Shown: positions 1 through 64,000 of the stretch, piece after piece
Layout: each line of letters begins with the position of its first letter
Numbering within the stretch: position 1 is the first letter of the stretch
NCBI GenBank assembly: GCA_024137785.1
Contig: JAHRHZ010000099.1
Span: 12,111,872 to 12,175,871 of the forward strand
Direction: 5' to 3'
Source of the DNA: Ginglymostoma cirratum
Lineage: Eukaryota
Length of the DNA: 64,000 bases
Notes under the pieces: generated by a model
What the model saw: only the letters and a program-made list of their open reading frames with translations
Database searches by the model: none
Told to the model about the DNA's origin: nothing
Translations under genes and position numbers: made by a program

Positions 1-1779
1 TAGAAACATAAGCATTACACACCAGTTCGTCTTCACTCACCTCAAATGCTTGCCAATGAGGACAATGTTATTTCCTTAAATGCGAAACTGTTAGGCCTCT
101 CGTGCTCTTTAGAACCCTCTCTGTAACCTACACATTTGTTTTGCGTTTGTACTATATAATATTGGTATATGTGCCTGGGTCACGACGTCACTAGAAAACT
201 TCTTAATTTTTTTAACGATTTGACTCGAGAGAAATACGACGATGTAAGTTTAGGTCTTGTTGGACAGAATTAGATTGTTGTTATCACTCGCAATAATTGG
301 TCCCTCGCCTTTGCCGTTTGATGCCAGTGAACCAACAGGTTATCAATTCCTAAGTATAGCTAGTGCTTGTCACCGAAGTGTCTGGACATTCATTTGACAA
401 GATTTCGACTAACAGTAGAAACCTAACAGGCGATTAAATACAAAATGCAGATTGGTCACTTTAACCATGGATAACCTCTAATTATTTGCAATTCTGAAGG
501 CACTCTAAGCATTTTGGGATTGGAAATTTGCTCTAAAATACAACAGCTGAACCCCAGCAGTTTTGTAAGCATTTCATTCATATTAGCAGGAGTGAACTGG
601 ATTCAGGTTCACCCTTCACTTCGGTTGCGGTCAACCCAAGAAGCCGAGTTGCGTGACAGTGACGTTGGCGAGTACTATAGGTGAATAGCTGATGGATAAC
701 GCGGATATTCTCGCGGCATTCTTTATCTGCTGTATTGGCGTGTGACCAGTCAGCAACTCTGACAGTGCATTCGTTCAAGACGGTGAACGGGTTCAAAAGG
801 AGAGTTACTTGGCGACGTCGGTACAACTGGGCCGAGGATTCATCGAAGTTAAATTAAACCTTAAAAAAAAAGGACTGCGAGTTGGAATCCAACAGGAGGG
901 AATTCTGTTGCTTTATTGCATACCATTCAGAAATCCTGCACCTTGACGGTAGGTACAACAGATCTCAATTACATGATTCCTGATGTATTTTAAAGTATTT
1001 TAATGATGGGTTTTCATTTGTTATACTCCAGGATTTTCGGGTCCAGTTTAAAACCCATATGCTCTGAATATCTATTTGTTTTCATTGTAAGCAAAACAGG
1101 AAGCACTGACATTCAGTTAGAATTGCTGAAATTGGATATTGTATCTATCCTTTGCCGACATTTTTGAACCATAACTAATCTAAACCTTACAATGTTTGGC
1201 GGAATTTCTGCCTTCGGCTCAAGTACTATCTTAATTGCCTCGGTATTAAAGGTATTAATGAGGTAAACACTCGGGATAAGAGAAGGCAAATAGCACTGTT
1301 AGAATAGCTAGGAGAATGGCAATTGTTAATCATTATTTTATGCGTATTTTACTCGTGCCAAGTTTGTCTGGAGGAAAGATCAGGTAGTTTCCATTTGTCC
1401 TGTTTACATTCAAAGTAGGGAGTTCTTATTATTGGAGGAGATATTCTGCACTTTTACTGGTAGTCAATTGTTATCAGCTTCACAGCTATATGACGCAATG
1501 TGTAATGCATACAACAACGATTCTGTCCTTGAGTGTTGTGTGTTCGATCCATGAGGATTACTGATGAGGACCACTGATGAGCATTAAGCCATAAAAATTA
1601 AAGGTATATCTCTCTTCACATTTTACAAAGACCGAGTGAAGTAAATCATAAATACGTCGTTTATTTCCAAATGCCACCTCGGACTATGCAAGATATTTAG
1701 AAGTGAAATAGATTTGATAGGCATTGGAAATGATCAGCCTTCATTGAAAGGACAGCATGCCTTATCAAAATGCAATGCC

Positions 1780-3260
1780 TAATCTGGTTCGCTTCAGAGT
1801 GTAGAATGCGACAGCGCGCTGTTTAGCAGACTCTGACCTGTTCGACGACACTCTAAACATGATCTTTTAAAACGAAAAAAAGCAAAGTGAAAAAGATCAT
1901 GCAGATTCGAGTGGCGTTGAACTGCTTTTAATCAAAGTGAAGTGTGCAAGTGTTTAAATCGGAGCACACCCGCACCTCCCCCCCCCCCCTCCCCGACCCC
2001 CGGTAATCTCTTCCAGAATCCGCCAACATCGAGCCAAGTCTCTTCGCATTCAAATCGCAAGAAATAAACTATTTATAAAGTTCTTCCCTTCTGCTGACAA
2101 ACACAAAAACACACATACAAAGACACAGAAGCAGCCGATACAGTATCACAACACTCGCTCCTTCAGGCAGCCTTGCTACTTTCTTGATTTCTGTTTCTCC
2201 CATCTGGATAATGTCATGCTGAACTGCGAAGTTATCTGTAACCTGAAAGGGGAATCGGATTTGCATTGCACTGGTGTCGGCGAAGCTTTATTCGAAGTGA
2301 TCGCCTGTTCTTTTTTTCTCGTGGTTGAGGGGTTTGAGTGGTGGTTGCGGGTGGGGGTGGGGTCACCTTTTGGTTAGAAGAATGGGCCAAAATGGATGGT
2401 GGGGTGCTCCTGAGTCTCACAGTGTCTTTGTGCTGTATTTGAGCTGCTGGGGGTTTCTAGGATGAGGCGCTCTGTTGAGGATGAGCGCTGGTTGGACAAA
2501 CGCTCAGCACTTTGAAAGCACGAAAGGCTCCCCAGCACGTCACTGCAGTCAGCGCGCTTCTGTGGAAGTGCACGCCTTTCCTATAATCCCCACACACTCA
2601 GCACCCACCAAATCCACCTTCTGAGTGAGGGAACTCCTTCCTCACCAGCACTCTGAACGGCAAGTTCTTCCCGCTGCTCCCCCCCACCCCCCTCCCCCCC
2701 GCGGCTAGATGCCCCCAAACAGCGCGATAAGGCCTTATCTTTTTCTCAGGATCCCTCTTGCGCGTCTGGCAACCTGGAAGTGTTTGGAGAAGCGGACTGC
2801 TTTTGGAGACCTATGGATTGTTCAGCCTGTGATGTGTTCTGTATATAACCAGGGAAAACAACGATTAGAAAGGGCTCTATAAACCCCCTTCCACTGTGGA
2901 GAAACCGGAAGGTATATTGTTATTCTTTATTCTGGTTAAAGTTTTGGTCCTTTGCGTTTTGCATTTTTGTTTTTGTTTTCGTGCGTGAGGTTCAGTTCTG
3001 TGTTGTGTGCGAGACCGGGTTGATCGGTGTTGATCAGCGAATAACGGGGCCTACGTGGAAAAGAAAACAAAAGGGCGCATTCCGCGTTGCTGTATATGAC
3101 AGTCGGCGAGATTTCTCAAAATGCAAAGAGCTTATTGATTTGCAGGAAGAAAGTTCAGCGTGTGTAGAAAAATAAACTAGAACGCTGACGCTGGACACTG
3201 ACCAGCGAGCAGTGTATATTTACACACGCGGCGTTGCGGCCTATCTTTACGGAGAGATAC
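1780..3260 (+). promoter_or_regulatory. CpG/GC-rich putative TBX5 promoter and 5' region
   Basis: High CpG density, C- and G-tracts (1971-2002, 2329-2362, 2679-2700), inverted GATA pair at 2726-2739, CTATTTATAA at 2069-2078, CAAGTG at 1947-1952. Confidence 0.55.
2750..2911 (+). other. Candidate non-coding 5'UTR exon of TBX5
   Basis: Pyrimidine tract plus CAG (CCTTATCTTTTTCTCAG|) at 2749; donor-like GAAG|GTATAT at 2911/2912 followed by GT-rich sequence; vertebrate TBX5 has non-coding upstream exons. Boundaries are inferred. Confidence 0.4.
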
Positions 3261-5466
3261 TGATTCACACTGAAAGGTCAGTGCTGCGATTGTATCTCTG
3301 TTTTATACCTGAATTCAGTGTTACTAATGCAACTAGAATTGTGAACGTTAAACGTAAAATTCCAACTCTTTCGTGTAAACCTCTAGTCAGTACTGAAGAT
3401 TCCTAATTACTATCGTTCTTTCAATGTCAGATTGGTATCTTCAGAAATAATTTTCTTTCACCTTCTAGCTAACTGAGAGACTTTGCAAACTATTATTTCC
3501 CGGATTCAGTGACTGCTTCTTCTGACTCGCTAACTAAAGCATAGACCAGTGACTAGTGTTCTTTAGATATTGCGACAATTTATCATATCTTCTAAAGGAT
3601 AATTCTATGTTTTTAACTTAGCGATATTGCAGAATTGTGTGACAGCCCAGTGTCAACCTTCCTACAGAGCAGCGTCGCTCATCATTGCTTTTTAGATTTT
3701 TATAAAAGCATTTTTATTTACATAGACCACATTATAAGCTTAATTAAAAAAGAAATTTGCTAAAAATGTCCATTTTTTTTAATAAAAGAAATACATAACT
3801 ACTCAAATATCTATTGCATTGTTTTTTCAAACATGCCATGCATCAATAACACCTTTCTTTCAGTATGGTTACGTTTTAGCAAGTTAATGCTGTCGATTAC
3901 AGATGCACACGCCTTTTTCAAGATTGCTGTGAATTATTTATAACAGTATTTCCAATGTTTCACATGCATGACTAATTACATGCTCAGTTTGAAGACTCTT
4001 TAGCATTATGGTCCCTCATATTTAAACATAAAACATAAATTTAACATTCGAAATTAAGCATCATTCATAATTCATCAACTAAGGAATATTTAAAACACGT
4101 ACTGTTGTGTAAACGAGTTTATAGTCAATATGTTTCAGGTACTTTACCTCTATGTAAACAATTCTTCATTAAATAGCGCTGTGAGCCACGGACATATAAT
4201 TTTAATGAACACTATTATGAACACAATAGATGTCTCATATCCAGGGTAAATCTGACTCATATAACTTCACGTTGTAATCCTCCTCATCACTGATTCTTGG
4301 CATGTTTATCACAGAGGCCTAGTTTAGCTGGCGCTGATCAGGGAACATTACATGTTATTGTATATCTAAATTGTTTTTGTTCTTAGAGTTTATTGAAAAA
4401 CTTTTGTAGTAATTACTGAAATAAATGGAAATCAAATTGTCTTTGTTTTGCGATTCATTTGTGCTATAAACCCGATTATTATTGTTGTACTCTATTATAG
4501 TGAGTAACCTTTTGACCATATCACATTTTGACCAAAGCATTTAGGGCAAAGAGGTGCTGAGAAATGGGTAAATCAGCTAAAACCCCCAAATTAAAGTAGC
4601 TAACAGCGTTTAACTGATGTAAGAACTGAATTTAAATTGTACATCAGAGCAAGGAATAAATTAATGTGTAAACCGAAAATATCAATGCAACCTTATATGG
4701 TGGGGTGGGGGCGGAGGACAGGGTGTCGTTAAATTGAGCTACGTTTGGCCTTTCGGATCCTAAAACTGCATGTTATTTCGAAAAGCATAGTCTCGACTAT
4801 TTTGATTTTCAGGAGGTCAGACGCACGCTTCTGCAAACTGCTCGTTTTATTAGGACAATCACAGACTCGGTTGTTTCCTCACTTGGAGTGTATGCACCGT
4901 GAGTGGTTTAAACGTACTCACTCATGCTAAGGAAACAATAGTCATTGTAATAGCACCGTCTCAAGCTTGGGCTAATGTCGAGAAAGCTACCGACACTTTA
5001 ACAAGGCAATAAAACTAATGGAAGAAGTTGGTATACCGCACAAAACACAAGTCTATAAAGTAGAGGAAATGTAATTGCTGCTTACACTCCAATCAAACGG
5101 TTGCTCAAAAGCTGCCTGGAATCTTATCTTTATTACTCTTTCCAGAAGTCCAGACGAATTTCGTGAATACCTCATTTATCTTTTGGAGTCAGCTAAGATT
5201 GACACTATCTCTTTTTATCCCCCTTCAATTTTCCATAACTTAATATAAAAGGCCTGCATTCTCGCTTAGTAGTTCTGGTTGGGAAACGTGTTCTTGTTGG
5301 GAGCATTTCAGCCCTCTCTATTCTTTTGGAGCCCTCTAAGAGTGTTTTGTTTTTGTATATTTGCCAGGAGGGAGCTCTGCTGTGTGATGGTCGCAATACG
5401 TTGACAACATTTAGCTCACAGTGCTTGGGTTGCGGTGTCTCTATTGCAAGGATTGTGCGGCGAAAT

Positions 5467-5616
5467 ATGGCGGAGACGGAGGAAGGCTTCGGGCTGCCAG
5501 CAGCACCACATAGCGAGTCTGAGCCCAATGAGCATTCATCTGAAAGTAAGCAGGACAGCCAACTTGGAGCCGCCAGAAAATCCCCCTCCCCACAACAAGC
5601 TACATACACTCAACAG
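5467..5616 (+). CDS. TBX5: TBX5 coding exon 1 (N-terminus, MAETEEGFGL...ATYTQQ; 150 nt)
   Basis: ATG at 5467; translation resembles the TBX5 N-terminus (human MADADEGFGL...AAFTQQ); donor CAG|GTTGGT at 5616/5617, phase 0. Confidence 0.95.
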
Positions 5617-5939
5617 GTTGGTCTTCGATACCTCTGACAAAACCGTAGCAGTAGAGCACAGTAAGTGCATGTTATTGCTTAACATGAATAACAACTAGGC
5701 GTTGCATGTAAATGTCGAGGAAGGTATCTCTGACACCTTTATTGCTGCTGGTGTACGCAGAGGTCTGATTAGGTGATCCTGTTTCTCGTTGCAGAATTAT
5801 GGCCTATTATTTCCAATACCTCTGACCAGACACGTACCATTACAAATCTTTGCTTCAGCACATTGGTTTGCATTTATTCGACTGTAATGTATGATTTTAA
5901 AAATAGTTATACATTAATTGATATCTCCACTTATTGTAG

Positions 5940-6035
<96 letters not shown>

Positions 6036-7382
6036 TAAGGGCCTATCAATACAATAGAACAGTGCTGTAGTCATAATCGGTACGACTTACAATGATTGTG
6101 ATCGCTTTTACCACGCAACTTTGGGCTAAAACTGATTATGTAAATATTCCTCTATCTAGACCTCATCGTAATATAACTACCTTCGTCCATTCAAAATTCG
6201 CTTGGTCCCAAAGGGAAATCTCTAAGTGTTTCTAAAGAGGGGAAAATAATAGATAATAACAGGAATGCTCAACATTAAACAGATTCAGAGTGATCAATTT
6301 TTAATATGAAATATTTAAAGTGACTGCTAAGAGCAAAGCCTGTCAGCCACGATGGAACAGCCAGGCACTTTACTAAATGTAAATAGTAGCTTCCAGAAAT
6401 TGCATCGAAAGCGCAAATTTTGACCTAACAGTGCTTGTCTTTTGACTGTGGAAACCAGGGTGCAAAGGGTTATCAGGAAATAGTTTACAACATTGCACAA
6501 AGATATATTTAATGGACACAAATTCTTGAAATAATAAAATATATTATTCGAAACCATCTACCCATTGCCATTATCTGTTTGCATTTAATTCGATATCATA
6601 TTTAGATGTGACAAATGTCATATTATTTAGCGTTTATACTATTTAAGATAATTTACACGGTAATATTCCAAATAGAAATGTACACCAAGACAGAACATTG
6701 TGACATTTCTTATAAGACTTCTCTCTACTTTCATCCTATGTTATAAAATTTAGTTTTGCAAGCAGATATGTTCCCTTGTGGGCTTTCATTTTCATCCCAT
6801 TTACGCTGAACGAGTGATAAATATTTATAAAGATCTACATATATTCAAGCTGTTCTTTGATAATTCAGCGAGACAACGAATACACTGTTTCCATTTAAAA
6901 GCTCTTTAACTCACTCCTAGTGTGACTTTTTACCGACTTAAATCGCATTCAGATTATTGTCCTGAAATATTTTGTAAACACGTCTAGCATTTGGAACCAA
7001 TAGTCAATTGTAGAAGCAAGGAGGCGAAACATTAGGTTTTGTATGCATGTTACAAATTAGGCCATGATCGAAGCCATGTTTGTGCGTTACCCCGACGTAT
7101 TAACGCCGCGTGTTTGACTGCGGCTGTTATAACCCCGTGTTTATTCGGGTCGCGTTATGTTTCCTTCAGATCGAACAATTCCTTTTCTTTAATTTGTCTT
7201 CCCAATGTTACCGTGTGCGCTTAAAACAAAACCATTAGTCAGTAAATACGAAGTGCAGCGAGTCAGCTTTTCTCTGGCACCATTGTCTTTGAAAGTGCGT
7301 GAATTGATACCTTTCAGAAGGAGCACTTTGCACACTTGATATTCATGTACAAAACTGAATTAGTTCCCCACTCTCTCTTCAG

Positions 7383-7502
7383 GCGCATGTTTCCTAGTTA
7401 CAAAGTGAAGGTGACCGGGTTAAATCCGAAGACGAAATACATCCTTCTGATGGATATTGTGCCAGCAGACGACCACCGTTACAAGTTCGCTGATAACAAA
7501 TG
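7383..7502 (+). CDS. TBX5: TBX5 coding exon 3 ([40 protein letters not shown]; 120 nt)
   Basis: CTCTCTCTTCAG| acceptor, TG|GTAGGC donor; T-box sequence with TBX5-type [13 protein letters not shown] and KFADNKW. Confidence 0.97.
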
Positions 7503-7980
7503 GTAGGCACTCTGCCTTATTTGCGTGTGGTTCACCACTTTCAGGACAAGCAGGAAGCAGTGAATGGCAGTTGGCCTGAATTGGTTCAGATTGTCTCGTT
7601 TTCAGGCTTTTAGCCATTGCTCAATATCGCTACCGGTGAAAAACGGAGGGTAAAACACCACCCTCTTGGATGTATGATGTGTAAAAAGGACTTTGTGTTG
7701 CTAAGTGACTGGCCTCTCCAACTCGGCACGCGTCGATTGTATTCTTCAATACAATATTGCACAAAAATTTGTTTTGAAGGGATATGAGAACTGAAGTTTT
7801 ACAGTACGCCAAGATTCCCACACCCCCCCCCGCCCCCACAGTTAATATGTTAGGTATCTGAAACATTCCAATTAGTAGCGGGCATTGTGTAAAATAGGTT
7901 CCGAGTTTGTGTTCAATCTGTGGAAAGTGCATAGAGAGTGAGACCTATTCTGTTAATGGTATTGCGACTGACGTAATTGA

Positions 7981-8334
<354 letters not shown>

Positions 8335-8954
8335 TAAACAATATATGATTGAAATTTACAGGTCCTAAATTTTAAAATCATCCCCAATTATTTAAAACAA
8401 ACAAATGCGTCTGCGTTTTCCAGTGATAAATGTAACTGGCGCGATGGTCTTCTAAGGGTTCGTTAGAGAGTTGAGGTGAACAGGTCGTTATTCTCTGCAT
8501 GAACAATGTAGCCTAAAGTGGAATAGTGGTTGATGTTGGACCAATTGTACAGAATGGACATTGGCAGAAGTTCGATTTCAGTTGCAGCCGTGAATGGTCG
8601 AGGGTGGTGGGGGGTGGAAGGAATGTGGTGGGGGAGGGTGTCCGAGACCCTTTCAGGCAAACGAGGGTTCGCAAACACGTCTGACATTCGACACCTTCTC
8701 TACACCTGAAATTGACGGCATCCTGCCTCATTGTGGTGCAGTGCACGATGGGATGTGGAGGATTGCTATTACCTAAACAATAAGAGCATTATTGGAGAAG
8801 GTCGATTGATTTAGCCAGGCTTTGGAATGCTGTACAAGGCACTATACGAGTGTAGCTGCATTACAAACACCCAAGCGCTCTTCTGCATTTTGAATCTTGG
8901 CAACCGACTGAAATCTGACAGAGTTCCCGTACCTTTGTGTTACAGAATTCCTCC

Positions 8955-9258
8955 ATTTAATCCCGACAGTTTGCAAGCAGGTCATTCGGCCCATCGGGTC
9001 CGCAAGGATCCTCCCCCAGACCCAACCCCGTCACCCTGCATTTCTCATGGCTAACCCACCTCATCTGCAAATCACTGAACACAACCCGCGATTTAGCATC
9101 TCACCTGCACATCTTGGGACGGTGGGAGGAAAACGGAGCACCCGTAGAAACCCACACAGACATGAAGAGAGTGTGTTCATTCCACACAGTCTCCCGTGGA
9201 TGGAATCGAATCCGGGGCCCTGGCGCTGGGAGGCAGCAGTGCTAACCATTGATCCACC
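8955..9258 (-). mobile_element. tRNA-derived SINE, HE1/V-SINE-like
   Basis: Minus strand head GGTGGATCAATGGTTAGCACTGCTGCCTC...GGATTCGATTCC (A/B-box-like); body similar to the copy at 34398-34710. Confidence 0.75.
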
Positions 9259-10404
9259 TAGATTCAGGAAAAAACAAACATTGCACAGAAGGCAGCATTA
9301 GCTGGCCAGCAAACGAGGATATTGGGTTATTTAGAGCTAAGAGTGCAGTTCTAAATCCGACGCACTGCGCCAATAGGATCCAGGTTGACATTGATGGGTT
9401 TCGCTAATGTTTCGAACCAGAATAGGGAGTCATGCTAGACACGATGCGCTACGTTTGACAACGGTAGCCTTGGAAACTGCATTGCGGAGGACGGAAGCTC
9501 TGTGAAGGCTAGCCTTCCCTACAGTGAAAAGGCGGCGAACACACGCACACACACACAATCTCTAAACAAACGGATGGAGGGGGCAACAATGAGAAATTCA
9601 TTCAACAAATTGCTAGATGAAACCAGCACTGGTAGCCTCTCAATTAAGCGGGATGTAATGAAATTAAAAATCATTAGATCGTTCACCACTGATGTCTTGG
9701 GCTTATGGGGCTGTCAAAGCAATTTAACTAAGCCTAGGGGATGAGAGCGACTCCGATTGGAGATGACTAGTAGGGTCCGCAATGGCGGGACAGGCAGCGC
9801 CTTTGTGTCGCCAGGTTCCCTCCCAAACTCTAACCGCTCCCCACCCCCACCTCCCTTCACCAACAATCCTTACGATCTTGGAATAATTGGAGAAAGAAAG
9901 TCTTCAGAAAGCCATCACAGGCTTGCAACTAAAATTATACACTGCCCCCCACCCGTCCTGTTCTCCAATCAAATACAGGGTACGATGGTGAGAGTGCCGA
10001 TCACTGAAACAAACATGTCACCGCCACCTTGAAGAAATCTGTAAGCATCCCCTTCACAAAATCTATAACTGGTAACAGAACTGTTACCGTTCAATTGAAG
10101 AACAGTGTGGAACTGGGGAGGGAGTTAAGGAGGAAGTACCTGTTAAATATCTTTTTGGCTTTCAAGTGGCAGTTCAGTTTGGCCATTGCAAAAAACCCAT
10201 GTCCATTCTTCAGGACCTGTTCATGACCCCCTCTTCCCTCTTCCCTCTCAATGAACTTCGAAACACGAACGTCCCGTTTACGTAAATAGTCTTCTCCCCA
10301 TAATAATAGTGTTGGCTAAACCACTGAAGCCAGTGTGAGCCAGTTTAATGCGGTGGCTGATATTAAAAAAAAATGACTGCTTTTGTTTCCGGTTTTGTTC
10401 GTAG

Positions 10405-10620
<216 letters not shown>

Positions 10621-12205
10621 TGAGATGCTGTTCTTACTAAGAACAAGGCTATGAGGGACTGAATTAGAGGCTGCCTCTCATAAGGAACCTGCAAGTCTTT
10701 TTGGGCCTCATCGTTAACTCTAACAAAAGAGGACTGAACTTGAACTGTTAATTTGACTCAGGATCAGCTACCTAGTCGATGGTTAAAAGATCACGATTGT
10801 ATGTTGCTGCACAGTATAAAGCAATATAGCCCCGCAGCATCTGGAAAAAATAAAATAGATTGACACCGGAATAGAAAGCCTGCAAAGAACAAAAAAAAGT
10901 TTCAGACTCGTAACGAACTAGTCCCAAAACTTCAACAGTCTCGCCTCTTTTCTGATGCCAGTGGTCCTGTTATGCATGTTGACTAATTTCTGCTTTTATT
11001 TTCACAACGTCCAGCCTTTACGCTTTATTTGGCCTATCTAGATATTTCACGCCCCTCCTGTAAATTGAAATGGGACACTTTAAGGGAACACTTACTATTC
11101 GTCATATATGAAGTGTCTAGCCAAATTGTTAATTCCCACCTCTATTGAAATAACGCCAGAATTAGTTGAGAGTTACAGTTTCCTAGATCAACCATCACTT
11201 GGGCTCTGTTTCTGTTAGAGAGCCCTAGTCAATCGCAGTTACGGATTCGTCGGTGGTTAGAAAGTGCAGCAAGCATTTCTTCCGGTAAAAATTCGGCCAG
11301 AGGCTCCGTACTGGAAGCTATTTACCTTCACCGTTGAACAATGGTGAAACAGAACTGAGATGTACAATTTTAATGAAAAAGAACATGAATTGTGCGATCC
11401 TGAAGTCCCAAGGTTTTGTAGCGAAGGACTAGAGTGTTATTCCATGGAGCCATGTATTTTAGTTTTGGGTGAACTTTTATTGCAAGTGTTCGTTTCTCCA
11501 AAGTGTACACATTCGCAATGATCTGGAAACGAGGTAGAAACTTTAGCATTCCCGGAGAATGTTAGAATAATCACAGTACGGAATTAACTCTCAGTGAAGA
11601 AATATTCTAGCTCTAAAAATCAAGCCGTCTGTAACCCAAATTAGTTTTAACCATTCAAGGATGTCTGCTCGCTCAGTTTCCCTAGCAAATGAGTCAAACT
11701 GAGTCAACAAACCTTCGACTTAGTGTGAAACTGTCGTCCCCAAACATTCAGTTAAACAGCAGGTAGCACCCATCCCGCACCAATTACAATTATTTGGAAA
11801 ATGATCGCACAGCATTTTAAAACATTGAGCATATTACATTTGTAATTTGTTAACCATCTTATAATTACAAACTAATGTTTCAAATATTAGGTTTTGGCTC
11901 CAGTTGTGTTTCTTTGATACTTTGAAATGCTGAATGAAAGATGTTCGGTGAAATTTGCAAGAAAACAACCATGATAAATATTCTATTCACGTTGGCCCAG
12001 AAATTGCCCTTTCCCATATACAATTTTCTAAAGCACAAATAGCGTCTATGTTTTTAGAACTTGAAATCCAAACTGATTGCTCACTGTTAGCCATTAGTTT
12101 GGAGTGTGAGGTCTTTTTATATAAAATGTAAATTAGCTTTTTGGATCAGAGTATAATCTTCACAGAATGTCCTTCAGTTGACTAAAGTATCTTTATACTC
12201 CAAGT

Positions 12206-12400
12206 AAAAACCGCGGATGCTCTAAATCAGAAGCAAAAACAGAAGTTGCTGGAAAAAGCAGTTTTCGCGACCCTAAAAGTTATTTCCGATTTCTCTTCAC
12301 AGATACTCGTTTTCGCGACCCTAAAAGTTATTTCCGATTTCTCTTCACAGATACTGCCAGACGAGTTGAGCATTTCCAGCAACTTCAGTTTTTGTCTGGA
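12206..12400. mobile_element. Penelope-derived palindromic element, family B (degenerate, with internal duplication)
   Basis: Arms AAAAACAGAAGTTGCTGGAAA / TTTCCAGCAACTTCAGTTTTT; homologous to 55537-55771. Confidence 0.7.
12261..12355 (+). repeat. Perfect 47-bp direct repeat, 2 copies, period 48
   Basis: GTTTTCGCGACCCTAAAAGTTATTTCCGATTTCTCTTCACAGATACT at 12261-12307 and 12309-12355. Confidence 0.95.
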
Positions 12401-12769
12401 CACCGAATTCGCGGTGTGCCTGATTATTTCTGTACATGGACACTCGTTTAACTTAAATTCACTTTAATCAGAAAATTCAGAGATTTGGAAGTCAATAAAG
12501 AGGACTAATATACAAGTTGAATATGGAGAATCGGCTGCCACTGAAAATATTAGCCACCATTCGATCCAGTTAGAAACGAATAAAACAGATAACTTTCCAG
12601 AAACGTCCACAAAAGTTGCATGTGGTGTATGCCTTAAATAAGGGAAGATTTAATGCCAGAACTAAACATGTGTGTCTTCATAGGGCGCACAGACGTGTCA
12701 ATTCACACACCATGTGCACTTCAGTTGCGTGAAATAGTGCCCTTTCACTTAACCTAGCAGATTGTCAAC

Positions 12770-13112
12770 TTTCTTTTATTCATTAATGGGATGAAGGCAT
12801 CCCCGGCCTAGGCAGCATTGATTGCCCATCCCAGAGGGCAGTTCAAAGTCAGCCACATTGCTGTGAATCTGGAATCTCATGTAGGTCAGATCAGACCAGG
12901 TAAGGATGGCAGTTTCCTTCCCTAAAGGACATTAGTGAACCAGATGGGTTTTTTTTAACCGACAATCGACAATGGATTCATGGTCATCATTAGAGTCTTA
13001 ATTCCAGATATTTTATTGAATTCAAATCCCACCATCTGCCGGGGCGGGATCCGAACCCGAGTCTCCACAATATCATCTGGGTCTCTGGATTAACAGTGCA
13101 GCGATAATAGCA
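12770..13112 (-). mobile_element. tRNA-headed SINE with LINE-like tail
   Basis: Minus strand begins GGGGAGGCAATGGCCTAGTG...GGTTCGGATCCC; homologous copies at 57700-58058 and 54030-54320; tail resembles the end of the LINE at 17335. Confidence 0.75.
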
Positions 13113-13456
13113 CTAGGCCATTGCCTCCCCCCAACTTAAATAATGACTATCTCAATAATTGCATTTTCAGTAGTTGTGGTTTTATTCACTTGTCGTAAAT
13201 ATGTTACTTCTAAAGGGTGTTAAACGCCAGGTTCTTGATTTTCAATCGATTTTCAATCGGAAAGGACTAACTGGATGGAGTGCTGACCAGGGCAGTAGCT
13301 ATATTAGCAATAGCTCGCTCAGACCTGTGTTTGGTTTCTGCCCCCTCACTTGTTGGAGCCAATACTGCGAACTCAACCCAACCTCCAACCAATTCAAACA
13401 AATGAGCTTTGACCATTTCTGCTTGTACAGTATGTGGGAGAAACAAATGTATATCT

Positions 13457-13890
13457 AAAAGCAAAATACTGCAGAAGTTGAAGATCAAAAATAAAAAATG
13501 TGCTGGAAAAACTCAGTAGCCCTGGCAGCATTGGTGGAAAGAGGAAAATTGTTACCGTTTTGAGTCTAGTACTGGACTTCTATCTTCATTTCGTATGTCT
13601 TACGTTATACTATAATTACTGCAATGTTTAACTTTTAACTTTGTTCTTTCTTTCCATCTTGTTGTTAAGATTCTGTACCCACGTACTTGTACCTCAGATG
13701 GAAGCTTGTGTGGCGACATTATACACTTTTCACTATATTCTTGCACTTTTGTACTTGAGTACACGTACAATAAAATCAAAACCTAATCAAACTGCTTCAA
13801 GCAAGAAGAAGCATAACGGACTTGAAACGTGATTCTGCCTCTAAACAGATGCTACCAGACGTGCTGAGTTTCTTCAACACTGTGATTTTA
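13457..13890. mobile_element. Degenerate Penelope-derived palindrome split by a Rex1/Babar-like 3' tail (~13600-13792)
   Basis: Left arm GCTGGAAAAACTCAG...GGCAGCAT, right arm ACAGATGCTACCAGACGTGCTGAGTTTCTTCAACAC; central ACTTTTCACT...ACAATAAAATCAAA tail like the one at 55300-55360. Confidence 0.55.
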
Positions 13891-14146
13891 ATACGAACGA
13901 GTATATGTATATATTTGTAAAAGTGTGTGTGTATGTTCTGTCTAACTTTGCAATAGATCTTTGAGCCAGGCTGACAACCATGCTGCCGAAAAGTCGAGCA
14001 CTCGGTCTGCACTGAAACAGTCCTCTGAAATACTGGTATCTGGTTCAACATTAAGAACGTAGGGAGAAAGCACCCGCATTCGTACAAAGTGCATTTTACT
14101 TTCATGTGACACAAAGTTTTCAAAACTATTTTAATTTCTAATTTAG

Positions 14147-14239
<93 letters not shown>

Positions 14240-15229
14240 TAAGACACACACATACACATAAATGAAGCGGTGTTGAGAAGTCGAGCTAAAACAATTTTGC
14301 CTGGGATGCGATATCAATGAATTTGCATCAGTTTCGCTAATTCCATCACTTTCATTACAATGCTGCGCATGCTTGCTGCATTAAATGTTGTGACGATTGG
14401 CGTTTGTATATGGACAAACACAACTGTTGGTTCAGTTAGATGCAGGACAATGTTCATTACCACATTGCGACTGTGTAAATATCATTAGGCAGGCGCTAGC
14501 CCCGTGAAGAATGAAAAATAGAGATTTGCATTTATGTAGCACCTTGAACGAACTCTAAATATCCCGAATCGCTTCACACTCAATGAAAAGTGCTCACTGT
14601 TGAAATGTGGCGATTTAAGTAAAGATTAAAATGTGATTTCCTTTGAATCGCTCACTGACGTTTTAATCGTTTCTAGCGTAAGAAATTAACAGTCAAGACG
14701 AAATTTGGAAAAGTCGAATGCTCTTTCCAGTCCAACATCGTGTCTTGGTACAATCATGTGAAATATGAGACTCTTGCGTGAAGGTGCTTTGCAACTGTAG
14801 CAAATCTTGGCTTTCGGTCTGCATTATGCAGGCCAGACTTTCGGAAGCGCAGTCCCAAGCCAAGTCCTGTCTTATTGTCATTCAAAGACACAGATCGGCC
14901 ACTCGATGTCATTGTCTGTGAGCCCGTAGCCCCCACCCCGACTTCTGATGCAATTCGTTGCATTGGCTGAAAACCACAAGATCTTTATTTGAAACAATAG
15001 GAATCTTGGAGGCCAGAGTCCATTCGGCCGATCATACAAATTCTAACCCCGTGAATGAGTAATCCGATTAGTTTCACACCCCCTCACTTTTTCCTATAAC
15101 ATTTGCAAATTAAAATGGGCGGGTAAACGGACACGGAAACAGGCATAATTACCTCGACTTCTTTTAAAAACAAAAGACTAATTGTGATTTTTCAAAGAAT
15201 GTTTCAAAACAGCATATGCAATATTTAGA

Positions 15230-15378
15230 GATAATAGGAATTGCAGATGCTGGAGAATCCAAGATAACAAGGTGTCGAGCTGGATGAACACAGCAGGCCA
15301 AGCAGCATCGTCGGAGCAGGAGAGCTTGACGTTTCGGGCCGAGACCCTTCTAGGCCCGAAACGTCAAGCTCTCCTGTT
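15230..15378. mobile_element. Penelope-derived palindromic element, family A, with 16-bp TSD
   Basis: ATATGCAATATTTAGA at 15214-15229 and 15379-15394; inner inverted repeat CAGGAGAGCTTGACGTTTCGGGCC / GGCCCGAAACGTCAAGCTCTCCTG. Confidence 0.85.
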
Positions 15379-15486
15379 ATATGCAATATTTAGACCACGT
15401 TACGGTTGGGCTATAAGTAACAGCGGACGTGTTATGTTTCTTTCCCCGTGGATTCAAGGTATTTGTATTTTGTAATATGGTTACAG

Positions 15487-15710
15487 TAAAGAATACCCTG
15501 TGGTTCCCAGGAGCACGGTCAGACAACGTGTGGGTTCTACTGCGAATCACTTCAGTGGAGAAGTGCGAGTGTTGCCTGTGTCAAACAACCTGAACTCTCA
15601 GTACCAATGTGAGAACGGGGTTTCCAGTTCGACACAAGAACTGCTGCCTCCCAACCCGTACTCAGTCTGCCAGGAGCAGAGCCCTCTCTACCACTGCACC
15701 AAAAGGAAAG
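15487..15710 (+). CDS. TBX5: TBX5 coding exon 7 ([15 protein letters not shown]...LYHCTKRK; 224 nt)
   Basis: TTACAG| acceptor, AAAG|GTGAGA donor; overlaps ORF 15500..15721; frame continuous with neighbouring exons. Confidence 0.95.
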
Positions 15711-16224
15711 GTGAGAAATAGCGCGGAATTTCCCTCAGAGGTTCTGTTGCCCTCAATGTGAATTTCCACTGAGTGTCCCACCGCAAATGTTACCTCATCA
15801 AGAGCGTCAGAAATGAACTACTTTCCGGTTCTGGTGACCGTACCGAGCACTGTATCTCATTACAGAGGAAACAACAGATTTCAAGAATAAACTGACAGGT
15901 TGTCTTCTGCCTCAAGACTTCCCACTGAGAGATCTAAACTGTCTCTTCTGTGGGTGGCTTCTCTAAGTAATGAGTTATCTGATCCTCTTACGTGTCAAAC
16001 AAATAAACAGCTCTCCGGGCTTCACTGGCAAGTTGGAATGCTGTGACGTGAGGAAGGCATGCGATCTTCCTAGCTCTAGCATCACCTCACGCAGGCTGAC
16101 CTTGTCAATGCTTCGTTTTATCTCTGAAGTGCAATTTAGTGATAATTCATTGAATGGAAGCTTAAAGCAAGAGATTGCTTCTGTGTTGTCTCCAGTTCTG
16201 ATCGCCCGGTTATACTAAAGATAT

Positions 16225-16645
16225 TATCAAGCTGGAAAGGGGCCGGAAGAGATTTACCAGGATGTTGCTGGGTATGGAAGGTTGAGTTATCAAGAAAGGC
16301 TGGATAGTCTGGAACTTTTTCACTGGCACATAGGTGGTTGAGAGGCAACCTGTTAGAAGTTTATAAAATAATTAGAGGTATAGGTAGATAAAAATATACT
16401 GTATCCACTGTTTGGGGATTCTAGAACTAGGGGCATAGACTGAGAATTTGGGCCAGACCATTCAGGAGTCATGTTATGACAGTGGATGCTGGCCCAGTTG
16501 GTAATTTAAGTCTGAGACAGATAAGTTTTTGTTGAGCAAAGGTATTAAGGGATATGGGCCAAAGGGAGGTACATGGAGTTAAGGCAAAGATTAGCTGTGG
16601 TCTGAGGCTCAAGGGTCTGAATGGCCACCTCCTGTTCTTATGTTC
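16225..16645 (+). mobile_element. CR1-type LINE 3' fragment
   Basis: AGAGATTTACCAGGATGTTGCTGGG...GAAGTTTATAAAATAATTAGAGG; ends AATGGCC...TCCTGTTCTTATGTT; homologous to 18740 and 28070. Confidence 0.75.
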
Positions 16646-16716
16646 AAATTATTTTTGAATGATATTAATGTAAAGGGGTAAATATTGTTTTGGACACTGG
16701 AGAGAAGTGAAATGGA

Positions 16717-16935
16717 AAAGAAAAACTGCCGATGCTGGAAATCTGTAACAACAACGGAAAGTCCTTGGAAAACTCAACAGGTCTGATGGCATCTGTGGCG
16801 AAAGAAACAATTAACATTTCAAATCTGTTATGACTCTTCTTCAGAACTTTCAATGTTCAAGAGTCATATTAGATTCAAAATGTCAACTCTGTCTCCACAG
16901 ATACTGCCTGGCCTGTTGAGTCTGTATAGCACTAT
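16717..16935. mobile_element. Older Penelope-derived palindromic element (family B-related)
   Basis: Arms CTCAACAGGTCTG..GCATCTGTGG / CCACAGATACTGCC..CCTGTTGAG; minus-strand hammerhead remnant GTTCTGAAGAAGAGTC...GATTTGAAATGTTAA. Confidence 0.65.
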
Positions 16936-17334
16936 TTATTGGGGTGAACTTCCCTGCCTTTATTTTTGAAAAGTGCTGTGGTGTCTATTCTATCAACCTG
17001 ATGGTGTGGTATTGGTTTAACAGCTCATTTTTAAAGATTGTTGGGAATGTGAGAGCAGCACTCACTCCATACTGAGTGGAACTATCACTCTAGACCTTTG
17101 TAATATCTTTACAGGACAAACTAAAACAATATGAAACACAATGAGAGTGAACGGTGAGCTATTTTATTCTAGTATAGACTTTTTTTTTTAAAATGACCAA
17201 AATTCTTAGTTTGGTTTCAACATGTCGATAAAGTTTCACCAACAGAGGATCATGATGAAGGGAACTGGGAAGAATAAATTGAGTCTGATGAATTGGATAG
17301 TTGGAACATGACTACTAATTCTCACTTTTTTAAA

Positions 17335-18100
17335 AATGCATTTATAGACATGGAGATCACTGGCTGGGTCAGCATTTATTGCCCATTCCTAGTTGCCCTT
17401 GAGAAGGTGCCTTTGATTTGTTGTGGTTTGATGTAAGGTAAACGCACAATGCCAATAGGAAGGGAGTTCAAGGATTTTGACCCAGTTACACTGAAGAACA
17501 GCAATGTGTTTCAAAGACAGAATGGTGATTGGCTTGGAGAGGAACTGGCAGATGGTGGTGTTAGCATATATCTGCTGCTTTTGTCCATCCAGATCACAGT
17601 GGTTGTGGGTTTGGAAGATGCTGTCAAAGGGTACTTGGTGCAATTTGTAGATGATGCACACTGCTGCTATTGAGTGTTGGTGGTGAAGGGAATGAATATT
17701 TGTGGATGTGGTGCTAATTCAGCAGGTCGCTTTGTCCAAGGTGGTTTCAAGTTTCTTGGGTGTTGTTGGAGCTGCACTCATCCAGGTAAGTGGGGGGATT
17801 CCATCAAATTCCTGACTTGAGGCATATAAGTCAGGAGGTGAGTTACATGCTGCAAGATTCCTAGCTTCTGACCTGCTCATGTATATGCAGTGCTTTTGTA
17901 GCTGGACCATTTGATTAATGGTAATCCGCAGGATGTTGATAGTGGGAATTCAGTGATGCTATGGAAACATCATTAAACATAAGGACAATGGTTACATCCT
18001 CTCTTGTTGGAGATGGTCCTTGCCAGGCTGTTTTATGGCTTGAATATTCTTTGCCACTTGTCAACCCAAATCTGGATGTTGTCCTGGTCTTGCTGCATTT
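17335..18100 (-). mobile_element. LINE 3' fragment (CR1/L2-superclade, decayed RT C-terminus and 3'UTR)
   Basis: Minus ORF remnant PLTWMSAAPTTPKKLETTLDKA; homologous pieces at 38385, 47930 and 63575. Confidence 0.7.
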
Positions 18101-18734
18101 GTATTTGAATAGTAACTTTTAGACAAGCTGTGCCTGAAGCCAATTCTAATTCAGCTCAGTCAGTCTGATAGAGGGGAAATTTCGATTTAAGGTCCATGGG
18201 AAAACTAGTCCAGTTAAAGAAAACTTTTCAGTCTCAGGCCAAGATGAGTTAAAAGTCCTTTCTCAAGTTCTGAGTTTTTGAGTCAAGAAATGTGGTAACT
18301 TCTTAGTTATAGGAAACCAGTGGGTATATTAGATTTATGAATAGATGGAAAATAGGTGATATATATATATTGCATTGCATTTTAAACATGTAACACATTC
18401 TTAAAGGAGGAAGAACTGTAATAATTTTTTAACTATTCATATATATGCGTATAGAGCAGAATAAAGTCATTTAGTTTGCTGTTGATTTCATTTGCTTCAA
18501 ATTGTTTTCATCTATCCTGCAAAGTTTATGATCAGATCTCTGGAGTGGGCTTGAACCCACTATCTTCTAACTCAGAAGTGGGTCTTACAGTCTTATGTGA
18601 TTTTGCGATGTACATCCATGACATTACTGGTAAACTGTTTACAAGGATAGATCAGAAAAGGTTGGCATGCAGATAAAGCAAGTAATAAGCAATACCTAAT
18701 AGAATTTTATTAATAATTGTGAGGGGAATTTAAT

Positions 18735-19300
18735 GCAAAAGCAAAGCTGTTAGGCTTTAGTTATATAGTTCATTTGTGAGACCATATCTGAAATACTATT
18801 TGTTTGGTCTTTTTAGTTAAAGTTTGGTCTTTTTAGTTAAAGAAAGATGCCAATGCATTGGAAGCAGCTCACTGAAGGTTTACTAAACTAATGTCTGGAA
18901 TGGGTGTGTGTTTTATGAGTAAAGCTTGGACAGGCTAGGCTTGCATTCACTGGAGTTTACAAGAGTAACTGGTGACTTGATTGAAACACATAAGATCCTG
19001 TGGGGTCTTAACAGGCTGGCTGTAAAAAAGATGTCTGCTCTTTGGGACAACCTAGAACTAGGGGTCACTGCTAAAAATAAAGGCTCCCTTTTAAAGACCG
19101 AGATAAGGAGAATTATTTTGTTAGTAGGTTGTGAATCTCTGAAACACTCTTCGTCAAAAGGCAACAGAAGCAGTGTCTTTGAATATTTTTAAGTAGCAGT
19201 AAATTGATTTTTGATAAGCAAGGGATTGAAAGTGGAGCAATCAGATCAACCATGATGGCTCAAGGGGGTAAGTGGCCTAATCACGCTCCTAGTTCTTATA
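18735..19300 (+). mobile_element. CR1-type LINE 3' fragment
   Basis: ORF 18926 LDRLGLHSLEFTRVTGDLIETHKIL is a typical CR1 ORF2 C-terminus; contains a 20-bp tandem duplication at 18802-18841. Confidence 0.8.
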
Positions 19301-19426
19301 TGTTTACAAATTTATTGATTTAACAAAATCAATGTATCTCATAACTAAATAATGTTTGTGCTATTTTCTGCTGTGATTACTCATTAATTGAAATCTTATT
19401 CTGTTCTGATTTATTTTTGGAAGCAG

Positions 19427-20013
19427 TAGACGAAGATTGCAACTCGACAGAACATCCATACAAGAAGTCATATATTGAAAGCTCGCCTCCAGAGGATGAC
19501 CCATTCTACAGGTCCTCAAGTTACTCCCAACAGCAAAGTCTTACGCCCTCTTATAGGACTGACTCAGCACAGCGACAAGCATGCATGTACGCTGGCTCAA
19601 CAGCAGACACGGACCCCAGCTCCAGCCTTGATGATATTAATTGTAACACTTGGGCCACTGTTCCCTCATACAGCAGCTGCACAGTTACAACAATGCAACC
19701 CATGGACAGATTGCCCTACCAACACTTTTCAGCACATTTCACATCAGGCCCGTTAATGCCTCGCATCTCTGGAGTCGCCAACCATACGTCTCCACAGATA
19801 GGGGACACTCACAACATGTTTCAACATCAGAGCTCAGTTTCGCATCAGTCTATAGTTCGGCCATGCACCCCTCAAGCTGGGATCCAGTCTGCAAGCAATC
19901 TTCAACCTGCTGACTACTTGTATCCACACGGCATGTCAAGAACCCTCTCACCCCATCAATACCATTCAGTACCTGGAGTGGGCATAGTGCCTGAATGGAC
20001 TGAGAACAGCTAA
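19427..20013 (+). CDS. TBX5: TBX5 terminal coding exon ([14 protein letters not shown]...[11 protein letters not shown]); start may be 19424, 19427 or 19430
   Basis: ORF 19417..20013 matches the TBX5 C-terminus ([30 protein letters not shown]); three in-frame acceptors AAG CAG TAG; TAA at 20011-20013. Confidence 0.95.
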
Positions 20014-22290
20014 TTCAAAGAAATCTCCATTGATCTGACATATGTGAATGTTTGCATTAAGTAGGACATTGTTTCAAGCAATATTTAAAACCACCAAACC
20101 TGACTGTACTTTTCAAGTGATAAAACTTTATTTGATATATTCTTTCAATCCCCACTCCATCATACTACTTACCTGAATGAAATTGAAATTGGTTATTAAC
20201 ATAAAACAAAATTGAAGGGTTCCATCTGGTGGATGTTTCTCTGCATTGTATGGTCTATATTCGTCAGAATGTTGCATGTTTGTTGTTGGACAATCAGAAT
20301 CATCAGTAATGTGTATACAGTTCATCATAAAGTTCCCCACGCTGTGCCAATCTTCTCTTTCCATTTTGTTCTTAGCATAAATTCATGCTGTAAAGGTGAA
20401 CAGGAATGAATGTGGAGTAATGAGCACTGCAGATTTCTTTATGCCGACCCCTGCATTCTTACAGATATTCTTGAATGAAGGAAATTGATAACTACCCATT
20501 TTTCGGGTAGTTATCATGACAGAAACTATTTCAAAATGTTGCTAATAGGGTTTATGGTGAGGTACATCAAATAAAATGTTCATGGGACTACTGATTAGAA
20601 CATTACACTTTGTTAAGTAACCTTTTGCTACATTTAGAGCTTTAAAATTTCCAAGATAGCTGCCTGACAAAACAATCCTGAAGAGATCTTATGCTCACAA
20701 CTAAGGTGCTGGAGGGAAGTGAATCAACGTCTCCTATAGCATCAAGTTAATATTTAGCAATACTGAGTGACTAAAAGCAAAAGTATGAATATTATATGAC
20801 TAATATTTGATTAAATTTATTTTTTATATAAAGTAATATCAAGCACACAAACAGGTGCAAGCGATCTGAAATGAACATTTAATTTTAATAATGTAGAAAA
20901 TCCACCATTTACCTCACCTATCCTTTCTCATTCATTGGTTGAGAATTGAACTAAACTTCAGAATCCAAAAAGATATCATTTTGATCCCAAAATCTGAATG
21001 AAGTTGAGGACACATTAATGTTTCAATAAGGAGGCATATACCCTGTACTTCAGAAGAAATTTAAGGTGATGGGACTTGCTTTGTTCATTGAAAAGGTTGG
21101 AGAGCATAGGGGAAAGTGCACTCCGTTAACAGGTAACCCTATTTCCGGATGTATATAACAATGTAACAACTCAACATAGGTACATGCAAATTAATGGATG
21201 TATATAATGGAGAGCCCATAGACAGTCTTTGTTTCACATACAGTAAATGTTTTATACAGGTACCCAATTTTAGCTATATGTATTATATTTTGATCATGTG
21301 ATGTGTAGCATCAAACTTCTGTCTCCACATTTGATCAATACAAGTGTTTACATCATAAAGCAAAGGATAATATTTTAAATTATGTATCAAGCAATAAGTA
21401 GTTGTTTATTCAACATAAACAAAGTGCAGAAATTGCTTGTATTAATTATCAGTGTTTTTCTGGTGAATAGTATTTATTGTTGGACAACCTAAAAGTCCTT
21501 GTTTTTGGAGTATTAAGAATGATTTATTCTTAGAGAAAAGTTGTTATAGAAGTGTGGTTGGAAGTCCTTTGGTGTATAAAAGAGATGAATCAATTAAGTT
21601 TCATTGTAAATAAAACACAGTGTATATACTGACAAGAAATAACTTCAGATACTATTTTTGAGCGACTTACCTTACCTTTTCTCTGACACCATGTTCTAAA
21701 TCTATCCAATAAAATAGGGATTTGTCACGAATGGGTTAACTAAGTCAAACATTCATTCCTGTAAAATATTGTAAAATTCAAGTGTCATGATTTCAAACAT
21801 GTACAGAAAATATAGTGAAATCACTTCCATTTCATTAAATGTTATTAATGTGCAAATATAAATATTTGCTTTCGTGCTTGTGGGTTCAAGTTGAATTATG
21901 CTACATTAATTAGTAGTGACTTTTAAAGATAAAAGGACAGTAAGTACATTATTTGCAAATGTCTCTGTATTTAAGCTTCTCAGTAAATCCTATAAGCACG
22001 GTTATCACTAAAACTTTATATTATGATGCACTAAACCGTCTTCAAAATTGAACACCACAGACCCAGCAATGATCTACTTACATCAATACATTTATTGTGT
22101 GCTATTGCCTTCTGTGGCTACGTGTGTAATGTGACTGTTCTCAGTGAAGGGCAATTATATCGATGATTTTTTTTAGGCTGTATCAGTTTTGAACTGTACT
22201 TTGCTACGAAAAGCACTACAATGGGAAAAACCACACTGATAATAAATAAGCCTTGTTTAAAATAAACACAAGAGTGGTCCTTCTAAAATA
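20014..22290 (+). other. Probable TBX5 3'UTR
   Basis: AT-rich stretch after the stop with no recognised repeats; AATAAA at 21609, 21708, 22241 and 22261; the end point is inferred. Confidence 0.55.
22241..22266 (+). terminator. Paired polyadenylation signals (AATAAA x2)
   Basis: AATAAA at 22241-22246 and 22261-22266. Confidence 0.45.
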
Positions 22291-23524
22291 ATCAGTCACA
22301 GATATCCAGTTAATAAATACATAAAATATTTGCTACTATCTTAAAAACATTGCTAACAGTCAAAATTCTATTCTCATAGGCTACTATATCATGATATGAA
22401 ATAGTATTACTGTGCTTGACTGAAATTTGTAATTTACTGTTGTTTCAAATTGATTAGTTAAATTATACAATAGTAATTGCAGTACTTATCAGCCATTCCA
22501 CTAACTTTGATTACCAGTATAATGTAAATAATATTGGGTGCGAATTACATTTCTAGTTGCTGGCAGAGCTCAAATCCACAACTGGAACTGTAGACACGCC
22601 GAAACAATCTTCACAGAGTATTTCAGACCTGCTAAAAGTAACAATTTAATATTCATAATTATGCTAACCTTAGTCCTCTGCCACAAAGACACAAGATGTT
22701 TTTAATCACTGTGTTTAGGTTTTGATTTTCCATTGATTAAAAGTTTAAGACTTAATCATTCACCAAACAAAAGTTAGAGAGCTATAACCGATTTTAAAAT
22801 TGTATTATTTGCAAAAATACAACATTTTCTAAACTTTATTGTACCTTTTTCATAATATACATTTATCTGCATTAAAAATGGCAGATGTAGCCAGTACACT
22901 CAGTACCCTTCTGCCCTCTATGGCCCTACTCTTAAAATAGCAAAATGTAAGCATCAACATTAACTTGCCATAATATGACATTAAGAAAGAACTGGATACT
23001 CATTCAATACTTTGTAAAATATATGTTTTTAAGAAGACGTGTACTCCCTGCTATGTGGCAGCAAAAATTCTCTGCTCCACATGAAATATTTGAGTATAGT
23101 GTTTCAAACAAAACATTGATGCAACTCCTGTCATGAAAGTCTACATTTTTGAAATGACTACATTCTTCTCAAGTAAGTGGTAGAAATGTAAAAACTGAAA
23201 GGACTTTTTTTAACCAAATGTTGGATAGAGTGTGACACTTGATTAAACAGTCCTGATAAAAATTAATTTAATCTCCAAAGATGTCAGACATGCTGTTTCA
23301 ATCCCTCTTCCCAGAATCATGTATAGCCTCCAACTCTTTACCAAGTAACTATTATTCATATGTGATATTTAGCAGCAGGCTATACAACCAGAATCTCAGA
23401 CTCAAACTCAAAATGTACAGAAGTAAGTAGTCCTCATCGACCTTCTGTGTGGCAAGAAATCATTGATCATGTACCATTGTTTTGTATGCTGTCTAGTTCC
23501 ATCAGCTCTGCCTCTGCACCATCC

Positions 23525-23830
23525 CCATGATCTGCTGGCAGGACTGCATCACAAACATTGAAGTGCTCAAAACTGTCAAGGTGATCTTCCTGGAAAGCCA
23601 ACTGCGTTGTGTTGGTCATGTTGTCCAGAAGGACGAAAGTCACTTACCCAGAATTGTGTTGTACAAGAGCCACTGGTAAAAAAAATTGAAGGGAGGGGGA
23701 TGGCAAAAATAATTCAAAAACCCTCTGAAGAAGTCTGGCTCTTCTTTCACCAGTGGAATGCACAGGGTGTAGAATGTGAAGCTTGAAGATGCAACATTGG
23801 AATTGTTGAGGTTACCTTTGAAACTGACTG
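23525..23830 (+). mobile_element. RTE-type LINE 3' remnant
   Basis: Reads WQDCITNIEVL...SQLRCVGHVVQKDESHLPRIVLY, resembling the RTE ORF C-terminal (L)RWxGHVxR motif. Confidence 0.55.
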
Positions 23831-23859
23831 AAGAATCTTGTTTGGCAAGAGAGTCAGTC

Positions 23860-25260
23860 TATCGCTGCCTTAAAATATTTAATCATCCCTGCCTTTACTT
23901 CCCTATGAAGGCAAAGAGTTCCAAACTTACAGAACTATAACAGAAAAATGATTCTTTTCATTTATGTCTTAAAACAGTGATACCTAATTTTGAAACAGTG
24001 TCCGGTATTTCTGGACTCACCCACAATAGAAAACATCCTTTCCAATTCTCCCTTGTACTGACTATTCAGGATCTTATACACTTCAAGCAAGCTACCATCT
24101 CTTCTAAACTCCAGTGAAAACAAACAGATCCTGTGCAGCCTTTCATTAGAAACCAACTGGCTCATTTCAGGAGTCAACCTAGTAAATCTCATCTGAACCA
24201 TTTCCAATAGGTGCGCATACTTTCTTAAAGAAGGAGACTAAAATTGCGCACAGCATTCAACATGAGATCTCAATTATACTCTGTATAACCAAAGAATAAC
24301 ATCTTTACTTCAATGTACAATTTTTCTCACAATAAAGGATAGCATTCTATTAATTTTCTTAATTACTTGCTGTACCTGCATACAAACGTTTTGTGATTCA
24401 TGTATCAGAATACATACATCCCATTGTAGTTGTTCTTCGTTTAAGTCATAATGGGATTTTAATTTTTCTTGTAAAAGTGATCTATTTCACATTTTCCACA
24501 TCATACTCCAAATTCCAGATTTTTGCCCACTTTATGCAACCTATCTATAATGATCTGCAACCTCATTATGTCCTCTTCATAATAGACCTTCCTAATCATC
24601 TTTGTGTGTTCTATAAATTTGGTGACCATAGATTACTCCCATCATCCATGACTTTGATATAAATTGTAATATGTTGAGATCACAGCACAGACCCATGCAA
24701 GATCCTACTTTCACACTCTATTAGTTAAAAAATGATCCATTTTTGCAAACTATGTTTTCTACCAGCCTGTCCGTCTTCTATTGATACTAGTATGTTACCT
24801 TAACACCATGAGCTTCCATCTTGCACAGTAGACTTTCATGTGGCACCTTGTCAAATGTTTTATGAAAACCAAGTATAATATACCAATGGACTCCTTTATC
24901 AACTTTTAATTCCCTGTTCTCAGTTCCGAGAGATCAGCACTTACTTTACATATTCATTTCCTTTTCAGATTCCTGAAGAAAATCTCGCTATTCACTTTTA
25001 CATTTAAAGCTACCTTTCCCTTTCACTCTAATGTTTTTCTCCTGCTTAACTTTTTAGTCAATCTTAATCATCCTTTATATTATGACCAAGCATCTGACAT
25101 GTCATTTAGCTGCACACAATTATGTGATGATTTGTCCTTAACTTTGATGCTTTCTTTAAGTTCTTCAGTTAACCAAAGTTGATGGGCCCTCTCCATGGAG
25201 TTTTTCTTCACAATAGGATTATACTTATTTTGAGTATGCTGAAATATTGCAATAAATATC
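23860..25260 (-). mobile_element. Decayed CR1-type LINE
   Basis: Minus ORF 23962..24207 VQMRFTRL...LFSLEFRR...LLEVYKIL; further RT-like sequence to ~24900 (YLGFHKTFDKVPH-like). Confidence 0.7.
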
Positions 25261-26519
25261 TGAGGCTGCTTCCAGCCAATTTCCAGATTCACGTGAATTA
25301 TCTCAGCTTTCATGCCCGCACAGTTGCGCAGGGTCATAGAGTCACAAAGTTCAGAAGATGGCCTTCAGCCAATCGAGACTGTCAACCTATCTACATTAAT
25401 CCCACCTTCCAGCACTTGGCCCATAGTTTTGAATGTTATGGCATTCAAGTGTTTATCCGTGTAGCTTTGAGGTCATTAATTAAGCCTGTCTCATTACACA
25501 ATATTAAGTTGATTATAACTTGTTATTCTTTGTCCCAGAACATGATGCTTTAAGAAACTAAAGCACTCTTTCTGCAAAGTGATAAAGCAGGTTCACCTTG
25601 ACATTGCCATCTCGTCCAGCTCACACAACTTTTCAAATTGTATTCTTTTGGAGGCCGATACAGATAGGCAATGTTAAAAAAAAAGCGTCTTCCTTCTTTC
25701 CTCACCTAATTCCCTTATTCACCAAACTCACAGATTTATTGTCTGTTCCACTGTGCTCTGTACCAATGTATTCAACCTCTCTTATTTATACCACTGAGCT
25801 TCTAATGAGCCAACCTTCTGGCAGCTAGAGAACCAGTTTAGGCCAGATATTTAAATGATCAATCTATGATGTTCTCCTATAGAATTTGTTTATCCCTGCC
25901 GAAGACTGGGAGAAACTTACAACAGTAAATTTAAATTAAATATTAATTGCAAGCAAGTGGCCCTGGATTCTATGAAAGGAATTAGCCCTTGAAATGAATA
26001 TAAGTGAACTCACTAACTTATTAAACTCTCAGATCTGCACTCTGCTCCACTTTCATTTAACTGTTGAAACACCACAGTCAAAGTTGAACCTGTGTCTGTA
26101 CTCAATGTTTAAAACTAGCTGATGTCATTAGGTGTTGCATGACTCTGTGACTATGACTATGACAGTGGTCTAAAGGAGAAATCTGTGAATCATTTTAATA
26201 GAAAATGGCAAAGTTATCTGCCTACAGCATTTCTAACAAGACATAATAAACCTGTGATTTAATTGATGAAGTGTTTACAATGCTGAGTTTACGGCACAAA
26301 GAAAAACAGATAATCAGATGGATATTGGTGGTTTAGAAAAATCAAGTTTCAATCTTATCCTGGCAGAAGGATAACGTTTTCCATCCAGGAGAACAGCTTT
26401 TGTCTAGCAGTGGAATAATTTGTTAGGTTAGTAAAATTACCAGATTGTGACAGTTTGTAGAATCTGGAAAGGAAGCAGATCAGGAGAAAGTAGAGCATTT
26501 TCAAATTGATCTACGGGGT

Positions 26520-27445
26520 ATTTAAAAGACCAAGAGGTGATCTGATTGAAATGGATAAGATTCTGAAAAGGCCAAACAGGGTTGATACTGTTATTTCTCC
26601 AGGCTGTGGAGTATAGAACAGATTGTCACAACCTCAGCATAAGATGTCACCCATTCAGGACTGAGATGGAACTTTGGAGTTGTCTGCCTAGAGGGCTGTG
26701 GGCCTCATTGTTGAATGGAATCATACTAGATATTTATAGATTTTTCATCTCTCATGTAGTCAAGTGATATGCATAATGTGCAGTGTTATGGACCAGATGA
26801 AACCCCCTCAGACTATACTAAGAAGATAACCAAGACCCAAATGTTTTGTTATGTTAAAGGAAAGTGTAAGGCATTGCATTCCAGGTGCAATTCAATTGGT
26901 CAAACTACTTGACTTTAAGCAAAACAAACTTTATTTTTACACAACAGTTAAAATATAGACAAAATAAAATTAAAGAAAAGAATTGGCTTAATTGTAACTT
27001 TATTGAATTGCTTAGCAAAACAATAGAATTTTAACTACTACTAACTAACTGTTCCAGTATGGTAATTTCTCATAAATACGCCCTTGGCAAAGGCAAATTC
27101 AGTAAAATGGGATTGTCTCACATGCAATTCTAACAGCATGAAGAGAACTCCAGCTTTTGGTGCTAACACAGAGAGGAATAAGAGTTTCACATCCAGCTTC
27201 AAGACCCTGGAAACTAAATAAAGCTAAAACAAAAAATCCTGGTTCTGTGGGAGCTTGACTCCTCCTATTCAGGCTAATTATATTGTTCCAACTTTCAAAA
27301 ACACCCAACGTTTCACAAGCTATTTACTTCCTCATAGCTGTCAACTAAATCGGAGGTAGAAGATCAACTGGCATTATATTGAAGGTGCAGTAGGCTTGAA
27401 GGGCTAATTTGCTTATTCTGCTCCTATTTCTTACATTCTTATGCT
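26520..27445 (+). mobile_element. CR1 3' fragment interrupted by an LTR-like insertion (~26784-27345)
   Basis: CR1 sequence (AGAGGTGATCTGATTGAA...) stops at 26783 and resumes at ~27350 with the CR1 tail; the insert starts TGTTATGG like an LTR; its 3' end and TSD were not resolved. Confidence 0.5.
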
Positions 27446-27469
27446 CTTCATTAGTTGGAAATAGTTATG

Positions 27470-27815
27470 GAATATCCTGAGGGCGTGAAAGGTACTAACA
27501 AGAGAAGATAGGGTAGATAAACAATTTCCACTAGATGGGGATTCTGGAACTCGGGGATATCGTCTGATAATTAGGGTCAGTTCATTCAGAAGGGATGCTA
27601 GGAAGTCCTTCTATGCACAAAGGGTGGTAGAGTTTTGGAACTCTCTTCTACAAGCAGCAGTGAGTCTGGGTTAGTTGTTAATATTAAAATCTGAGACAGA
27701 TAAATTAAGTATTAAGGGATATTCACCAAAGGCAGTATATGGAGTTAGGCCACAGAATAGCAATGACTTCATTGAATAGTGGAGTAGACTCAAGGAGCTG
27801 AATGGCCTACTCCTT
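27470..27815 (+). mobile_element. CR1-type LINE 3' fragment
   Basis: Homologous to 16380-16645 (GGGGATTCT.GAACT.GGGG...GGAGTTA.GC...CTGAATGGCC). Confidence 0.7.
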
Positions 27816-28069
27816 CAGATGTGGTCAAGTGATGTTTCCTTATCTAAGTTTTTTTAACACAAATGTCCCAAGTTTTATTTTGAAATATAAAGTAAAATAC
27901 ACTGAAAGCTTGATGATTTTTAACTCAATTGCCCATGGGAATGTTTCATTATAAAGAATAACTGGCTTCAAATTTTTCAATGCTGCGTATGTAGCCACTG
28001 AAGCACGTGAGATGAAATCTAGATTGAAAGTTTCGATAAGAACAGGTTATGATGTGTAACTGCATGTCA

Positions 28070-28595
28070 CTGTAAAAAAGTTGTTGCTAAACTTGAAAGG
28101 GTTCAGAAAAGATTTACGAGGATGTTGCCAGAATTGGAGGGTTTGAGATATCGGGAGAGATTGAATAGACTGCGGCTTTTTACCCTGGAACATTGGAGGC
28201 TGAAAGCTGACATATAGAGATTTATAAAATCATGAGGGACATGGATAGGATGAATAGACAAGGTCCTTTTCCCAGGTAGGAGAGTCTAGAACTAGACGGC
28301 ATATGTTTAAGGTGAAACAGGAAAGATTTAAAAGGGTATCAGAGATAATAGGTACATGAGGGGCAACTTTTTCATGCGGAAGATAGTGTGTGTATGGAAT
28401 GTGCTGTCAGAAGAGGTAGGGGGTGCAGGTACAATTATAACATTTAAAAGGCATCGAGATAGATACATGAATTGAAAGGGCTTAGAGGGGCATGGGCAAA
28501 ATGCTGTCAAATGGGATCATCAGCTTAGGATATCTGGTCAGTGCAGACAAGTTGCACCAAAGGTCTGTTTGTGCACTGTATAACTCTATGATTCT
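28070..28595 (+). mobile_element. CR1 (HER1-like) LINE 3' fragment
   Basis: LERVQKRFTRMLPELEGLRYRERLNRL...; ends CTGTATAACTCTATGATTCT. Confidence 0.85.
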
Positions 28596-29514
28596 GGAAG
28601 CCAATCAAACAGACATATTAGGAGTGATGAAACCATTAATAAAGAAAGCATATTAGCTTAGGAAAGTGTCAAGTTAAAACTATTCGTCAACCACAGGCTT
28701 CAATGAGGAAAGAGAAGTATGTGTACGATATGTGATTACAGAACCAGATGAGGTGGAAGCACATATGATACTTTAAGGAGGTCTCCAGCAGCAGGTGGTA
28801 ATGGTGAAGGATGGCACTGAAGAGGGGAGTTCAAGTAGTCAAGTGGACCCTTTCTGAACTAAACTGTGTCTTTGCCAGAAATAAGCCTTCTGGAGATAGG
28901 AAGAGCCAAACAAAGCTTTAATCGTATGTGAACCACAAATTTAATTACGTGTAATAATTCTGCTTTCCTAGTTTAACCTCAATTCCCCTTCATGTTTGTG
29001 AACTTTATGCTAGTGTTATAAAGAAAATCTGCCTCGTGGTTTAAACTGTTATATTGTTTGCCCTTTGAGGAGAATGCACTAAATATTCACCCCTCAATTA
29101 ATGCCCAGATCTGGTTGCTTGGTTAATTGTTATTTGGGGAAACTTGCTATGTGCAATATTTTGTACATTACAATAGTGACTACAATTTCAAAGTAATTCA
29201 TTGGCTATAAACCAGTTTGGAATGCCCTCTGCAATGAAATATATTATATTCAAGTCTTTTTACCAAGGAATCAAAACATTGAACAGAATATATCCATTAA
29301 TCGTGCAATTAGAAAATCTAACTTTAAAGGATAATGCGTATTGTTTGCATAAGCATGACTAGTCACTAACAACAAATTTCATGTCACTGAAAGCTTTTAC
29401 CAAACTTTGAAGATCTGACAAACCCAAGGATAACACATCCACCCTGTTAGCTGTATTTTTGTATTCACATATTTATTTACCCATGTTTTAATTGATAATA
29501 TGAGACTTTCCAGA

Positions 29515-29880
29515 TTCAATGCTGAGGACTCTTAGAGTAATTCTCTCCCAATTGTGTATGCAGTGCCATTACCTCTGTAAGTCCGTTCTGCCAGTAGGAC
29601 AGCATGTATCCAGAGATGTGGTGGTGGTGCCTGGAATATTGTCTGCAAGGTATGATTCCACAAGTATTATATCTGGCTGTTGGCTGATTAGTCTGCAAAA
29701 TAGCTCCCTTGATTTTGACATTAGATTACAGTCATTGGCAAAAAGTATTTTGCAGACTTGATTGGGTTGCATTTGCCTTTGACATTTCCAATGCCTATGG
29801 TGATGCTGGGTTATCCATCTGGTTTCATTCCTTTGAGATGTTCTCATGATATGGATGCAACTTAATGTCTGCTGGGCCAT
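29515..29880 (-). mobile_element. LINE endonuclease (APE) remnant
   Basis: Minus ORF 29569..29880 ...ELFCRLISQQPDIILVESYL..., resembling the APE N-terminal motif; SINE fragment adjacent (29880-29975). Confidence 0.55.
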
Positions 29881-32800
29881 TTTAAAGTACTTTAAGAATT
29901 AGCCACATTGTTGCCATACCAGGTAAGTTTGGCAGAGTTCTTTCCCTCAAGGATATTAGTGAACCAGATGATTTTATTTTACGCTATTTCTAAAGAAATA
30001 GGAACTAATTGGTAAATGAATGTACATCCGAGGCACCATATGCTGCTGTAGTCAGGTGCTGAGTAACAATCTATCACTCCATCAGCCACATGGAGGGCTG
30101 TAAGAAATATACTCAATAAATCTCCAGCTTTTTGAGTCATGAAGTACAATTATTTTGAACATCTGGGAGCAAGAAGACAACACACTTATAAAACACTGGG
30201 AAAGACTGATGCATTTTATTTTCAAATAAAACAGATGCAGCAAACCAACAAAACTTGGTTCTTTAGAACCTTAGGGACCAACTTCCTTTGAGAGGTGTAA
30301 ATTCTTTTGGCTTCCATATTTCCCCAGGGCTGAGAGTTGACTATGATACAAGATCTCATAGGTTTAAACAGTTTCTTGAAATCATTTGGAGTTTACTATA
30401 TAACATTTAATAATCAATTATAAAGTAATTCTAGCATTACATTATTGTACAACGTAGATTCAGCATTTATCACCATGAGTTTAAACACCAATTTGAGAAA
30501 TATTTAGTACTTTATCTGTAAGTTGTACTTTCTACAATAGAGGAAAAAATTGCATCCTTTGACAATTAATGAATATCACAAGATTTCTTCATTATTCCAC
30601 AAGTGCACTCACTATTTTATGTAAGGTGCTAAAAAAATCTTTGTAAATTAACATGTTGGTAAGGTGGAAGCCATCTGCCTTGCAGCAAGTGTATCTCATT
30701 AAAATATTTTATTTTTGTTAAAAATGTAACAAGTGAACTTGTCTCCCACTGTTAAACTCATTAAAGAAAGCTGCCTGCATTGTACCTTTCATTCACAAGG
30801 TTTCATGTTTAGAATTAGGACTAGATTTATTGTCGTGTGTACTGAAGTATAGGAATACAGTGAAAAGTGTAGAAAGTCACCATTCTACAGCACCATAAAT
30901 ACTTTAAAATACAAAATATGTTTGTAGAGTAGTTATTCTGCTAGCACTGTGCCTCACTGAATATTACACATGCAGCTGTTGTCAATAAGTGCCTCCAGCC
31001 AATCTTCTGAATGTTCTTCCTGCAACTCCTACCCAGGCCTGAGAAATCTATAACGTGTAGCAACTTCCCTGCTTCAAAAATATACAGTTCAATCCATGTA
31101 GTATTAAACATAAATACTCTTATCAGTCTTGCACAATATTAATCTAAACTTCATGTGAATATCTAACCAACATAACCTAAGCTGGTAAGATTTGAACTTC
31201 AATAGGAGTAAATTTGTCTTTTTGGGTAAGCAAAATGTAGATAATGTTCGATCAACTGTCCATTATATAATTTCCCCTGATTTTCATTTTGTTTGAATTC
31301 AATGGGCTGAACTGACAGTGCGCCTTTTATACCATTGTCCGAAAGCCAGAGGATCAGAACTATGCTTTAGTTACTGGGCAGAATATGTGTTTGAATTTTA
31401 ACAAATGGATTGAATGAAATTAGGTGGAAAATAATTGCAGCATGGTGATATTAATAGCTGCACTCTATTTATGGCTCCAGCTCTTTTTATGCTTGCTCAG
31501 AGGGCTGTGCACTGAAGCAGCGTGCTTCTGCACTGTTTAATCAGCAGATTTTTAAAGGCTGATGGACTCAACGCAACTGAGGAAATAATCACAAAGAAGT
31601 GAAATATTCCACTTATATCTAAAGTCTCTCAAGAATTAGCTTTGCTGGACGGTGTGCAAGGAGTTTCCTTGGCGATCCCTTGTTTCACATCCTTTGCTTG
31701 AATTCTCAACACAAGGAAATAATTCTTCTGCCATAGTCTACATATTTTAGAATGTTACTCATTAGCGCATTTTAGTTGCTAACAGTGTTTTGTTAAGTGG
31801 GTACTTATTTTGAATCTCTGCTGCATCATAAATCTCTCATATCATTCAATGTATCCTGTATGGACTTTAAGAGGCATATTTAATTATGTTTCCTTCATGT
31901 TCAAATGTGAGTGTTTACTGACAAAACATTGATACAGTAACTATTGTATTGCAATGAGTGAGTATTAAGTAAGGCAGCTTCATGTGCTCCAACGTTCTAT
32001 GAGTTTACTTGACAGCTCTGGTAAGTTGTATACTTCTGAGTTTTACTTATGTATTATTTCATATATTTAATTCCCACTGGGCTGTAGGTCAACTCCTTAT
32101 GTGACAGATTGGTAGACATTGTTCACAGTGATATGGATGGTGCAGACTGTTTGATAAACAAGCAAAGCTAGTGGGTGAAGTGCAGGCCTTTATTTAGATG
32201 GTGGTTAAAACCCCTGCAGATGCTTTCTGTTTGTGTTATCGGTATATGATCAGCTTCCTTAAAGTTGAGTACCTGCCTGAAACGCAGACAGCTTCTCACG
32301 GGTCTTCTCGAGAAGAGTGTTGCTTTGATCTCAAACAGAAGCCTTTAAGAAGTCTGGCAGATTGAACTTTCATAGTGGAAGTTTCTAGTAAAAACAAAAA
32401 CTGTCAGAGTAGTTTCTTCCACCAGTGGGCTGACAAAATACCTCAGACATGAGACATTTAAATCAAAATTAGATTAACATCTTAAGTATACCTCTTGGGC
32501 TTCTAGTGTTATTGAAGGAAACATTACACGTTCAAGTTCTGTGCAAAGTTATTCTTTTTGATTTGAATTAAACTTGTTTCTTTGTCCTGAATCCAATTAG
32601 GCTAACACACAATGCCTGTAAATTAGGCAATGGAAATACGTTATAAAATTCCTTTGATCAAAATGCAGAGCTCTTAAAGCAGCTAATGCTGCTGTTGACT
32701 AAAAAACAGATGTAATACCAATATGTTAAGCAATTATATAACAATATCATACAGTGATATTTTTAGATTTATCTGTATAATACTCCATATATTGGCAACA

Positions 32801-33964
32801 ATTCCAGGTAGCATTATGGAATGAATTTTTCTGCTCCTACAGAGAGATTTTGGAAGCAGTACTGTGAGCAGAATAGGCAAAGATTGTGTCAGGTAGCTGA
32901 TCCTTCATGTTCCTGCGTCTGAACGACATTGACAGAAATGGAAGCGAAGCAGAGGCTACTTACGGCAGCAAATGGTAGCCAATTAGGCCTATTATTGGGT
33001 CAGTGTAGGGGGTGGGGAAGAGATGCTGATGCTACTAGGATCACTGTGACAGTGGCCAGGCCACCCACAGATGCCGGAGTTTATCATTTAACTAGAGGCA
33101 ACTTACCGGTATGCAGGGGTTGGCGTTCTGATACTTTATGCCTTCCCTCCATCACTCCAGTGCAGTCTGACTGGAATTTGATGTCTACAGCTATGATTTG
33201 AAATGAGGAGCTCCCACCAGAATATTGGTCTTGCATCTGTTGTCATGACGAATTTGTAAAAATTACAAACCTGGAGAGGATGCCACCATTCTGAGGAAAC
33301 TTTATGGTCCCTATCTGTCTCAACAATGTCACTACTGCATTTAGGGGTTGATAACTGGATGTCTCCCAGAGACATCTCTCCTGGGGATGGGACACCCTTC
33401 CCTCATGGTGATCCCCACTTCACTGGTTTGTCTGGGATCAGGGATCCCAGAAGCAGCTTCTTAATTGGCCATTTCTGGGATGATTGTGAGTGTCATACCA
33501 CAATGGCCATGTTTGGGTTTGAGGTAGAAGTCAGCAACATGAACCAACAGGAAAGATTTATTCCTTTATGAAGAGTGTGCAGATGAATGACAGAAAGTAT
33601 CAAGGTAAATTGAAGTCAAGCAGTTCAAACAATAATAATGCTGAAACTCAAGTTTAATTTCCAGCGCACAGGTTTGGTGAGTATTTTCCATCAATTACAT
33701 TTCATATCATTTCAAAAAACAAAGCAACACATACACATGATTTGAAAGGATATTACTGTGAGAACTGAGTGCTATTAGAAGTTAATCACTTGACAGGATT
33801 ACAGCCTGCACAATGTCATCACTTTATCCATGTTTGAGAAATTTTGAAATTGTGTGACTGAAAGAACGATTTCACAAAGTTGCTCTTTTGATTGTATATT
33901 GTGTGCTCACAAAGTAGCAGATGATCAGCATGTGTTATATTCAAAGAGTGGCAGGAATCCTTGT

Positions 33965-34880
33965 TAAAATAAATACACAAAGTGCTGTAAATACTTGGTA
34001 GGTCAGGCTGCCTCTCTAGAGGGAGAAATAGGACTAATGTTTCAAATTGATGACATCCTATGACCACTTGAAAAAACCTTGTTATATAAAAGGCTTACAC
34101 AGGCATAGAAACAGAGAAATGGCTGTTGGGAGAAAGGCAAAAGAGAAGGGTGAGATGGTGTGGAAGGCAGGAGGGAATAAATAACAAAAGGCATGTTGGC
34201 ACAAGATGAAAAGAGATAGAGATGGGACAAACTAAAACAAAAAACCAAAGATAGGTCTAGAGGAGATTTAAATGAGAATAATAGAACCATGTAACTGATT
34301 CTTTAAAAATTAGAGGTCAATATTGTTATTGGAAACTGTTGCATGTGGTGTTGAGTCCAGAAGGCTGAGAAGTGTCTAGTTAGAAGATGAGGGCATCATC
34401 ATAGAAACCCTACAGTGGGGAAGCAGGCCATTTGGCCCATCAACTCCACACCGACCCTCTGAAGAGCATCCTACCCAGACGCACGTTCCTACCCTATAAC
34501 TCTGCAATTCCCCTCAACTAGTCCACTGAGCCTGCAGCTATATGCAATTTAGCATGGCAAATCCACCTAACCTGCACATCTTTGGACTGTGGGAAGAAAC
34601 TGGAGCACCTGGTGGAAACTTACCTTGATACAGGAGAAAGTGTAAACTCCATACTCTCGAGGGTGGAATCTGGCACTGTGAGCCAGCAGTGCTAACCACT
34701 GAGCCACTGTGTCATCATGTTCCATTGAACTTCACTGGAACAGTGTAGATAATTGAGTACAGAGTGATGGGTATAGGAGCTGGGTGGACAATTAAAGTGA
34801 CAGACTACTAAAAATCTGGAATCATATTTGTGACGGAAATGAGTTGTTCTGCAAAATGGCTGCCCTTGGTCCTCTGGTTG
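33965..34880 (-). mobile_element. Penelope-like element 3' remnant (GIY-YIG C-terminus plus pLTR-like end), split by a SINE
   Basis: Minus strand reads VVCHFNCPPSSYTHHSVLNYLHCSSEVQ [SINE] LIF*LDTSQPSGLNTTCNSFQ*, then a pyrimidine-rich UTR and an end related to the palindromic elements. Confidence 0.65.
34398..34710 (-). mobile_element. HE1/V-SINE-like SINE
   Basis: Minus head CACAGTGGCTCAGTGGTTAGCACTGCTGGCTCACAG; CR1-like tail CTGTAGGGTTTCTATGA; flanked by CATCAT. Confidence 0.8.
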
Positions 34881-37371
34881 ACACTCTTCCACCAAACAAC
34901 ACTACCAAAGATAGTTCCTTTAGTCATTAATTCATTTATTGTTTGCGGAATTTTTTAATGAGCAAATTGTTTGCATTACCAAAGTGATTACGTGGCAAAT
35001 GTCATCAGTGGCGTTGAAGCATTTTGTGATGTTCTGAGGAAGTGATTAAGTGTTACATAACTGTGATTTTGCTTCGTCTCCTGACAAAAGTCCTACGGAT
35101 TTGCTTATATACCACTCGAAGAACATTGCTATCACCTAGCTCTCATGTATACAATAACCTCTTTTTCCTCCCTTCTGTTCAGAACATAAAGTTATAAAAA
35201 GAGAAGCTGACCGTACAGACAATTGAGCTATAGAAATAAAGAGCACTGAGTGTAAAACAAAGCAAGAGTAAAGAAGAATGGGCAAATAGTAAAAACAGTT
35301 TTAGACACTGCCATATAAATATAAAATACATAGAAGCAACCAAAATTAGTTACCTCTGATAATAATTAAAGTTCTGTGCAGTGTGTTATACATGTGGAGA
35401 AATTGCAACAATGTAATTGAGAATTCCAGTGAAATCAAGCTGATGGTGGAGATGAACGGTGCTGGGAACCAGGTAAGATGTAAATCCCATCAGGCAACTT
35501 CTGCGTTCATAGCTGCTACCTTCAGACCTTCCAATATAGTATTGACCATAGAGGAATTCTTATCTTCTGAACTATGTTTAGTGAAATGATTGGCCTAATC
35601 TTTAAGCACTAAAAAAAGTGTACATCTGCAACAATATATTCTATTCTGTCCTACCATATTGATAAGTGTTTAATGATCCACAGAGATCCCAATAGAAGAT
35701 GATCCTGATTGCTTAATTGATTACAAATCCATGAAAAGAGCTTAAGATTGCTGAGTGATCTTTCCAAAACCTCAGTCTATCACTTGCCCTACCAGAACTT
35801 GACCAATAAAGGGAATACAATTTGTGTCTTTGTGAGGTTGTGGGGAATTCAATCGGTTATCCTGCCTTTGTAAACTCGGTGAGGGTCATGGAAAAAGAAC
35901 ATGTAGAGATAGGAGTGGCTGACAGAATCCGCCTGGAGATTTTTATTTTGGGTGAGTGTTTGGAACAGGGGAAGTGACTGTTGGGATAACTGTGTGGTAG
36001 GAGCTGATCTATTTAGTTGAACACAATGTGCTCAAGCTTAGGCAGACTGTCTACTGAAAGACTGAAATGCAAAAATTCAGCCTCTTTTTTAAGAAATGGA
36101 TTCCTGGACTCACCTTAGAATTGAAACACCAGGATTGTGCTGTCAACATTTATAACTTGTCCTTGAAACTTTTGTATAGTTCTATTTTTATTTCTTCTTA
36201 TGCAACTGAAGGAATGTGCCAAACTCGGAAAGAAGGTGTTCATTCCATGGGATTATTGGTTTATAACTTTGATATGTTTATAAAAAGGATTTTTTTAAAG
36301 TTGGCACCTTTATAGGGCACGTGGCAGCTTTTTGAAACTCATTACCTTTGTTGATATGTAGCATCAACTTGTATGTTAACCAGATCATGTAACTTGGCTA
36401 ATTGTCTGGAACCTTGAGCAGCACATCACTAAAATGCTGGAGCTAAATCTCTTCACACAGGAATTTATTTTTGAAGTATAATTTTGCAGTGTGAATGAGA
36501 TCACTGTTTCCAAGAAATCAGAATGTCAGAACTCCTACCTCCTTCAGCCTACACTTCCTGAAAAAAGCATGTACGTTTTAACATGTGTGTTAGCCTGAAC
36601 TTACGACCTACTGAATTGCATTATTTTAATCTCTATTTTGTGATAGGGCTTAAAATGAATGTTGGCCATTCACTTAAATTACTCAAGATAACATCCATAC
36701 CATGTTGAGACTTTTATTATGCCAGGTGCAGGAGTCCTGCAAGAAGCCACTGGTGTGGGCTGGCATTAGTGAAAATGGGAATGTCATGAGTCACTTGTGC
36801 ATTTTCTTCTCTAGCATCAATATAGATAGCTCCATTATGAATTTCCCATTGATCTTATTAATCAAGAATCAGTTTTAGGAAGTCTCATAATTTTACCCGC
36901 AATGAGTTGACTGTTTTGTGATCCTGGCCAATTCTAAAAAATTGCAAGTGATTTGGAATCAGCAAATAACACTCTACACATTTGTTTGGAAGACATTACA
37001 AACTCAGGTCACAGAGAGTTGTGCTGTGCTTCTTTCAAAGGTCTTCAGATACAATAGCAACTTTAGTTAGCAAATGCAGTGTGATTGAAGTTCCCAAGGC
37101 ACTACACAAGAGCAAAGGGGCGGCTGGCAAAAAGCTTGGACAAAGAGGAAAATTTTAAGAGCGTATTAATAGAGAAATGTAGATGAAGAAGTGGAGGCTT
37201 TAAAGAGGGAATTCCAGAGCTTGGAGCCTTGGCAACTAAAGGAACGACCATCAGTGGGGGAGGAATTCAAACTGTGGACACTGAAGGGGCCAGAATTAGA
37301 GAGGCAACAGGATAAGAGAGGGTTGTGACTGACGCCATGTAGAGATTTGGAAACAGGGTAAGAATTTTAAA

Positions 37372-37596
37372 TAGAGATAACAAGGTGTAGAGCTGGATGA
37401 ACACAGCAGGCAAAGCAGCATCAGAGGAGCAGGAAGGCTGACGCCTTGGGCCTAGGCCCTTCTTCAGAAAATCAAGGTCTAGGCCCAAGGCATCAGCTTT
37501 CCTGTTCCTCTGATGCTGCTTGGCCTGCTGTGTTCATCCAGCTCTACACCTTGTTATCTCAGATTCTCCAGCATCTGAAGCTCCTACTATCTCTGA
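37372..37596. mobile_element. Penelope-derived palindromic element, family A, with 12-bp TSD
   Basis: ~90-bp inverted arms starting GAGATAACAAGGTGTAGAGCTGGATGAACACAGCAGG; AAGAATTTTAAA at 37360-37371 and 37597-37608. Confidence 0.85.
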
Positions 37597-38384
37597 AAGA
37601 ATTTTAAAATTGAAACTTTATTGAGGAGTCAGTGAACACCTTCTGTTTACATGATTTCTGATCCAGCACTAGTCTGACACAGACAGCTGTACTATCTATA
37701 CTTTCAATTGCAAGATAATATGGTAATATACCGATTCTCAATTTGTTGTCCTACCTGGGAGAGTAGTAGAGCTGTTTGTGACACACAAATGCACTTCAGC
37801 AGCCATAACTCATTTAGCAAACTCTCACCCACTGGAGGGGGTGGTTCAATCCTGTTACATGCACTTCTGTATAACGTTCTAAGCATAGCACACATAACTA
37901 TGCCATAGTGTAGTGAAAAGGCAGACATTCCAGACTCCTATGGATGAAGCTATGCTGCATACTATTAGGTCAAAGTATTTGAAATAAAGAACAAGTAGTT
38001 GCAGAATTATAAAGAAAACTTGGCAAGTAATAAATATCGTTTCCTGTGTGAGCTGTAAATACATGACTGTTTTTCCAATATCCCAGGTCAAATTAGTGGG
38101 AGAGATATTATGTTTAACCCTTTCTTTAATATAACCCTGTCTTTAAGCTTCAAGTAGCGGCACTTACTATCATGATACCACCCAACTAAAAGCTAAAGAT
38201 GATATAATTGATGTTTGCAATCATGTCACTCTCCAAATTTTGTTAAGTTTTGAGAGCAACAGGAGTAGATTAGACTAAGCAAAGACCTTATTGGTGAATT
38301 GCAGATTTATTGTATCAAATTACTTAAATTTTTCATGTATAATTAGTGTATTTGTAATTCTGCATTTATTTTTCTTTTAGTTGT

Positions 38385-38755
38385 TCACGAGATGCTGGTG
38401 GCACTAATTGGACCAATATCTAATGCCAATTCTAAGTGCCCTTGAGGAGGTCTTGGACTGCTGCTGTCTATGGTGATAGTGGTGGTGAGGGCGGGGGTGG
38501 GGGTGGTGGTGATTGGTGGTGTATAATACACAGTGTTGGTGGGAAAGGGAGTTTCTGGATTTTGGTTCAGTGACACTAAAGGAATGGTGAAGTAATTCCA
38601 AGTAAGGATTGTGTGTGGCTTGGGGAGGGTCGTGCAGATTGTGGTCTTCCCTGTGCTTCTAAGTGGTAAGAGGTCACGGATTTGTAAGTTGCTGTCGAAG
38701 AAAATGTGGTGAGTTGTTGCAGTGTATCTTGTAGATGATTGGCATGTCTGTCCCT
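38385..38755 (-). mobile_element. LINE 3' fragment (same family as 17335-18100)
   Basis: Shared GCCCTTGAG.AGGT, GGGAAAGGGAGTT and GCTGTC.AAG..A..TGGTGAGTT...GTAGATG blocks. Confidence 0.6.
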
Positions 38756-39699
38756 CGGAACCAAAGATAACTCTCGTCTGGTAGATCAACTCTCAGATGA
38801 GTGAGAAGCCCCATTTTGGATTCATAAGCTTTTGAATTTTTAAGCTTTTCTGTGGTGTGACAAATTGTTGCTGGGGTAAATGAAATTCACAAACTTGGTT
38901 TCGCTTCTTCTGCTGTCGCCATCCCACCTCAAGGTCAAGACAATGAGCTTTGAAGTGGCTTGTGCTTTGGTAGATCTGGAGGTGCCATGCCAAATGTGAG
39001 TAGTGCTCTCCTCTCAGTGAGTGGTGTCAACTTTTCCATGCTTTAGGACAACCTTGAACGTATCCTCATGCCTTTTCCTTTGGCTGCCATTTGAGCATTG
39101 ACCTATGCAAAATTGGGTGATGAGATTCTGTTGATGGAAGCAATTTTTGGGTATCTGGGCACAATGCCCCATCCATTAGAGTTGGTTCTTCAGGAGAAGA
39201 GCTTCGATACTGGCCAACACTGCTCATGGAAGATGCTCACTTTAGTCTGGTGTTTCTGAGGACAATTCACACTGCTGTAAGTGGTTAATAAGGCATGATC
39301 ATTTATATACTCAAAGGCAATTACTCATATAGTCCTATGGCTGTAATGTCCCAAATCCAGCAGCTTCAGGACTAGGCCGTTCCATATTTTGGATTTTACC
39401 AGGCTTTGGATTGCCAATTACCCAACAAGTATGAATCCACAATGAATTTCTGATCTGTGTTTGAAAATTGTTCATTCTCAGTAAAAGGTCCAATTCCCCA
39501 TTCCACAAATGAGCTAGTTCATGAAAAACACAGTCCAGTACAGTTGCTGCATCCAAGTAATGAATACTAATGGCCAGGGTAAATCATAGAAATGTTGCAA
39601 ATGTTGAGCAGTACTCAGAGAGAAAATTTAAGGTTTTGGACAATTCCGGACAGCCAGATTGGGGTACTTTACATTTACTAATTAAACTATTATCAAAAT

Positions 39700-39880
39700 C
39701 TGATGATACTCAACAACAGGTCAGGCTGCATTGGTGGAGAGAGAAATACATTTAACATTTCAATTTGCAGACTTTTGATCAGAACTCTGAAATATTAACT
39801 CCGTTTTCCTATTTCCACAAACATTGCCTGAACTGCTGAGTATTTTCTTGAATTTCTAGCATCAATTGTATTTTGATTTT
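39700..39880. mobile_element. Old Penelope-derived palindromic element
   Basis: Arms CAGGTCAGGCTGCATTGGTGGAGAG..TTAACATTTC / GAAATATTAA..TCCACAAACATTGCCTGAAC. Confidence 0.5.
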
Positions 39881-40498
39881 TTTATTCCTCGTATCTATTT
39901 ATTTGGATAGTTTAAACTCATGATTTTGTTTTTGGCTTAGCCATGTTCAGTCAAAAGTTTATGTTCAGTAAGTTGTCTCATATCTTTGGAATTGTAAATA
40001 CTTTGAACTAATAAGAGACGTTGAGAGTCAGATTCTGCTTTTATATGTCTTTTACTTTCATCCTTTTATAAACACAGCGTAAGAGAATGTTCAACAGATT
40101 CAAGAAAGTTATATTTGGATTGGAGTTGAGAAATTTGTATCAGCCTTTATCTTTGAATCTATTTTAGTTTACTCTGCAGAATTAACAGATGTGCATACTG
40201 CCTTGCTCAATGAAAAATACTTACTTCAGTCATTGCAACATCTGACTTAACAAAAAAAATTGGCCTGGATTTTCTGATAGCCAGATAACTGCGCAGCCTA
40301 TATAAGAGTTGTACATTGGAATCTGGTGGAATAAGGTGGGATAGGGTGTGGAGGTGGGTCTAGGTGGGATGCTCTTGTGAGGGTCAGTGTGGACTCAATT
40401 GGCCAAATGGGCTGCTTCCACACTGTAGGGATTCTATGATTCTACGACAACTGACTGTTTGCATTGACCATCCTTCATTAGCAGGGAAAAAGATAAAG

Positions 40499-40585
40499 AA
40501 AAACTGCAGATGCTGGAATCCAGGTAGACAAACAGGAGGCTGGAAGAACAGACTGTGTTCTTCCAGCCTCCTGTTTGTCTACCTT
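40499..40585. repeat. Perfect 29-bp inverted repeat in a Penelope-like remnant (third family)
   Basis: AGGTAGACAAACAGGAGGCTGGAAGAACA (40522-40550), GACTG spacer, reverse complement at 40556-40584; preceded by the AAAACTGCAGATGCTGGA motif shared with the other families. Confidence 0.8.
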
Positions 40586-41339
40586 CACTAAGAGGGACCT
40601 AGCAGATATAAAGTACAATTTAACATTTCTGAAGGCACTCTTTTCCCCTGGGAAATGTGGAGATCTTTCCCAACATAAAATGGAGTGGAGTGGCAATCCA
40701 CTGGCCCAGCATGGAAAATCCAACACATTGCAAACTTGAGCACTGGTGCAAATGAAGAATGATGGACCTGCTGAACCTTTCTCTAATGTGCCAGAGGAAG
40801 AGACAGCACCGAGGTAATTTTCCAACTATCTTACTAGTTGGTAGCCTTCCTGTTGGGAATATGTTTTATGACGTGACTACAAAAAAAAAATTGAAAAATC
40901 ACAGTGATTCCATCCAAATTTCTGAAGGCCCTGTTTGGTCAGAATGGAAAGTTAGAAAGCACATCTAATTATTGCCTACAAAGATCAACATTTCTCAAGC
41001 ATAAACATAATTCTGATTAAGTGAACTTCATCTAGGTCTCTGATATTAGATTACATTTGATTATACATACCCATTTATACTTCCATCATTTCCCAAGTGG
41101 CTTTGCCAGTAACGGAGGCATTAAATGCACACTTCCAGTTAATAGATTAAGACCCATGAAGGCATAGCTTAATTACAAGATAATATGTTTCTTTCAAAAC
41201 TTATGTTTGGGTGATTTCAGTGATGCACACCTTTCTATGCCAGTTGTGTCTCAGTTGAGCATATTCTCTCCATTGATTCAGAAGATTGCGAATGTAAATC
41301 TCATTTCATATCTTCAGCATAAAAATCAAGATTGACGCT

Positions 41340-41645
41340 CTAGTGCAAAATTGAAAGAGTGCTACACTGTCAGAGGTAATAATTTTTGAATGAAACATTA
41401 AATCCATGCTCCTTTTTCCCTCTAACATGAACTTGAAACAATTCATTGTACCATTCTGATGAGAAGAAGATAGGGCTTCCCTCATGCCCAGGCCATATTT
41501 AGTCCTCAATTAACATCAAACAATAACAGGTTATCTGATCATTATCACATTGTAGCATGTGGGAACTTGTTGTGCATAAATTGGCTGCTGCATTTCCTGC
41601 ATTTTACAGTGTCTAACCTTCAAAGGTATGTCAGTAGCTGTGAAT
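41340..41645 (+). mobile_element. Deu-domain-like SINE (SacSINE1/DeuSINE-like)
   Basis: TTATCTGATCATTATCACATTG...GTGGGAACTTG.TGTGCATAAATTGGCTGC; related fragments at 29085-29260 and 34880-35060; family name from recall. Confidence 0.55.
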
Positions 41646-44126
41646 TTTCTTGTGGTAAAGACAAATGCAACTTTTTGTTTTTTTATAACCTTGAATGACT
41701 CACAGACAATGAAGTTAACAAATATTTAAACTGAAAGCACAAACTCTGAAACAGCCAAGATAGAGATATTGTAATTCAGATATGCACATCTTTCAATGTT
41801 CTGAACTTAGCCAATGCTGTAATCGTAATAATAGTAGCTTACTTAATGTGGGGAAACACTGGTTCAAGATTTAATCCGTCAGAAGCAATACAGAATAGCT
41901 TGGAAAAAAAACCTACCAGGACCACAAGATTAATATTCCAATTACACTGTAATATTGCGCGTTAAGTATATGGCTCAGCATACCAAGAAATAAAACTTTA
42001 TTTATGCATTTTAAAAGTAGAACATAATTAAATACTTCTGAACAATTCAAAACAGCAACCTTTCAATTTTCGGTTACATGCATGGAAATCTCAAATTTTA
42101 GCAATGCTTGTTTGAAAACCCACATAAAAGCTCACTTCTTGCTATGTTAATTTTCGCTATCTTTGCATAATGGTGTTAATATAGAAACACGTTGAAAGTC
42201 TGGTCAAAGTGATGTTGTGCAGGTACAGTTTCAGATAACCATTAAGTCCAGTCTATTCGTCTAACAAAAGGAAATGTCTTATCAATGATTTAATGATCAA
42301 GAGAAAAGCATTAAACACAGACTTATTTCAACTATTCTAACATAAATGTAAAATACTGACAAATGTAATGTATATTTTAAAGTTTTATTATTTAGTCGCT
42401 GCTGATCTTGTTCAACTTATTTCCACTTACCAAAATATGTTTGTATCTCAGTAGCTAATGCTAATTACAAAATAATCACAACACAAAATATTTAAGCAGT
42501 TCTAAGCTAAACTGCAATTTCATAATTACAACATCAAAAAAAACAGACACATTATTCCAACTCAAATGGCCAAATTACATTTTATTAATTAATAACATAA
42601 GCACTAGGCTGCACTGTTTGGTACATATCCATCAGACTGTCAGAGGTGAAATGGTAATTCTCTTCAAACTTTTCTCTGCCCAGGTCACATATTTTAGTCA
42701 AGTTTTTAATCAAGGTATAGACATGAGGCCCTTACACAGGGGCCTTTTCTTAAACAAATGTTGTTGGCTGTCTCATGTCTTCTTTCTAGAATAGCTGTCT
42801 GTCGTGATGATGGCTGACTTTCCAGAGAAATATCTGTGGCTTTGGCAGTGTCTTTGATCTTTCTATTCACCCCGTGCTAGCTACATGACAGTTGAACTGC
42901 TAAGATACACTGTAATTCCTGTGAAGTGTTTTCATTTTTTAGCCTTATAAAAATATCTCGGAAATTATGAGCAGATGAGATATTAATTCGTTTTAACTCA
43001 CCAAACAATTCTAAACTGCAGACTAATTAGTGCAAACTCTGAATAGACAGAATAACTGCCAATTGAAAATGCATTCTTTGTGGAATATTCATGTATTAAA
43101 TTACTAATGTATTAGGAGGATTTGCAATGATAATTAATAAAATTACCATAAACGTACAGCCTGAATCAGCCCATTATGCCAACGTTCGCACTCCACAGAA
43201 GCTCCTCTCTTCATTTAACTCCATCAGCATATTGTTTTCCTTCTTTCGTTACTCATGTCTTTATTTAGCAACTCCTTAAATACATCTATGCCACTTGCCC
43301 TAGCTCATCTTTGTGATAGTGAGTTTCACATTCTTATCTTACCTAATTGCAATGGTAATTTTAATCAATTGTGTTGCATGGAATGTACCTCTGCAAGTAT
43401 CTCAAAATTGAGTGGTGTTATGTGTGCAGTTAGTAGTTCTTAAAGTGAGAATGGGAAAAATCATGTCAAGGTAGTTGAGGCTAACAAATGTACTGAGAAA
43501 AATGGAAGAAAAAGGGACTGATAGAATGACCATAATCTCAGTCTATGCAGCTTCTAAGCGCTGCCACTTGGCAGTGCTGCATAATGTAACAGAAATTGCT
43601 TACTTGTAGACTCATAAACATATTCCAAAGTTCTTCTGTAGTATGAAAATATCCAGTTTAGATAATTATACATAAGTGAAAACATTCATAATAGGACTTG
43701 TTGTTATCAGCAACAATAATGCTAATATATATACAATATCTATACAATAAGATAATTTGACCAGTCATGGTACATCACTGGAGCATAACGAAACAAAAAT
43801 TGAATCAAACTGAACAATACGACCAAGTGCTTAAATAAAGGGAGAAATTTTACGGAAGATCTTAAAGTAGTGTGTATTCTTGAGAGTGATTCTCTATAAA
43901 AGAATGAATCATTGTTTTAACATCGGTTTTATCATTTGATAGATGTTTTAAACTGTCTTAAAATGCAGGAGTGGAGTATGCCAAGTAACAACCTCGTTCT
44001 ACCTCACACTAACACAACTTGCTTGCTATGGGAACCCAGGTCAAATTTTATTAAAACTCAAGTACTTTTGGACACAAGAAAAGGAACAGCAGATTTGACC
44101 CGGTGCAGATCTACTGACTCAGAGAT

Positions 44127-44320
44127 TAAAAGGGAGGGAGAAAGATGATCACAGCAGGCCAGGCGGCATCAGAGGAGCAGGAAAGCTGACGTTTCAGGTC
44201 TGGAAGGGTTCAGACCCGATACTTCAGCTTTCCTGTTCCTCTGATGCTGCCTGGCCTGCTGTGTTCATCTAGCTCCACACCTTCTTATCTCAGACCTCAG
44301 GATCGGCAGTTCCTACTATC
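44127..44320. mobile_element. Penelope-derived palindromic element, family A, with 17-bp direct repeat
   Basis: TCTACTGACTCAGAGAT at 44110-44126 and 44321-44337; arms CACAGCAGGCCAGGCGGCATCAGAGG / CCTCTGATGCTGCCTGGCCTGCTGTG. Confidence 0.8.
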
Positions 44321-44444
44321 TCTACTGACTCAGAGATCCTGGATAGAAAGTGAGAGAGTCCTGGAAAGGTAAAGAGAGAGGAGAAGCAGAAGCTGCAGGG
44401 AACAGCAAGGGAAAAAAGATTTTCTTTTAGCTAACAACCAGAAT

Positions 44445-44682
44445 GTTCTGAGGAAGGGTCACTGGACCCAAAATGTTAACTCTGATTTTCTCTTCACAGA
44501 TGCTGCCAGACCTGCTGAGCTTTTCCAGCAACTTCTGTTTTTGAACTAGAATCTGATGAAGGGTCTAGGCCCGAAACGTCAAGCTTTCCTGCTCCGAAGA
44601 TGCTGCTTGGCCTGCTGTGTTCATCCAGCTCCACACCTTGTTATCTCGGATTCTCCAGCATCTGCAGTACCTATTATCTCTG
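44445..44682 (+). mobile_element. Tandem single arms: family B (44445-44542) then family A (44551-44682)
   Basis: Direct homology to the right arms of 55537-55771 and 46248-46679; each arm starts at a hammerhead-like core. Confidence 0.8.
44553..44580 (+). ncRNA. Minimal hammerhead ribozyme motif (intact core)
   Basis: CTGATGA-A-GGGT CTAG GCCC-GAAA-CGTC; stem I poorly supported in this copy. Confidence 0.6.
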
Positions 44683-46157
44683 TTGGTTGGATCTAATTCT
44701 TTATTTGAAGAGATGGGGCCGGATGATGTTTAAGGCTATGTGAGGACTTGCCCTCATGTGGCTGGAAGAAGGAAATATTGGAGTGGGCCTGACTGCTGGA
44801 AGTTGGTTCACAGAGTCTCAGAAGATTGAGGGAAGCAATTTTCACTGATCACTGAATGCGACAACTCATCGAGCCTGTCGGAAGTTGAAAGTAACTCTGG
44901 ACTGGTTCCTGTAAAGACTTCAATTCTGCAAAGTATAGATTACATTTAAACATGGCATTGGAATTTTAGTTGTGCAAGCAAGTTAGAAGGTGATATATTT
45001 TCTATAATTTGGAATATTAGTGGCCTGTCAAATAATGTTTATTTTCATTAGTTCATTAACGTAAAAGTCTTAAAACTTTGAGTTAGCTATTGAGAATTTA
45101 AATCTCTTTTTAAATGTTATCTGTTTCTAGAGGATGTAACATCATAACAGATAACAGGAACAGAGTTACACACATTGTCAGTAAAATATCAATCCTGTCA
45201 TAATTCTGATCAATACATATTCATATGCCTAAAAATATTATTTAAATAAACCCAAATTTGGCACACTGCCCCTCATCATCAGCTATTGAATTCATATGAG
45301 GAACAAAGTCATATAGATCAGAAGTCTCCAATGATTCATTCCTGATCACCACTGGATTAGGTAGTCCTGCCTAATACTCCAGCTTGGTCACCTACAATTT
45401 TCCTCAGTGAACCGTGATTAATAGAAGATTAAATATGAACAAATATCACACGTAAATTGAAACCCAAACACAGCCTGATGTTAGACGCCAATTGTAGCTG
45501 AGCGTTAAATTTTTTAACTCCCAAACTTTTTGCCACATCTCATCTGATCGTGAAATTCTCATCCATGTCTTTATTATTAAGAGAATTCACTATTGTGATG
45601 TTTGGTCAGTCAACTAACCTCCCTCTGCACCACATAGAAAACTTCCACTTAATCTAAAACTGAAATTGCTGGAGAAACTCATCTGTGGCCAGAGATGTTG
45701 CCAGACCTACTGAGTTACTCCAGCAGTTTCTGCTTTTGTTTCAGATCTTCAGCATCCATTGTGCTTTGTGTTATTCACTAATTCCAATTCTGATGCTCCT
45801 GTCCTTTCTTGCACCAACCCGTTCATCCATCACTGATTCATGCTGACATCTGGTCCTCAAATACTTCAAATCTAAAATTCGTTGTTTTTGTGTTTAACCA
45901 TCTAAAAGGATGCTGAAGAACTATTAGGGTTTTCTTTACCAAAATCCAACAACATTTTAATCACTTTTTCTGATTTCAATTTAATTTCTAGATCTTTGAT
46001 TAAATTATATGATGAGTAACTGTATGGGTTCTTCAAAAGTGATCAGAGGAAATATTGGACCAAATTTCCACTATAGTAAATATTAATTCTTATCTGAAAG
46101 GTATAGATATTGAATTTCAGTTTTGTAAGTTTTGCATAGTTTTAGATTTAATCTCTG

Positions 46158-46202
46158 AATTAATTATTATTGTGAGTTACTCACTCACAATAATAATTAA
46201 TT
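46158..46202. repeat. Perfect AT-rich inverted repeat, 20-bp arms with 5-nt spacer
   Basis: AATTAATTATTATTGTGAGT-TACTC-ACTCACAATAATAATTAATT. Confidence 0.9.
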
Positions 46203-46247
46203 ATTATATTCAATCTAAAACTACCTAAAAGAACACAGAATGTGGGA

Positions 46248-46679
46248 GGTAACAAGGTTTATAGCTGGATGAACACAGCAGGCCAAGCAGCATCATAGGA
46301 GCAGGAAAGCTTGACGCTTCGGGCCTAGACCCTTCATCAGAAATGGGGGAGGGGAAGAGGGTTCTGAAATAAACAGGGAGAGAGAAGGAGGCAGATAGAG
46401 GATGGATAGAGGAGAGGATAGGTGGAGAGGAGACAGACAAGTCAAAGAGGCGGGGATGGAGCCAGTGGTATCTTCTCCTCTATCCATCCTCTATCCGCCT
46501 CCCCCTCTCTCCCTATTTATTTCAGAACCCCCTTCCCCTCCCCCATTTCTGATGAAGGGTCTAGGCCCGAAACGTCAGCCTTCCTGCTCCTATGATGCTG
46601 CTTGGCCTGCTGTGTTCATCCAGCTCTACACCTTGTTATCTCGAATTCTCCAGCATCTGCAGTTCCTATTATCTCTGAT
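46248..46679. mobile_element. Longest family A Penelope-derived element (~170-bp inverted arms), with 13-bp TSD
   Basis: ACAGAATGTGGGA at 46235-46247 and 46680-46692; purine-rich and pyrimidine-rich inner arms. Confidence 0.9.
46549..46576 (+). ncRNA. Minimal hammerhead ribozyme motif (intact core)
   Basis: CTGATGA-A-GGGT CTAG GCCC-GAAA-CGTC; the mirror copy on the minus strand (46313-46340) has GAAA changed to GAAG. Confidence 0.65.
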
Positions 46680-47929
46680 ACAGAATGTGGGATGGTAGCT
46701 GGGCCATAGAAGTGACACCACCTACAAATTGCCTTCCAAGTAAGGCACCATTTTGAGTTGGAAATATATCACCAAACCTTCATTATCACATGGTCAAAAT
46801 GTGCAAATCCATCCCTAAAGTCTAACAATAGGTAACTTCTCTTTCCAGCAGTTTTGTTTTGACCAATCAATGACTAGCTGAAGTTATAACCAAAATGACA
46901 CTGTTTTAGCTGTATGAGCTATTCTGGTAGAAAGTACCTTAACACAAGTAAATGTACTTCATGAGCCAGATTTTTGATCCCAGTGGAAGCGTGGAACATC
47001 AAATATGATATTTCTAGCTAGGAAAATAATTTTCCTCTGTTTTTCCAAGCCCTCGCAGTTTTGTGCGGCCTTTGGCTTAGTCACAAAGATTTTGGGTGCA
47101 AAATGTTAACTCTGCCAAAGTTGAGGTCTCCATTGTGAGAAAATCACAAAAATTGTATATCCTTTAGCATACACTTTTCATGTGCTCGCGGTGTGTGCTT
47201 TCTAAGTCCTAAAAATACACTTCTTTTGAGACTTTAAGACCTCCAGGGGAGGCTGGCAGAGGAGTTCAGAACATTCTTAAATGTAGTTGTGAATTGTCTT
47301 CACACCTTCAACTGTTGCTAATAAATATTGTACTGTAATGTAGATGTGTTTTAATGGAATGATTCACAACAGAAATCAATCCTTCAAACTTAAACTGACC
47401 CTTATGCTGACCAGCATGGTGTTGTAGTATATTCCAATTGTTAACATTGCCAAAATGCAGCAAAATGTAGAAAAGAATGTCCTGTCAGGATCTGCTGTCA
47501 TGTTTTGTTCTGTGATTTAATTTGACAGCTCTAACTGTCAGAAAAGCCAGAACTTTTGAAAGTTGAACTGAAGCTTCTATACCTACTTTCTGTCATTTAT
47601 TAACAGGCATTAAACTTTGGAATGAAAATGGGACATTATTCTGTTCTGTCAGTCTAAGGCCATGTGGCTGGAAGTTTTGGCTATATCTGTTGTAACCATT
47701 AAGGTTTTGGAGTAGATTTGTTGGCTTGGTTGCTTGGCTGGATTCAAAAGCTAATAATGCTGTAAGCTTAAAACATGGTCTACTTATCTGAAAATAACTG
47801 AAGTTTTTAAGTGGCTGTATTAGCTGTTCAGAGGTTGGAAAATCTGCCGTGAGTATCTCACCTCTTGATTTCATAAAGCCTGTCCCAACATTTATTAGGT
47901 AGAAGCCAGAAGGATGATCTTTGTCTGAA

Positions 47930-48365
47930 TGAGTGCTGCTCCAACCAGATTCAAGAATCTCTACATCTTCAAGAGAAAAGTGTCCTCTGAGATTGGCATT
48001 CCATCCACCACCTTAATGTTCACTCCGTCTGCCACTGGCACAGAGTGACAGCAGTGTGTATCACAGGCAAGATGCACAATATCAACTTACTGATATACCT
48101 TTGGCAGTATTTTCTGAACCCATATATCTACCACTCAGAAGAACAAGGCAGCAGGCAGATAGAAACACCATCATCTACAAGATCTTCTCCAAAGCACATA
48201 TGATCCTGATTTGGAAATAATTTGCTATTCCTTGTCTATAACTGAGGCAAAATACTAGACTGTCCTCCCTAAAAGAAGTTCACTGACTCTGATTTAGGAA
48301 GGTAATTCACAACCACACTCTTAAGGGCAATGAAAGATGCCAGAACATACATATCCAATGAATGA
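47930..48365 (+). mobile_element. LINE 3' fragment (family of 17335)
   Basis: TGAATGAGTGCTGCTCCAAC...GCAGTGTGTATCAC...GATGCAC...CTTAAGGGCAAT. Confidence 0.6.
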
Positions 48366-51300
48366 ATTTTTTAAAAAATACTGTTTTGCCTTTTTTGCAA
48401 CACTCAAATATGAATATTCCAATACAATAAACACACAAATATTAATATCCCAAGAAGATAGCTAGAGATATACCTCACATGTCTACACTAGAAAAGATTA
48501 ATTGAAAAGAGCAGTAAATCATTCTTATTATTCTATTTATCATGTTCAGCATTGGACCTTTTCATCAAGGTTTTGTCTCTGAAATGAATAGACCACTACA
48601 TTTCCACTATTTTAAATTACAGGATACCACAGTTCTAAAATTCAAAATTTTTTTAAAAAGTTGATTTTAAAATTCTCCTCTCTATTTTCAAATCTTTCCA
48701 TGGCCTCAACCCTCTCTATTTCTGTAATGTCCTTGAACAGTACAATCTTCTGAAATCTCTGTTGTCCTCAAATATCAAGACTTTAGTCATCTACCACTAT
48801 ATATCTGACTTGATAAGGCCCACATGAAGAATGCTTTAACATTTTATTATGTTAGATGTATTGCATTCATACAAATTGTTGCCATTGAGATATTTTTCTG
48901 CAGGGTGATTAATCCATTTTAATATATACAGGTTAATATCTCTAATATAAAAATATCAAAATAAATTTCAGACAAATAAATACAGTATAATTTCAGGACC
49001 AGTATCCTTTTCCACGAGGTCTTTATTTTCCTACATTTCTCTCTTTCTTTCTCATAACAACAGCTTTTATTTTATGTATATAATTAATCTTTCCTTAACA
49101 TATTGATTATCATCTAGGCGCAGGACTATTGCATTCTTTAACATTGAGAATAAATTTCATAAAATGTTGTTCTTTCCACAAGTATAAGAATTGAATAGAA
49201 ATAAAATCTTAAATGCAACAATTTTTTGTTTCTATGCTTGTGTAAAATACAAATGTTCATGACAAGATATTTTTGACTGACTTTCTGATTATCATTATAG
49301 ATATCATTAGATAATCCAGTTTAACACATGGCAATTAAAGTCGTAATGTCAATTAGCCTAAGTAAGTTGGTTGGCTAAGCATGAGTGAAATGAGATGTAG
49401 AAGGACAGTCAAGTAGGATATTAAATTAAGCATTTTTTGTCAGACAGCGTATCTTCTGGTTCAATTATAGCATTCAACAAATCACTGAGCTCATAAATCA
49501 TATTGATTGAAACTGAGTTACCAATTTGCTTTGCTACATAAATATACAGTGCAACTTACAGAAGATTGTCTGCATGTATTTCCTTTTAGACTACGTCTTC
49601 TCAATATTGATAACACTTTCTCTTTGGACAGTGTTTATTTGAAGAATTCCTTTTACATCAAATCAAATATCAGCAGTGGACCTTTGTAGGAGACATCACT
49701 ATAGTTGTTTTTCCCACAGCAGGAACTGTAAAATATGAGCAACACTGACACAGCAATGGCAGGAAGACTGCATGTGTTGAATTGTACAGCAGTTATATTC
49801 TGAGGCTGCTCACAAAGCTAAGCCTGTGGATGTTGGAGCTCATTGTTTCTACCAGAAAATCCAAAAGAATAGGATTGTGCAGCCCAGAAGGAGGCCATTC
49901 AGTCCATTGAGTATATACCTGTCCATTCCAGGAAGAATTCAGTTAGTCCTATCATCTACTTCAACCTGTTTGTTCTTCCTCTGATTTTTTTTCTCCAAGT
50001 ATTTATTCAATCAATGATCTTCTTACATAATAACGTAACAACTAACTTTTACACCAATTTTTAATTTGCCAAGTAAGGCATGGCAGTATTCTTAAATGCT
50101 CTTCTCAATTACTCTTAAATGTTTTGTACCTGGATCTTGTGTGTAAATAGTATTAATGCAATCTGATCGCAGCCTTGTAGATCTGTTGCATTCATTACTA
50201 ATCACAGGCACTGCTGGAATTAAAAATAGATGGAAGCTAGCAAATGTTGTAATGCATTGTTGTACAAGCATAGCAGGGAAAAGGACGAATTAAATTTTAA
50301 GCTATGGTTCTGATAAGTGTGAAATTGGATGGTGAAGTCTTTTAAGTCATTGTTGGAGAACAAATTCATTTTAAAATAATGAAAATCTGAGATGGAGATG
50401 GCATATGATTGCGAAGGAGTGCAAAAATTGAAGCTTCACAAGAGCTTTGTACAAAACAGCATGGACCACATAATATGCTCAATCTGAGTGAAGTTCTAGG
50501 CTGAATTTCTGAGTGAGTGCAACTAAAGATTTATTTGGCTTTAATTTAGTGTCAAGTCACATTGACCATTGTTCTGGTACTATGCAAAATATGGGCATAG
50601 TTCAAAAAATTGATGCAAATCTCATCAGAAATTGACAACCTTGTCTAAATTCATTGATATACTGAAAATAAAATCAGAGGATATCAGAAAAACAACTTTT
50701 ATGATATTGACAGGACCATGAGCATCCTAATTTTCTTGTTTCTGACATTGCTATGCAGTAGATAAGATACAGGATGGATAATTGTTTAAAAAAAAATAGA
50801 AAAGTCCAAGGCTATAAAGTCAAGTGGTTTTTGAATACAGCTGATTGTTAAAACAAAATTTCAAGAAAATAACAGGGGAGGAAAGTATCACAGGGATGAT
50901 TTTAAACTTAAAATGTTTTTGAGATAGAAATGATAGATTATTACTACAACATGACAGCATTTTATCTCTAAGAACTCTGTGACACATTGGGTGGAATTTA
51001 TTTCCTGGCCCCTGGCGGCAAATTTGTAGGCATGGTGAATTTAATTGGACTGGAGGGTGGTGGGTTGAAGTGGTGGGCATTTTGGATTTGGCCACCTTGC
51101 TTCTGCCTGATTAGATTCAGAAGACTTTATCAACAGTCTGATGGGAACTTCGTACAGGTGACCCCTCACCACTGAATGTAATGTGAGGCTCTTGCCAGTT
51201 CTCCAGCCTATGAGTGAGATGACCAGCACCGCCATTAAATTCTGCCAGTATGCATAAAATTCAGTAATTTATTTGTGATTCTGATAAAATGTTCCAAAAG

Positions 51301-53861
51301 CAGTCATCAAGCTTTTATTAAAAAATGCAAGAAAATATGAGAACAACATAAGATTGCTTATTCCATCAGTCATCTCTTCTATTCTGTATGTAATCTCCTT
51401 CCACAGTAATTATCTCCTTTTGATCATCCCTATCCAAATCTGCCTATTGTTTAATCAACCTTACCCTTGCAGGCCTCTAAATTTCTCCCACCTTCTTGCC
51501 AATAATTACCCACCTTCCTCAACCAGTACAGCAATTGCCGAATCAAACATGCAAAACAGAGAATAAAAGAAACACTCTCTGGGCTACAGCCAGCTTCATG
51601 ATAACTTGGACATATTCTCTTGTTTTACACATGTGATGTGTGCATATAAACAGTCCTAAGGTCAACAAATAAATGCTAAGTGTTCTGAAGAATCGAGAGT
51701 TGTTTGACAAGGTCATCAAAGAATTTCTTTTTTTGATGAATGATGCACTTCACTTTCAAAAAATTCTACAATCCATTTTATTGTTGGAATGTTACACAAG
51801 ATAACACAAAAGCCATAAAAAGATAAATGTGGAAACCTTGGATGTCCAGAAAAACAGTCAAATATATTTTCACCCATGTCAAGGTCTATTGATATGTTAT
51901 GTATATAGTGAACAATTTTACATTATTCTTGTAAGGAACTTGGAAACATTACTTAAGCTGATGCTAGTCAGCAAGATGTCTTGACAGGGAATATTTTCTC
52001 AATAACTGATAATTACATGAGTGATCATGGGATAAATAAATTTCACAGTGCAAAATCTCAGCACAGGTCCTGTGAATTATCATATGGGATTCAAAATTTA
52101 CTGTACAAATATGAAAGGTTTGCATAAAAGTCAAATTAGTAAACATCTGGGTGGATTTAGTGAATTAAGAGATGAATTGTCTTGATTACAAATGATCTGA
52201 AAATTTGATGTTTTCATCAAAGCATCCCAGCTAACAGCTTCAGAACCAAGGAACACACAAAAACTCAAACGACGAAAAGGTCAAAGTTGCTTCTTCAAAT
52301 GTAACACTCCCATTTTGGAATGTTATTGATCCTCTTAATCTGAAGAAATTGAATCAACCAAAGAGAAAATTTCAGAATACATCGATGTGGAACTCCCCTC
52401 ACCCACAAATACAACAAATTCAGCAAAGGTCCAATTAAAGTCTTATTGTTGGGACGCTCCGGTGGCTCTAACTCAAGATTTTCATTATCCTTTAGAGACT
52501 CTCCATACCTTAGTTTTTAAATTGCTATCCTTATTTTGTTTGATTGTTTACCACATCAATAAATGATGTAATGTTTTAGGAAAATCTGCTTTGAATAGGA
52601 TAGCCCTATGTTTTCTTTCAAGTGTTGAACAATATGATCGATGCACTAAATAATTTTAGAAAGATTATCTGACTACCCGCAAGATTTACTGTGGAGCGTA
52701 TCTTGATGAATGCATATTAAGGGATGTTTTCCATTACAATGTACACACAACTATTAAAACAAAACAACTATAATTGTTGGAAAAAACTGAAGATTTGCAC
52801 CAGCACACAATGAATGGCTGCAAGTGCTTATTTTCTGAGCAATTGGGAATTATTATATTTAGCTATAAATTTTAAATACGAAACACTGAGACAAAGAGAA
52901 AGTTCCTTCCAGCACACACTTAAAATAAAGTGATATAGCCTTAAAGACTCAGTTCCTAGATTACTTCTAAAACAAAAGGAGTGTTAGGCAAGAAACACGC
53001 ATGAATGTACAAATAAGTGGCAGGGAGATTTTCACCTTAAGTAATGTGCAATTAAATTGGATAATATATTTAAGACTAGGGTTTACTACACACACCACAT
53101 AAAATAAACCCTTCCCAGTTAATGTTCAAAGTGGAAAGAGTTTCTCCTTTATTTAGATATTAATTAGAAACATACGCAAGCATGCTTATTAGATTTGATG
53201 TACTTCGATCATTTGACTACCAAGGAATGCAGGTGTCATTCATCCATAAGCATCTTTGGGAAAATACATATTGGGTAGATTTTCAACTAATTTCCTGAAT
53301 GTAAAATTAGAACCATGGCAATTAACAGCAACAAGAAAGTTCCAGACGTAGACGAAAATATTTTTATCCTGTACTTGTGTGATGCCAGATCCAAACCAGC
53401 CTGAAGTGGTCTGTGTTTTTGCAGGTTATGAATGAAAATAAGTCACATTAGCAGTATTTTCAGTTTTTACCATTGTTTGATGTTGTTTACCCTAAATCCG
53501 TACACGGAAACCAGTGAAAAAAATCTCCAGGTCAAAGCTGTAATCAACTCCAATCTATAACTAATTTATCATTTTTTCTAACACCAATTGCAACCAAAGA
53601 GTTTAGAAGAATATTAAAAAAATCTCGATCAAACCACCTGTATAACAAGTTGTCCACTTGATTGTTGACATCTTCTAGCACAAAGTTGTAGAGTAGTATT
53701 TGTAGGTGCTTGGCAACACAGTACAGCAAACATTTCAGTTATGACACTGAATTAATGGAGAATTAATTATTAGTTCATGATTTTACAATATGAAAATAGG
53801 TGTAACATTTTGATAAGTTGTTCTGCTGGGTAACTGTGAATGTTCTTCCATCAACCAGACA

Positions 53862-53995
53862 TTAAAACAAAGAACTGCAGATGCTGAAGGTATAAAACAA
53901 GAATACAATTACTGGAAACACTCAGCAAGTCTGGCAGCATCTGTGGAGAGAAAGCAAAATTAATATTTCACGTCCTATTACCTTTTTTTAGAACT
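53862..53995 (-). mobile_element. Single arm of a family B-related element
   Basis: AAAGAACTGCAGATGCTG...CTCAGCAAGTCTGGCAGCATCTGTGGAGAG. Confidence 0.6.
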
Positions 53996-54029
53996 TATCA
54001 GAACTTGTCAAAATATTAAGAGATGAGAG

Positions 54030-54376
54030 AGCTAGACTGATCTTCTGAGTCTATGGCTTTAAATTCAACCATGGCCAATCTCAGATTCTAAATGAAATTA
54101 ATGAAATCTAGATAATAAAGCTAGTCTCAGTGATGACAATCAAGAAACTATGAGGTCTTGTTAAAATCCATCTAGATCACCAAGTGTCTTTTAGGGAAAG
54201 AAGTCTACTGCCGTTACCTGGTCTGAATTACATGTGATGCCAGATGTACAGCAATATGATTGACTGTGAAATGGCCTTGTTTTTGGATAATTAGGAATGG
54301 GCAAAAATGCTGGCCTTTATCCATTAATTTATTATTAATTAATTAATTAAATCAATCAATCAATTAATTAATTAAT
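54030..54376 (+). mobile_element. Degenerate SINE (family of 12770) with (TAAT)n/(CAAT)n tail
   Basis: AAAATCCATCT...TGTCTTTTAGGGAA...CCGTTACCTGGTCTG...ACATGTGA; simple repeat at 54323-54376. Confidence 0.6.
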
Positions 54377-54947
54377 GACCAAGGATGAGGTTCATTGCTG
54401 TTGCGTTGAGCCTAAAAATTATTCTCTTCATATCAGTTCCCAGATGATTTTTAGGATACGAATCAACTGATCCTTTAGTGCTGTAATGTGGCACCTTGGA
54501 TTCTAGGAACAACCTCAAATAATTAAACAAATGTGCTTGGTCAGTTCTGTTGCCATTCTGGATATGACATCGAGGTACCCTTTTGGAAACTTGAATCTTG
54601 CATTTCCAGCATGCATGTTGACTGCTAGAGCAAAATTTCTGGGCATGATTCTATCTTTAGGAAAGAAAAAGGCCATGACAAATTTCACTTCCATTGTGGT
54701 GAATCATCTAAAAATAATGAAAATGTGAATTTTATTTTGGGAAATAAAATGACTATTCAAAATATCATAAAATACAAAATCTGAAGTAAGCTCTTAAGAG
54801 AGCAGACATTTCCAGAAAAATATCATTATTTTTAACAAATAACTGAAATATGCTAGAGCCACACCTCAATATTTTGAACAAGTTATGCAGAAATCTACAT
54901 GTAGAATTCCTTTCGGACTGATAAACAGTGTGCATTCTCTCTTAATA

Positions 54948-55360
54948 ATTGGAGAGTTGTGAATGCAGCCTAGTTCATTCTGCAAACAAATCTTCCGCTC
55001 ATTGGCAGCATCGAGACGTCCCACTGCCTTGGGAAAGCAGCCAACATAATCAAAGAACCCTCCCACCCTGGTTATGCTCTCTTCACACCTCTTCCATCAG
55101 GCAGAAGGTACAAAAGTTTGCATACATGTACCAACAGATTCAAGAACAGCTTCTTCTCTGCTGTTATCAAACTTTTGAATGGACCACTTATTTATTAAAA
55201 TTGATCTCTCTCTGCACCTTCCCTGTAGCTGCAATACTGTATTCTGTTCTCTTGCCCTGGTGTATTTATGTATGGTATGATTTGCCTGGATAGCACGCAA
55301 ATCAATACTTTTCACTAAATCCTGGTACATGTGACAATGATCAAATCAAATTAAATCAAT
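54948..55360 (+). mobile_element. Rex1/Babar LINE 3' fragment
   Basis: Reads CLGKAANIIKEPSHPGYALFTPLPSGRRYKSLHTCTNRFKNSFF.AVIKLLN; tail TGTGACAAT...(CAAAT)n. Confidence 0.8.
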
Positions 55361-55536
55361 AAGGATGGAGCCATTTGCCTAAGACAGACAATCAAGGGGC
55401 AGTTTGACAAAACCCTTCCTTTAAGGACTGAAGTGTGCAGAAGGACATCACTGGAGTTTAAACATTTCATACCATTAATAGTGCGAATGAGCATTCTGCT
55501 ATTTTTCCCACTGAGGACCAGTTTATCTGTTATGGT

Positions 55537-55771
55537 TACAAAAACAAAGTTGCTGGAAAAGCTCAGCACATCTGGCAGCATCTGTGAGGGGTAAAAAACA
55601 GAGTTAACGTTTTGGGTCCAGTGACCCTTCCTCAGAAACCTCCTGAGGAAGGGTCACCGGACCCGAAACGTTAACTCTGTTTTTTCCTTCACAGATGCTG
55701 CCAGACCTGCTGAGCTTTTCCAGTAACTTTGTTTTTGTTCCTGATTTACAGCATCCGCAGTTCTTTCGGTT
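55537..55771. mobile_element. Penelope-derived palindromic element, family B, with imperfect 15-bp TSD
   Basis: ~97-bp inverted arms; TTTATCTGTTATGGT (55522-55536) versus TTTACCTGTTACGGT (55772-55786). Confidence 0.85.
55643..55672 (+). ncRNA. Minimal hammerhead ribozyme motif (intact core, 5-bp stem II)
   Basis: CTGAGGA-A-GGGTC ACCG GACCC-GAAA-CGTT-AAC; the mirror copy on the minus strand has GAAA changed to AAAA. Confidence 0.65.
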
Positions 55772-56744
55772 TTTACCTGTTACGGTATTGGCTTGCAAGT
55801 TCCTGTGGAGATGCGATTGATGTATGCCAACTTCCAGTGACCCTTTCTTTACTGTGGCTGTCTAATTGGTCAATCATCAGCAGTGGCTTTGAATGCTACT
55901 GACCTCTTTGGTTTGGTCAATTGATTGTCGGGTTAAATTCACCCAGACCTTTCATGACAGGACTGAAAGCAGGGGTGGCCGAGAAGATAGTGGGGACCTC
56001 ACTGGGATGGCTCTCCACACATTCCAATGACCAGGAATCATTTTCCAAACATGGCCTGAGAAATAGATTGCTCGCCTTCTGCTTGCAGACAATTTCAATA
56101 GTAAATTAGGGGTATTTTTCTGGCATTGCCGCATGTCCTCCGACTTGAAGGCACTGTCTCTCTTGCGGTCTGGGGACCCGTCAGTTTCAGAGGCCCCACA
56201 GGAGAACGCTGACAGGAAAGGTGTCCTCTTCTGACCTCAACAATCCAAATGGATGAGCTTTTTCTCTTTTCTGAGGGGCCCATTGCCTTTCCCCCTCTAA
56301 ATATTTAACTACTGTTATCCCTTTAAGGGCATCCACATATTGAAGTATCCTTGGTGACAACAAGCTTGATATAATGGTATGATGTAGTGACCCGGTACAT
56401 TTTTAATTTCTCTGATTTTATTTTTTAGTGCGGCGGGCCCAATTATAAATAAATAGTGCAGGAAACGGTGGATTATGAAGAACAAGTCGTGTTCAGCGCA
56501 GCTTGAGATTCCACAATCTTTTCACACTAGATTTAAAGCTATCCTACTGGAAGCCAGTTTACACACAAATTTGGCCAGAAGAGAATTAGTCATCAATCAG
56601 AGCTTTCAGTAATTGCAGTCATTTGCAGCCCTTTGAGGAGACTTTGAAACTGAACTCAAATGGTGTGGAATCAAGGAACTCATAAGTTTGTCTTGAAAAA
56701 ATTGTGAAATACTTTTAAAAGTACTTCAAATTAGCTTAAAAATA

Positions 56745-57350
56745 GGGTGGGATATTCAGCCCTTTGTTCGAAGAGTAGTGGCAGGTTAAAAATAGGATAT
56801 GCCCCACATTGCAAACAGGAAAGACAATTGGATCCTGTGCCTAATAGGCACTTAAGACGTCATCCTATAAGATTTCCATCAGGATCACATCCATCCAGCC
56901 CCACTTAAAGCTGCTGGCCTATTGAAGACTAGCAGCCACCATTAGCTGTTGAAACTCAGGAGCCCTGTATGTGGGGTCTGGGGGCGGTGTGTGTCTTTTG
57001 CAGGATGGGGATCATGGGGAGAGTGGGTGTCAGAAGCAAGTACAGGGATTGCCTCTAACAGTCAACTCTTATCCCTTGGTAGTGTTCCTGATCATCCTCA
57101 GATTGAGGGCCCTCTCACTAACCTGACATATAAGCTCCTACTGGTCGGGATGATTGTCAATATTCTTGCATGTCAGAAACAGATTTAGTTGTGGTGGTCA
57201 CTTCAAAAGATCCTTCAGTGGTAATTAATTGATTACCTGGAGGTCTCAATTGTTGCAGGGGTGGATTCCTGTGAACTTGCCTGCTTATTTTCCTTTAATT
57301 TCCACCAGCATTCCCTGCCATTTTTTTGTAAAGCGAAGATTCTACCCATA
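56745..57350. mobile_element. Possible MITE or non-autonomous DNA transposon
   Basis: Imperfect terminal inverted match TAGGGTGGGATATTC / GAAGATTCTACCCATA; a similar end pair at 50985-51252. Confidence 0.35.
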
Positions 57351-57699
57351 TTTTTGTCTTTTTTTTTGAAGTTATTCTGGTAATTAAAAATCAGCTTAAG
57401 AACAAAGGAATGATAGTAGGTCATTTAGCTTTGTGAACCTGTTTTACCATTCAGTGAGATCATGCCTGATATGTAGCCTAACTCCATGCACCCACATCCC
57501 TTCTTATCTTTGGTCTGTGGTGATTGTGATTTCACTTGTTTATTTTTATGATAAACCAATTTTTAGAAGTACTAATCAAACTTTACTAAATTGACATTCA
57601 TAATTATCTGCCACTGTTACAAAATTATAGATAGACATTTGAAATAGAAACTCTTCCTAATTGTACTGGTTCATGGCAGACTTCTCGTACGATGTTGTT

Positions 57700-58058
57700 T
57701 CATTGGTGATGTGGGCATTGCAGGTCCTACATATACTATCCATCCCTTAGGGGGCAATTATGCCCCAGAGAACAGTTCAGAGTCAACGGCATAGTTGTGA
57801 GGCTAAAGTCACATTGAGGCCAGATCAGGTAACTATAGTAGTTTCCTTTACTAAACGACATTTGTGAACTAGATGGGTTTTTCTGACAATCATCAATGGA
57901 TTCATTGTCATCGTCAGACTCACAATCCCAGATTTTTTCATTTAATGCAAATTCCGCTTTCTGCCATGACAGGATTTGAACCCAGGTCCCCAGATCATTA
58001 ACTGGTCACTGGATAAATAGTCTAGCTGTGATAATACTGCTTGACCATTGCCTCCCCA
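57700..58058 (-). mobile_element. tRNA-headed SINE (family of 12770)
   Basis: Collinear with 12770-13112 over ~340 bp; ends CCATTGCCTCCCC. Confidence 0.75.
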
Positions 58059-58693
58059 AAAATGAATGTTATGCAAATAAATTTGAGCATTAAAAAAATC
58101 TTTGAAGACAAATACAATTTTGGATGCAATTTGGAAACATTACCCCAGCAAGTGGAGGGATTTACTGCATGCATTAGTTTACTTACCACATACTTCTTCC
58201 AGACTAATTTTCCCTGCAGCACTAAAAGAATGCAACAGTTTCGGAGATGCCACCTTTCAGATGAGGTATAAATTTGAAGCCTCATTTGCTAATTCAGATG
58301 ATTAAAAAAAATTCCGGCACCATTTGAGCAGAGCAAGAGTTTGTCTGGTATTTTGACCAATAGATGATAAGCTTCAATGGTGATAATTTAGTTATGCAGC
58401 AACTTATGGTGAGAGTTTAATTGATTAAAGAATTATTGAAGTGTAATTTCCCAATAACATAAGTCAAATACACAGGCGACAAGCACAGTATGGGGTATCA
58501 TTTCCAGCTAGTAGGGCAAAGGCAGCAGGCACATGGGAACAACAACTCTAGCAAATTCCCCTCCAAGTCACTCACTTCTTGACTGGGAAAAGTTGGTGGC
58601 CATGAGCGGGCATGTATTCAGATTCAGGAAAAATCCAAAAATGACAGTTGTAGAAAGCACTAACCCACAACTCTGCAGACAACTAAATCAAAA

Positions 58694-58784
58694 CGGTTTG
58701 GAGCTGGAGGAGCATAGCAGGCCAGGCAGCATTAGAGGAGCAGGAAAGTTGACGTTTTGGGTTGGGACCCTTCTTCAGAAAATC
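58694..58784 (-). mobile_element. Single arm of a family A-related element
   Basis: GGAGCTGGAGGAGCATAGCAGGCCAGGCAGCATTAGAGGAGCAGGAAAGTTGACGTTTTGGG...CCCTTCTTCAG. Confidence 0.7.
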
Positions 58785-61700
58785 AAAATATTATTGTTTT
58801 TCTAATTTCCTGTGAAAGTAAATTGATCCCAATTTGATCCTAACTGCTCATTGTTTCATTCTGGTCTTGACCTCGACTCAGGGTTTTGGAATACAAGCTA
58901 GAAACAAGCAAATTGTCATGCATGTGTATAACAAAATAAATTTTTGGCCTGCACTTAAATTTTCCAAAGTCTACTATCAATGTTGGCATTTATACATGTC
59001 TTTTATTATATTTACTTTCAAATATGTCCAGTAAAAGCACCATGTGTAAACTGTAACATACACTGTATTAAAGATTACAATAGAGTATGTGACAACATAA
59101 AGCAAGAATAAAGTGCATAAATTATATGAGTACATAAAAGCACCAAATCATTCAGTTTTCCAGTGAATGTACCTTAGACCTGTATTTTGGCTTTGGCAAA
59201 CAATTGAGAACATGATTTAATTTACAATGCTTCCACGTAAATCCTTCTTTTTATTAGAGATACCTATCCATTTTTCTATTATTTTTGTATTAAATTTAAT
59301 TGTAATTTGACTGTAGATTGCTGCGCCAACAGATTAATAAATTGATACTTTTCAGCAGAGTTGCTACATCATGCTTCAGCTTGTAAACATTTCAATTCTA
59401 CATCCTCCTTCATCAGAATCTTTATATGAGTATATGCTTTTGAACCACATCATATTTAATTGCCATTTTTTTGCAATACAGTGGGCATGATTCCTCTCAT
59501 TAAAAAATGAAGCTTGTTTTTCAAATTTCTGTCAGATTTGCCAATGTAATTGCTTTAACACACCTCATCACTCCCCTGTACAGCTGTGATTTCATGAAAG
59601 TCAATGATTAATTATTGCAATTTTTGCCATCATTTAACCAGTCTTTCTGCAAATCAATTTGTTATGAAGCTTTATGATAAGAGGGAATTCTGCCCTTGTG
59701 TTTGTGAAATCTGTTACCGGGATTAATTATTTTCCAATTTAAATAATAGTTGGATGATAAATGCACTCTCTTAGTGTACAAGCATGAATGCTGGTGATGA
59801 TGATGATGATTTGATTTAGTCTTGATGTTAGTCATATCAATGCTTCTGCCTACTCTTCTGCATTGACGGTTCGCATTCCAAAACCCAACAAATGGTCACT
59901 ATCTGAAAACTCAAAATGCAAAGTACTCAGTTCAGGAAAACTGCCAAAAGCACCACTACGAAGTAAAACCACCCAGTTATGTGTCATTAGCAACACAGCA
60001 ATAGTCTATCAAAAGGAGTTATCAACATTTAAAAAAAAACACGACAGTTTACAGATACCCCAAATTTCCAGCATGACTCAAATGCATATGGTGTGAATGA
60101 CAACTTGTGAACATATGGGTGAATGGTTACTTGATTTATTCCTTGCATATCTGCTTGTATGAACCCAAATTATGCAGGGCTGCTTTTAGTCTGTGACATA
60201 CACTTAAATTGATACAAATCCCCTTCCAACTCCATTTTGATTTAGCTCCCTCTCCCTCTCCCTGCCTCTCTCTCATCTTGATGGTCTGTATTATCCTTAA
60301 CTGGCTTTGCATGTCAATGAATTACTCCAAAAACATGGGTGATTTACTGGTGGTAGTTAAGAGATGAAGAAATACCAATGGTGATTCGGTGATGGAAACA
60401 AATAAAAATGTACAATTGTGCATAAGCGCACTGCTCAATTTAAAAAAATAAATAAATTGATATCCATCTGTTAGGTGTCATTACCTAGATGAATTTCTCT
60501 TTACAGATAAAAGTTCTAATAATTGTATTTGCCAATTCCTGGGGTGAGTTAATTCAATGATTTTCAACACATTCCCTGTGCAAGTTACTTGATGAATTGT
60601 GCAGCAAGTGAGATCAAAGTTCTTCCAGAGTTGAAGGTTCTGCCGTCATGTCTAAAGACCAGCTGAGCATGACTTCAGACACTGTAAGCTAGGAACTTTC
60701 CCAAAGGTCACTCCCAGAAATGCCAGCAAATGATGTTCTGAAAGCTCCTCAGTTTATCATGCTGCCTTGCAGATATTCCTGGATGGGATCATAAATAGAA
60801 GGTACATTCTTTTCCTAGTTGACTGCACGAGGAGGCTATTCCATCAGGCCCTTAGAGCATGGCTGAAATCTCAATGTGAGTTAGTGACATTAGCTCCCAC
60901 AAAAAGGATTGAGAAGTATCCAAAAGCTCCTGTGCTTTGCAAGAGTCACCAGTGCCACCATCTTCTCTGCCATTCTCAGCCATATATGACATGAATGACC
61001 TACAGAAACAGATATGAGAACATCAGCTAAGGGTGTCAGAGGCCTTCAGTCAGCCGGAAAGAAAAATGGAGGAATCTGTTCACATTCTCCCTACTGTACT
61101 GGTTCCTGTAACTGAATACTTAGCTGCCTGCGCGGCAAGGATGGTGTCTACCTGGGAGGCCCAGGGCTAGCAGTACATTGAGTGGCTGCTGGATATGCTG
61201 ACTTTTTGGGTCAGGACCCTCTTGCTAGCTTACTCTCATATTCTACTCTCTCCCTCTACTATTCTTGTGATAATCCTTAGATAATTTTCAACACCTTCAC
61301 AATTCTCAGTCTTACTACTCATTTTGGTAACACTGTAAGCCTTTTCTTTGAATCTATTACTATCTGCAATTCCTTAAACTGTAATACCAATTAATGAAAA
61401 AGAAAGTTCAAAATCATAATATGAGATGGGGCTCAAACTAAAACCGTTGAAATATGGAGCTCACGTTTAACCATACTGAGATGAGTGACAAAGATACTTT
61501 AAGATGATGTTGCAAGAATTTTATCTTTTAGATATTCAGGAGGAAAGTTATTCCAAATATTTACATTTTACCTTGACTTTTGCATCATAACTTTATTGGA
61601 AAAAATATATGTTGATAATGTTTTGGGCAAATGACAAATGTCCTGTTAGTACAAAGAAAGCATTGGGCATCAGAGTACTATTTTATTGAAGCAGATGTAA

Positions 61701-63574
61701 TGCAATTCGGGAAGATTTTTGTCTTAGAAAATTATATTTCCCCAAAATGGTGATTGTTTCACTTTAACCACAAATATAATTTAGCATCGTAGAAATTTAC
61801 AGGAATAAATTACATTCACCATGGTTAGCCATTTCTCTCTGGAGCAGTATTTGAAAAAGGGTCGCAGTGATTCAGCAATTTAATTTACTTTCGTCCAACT
61901 GTAGCATGAAAAACATTAGTCATCGTGCTGGAATTTATGCTCTCCGCAGTTACTCATCCCTTGGTCAACACACTGCCAATTCTCCTGAAAGTTTAATATT
62001 CCTCAATCTAGACAGAAAATGATCTGATAACATCTACAGCCTATTTGTAATTGGTAATCAACCAGTTTCTGACATATTCCAATCATTAAATATTGGAGTT
62101 TGACAGTAAGTAAAAATTACATATACAAATGTCACATCATTTTGATGTGTAGTTTTGAATGTGAGAAAGAATTTTTGACTGGAAATCATCAACCTTAAAA
62201 GAAGTACACTTGACTTTTCTAATGCATAGTCAAGAGGCCAGATAAGGTCCGGTTTCAACATAAGCTAAATGACAATTTACTGCAGCGGCGGGAATCAGTA
62301 CTGAAAGCTTCATCTTCATAAGTTTTCCATCGTTGACATGCACTTCATAACCACAAGCATTTCTGTCCTGTTAATTTCAGATGCTGCTGTGATTTGTCGT
62401 CACTAAATAGCTAGAAATGGGTGATTTGTACTTAAATCATTTACAGAGGTCAGCATTTCTACTGTCTCCTCTCACCCTTCAACATCCCACTTTGCAAAGA
62501 ATCCACTGAATCAACAAATCCTTACTCTAAAGATATTTTCCAATGTGTGACCAAAAAATATTCTTCACATCTTAACTGTTATATAATAGTTTTAGTGTCA
62601 GCCTTAAAGAATTGGGCTTGTGAAAAATGAGCGTTCCCCTTTATCAAGATGCACAAAAAGTATTTAAGTTATGAGTTCCAAAGCCATGAAAAAGTACATA
62701 AGGAATTTTCCATTTCACTTACCCTCACTTGCAAAATGAATTTCCATGTATTCCAGATAAAATTGTAATCCCTCAAATTTTAGTCAAGGTTACTGGATAT
62801 GCAATCAAACAATTCAATTTATGACAGAATAATGTGCAATTATCTTCTTTCAAATCTCTTAATAATAGAGGGTGAGAATATTTCAGCGACAAATAGCTAC
62901 TTGAGATTCGAGGGAAGCACGAGCACCTTAAAAGTCACACTACTCATTTATATAGTTCTAGTCAACACGTCCTGACACTTCCATGTTAAGTTCTGAAAAT
63001 ACATTAAAAGTTAAAATAAAATAATTGTTAACTGCTCAATGACCAGCACTTACTGAATTGTTTTGAATGAAAATATTTTTCTGCAGTGTTGTGCAGAGGT
63101 ATGATCAGAGGTAAAAATAAGTCATCATTACTGTCTGTCCCTTGATTTAAGGATAGTATTTGCTCAGGTACAGGGATCTTCATTTGATTGAACAGGCCAA
63201 TTGTTGACCTGCAGATCTTTGGACACATGGGGCAGGATGCCCATGATGTAGTGGAATCTAGAGGACAGGACCTGCTTCCTTTTCTTTCTTGCTCTGTTTC
63301 TGTGTGCCATGAAAGATGTTATGATTCAAGGTATAATGTAGTTTGTTGTTACACTGAAAGAATAGTAGCAAACTCCTTCCAGTCATTAAAGTCAATGCTT
63401 CTGAGCTTGAACAAGAGACTCAGTGTCTTTGAAGTCTTCTTCTTAGTCTTTCTTAGGAATGTTGGAGCAAAAGAGACAAGTTTTTGGTCATTTGGGCGGT
63501 GTGCAGTTGATCAAATTGACTTTGTAGACATTTTGTTTGTGAAGCTGTCTTCAAGAAAGAAACTAACATTTGGT

Positions 63575-64000
63575 TATAGTCCTCCCAGTGAATGTGGAGG
63601 TTGGGTCAGAAGCACTGGAATTGTTCCAGCACTGAAGGCCACCATTGACCAGAAACTGAATTAGACGAGCCATATAAATCCTACAGCTATAAGAGTAAGT
63701 CAGAGGCTAGGAATTCTGTGACAAATAATAAACTTCCAGTCTCCCAGAGTCTGTCCACCATCTGCAAGAAACAAAGGAGGAATGCGATGGAATACTCTCC
63801 ATGTGACTGAATGAGTTGAGTGCAGCTCCAAAGGCATTCAAGGAGCTCAATGCCACTCAAGAAAATGAAGCCTGCCTGACTGGCACTGCACCAACTTCCT
63901 CAGCATTCACTTCCACCTCCACCACCACACAGTCATAGTCATGTCAACCATCTAATAGATATATTGCAGTAGCCCATGATGTCTCTTTAAATAGCATCTA
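63575..64000 (+). mobile_element. LINE RT C-terminal fragment (family of 17335), truncated by the window end
   Basis: ATTGACCAGAAACTGAA...GTCAGAGGCTAGGAATTCTG...CTGTCCACCATCT..AAG...ATGGAATACTCTCCA. Confidence 0.7.

Follow-up and report, generated by a model that had tools for sequence, protein, structure and literature searches.

In this 64,000-nucleotide stretch of DNA from the shark Ginglymostoma cirratum, hereafter the window, short hairpin-forming repeats carry what look like hammerhead ribozymes, raising the question of what these motifs are and what kind of element left them there. Our reading of the sequence confirms the three exact plus-strand motifs reported in the preliminary description, CUGAUGA-A-GGGU(CUAG)GCCC-GAAA-CGUC in family A (44553-44580 and 46549-46576) and CUGAGGA-A-GGGUC(ACCG)GACCC-GAAA-CGUU in family B (55643-55672). 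A structural descriptor made of the core, stem II and the palindromic helix III matches the window exactly three times, at 44553, 46549 and 55643, and gave no match in 198 and one match in 2 of 200 first-order Markov controls. By itself the loose pattern is weak evidence, with 12 matches in the window against 5.9 expected. None of the 26 matches of an Rfam search of the window at E<=5 is to a hammerhead family; they are mostly microRNA models on the hairpins, all under the gathering score, and the hairpins of these elements are a source of false microRNA-family matches. A special monomer fold is unsupported by single-strand folding of five pLTR copies (z -1.2 to +1.4). The motifs are real minimal type-I hammerhead ribozyme sequences.

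The copies in the window are 5'-truncated arms, mostly in head-to-head pairs flanked by target duplications of 8-16 bp. There are 19 A and B arms, so the earlier claim of more than 10 remnants holds. The features are the following, in window coordinates.

46246..46679: family-A insertion of an untailed minus arm (46246-46466) and a tailed plus arm (46469-46677), head to head; folds as a single hairpin, -338 kcal/mol
46235..46245 (plus strand) and 46680-46690: left and right target-site duplication of this insertion
46514..46520, plus strand: TATA-like box TATTTAT, 31 nt 5' of the predicted +1 A; putative function
46543..46549, plus strand: putative initiator-like site, also stem I 5' strand; short-arm 5' ends cluster here
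C46544/A46545, plus strand: transcription start predicted from short-arm 5' ends
46549..46576, plus strand: family-A minimal hammerhead, core intact, stem I 2 bp; predicted cut after 46576
46313..46340, minus strand: family-A hammerhead of the partner arm, A15.1 changed to G
44552..44683, plus strand: tailed family-A arm beginning 1 nt 5' of the core; hammerhead 44553-44580 with intact core and stem I without partner
44445..44543, plus strand: untailed family-B arm beginning 3 nt 5' of the core; hammerhead 44448-44477 with G12A
55538..55773: family-B insertion of an untailed minus arm (55538-55637, hammerhead 55606-55635 with G12A) and a tailed plus arm (55643-55773)
55527-55536 and 55777-55786: target duplication of this insertion, 10 bp with one mismatch
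55643..55672, plus strand: family-B minimal hammerhead, core intact, without stem I 5' strand; predicted cut after 55672
37374..37596: family-A inverted pair with a 12-bp target duplication
15227..15376: family-A inverted pair, joint inside stem II, target duplication of about 13 bp
44104..44323: older family-A inverted pair, joint inside stem II
58690..58781, minus strand: older A-like untailed arm beginning 3 nt 5' of the core; hammerhead 58751-58778 with G12A
16721..16848, minus strand: older B-like tailed arm, hammerhead decayed
34701..34865, minus strand: decayed remnant that coded for the GIY-YIG C terminus of an old Penelope-like copy (tblastn 42%, E 4e-7)
near 33973-34045: terminal repeat of the same old copy

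The B arm at 44445..44543 stands head to tail with the A arm at 44552..44683. The mutated relatives lie where they had been placed, including the older, B-like one at about 16815-16846 (minus strand), and the copy at 44448 carries C15.2U as well as G12A. Stem I has 1, 2 and 0 pairs in the exact copies at 44553, 46549 and 55643, never 3 bp or more, because two of them are truncated at the 5' edge, and the third comes from an A subfamily whose stem I has 2 bp. The preliminary description was right that stem I is weak in family A, but the B copy at 44445 that it found convincing has a broken core. The window copies are likely inactive as ribozymes in their present places.

The picture changes when families are compared. 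The commonest letters of the core (C3-A9, G12-A14, A15.1, U16.1 and H17) are identical in three subfamilies of A, in B and in C2; A, B and the distant family C share this core, with compensatory changes in all three helices. Helix III is palindromic without a loop (ACGU in A and B, AGCU in C), and there is an extra nucleotide that separates 9 from 10.1, next to a G10.1-C11.1 pair. The early assignment to the Penelope type of minimal hammerhead, with its palindromic helix III and extra A after A9, is thereby borne out, as is the suggestion of selection on structure: the comparison indicates that the hammerhead is under selection between families, while single copies decay. Losses of G12 (16% in A, 26% in B) match the CpG rate. 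Within families, divergence of core and flank is 1.3% vs 6.4% in A and 4.0% vs 6.3% in B, a contrast that we do not use as evidence, since an arm was counted only if it aligned across the core, and subfamily differences are part of the flank. Consensus stem I has 4 bp in B and in A_AAGT, 5 bp in C2, 3 bp including a wobble in A_AAGC (23/23) and 2 bp in A_AGCY (8/8). As the last two are abundant young subfamilies, it might be asked whether the family-A motif no longer cleaves and is retained as a protein-binding or structural module, particularly as ribozyme mutants left insertion in vitro unaffected in the account of an anole element (PMC11167929). We regard this as rather unlikely. No A subfamily has lost any of the 11 core letters or the ACGU palindrome, and one of them has a 4-bp stem I (11/11); the anole ribozyme is described as needing protein to cleave (PMC11167929), and such help could compensate for a weak stem.

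Our search for the parent elements led to a revision of the view that A and B are two families of short non-autonomous retroelements. Upstream of the A and B ends, on the same strand, lies an ORF with reverse transcriptase (RT), a Zn-linker and a GIY-YIG endonuclease, in B at 30/30 endonuclease loci. A CX2-5CxxC linker stands between RT and endonuclease in alignments of both families. In Pfam searches RVT_1 passes for one copy (L075), GIY-YIG scores 21.6, just below the 22.6 cut-off, and two partial frames gave no match; homologues of the ORF carry PF00078, PF01541 and PF26215, and the nearest named ones are from sharks and rays, which fits the shark-type host of the preliminary description. 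RT and C-terminal GIY-YIG belong to a single ORF, which may be incomplete in individual copies. There are pLTR-ORF-pLTR copies with a unit of about 3.6 kb (L075, L083), as well as direct pLTRs or partial tandems with an inverted truncated neighbour. The hammerheads sit in the pLTR, and A and B are the pLTR and tail ends of two autonomous, EN+ Penelope-like families of Neptune type, Neptune rather than Nematis being our assumption from the host range. These parent elements form a large, hitherto unnamed repeat load. The family A protein gave 141,582 first-look candidates, and the high abundance noted earlier is matched by about one arm per 4 kb of unmasked DNA in a random sample of which 45% is masked as N. 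The descriptor matched 20 times in a 552 kb sample, with a stem I of at least 3 bp in 8, which extrapolates to roughly 60,000-160,000 hammerheads per genome. In RNA-type contigs of four runs, which are blind to ends and strand, the pLTR is 20-40 times deeper than the ORF start; a shared GT-AG joint was sought in them and none was found.

The arms also show a pattern in where they begin. Short-arm 5' ends cluster at a TATA/initiator-like site, 3-5 nt 5' of the core; in the random sample 12 A and 11 B ends fall at -6..-1, and 2 and 1 at -60..-7. In A, B and C2 alike, a TATA or TATA-like box lies 29-31 nt 5' of an initiator-like A; it is in the same place in 19/23, 11/11 and 8/8 promoter-bearing arms of three A subfamilies. 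In C2 the box is at -39 and the 5' ends shift upstream in step: as predicted beforehand, short arms end at -9..-6 in 7/7 (6 independent) and never at -5..-2, a 4-nt shift seen in 7 arms. What is added here is the placement of this cluster at a TATA/initiator-like site and its shift with the TATA box in family C. Short arms share their 5' ends though they lack a promoter. Ends after GUC/GUU, as the preliminary description had proposed to find, are rare among the genomic copies, with 0/128 B arms and at most 3/149 A arms at the predicted cut site. Nine arms seemed to form a peak at +28/+29, the A cut site, but it shrank on inspection: 6 are alignment breaks in diverged subfamilies, in which the hammerhead runs on upstream, and 3 remain.

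The 5' ends thus likely mark the transcription start, and given their shift with the C2 box the ribozyme likely begins the capped transcript. The peak could instead be the edge of a folded or protein-bound hammerhead, where RT stops or the RNA is processed, which we consider unlikely. In A and B it does coincide with the outer edge of stem I, and the cap-derived G is absent (G at -5 in 6/34 arms, p 0.72). In C2, however, stem I ends at -5 and the arms at -9..-6, tracking the TATA box, and one would expect an RT travelling 3' to 5' to halt ahead of the structure, not past it. Counting against a start site, a TATA-less internal promoter is described for D. virilis Penelope in the text of PMC2377424.

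The other ends of the arms follow a pattern as well. With C3 as 0 they are bimodal, at +92-94 and +127-129 in A and at +95-100 and +130 in B; one end bears a 30-40 bp tail, and 54/57 abutting inverted pairs consist of one tailed and one untailed arm. Target duplications of at least 8 bp flank 55/75 pairs vs 31/2162 mismatched controls, and range from 6 to 16 bp. Four mixed A/B inverted pairs were found, none with a clean duplication. As 56/57 inverted pairs have a junction of their own, the short hairpins are one-off truncated insertions and not an amplified unit.

This bears on whether the short units might be self-propagating, retrozyme- or SINE-like elements, transcribed by way of a promoter of their own and relying on a Penelope protein to copy them in trans. 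In some truncated copies TATA box, initiator, hammerhead and tail are all retained (46469-46677), so a short RNA is possible; a trans-mobilised short source could also explain subfamily B2, in which 26/27 members are short and 1/27 promoter-bearing. pLTRs are described as able to act in trans (PMC3846280), and animal retrozymes are argued in a preprint to be pLTR-derived (bioRxiv 10.64898/2026.07.22.740005). The animal non-LTR retrozymes, as these sources portray them, likewise have a type-I hammerhead and short pLTR-related copies without ORF (PMC7229834; bioRxiv 10.64898/2026.07.22.740005), but form head-to-tail tandem arrays, whereas the present copies are solo arms or head-to-head pairs; only 11 scattered head-to-tail neighbours and no array occur in a sample of about 2 Mb. 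In sequence the arms are 90-97% similar to the pLTR found in ORF-bearing copies, promoter-bearing members occur in seven of the eight subfamily variants tested, and most short arms lack a promoter and so cannot be re-transcribed. Together with the unique junctions, this makes self-propagation improbable. MITE-like DNA transposons with terminal inverted repeats and an incidental hammerhead match, suggested by perfect-looking hairpins between target duplications, can be set aside, as the arms are unequal with a tail on one side, the junctions are unique, the duplications vary in length and the sequence runs on into an RT ORF.

Minimal hammerheads in metazoan Penelope-like pLTRs were reportedly described by Lunse et al. 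in 2017. Hammerhead-bearing Penelope-like elements are already published (Cervera & De la Pena 2014, PMC4209133; Frangieh et al. 2024, PMC11167929), and with the class known, our finding as stated is ordinary. The minimal hammerheads (min-HHR) described in PMC4209133, reported there from Xena, Poseidon and Neptune elements of fishes, are like ours type-I without loop 3, with palindromic 15.2/16.2, an extra nucleotide at 9/10.1, a G10.1-C11.1 pair and a short helix I, and their copies too are mostly solitary and truncated, with opposite-strand pairs 100-700 bp apart; stem II is shorter here (4-5 bp). Sharks go unnamed in main-text passages of that paper, which gives 4,000-9,000 for coelacanth and Xenopus, below the present estimate but with another descriptor. 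Neptune/Nematis-type EN+ elements share the RT, C-x4-C-x2-C linker and C-terminal GIY-YIG with CCHH, the partial tandems, the inverted 5'-truncated neighbour and the 30-40 bp tail (PMC8557442), and the overall anatomy agrees with that laid out in parts of PMC4209133, PMC8557442 and PMC3846280. The arm ends agree with in vitro two-site priming on uncleaved template as recounted for the Poseidon element of Anolis carolinensis, PAc (PMC11167929), where two internal RT start sites bound the tail, both strands are cut and extended, the main template is uncleaved RNA and cut-site ends are lacking. PAc belongs to another clade, its ORF starts in stem II, and its text maps 3' ends, whereas we describe a 5'-end peak and TATA/initiator at stem I.

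Taking ORF linkage, arm geometry, tails, target duplications, the 5'-end peak, the TATA/initiator-like motifs and covariation together, we are confident that the hammerheads belong to the pLTRs of two ORF-bearing EN+ Penelope-like families and that the window copies are short, 5'-truncated and likely inactive insertions, likely made when RT, having started inside the pLTR, runs off an uncleaved transcript at its 5' end. RNA polymerase II would start 4-5 nt before C3, and the stem I 5' strand would therefore consist of the capped RNA's four leading nucleotides. The RT-endonuclease would make nicks in the two target strands, about 10-15 nt from each other, and would prime at two internal sites with a spacing of about 35 nt, giving the untailed and tailed ends of two head-to-head arms. 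Priming in the 5' pLTR would yield 100-135-nt arms stopping at the start site, and priming in the 3' pLTR longer ones. In an active element, cutting by the hammerhead would require dimerisation through ACGU, probably with the element's protein assisting, and would take off a capped leader of 32-34 nt; the likely role of the ribozyme is thus to tune the RNA's fate or its translation, not to make the insertion template.

Hammerhead mutants had no effect on insertion in vitro in the published account (PMC11167929). The copy ends supply base-precise, testable coordinates in three families for the proposed start of transcription, for the two priming sites and for a cut site that goes unused, and natural stem-I variants of 2 to 5 bp are available for assay. 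Tentatively, and as a proposal that we hold short of probable, the hammerhead of shark Penelope-like elements may sit at +1 of a capped transcript with the initiator as its stem I 5' strand; hundreds of thousands of dead arms would then be a genomic 5' RACE record, and the ribozyme would be a self-decapping switch separating translated or degraded RNA from uncut template, not a device for excision or circularisation.

The three exact hammerhead motifs and five mutated relatives of the preliminary description are present where it placed them. A descriptor combining core, stem II and palindromic helix III finds exactly three matches in the window, the same three motifs; of 200 Markov controls, 198 had no match and two had one. 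A random sample was also scanned: 100 segments of 10 kb, placed at round coordinates across nine contigs, of which 447,620 bases are N. Its 552,380 unmasked bases yielded 20 descriptor matches, whereas ten controls yielded 0-1 apiece. In the window, all three exact copies lack a usable stem I, the pairs numbering 1, 2 and 0.

The motif is real and its assignment to Penelope-like elements (PLEs) right, but families A and B are not the short non-autonomous elements first proposed: they are pLTR ends linked to ORFs. Many of the 30 loci fetched with the A end share upstream sequence, up to 1,077 bp, which codes on the hammerhead strand for a reverse transcriptase (YIDD) and a GIY-YIG domain; the protein search for this family gave 141,582 first-look candidates, of which 107 were scored. 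In all twenty long A loci, picked for long open frames, the hammerhead lies ~320-350 nt past the matched ORF end, and most carry a second, oppositely oriented arm (a truncated pLTR-end copy, tailed or untailed). Two loci, L075 and L083, have the order pLTR-ORF-pLTR in a unit of ~3.6 kb. For family B, an endonuclease fragment retrieved 30 loci, and 30/30 have the B hammerhead in the same orientation ~260 nt downstream. Between the A and B proteins, identity is 62% across 271 residues, with only 38/90 four-fold sites identical, and each carries a C-x4-C-x2-C linker and a CCHH-type GIY-YIG, hallmarks of Neptune/Nematis (PMC8557442). The nearest named homologues of the ORF protein are from Rhincodon, Hypanus, Chiloscyllium, Stegostoma and Mobula. 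In all five A copies continuing past the tail, a short frame has its TGA exactly at the tail end, and may be a uORF, a read-through or a later start:

L075:2148-2330, L083, L006, L007, L004: frame opening with ATG, ~28 codons long, which in 4/5 shares the reading frame of the long ORF

The descriptor also uncovered a distant family C, which lies downstream of a GIY-YIG ORF; this ORF has 21-31% identity to A and B in same-strand matches. Family C (L282, L301, L306) has an AGCU palindrome, two subfamilies and a long CA-rich 3' UTR; no copy was found within the window. Besides these, the genome contains at least two more hammerhead families in a decayed state (L020, L105, L122).

Selection on structure, as proposed in the preliminary description, is borne out between families: the core is kept and helix pairs co-vary across A, B and C2. 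Positions were read by offset from anchors in three A subfamilies (n=33, 16 and 30), B (n=86) and the C subfamily C2 (n=34), leaving out C1 (n=4). At 11/11 core positions and at the extra A, all families share the commonest letter; N7 and H17 are variable. For helix III, A and B have ACGU and C2 has AGCU. Pair 3 of stem II is G-C or A-U among families, and pair 4 is U-G in A, U-A in B and most commonly G-C in C2 (15/34); since the anchors required part of stem II, its first pairs are partly selected by the method. In stem I, pair 1 is U-A or C-G, pair 2 U-A or A-U, and pair 3 U-G in A, G-C in B and C-G in C2; its length is 5 bp in C2 and 4 bp in B, and among the A subfamilies 4 bp in A_AAGT, 3 in A_AAGC and 2 in A_AGCY. 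Because neutral sites of A and B are only 42% identical and their 3' UTRs align no better than the best of 100 shuffles, this conservation reflects selection on the active elements. Single copies decay: the complete core is retained in 91/120 A and 43/88 B arms, and G12, within a CpG, is altered in 16% and 26% of these arms respectively, as are other CpG columns.

Target duplications of 8-16 bp flank 55/75 pairs (A, B, C) versus 31/2162 mismatched flank pairs, 56/57 inverted pairs (two arms head to head) have distinct junctions, and 3' ends form two groups ~35 nt apart (C3 of the core = 0):

A: +92-94 and +127-129
B: +95-100 and +130
C: +80-81 and +117-120

One arm comes from each group in 54/57 abutting same-family inverted pairs. 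The layout of pLTR, tail and inverted neighbour is the PLE arrangement described in PMC3846280 and PMC8557442. The geometry is also consistent with the anole element, in which both target strands are cut and extended and reverse transcription begins internally, at two sites that flank the tail (PMC11167929). An untailed A arm and a tailed B arm meet head to head without a gap at L046:1404-1630, where the flanks carry a degenerate 11-bp repeat; if this was a single event, each arm had a different RNA as its template. No target duplication was seen in three other mixed A/B pairs.

For 5' ends, among randomly sampled arms reaching the core start, 12/25 A and 11/13 B arms end within -6..-1, against two and one within -60..-7 (binomial p ~1e-10 each); among all arms not chosen by their 5' part the counts are 28/93 and 58/71. 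These counts exclude arms that fall below 85% identity, stop short of +60 or run into N. Similarity to long copies ends at C(-5), where long copies have a C-A (C at -5) central in an initiator-like motif, the initiator consensus being YYANWYY. A TATA-like box lies upstream, TATTTA at 31 nt in A and TATAAA at 29 nt in B. C2 has TATAAA at -39 and an initiator-like A at -8, and its stem I ends at -5; a start-site model, set down in advance, gave -9..-7 as the expected ends. The seven C2 arms ending within -10..-2 lie at -9, -9, -9, -7, -7, -6 and -6 (six events, two sharing flanks), and C2 ends differ from A+B (Fisher p 2e-6). Against the start-site reading, cap-derived G shows no excess (6/34 arms). 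Ends at the predicted cut site number 0/128 in B and at most 3/149 in A, in agreement with the anole element, whose main template is uncut RNA (PMC11167929). We suggest that transcription would start at the 5'-end peak, that short arms would arise by run-off and that the hammerhead would have a decapping role. Minimal hammerheads have low activity and need a dimer (PMC4209133), and a protein assists a PLE hammerhead (PMC11167929). At 44445-44683 a B arm and an A arm lie head to tail, which places two hammerheads on one strand at a distance of 105 nt; they are unlikely to form a natural dimer, because B has G12A and A is without the stem I 5' strand.

Minimal hammerheads are known from PLE pLTRs, mainly as solitary truncated copies (PMC4209133), a rotifer pLTR has a TATA box and an initiator-like motif (PMC3846280), D. 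virilis Penelope has an internal promoter without TATA (PMC2377424), and retrozymes derive from pLTRs, one chondrichthyan genome being included (bioRxiv 10.64898/2026.07.22.740005); reviews are PMC6155905 and PMC6765202. Our search, which covered literature mostly outside subscription journals, found no paper either on shark PLE hammerheads (motifs from sharks may be listed in the PMC4209133 supplements) or on truncated copies beginning at a hammerhead-adjacent start site.

Other features of the window belong to its setting. An open frame of 222 codons (19345-20010, + strand) gave only weak matches, one to a T-box cluster; judged by its C-terminal sequence it resembles the last coding exon of TBX5, in which case the 12-17 kb repeats would be intronic and those at 37-59 kb downstream. 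An exact 47-nt direct repeat (12261-12355) lies within an old B-like inverted pair. Two further repeat families resemble a SINE of sharks and the end of a CR1-type LINE:

9097-9257 and 34564-34707: repeat family D11/D13
12892-13139, 29916-29977 and 57821-58066: repeat family D6/D8/D12

The D11/D13 repeat breaks into an old Penelope-like copy at 33973-34865.

The 552-kb sample holds 83 A and 45 B matches; extrapolated to this 4.36-Gb genome, this would give roughly one million arms, provided that unmasked DNA is representative. Two of the three exact copies sit in inverted pairs; RNA read through either pair folds into a single long hairpin (-338 and -172 kcal/mol). The inverted pairs at 46289-46621, 44128-44285 and 55596-55682 give sub-threshold Rfam microRNA matches, with E down to 4e-19. 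Hairpins of inverted pairs are a likely origin of spurious microRNA calls in shark genomes.
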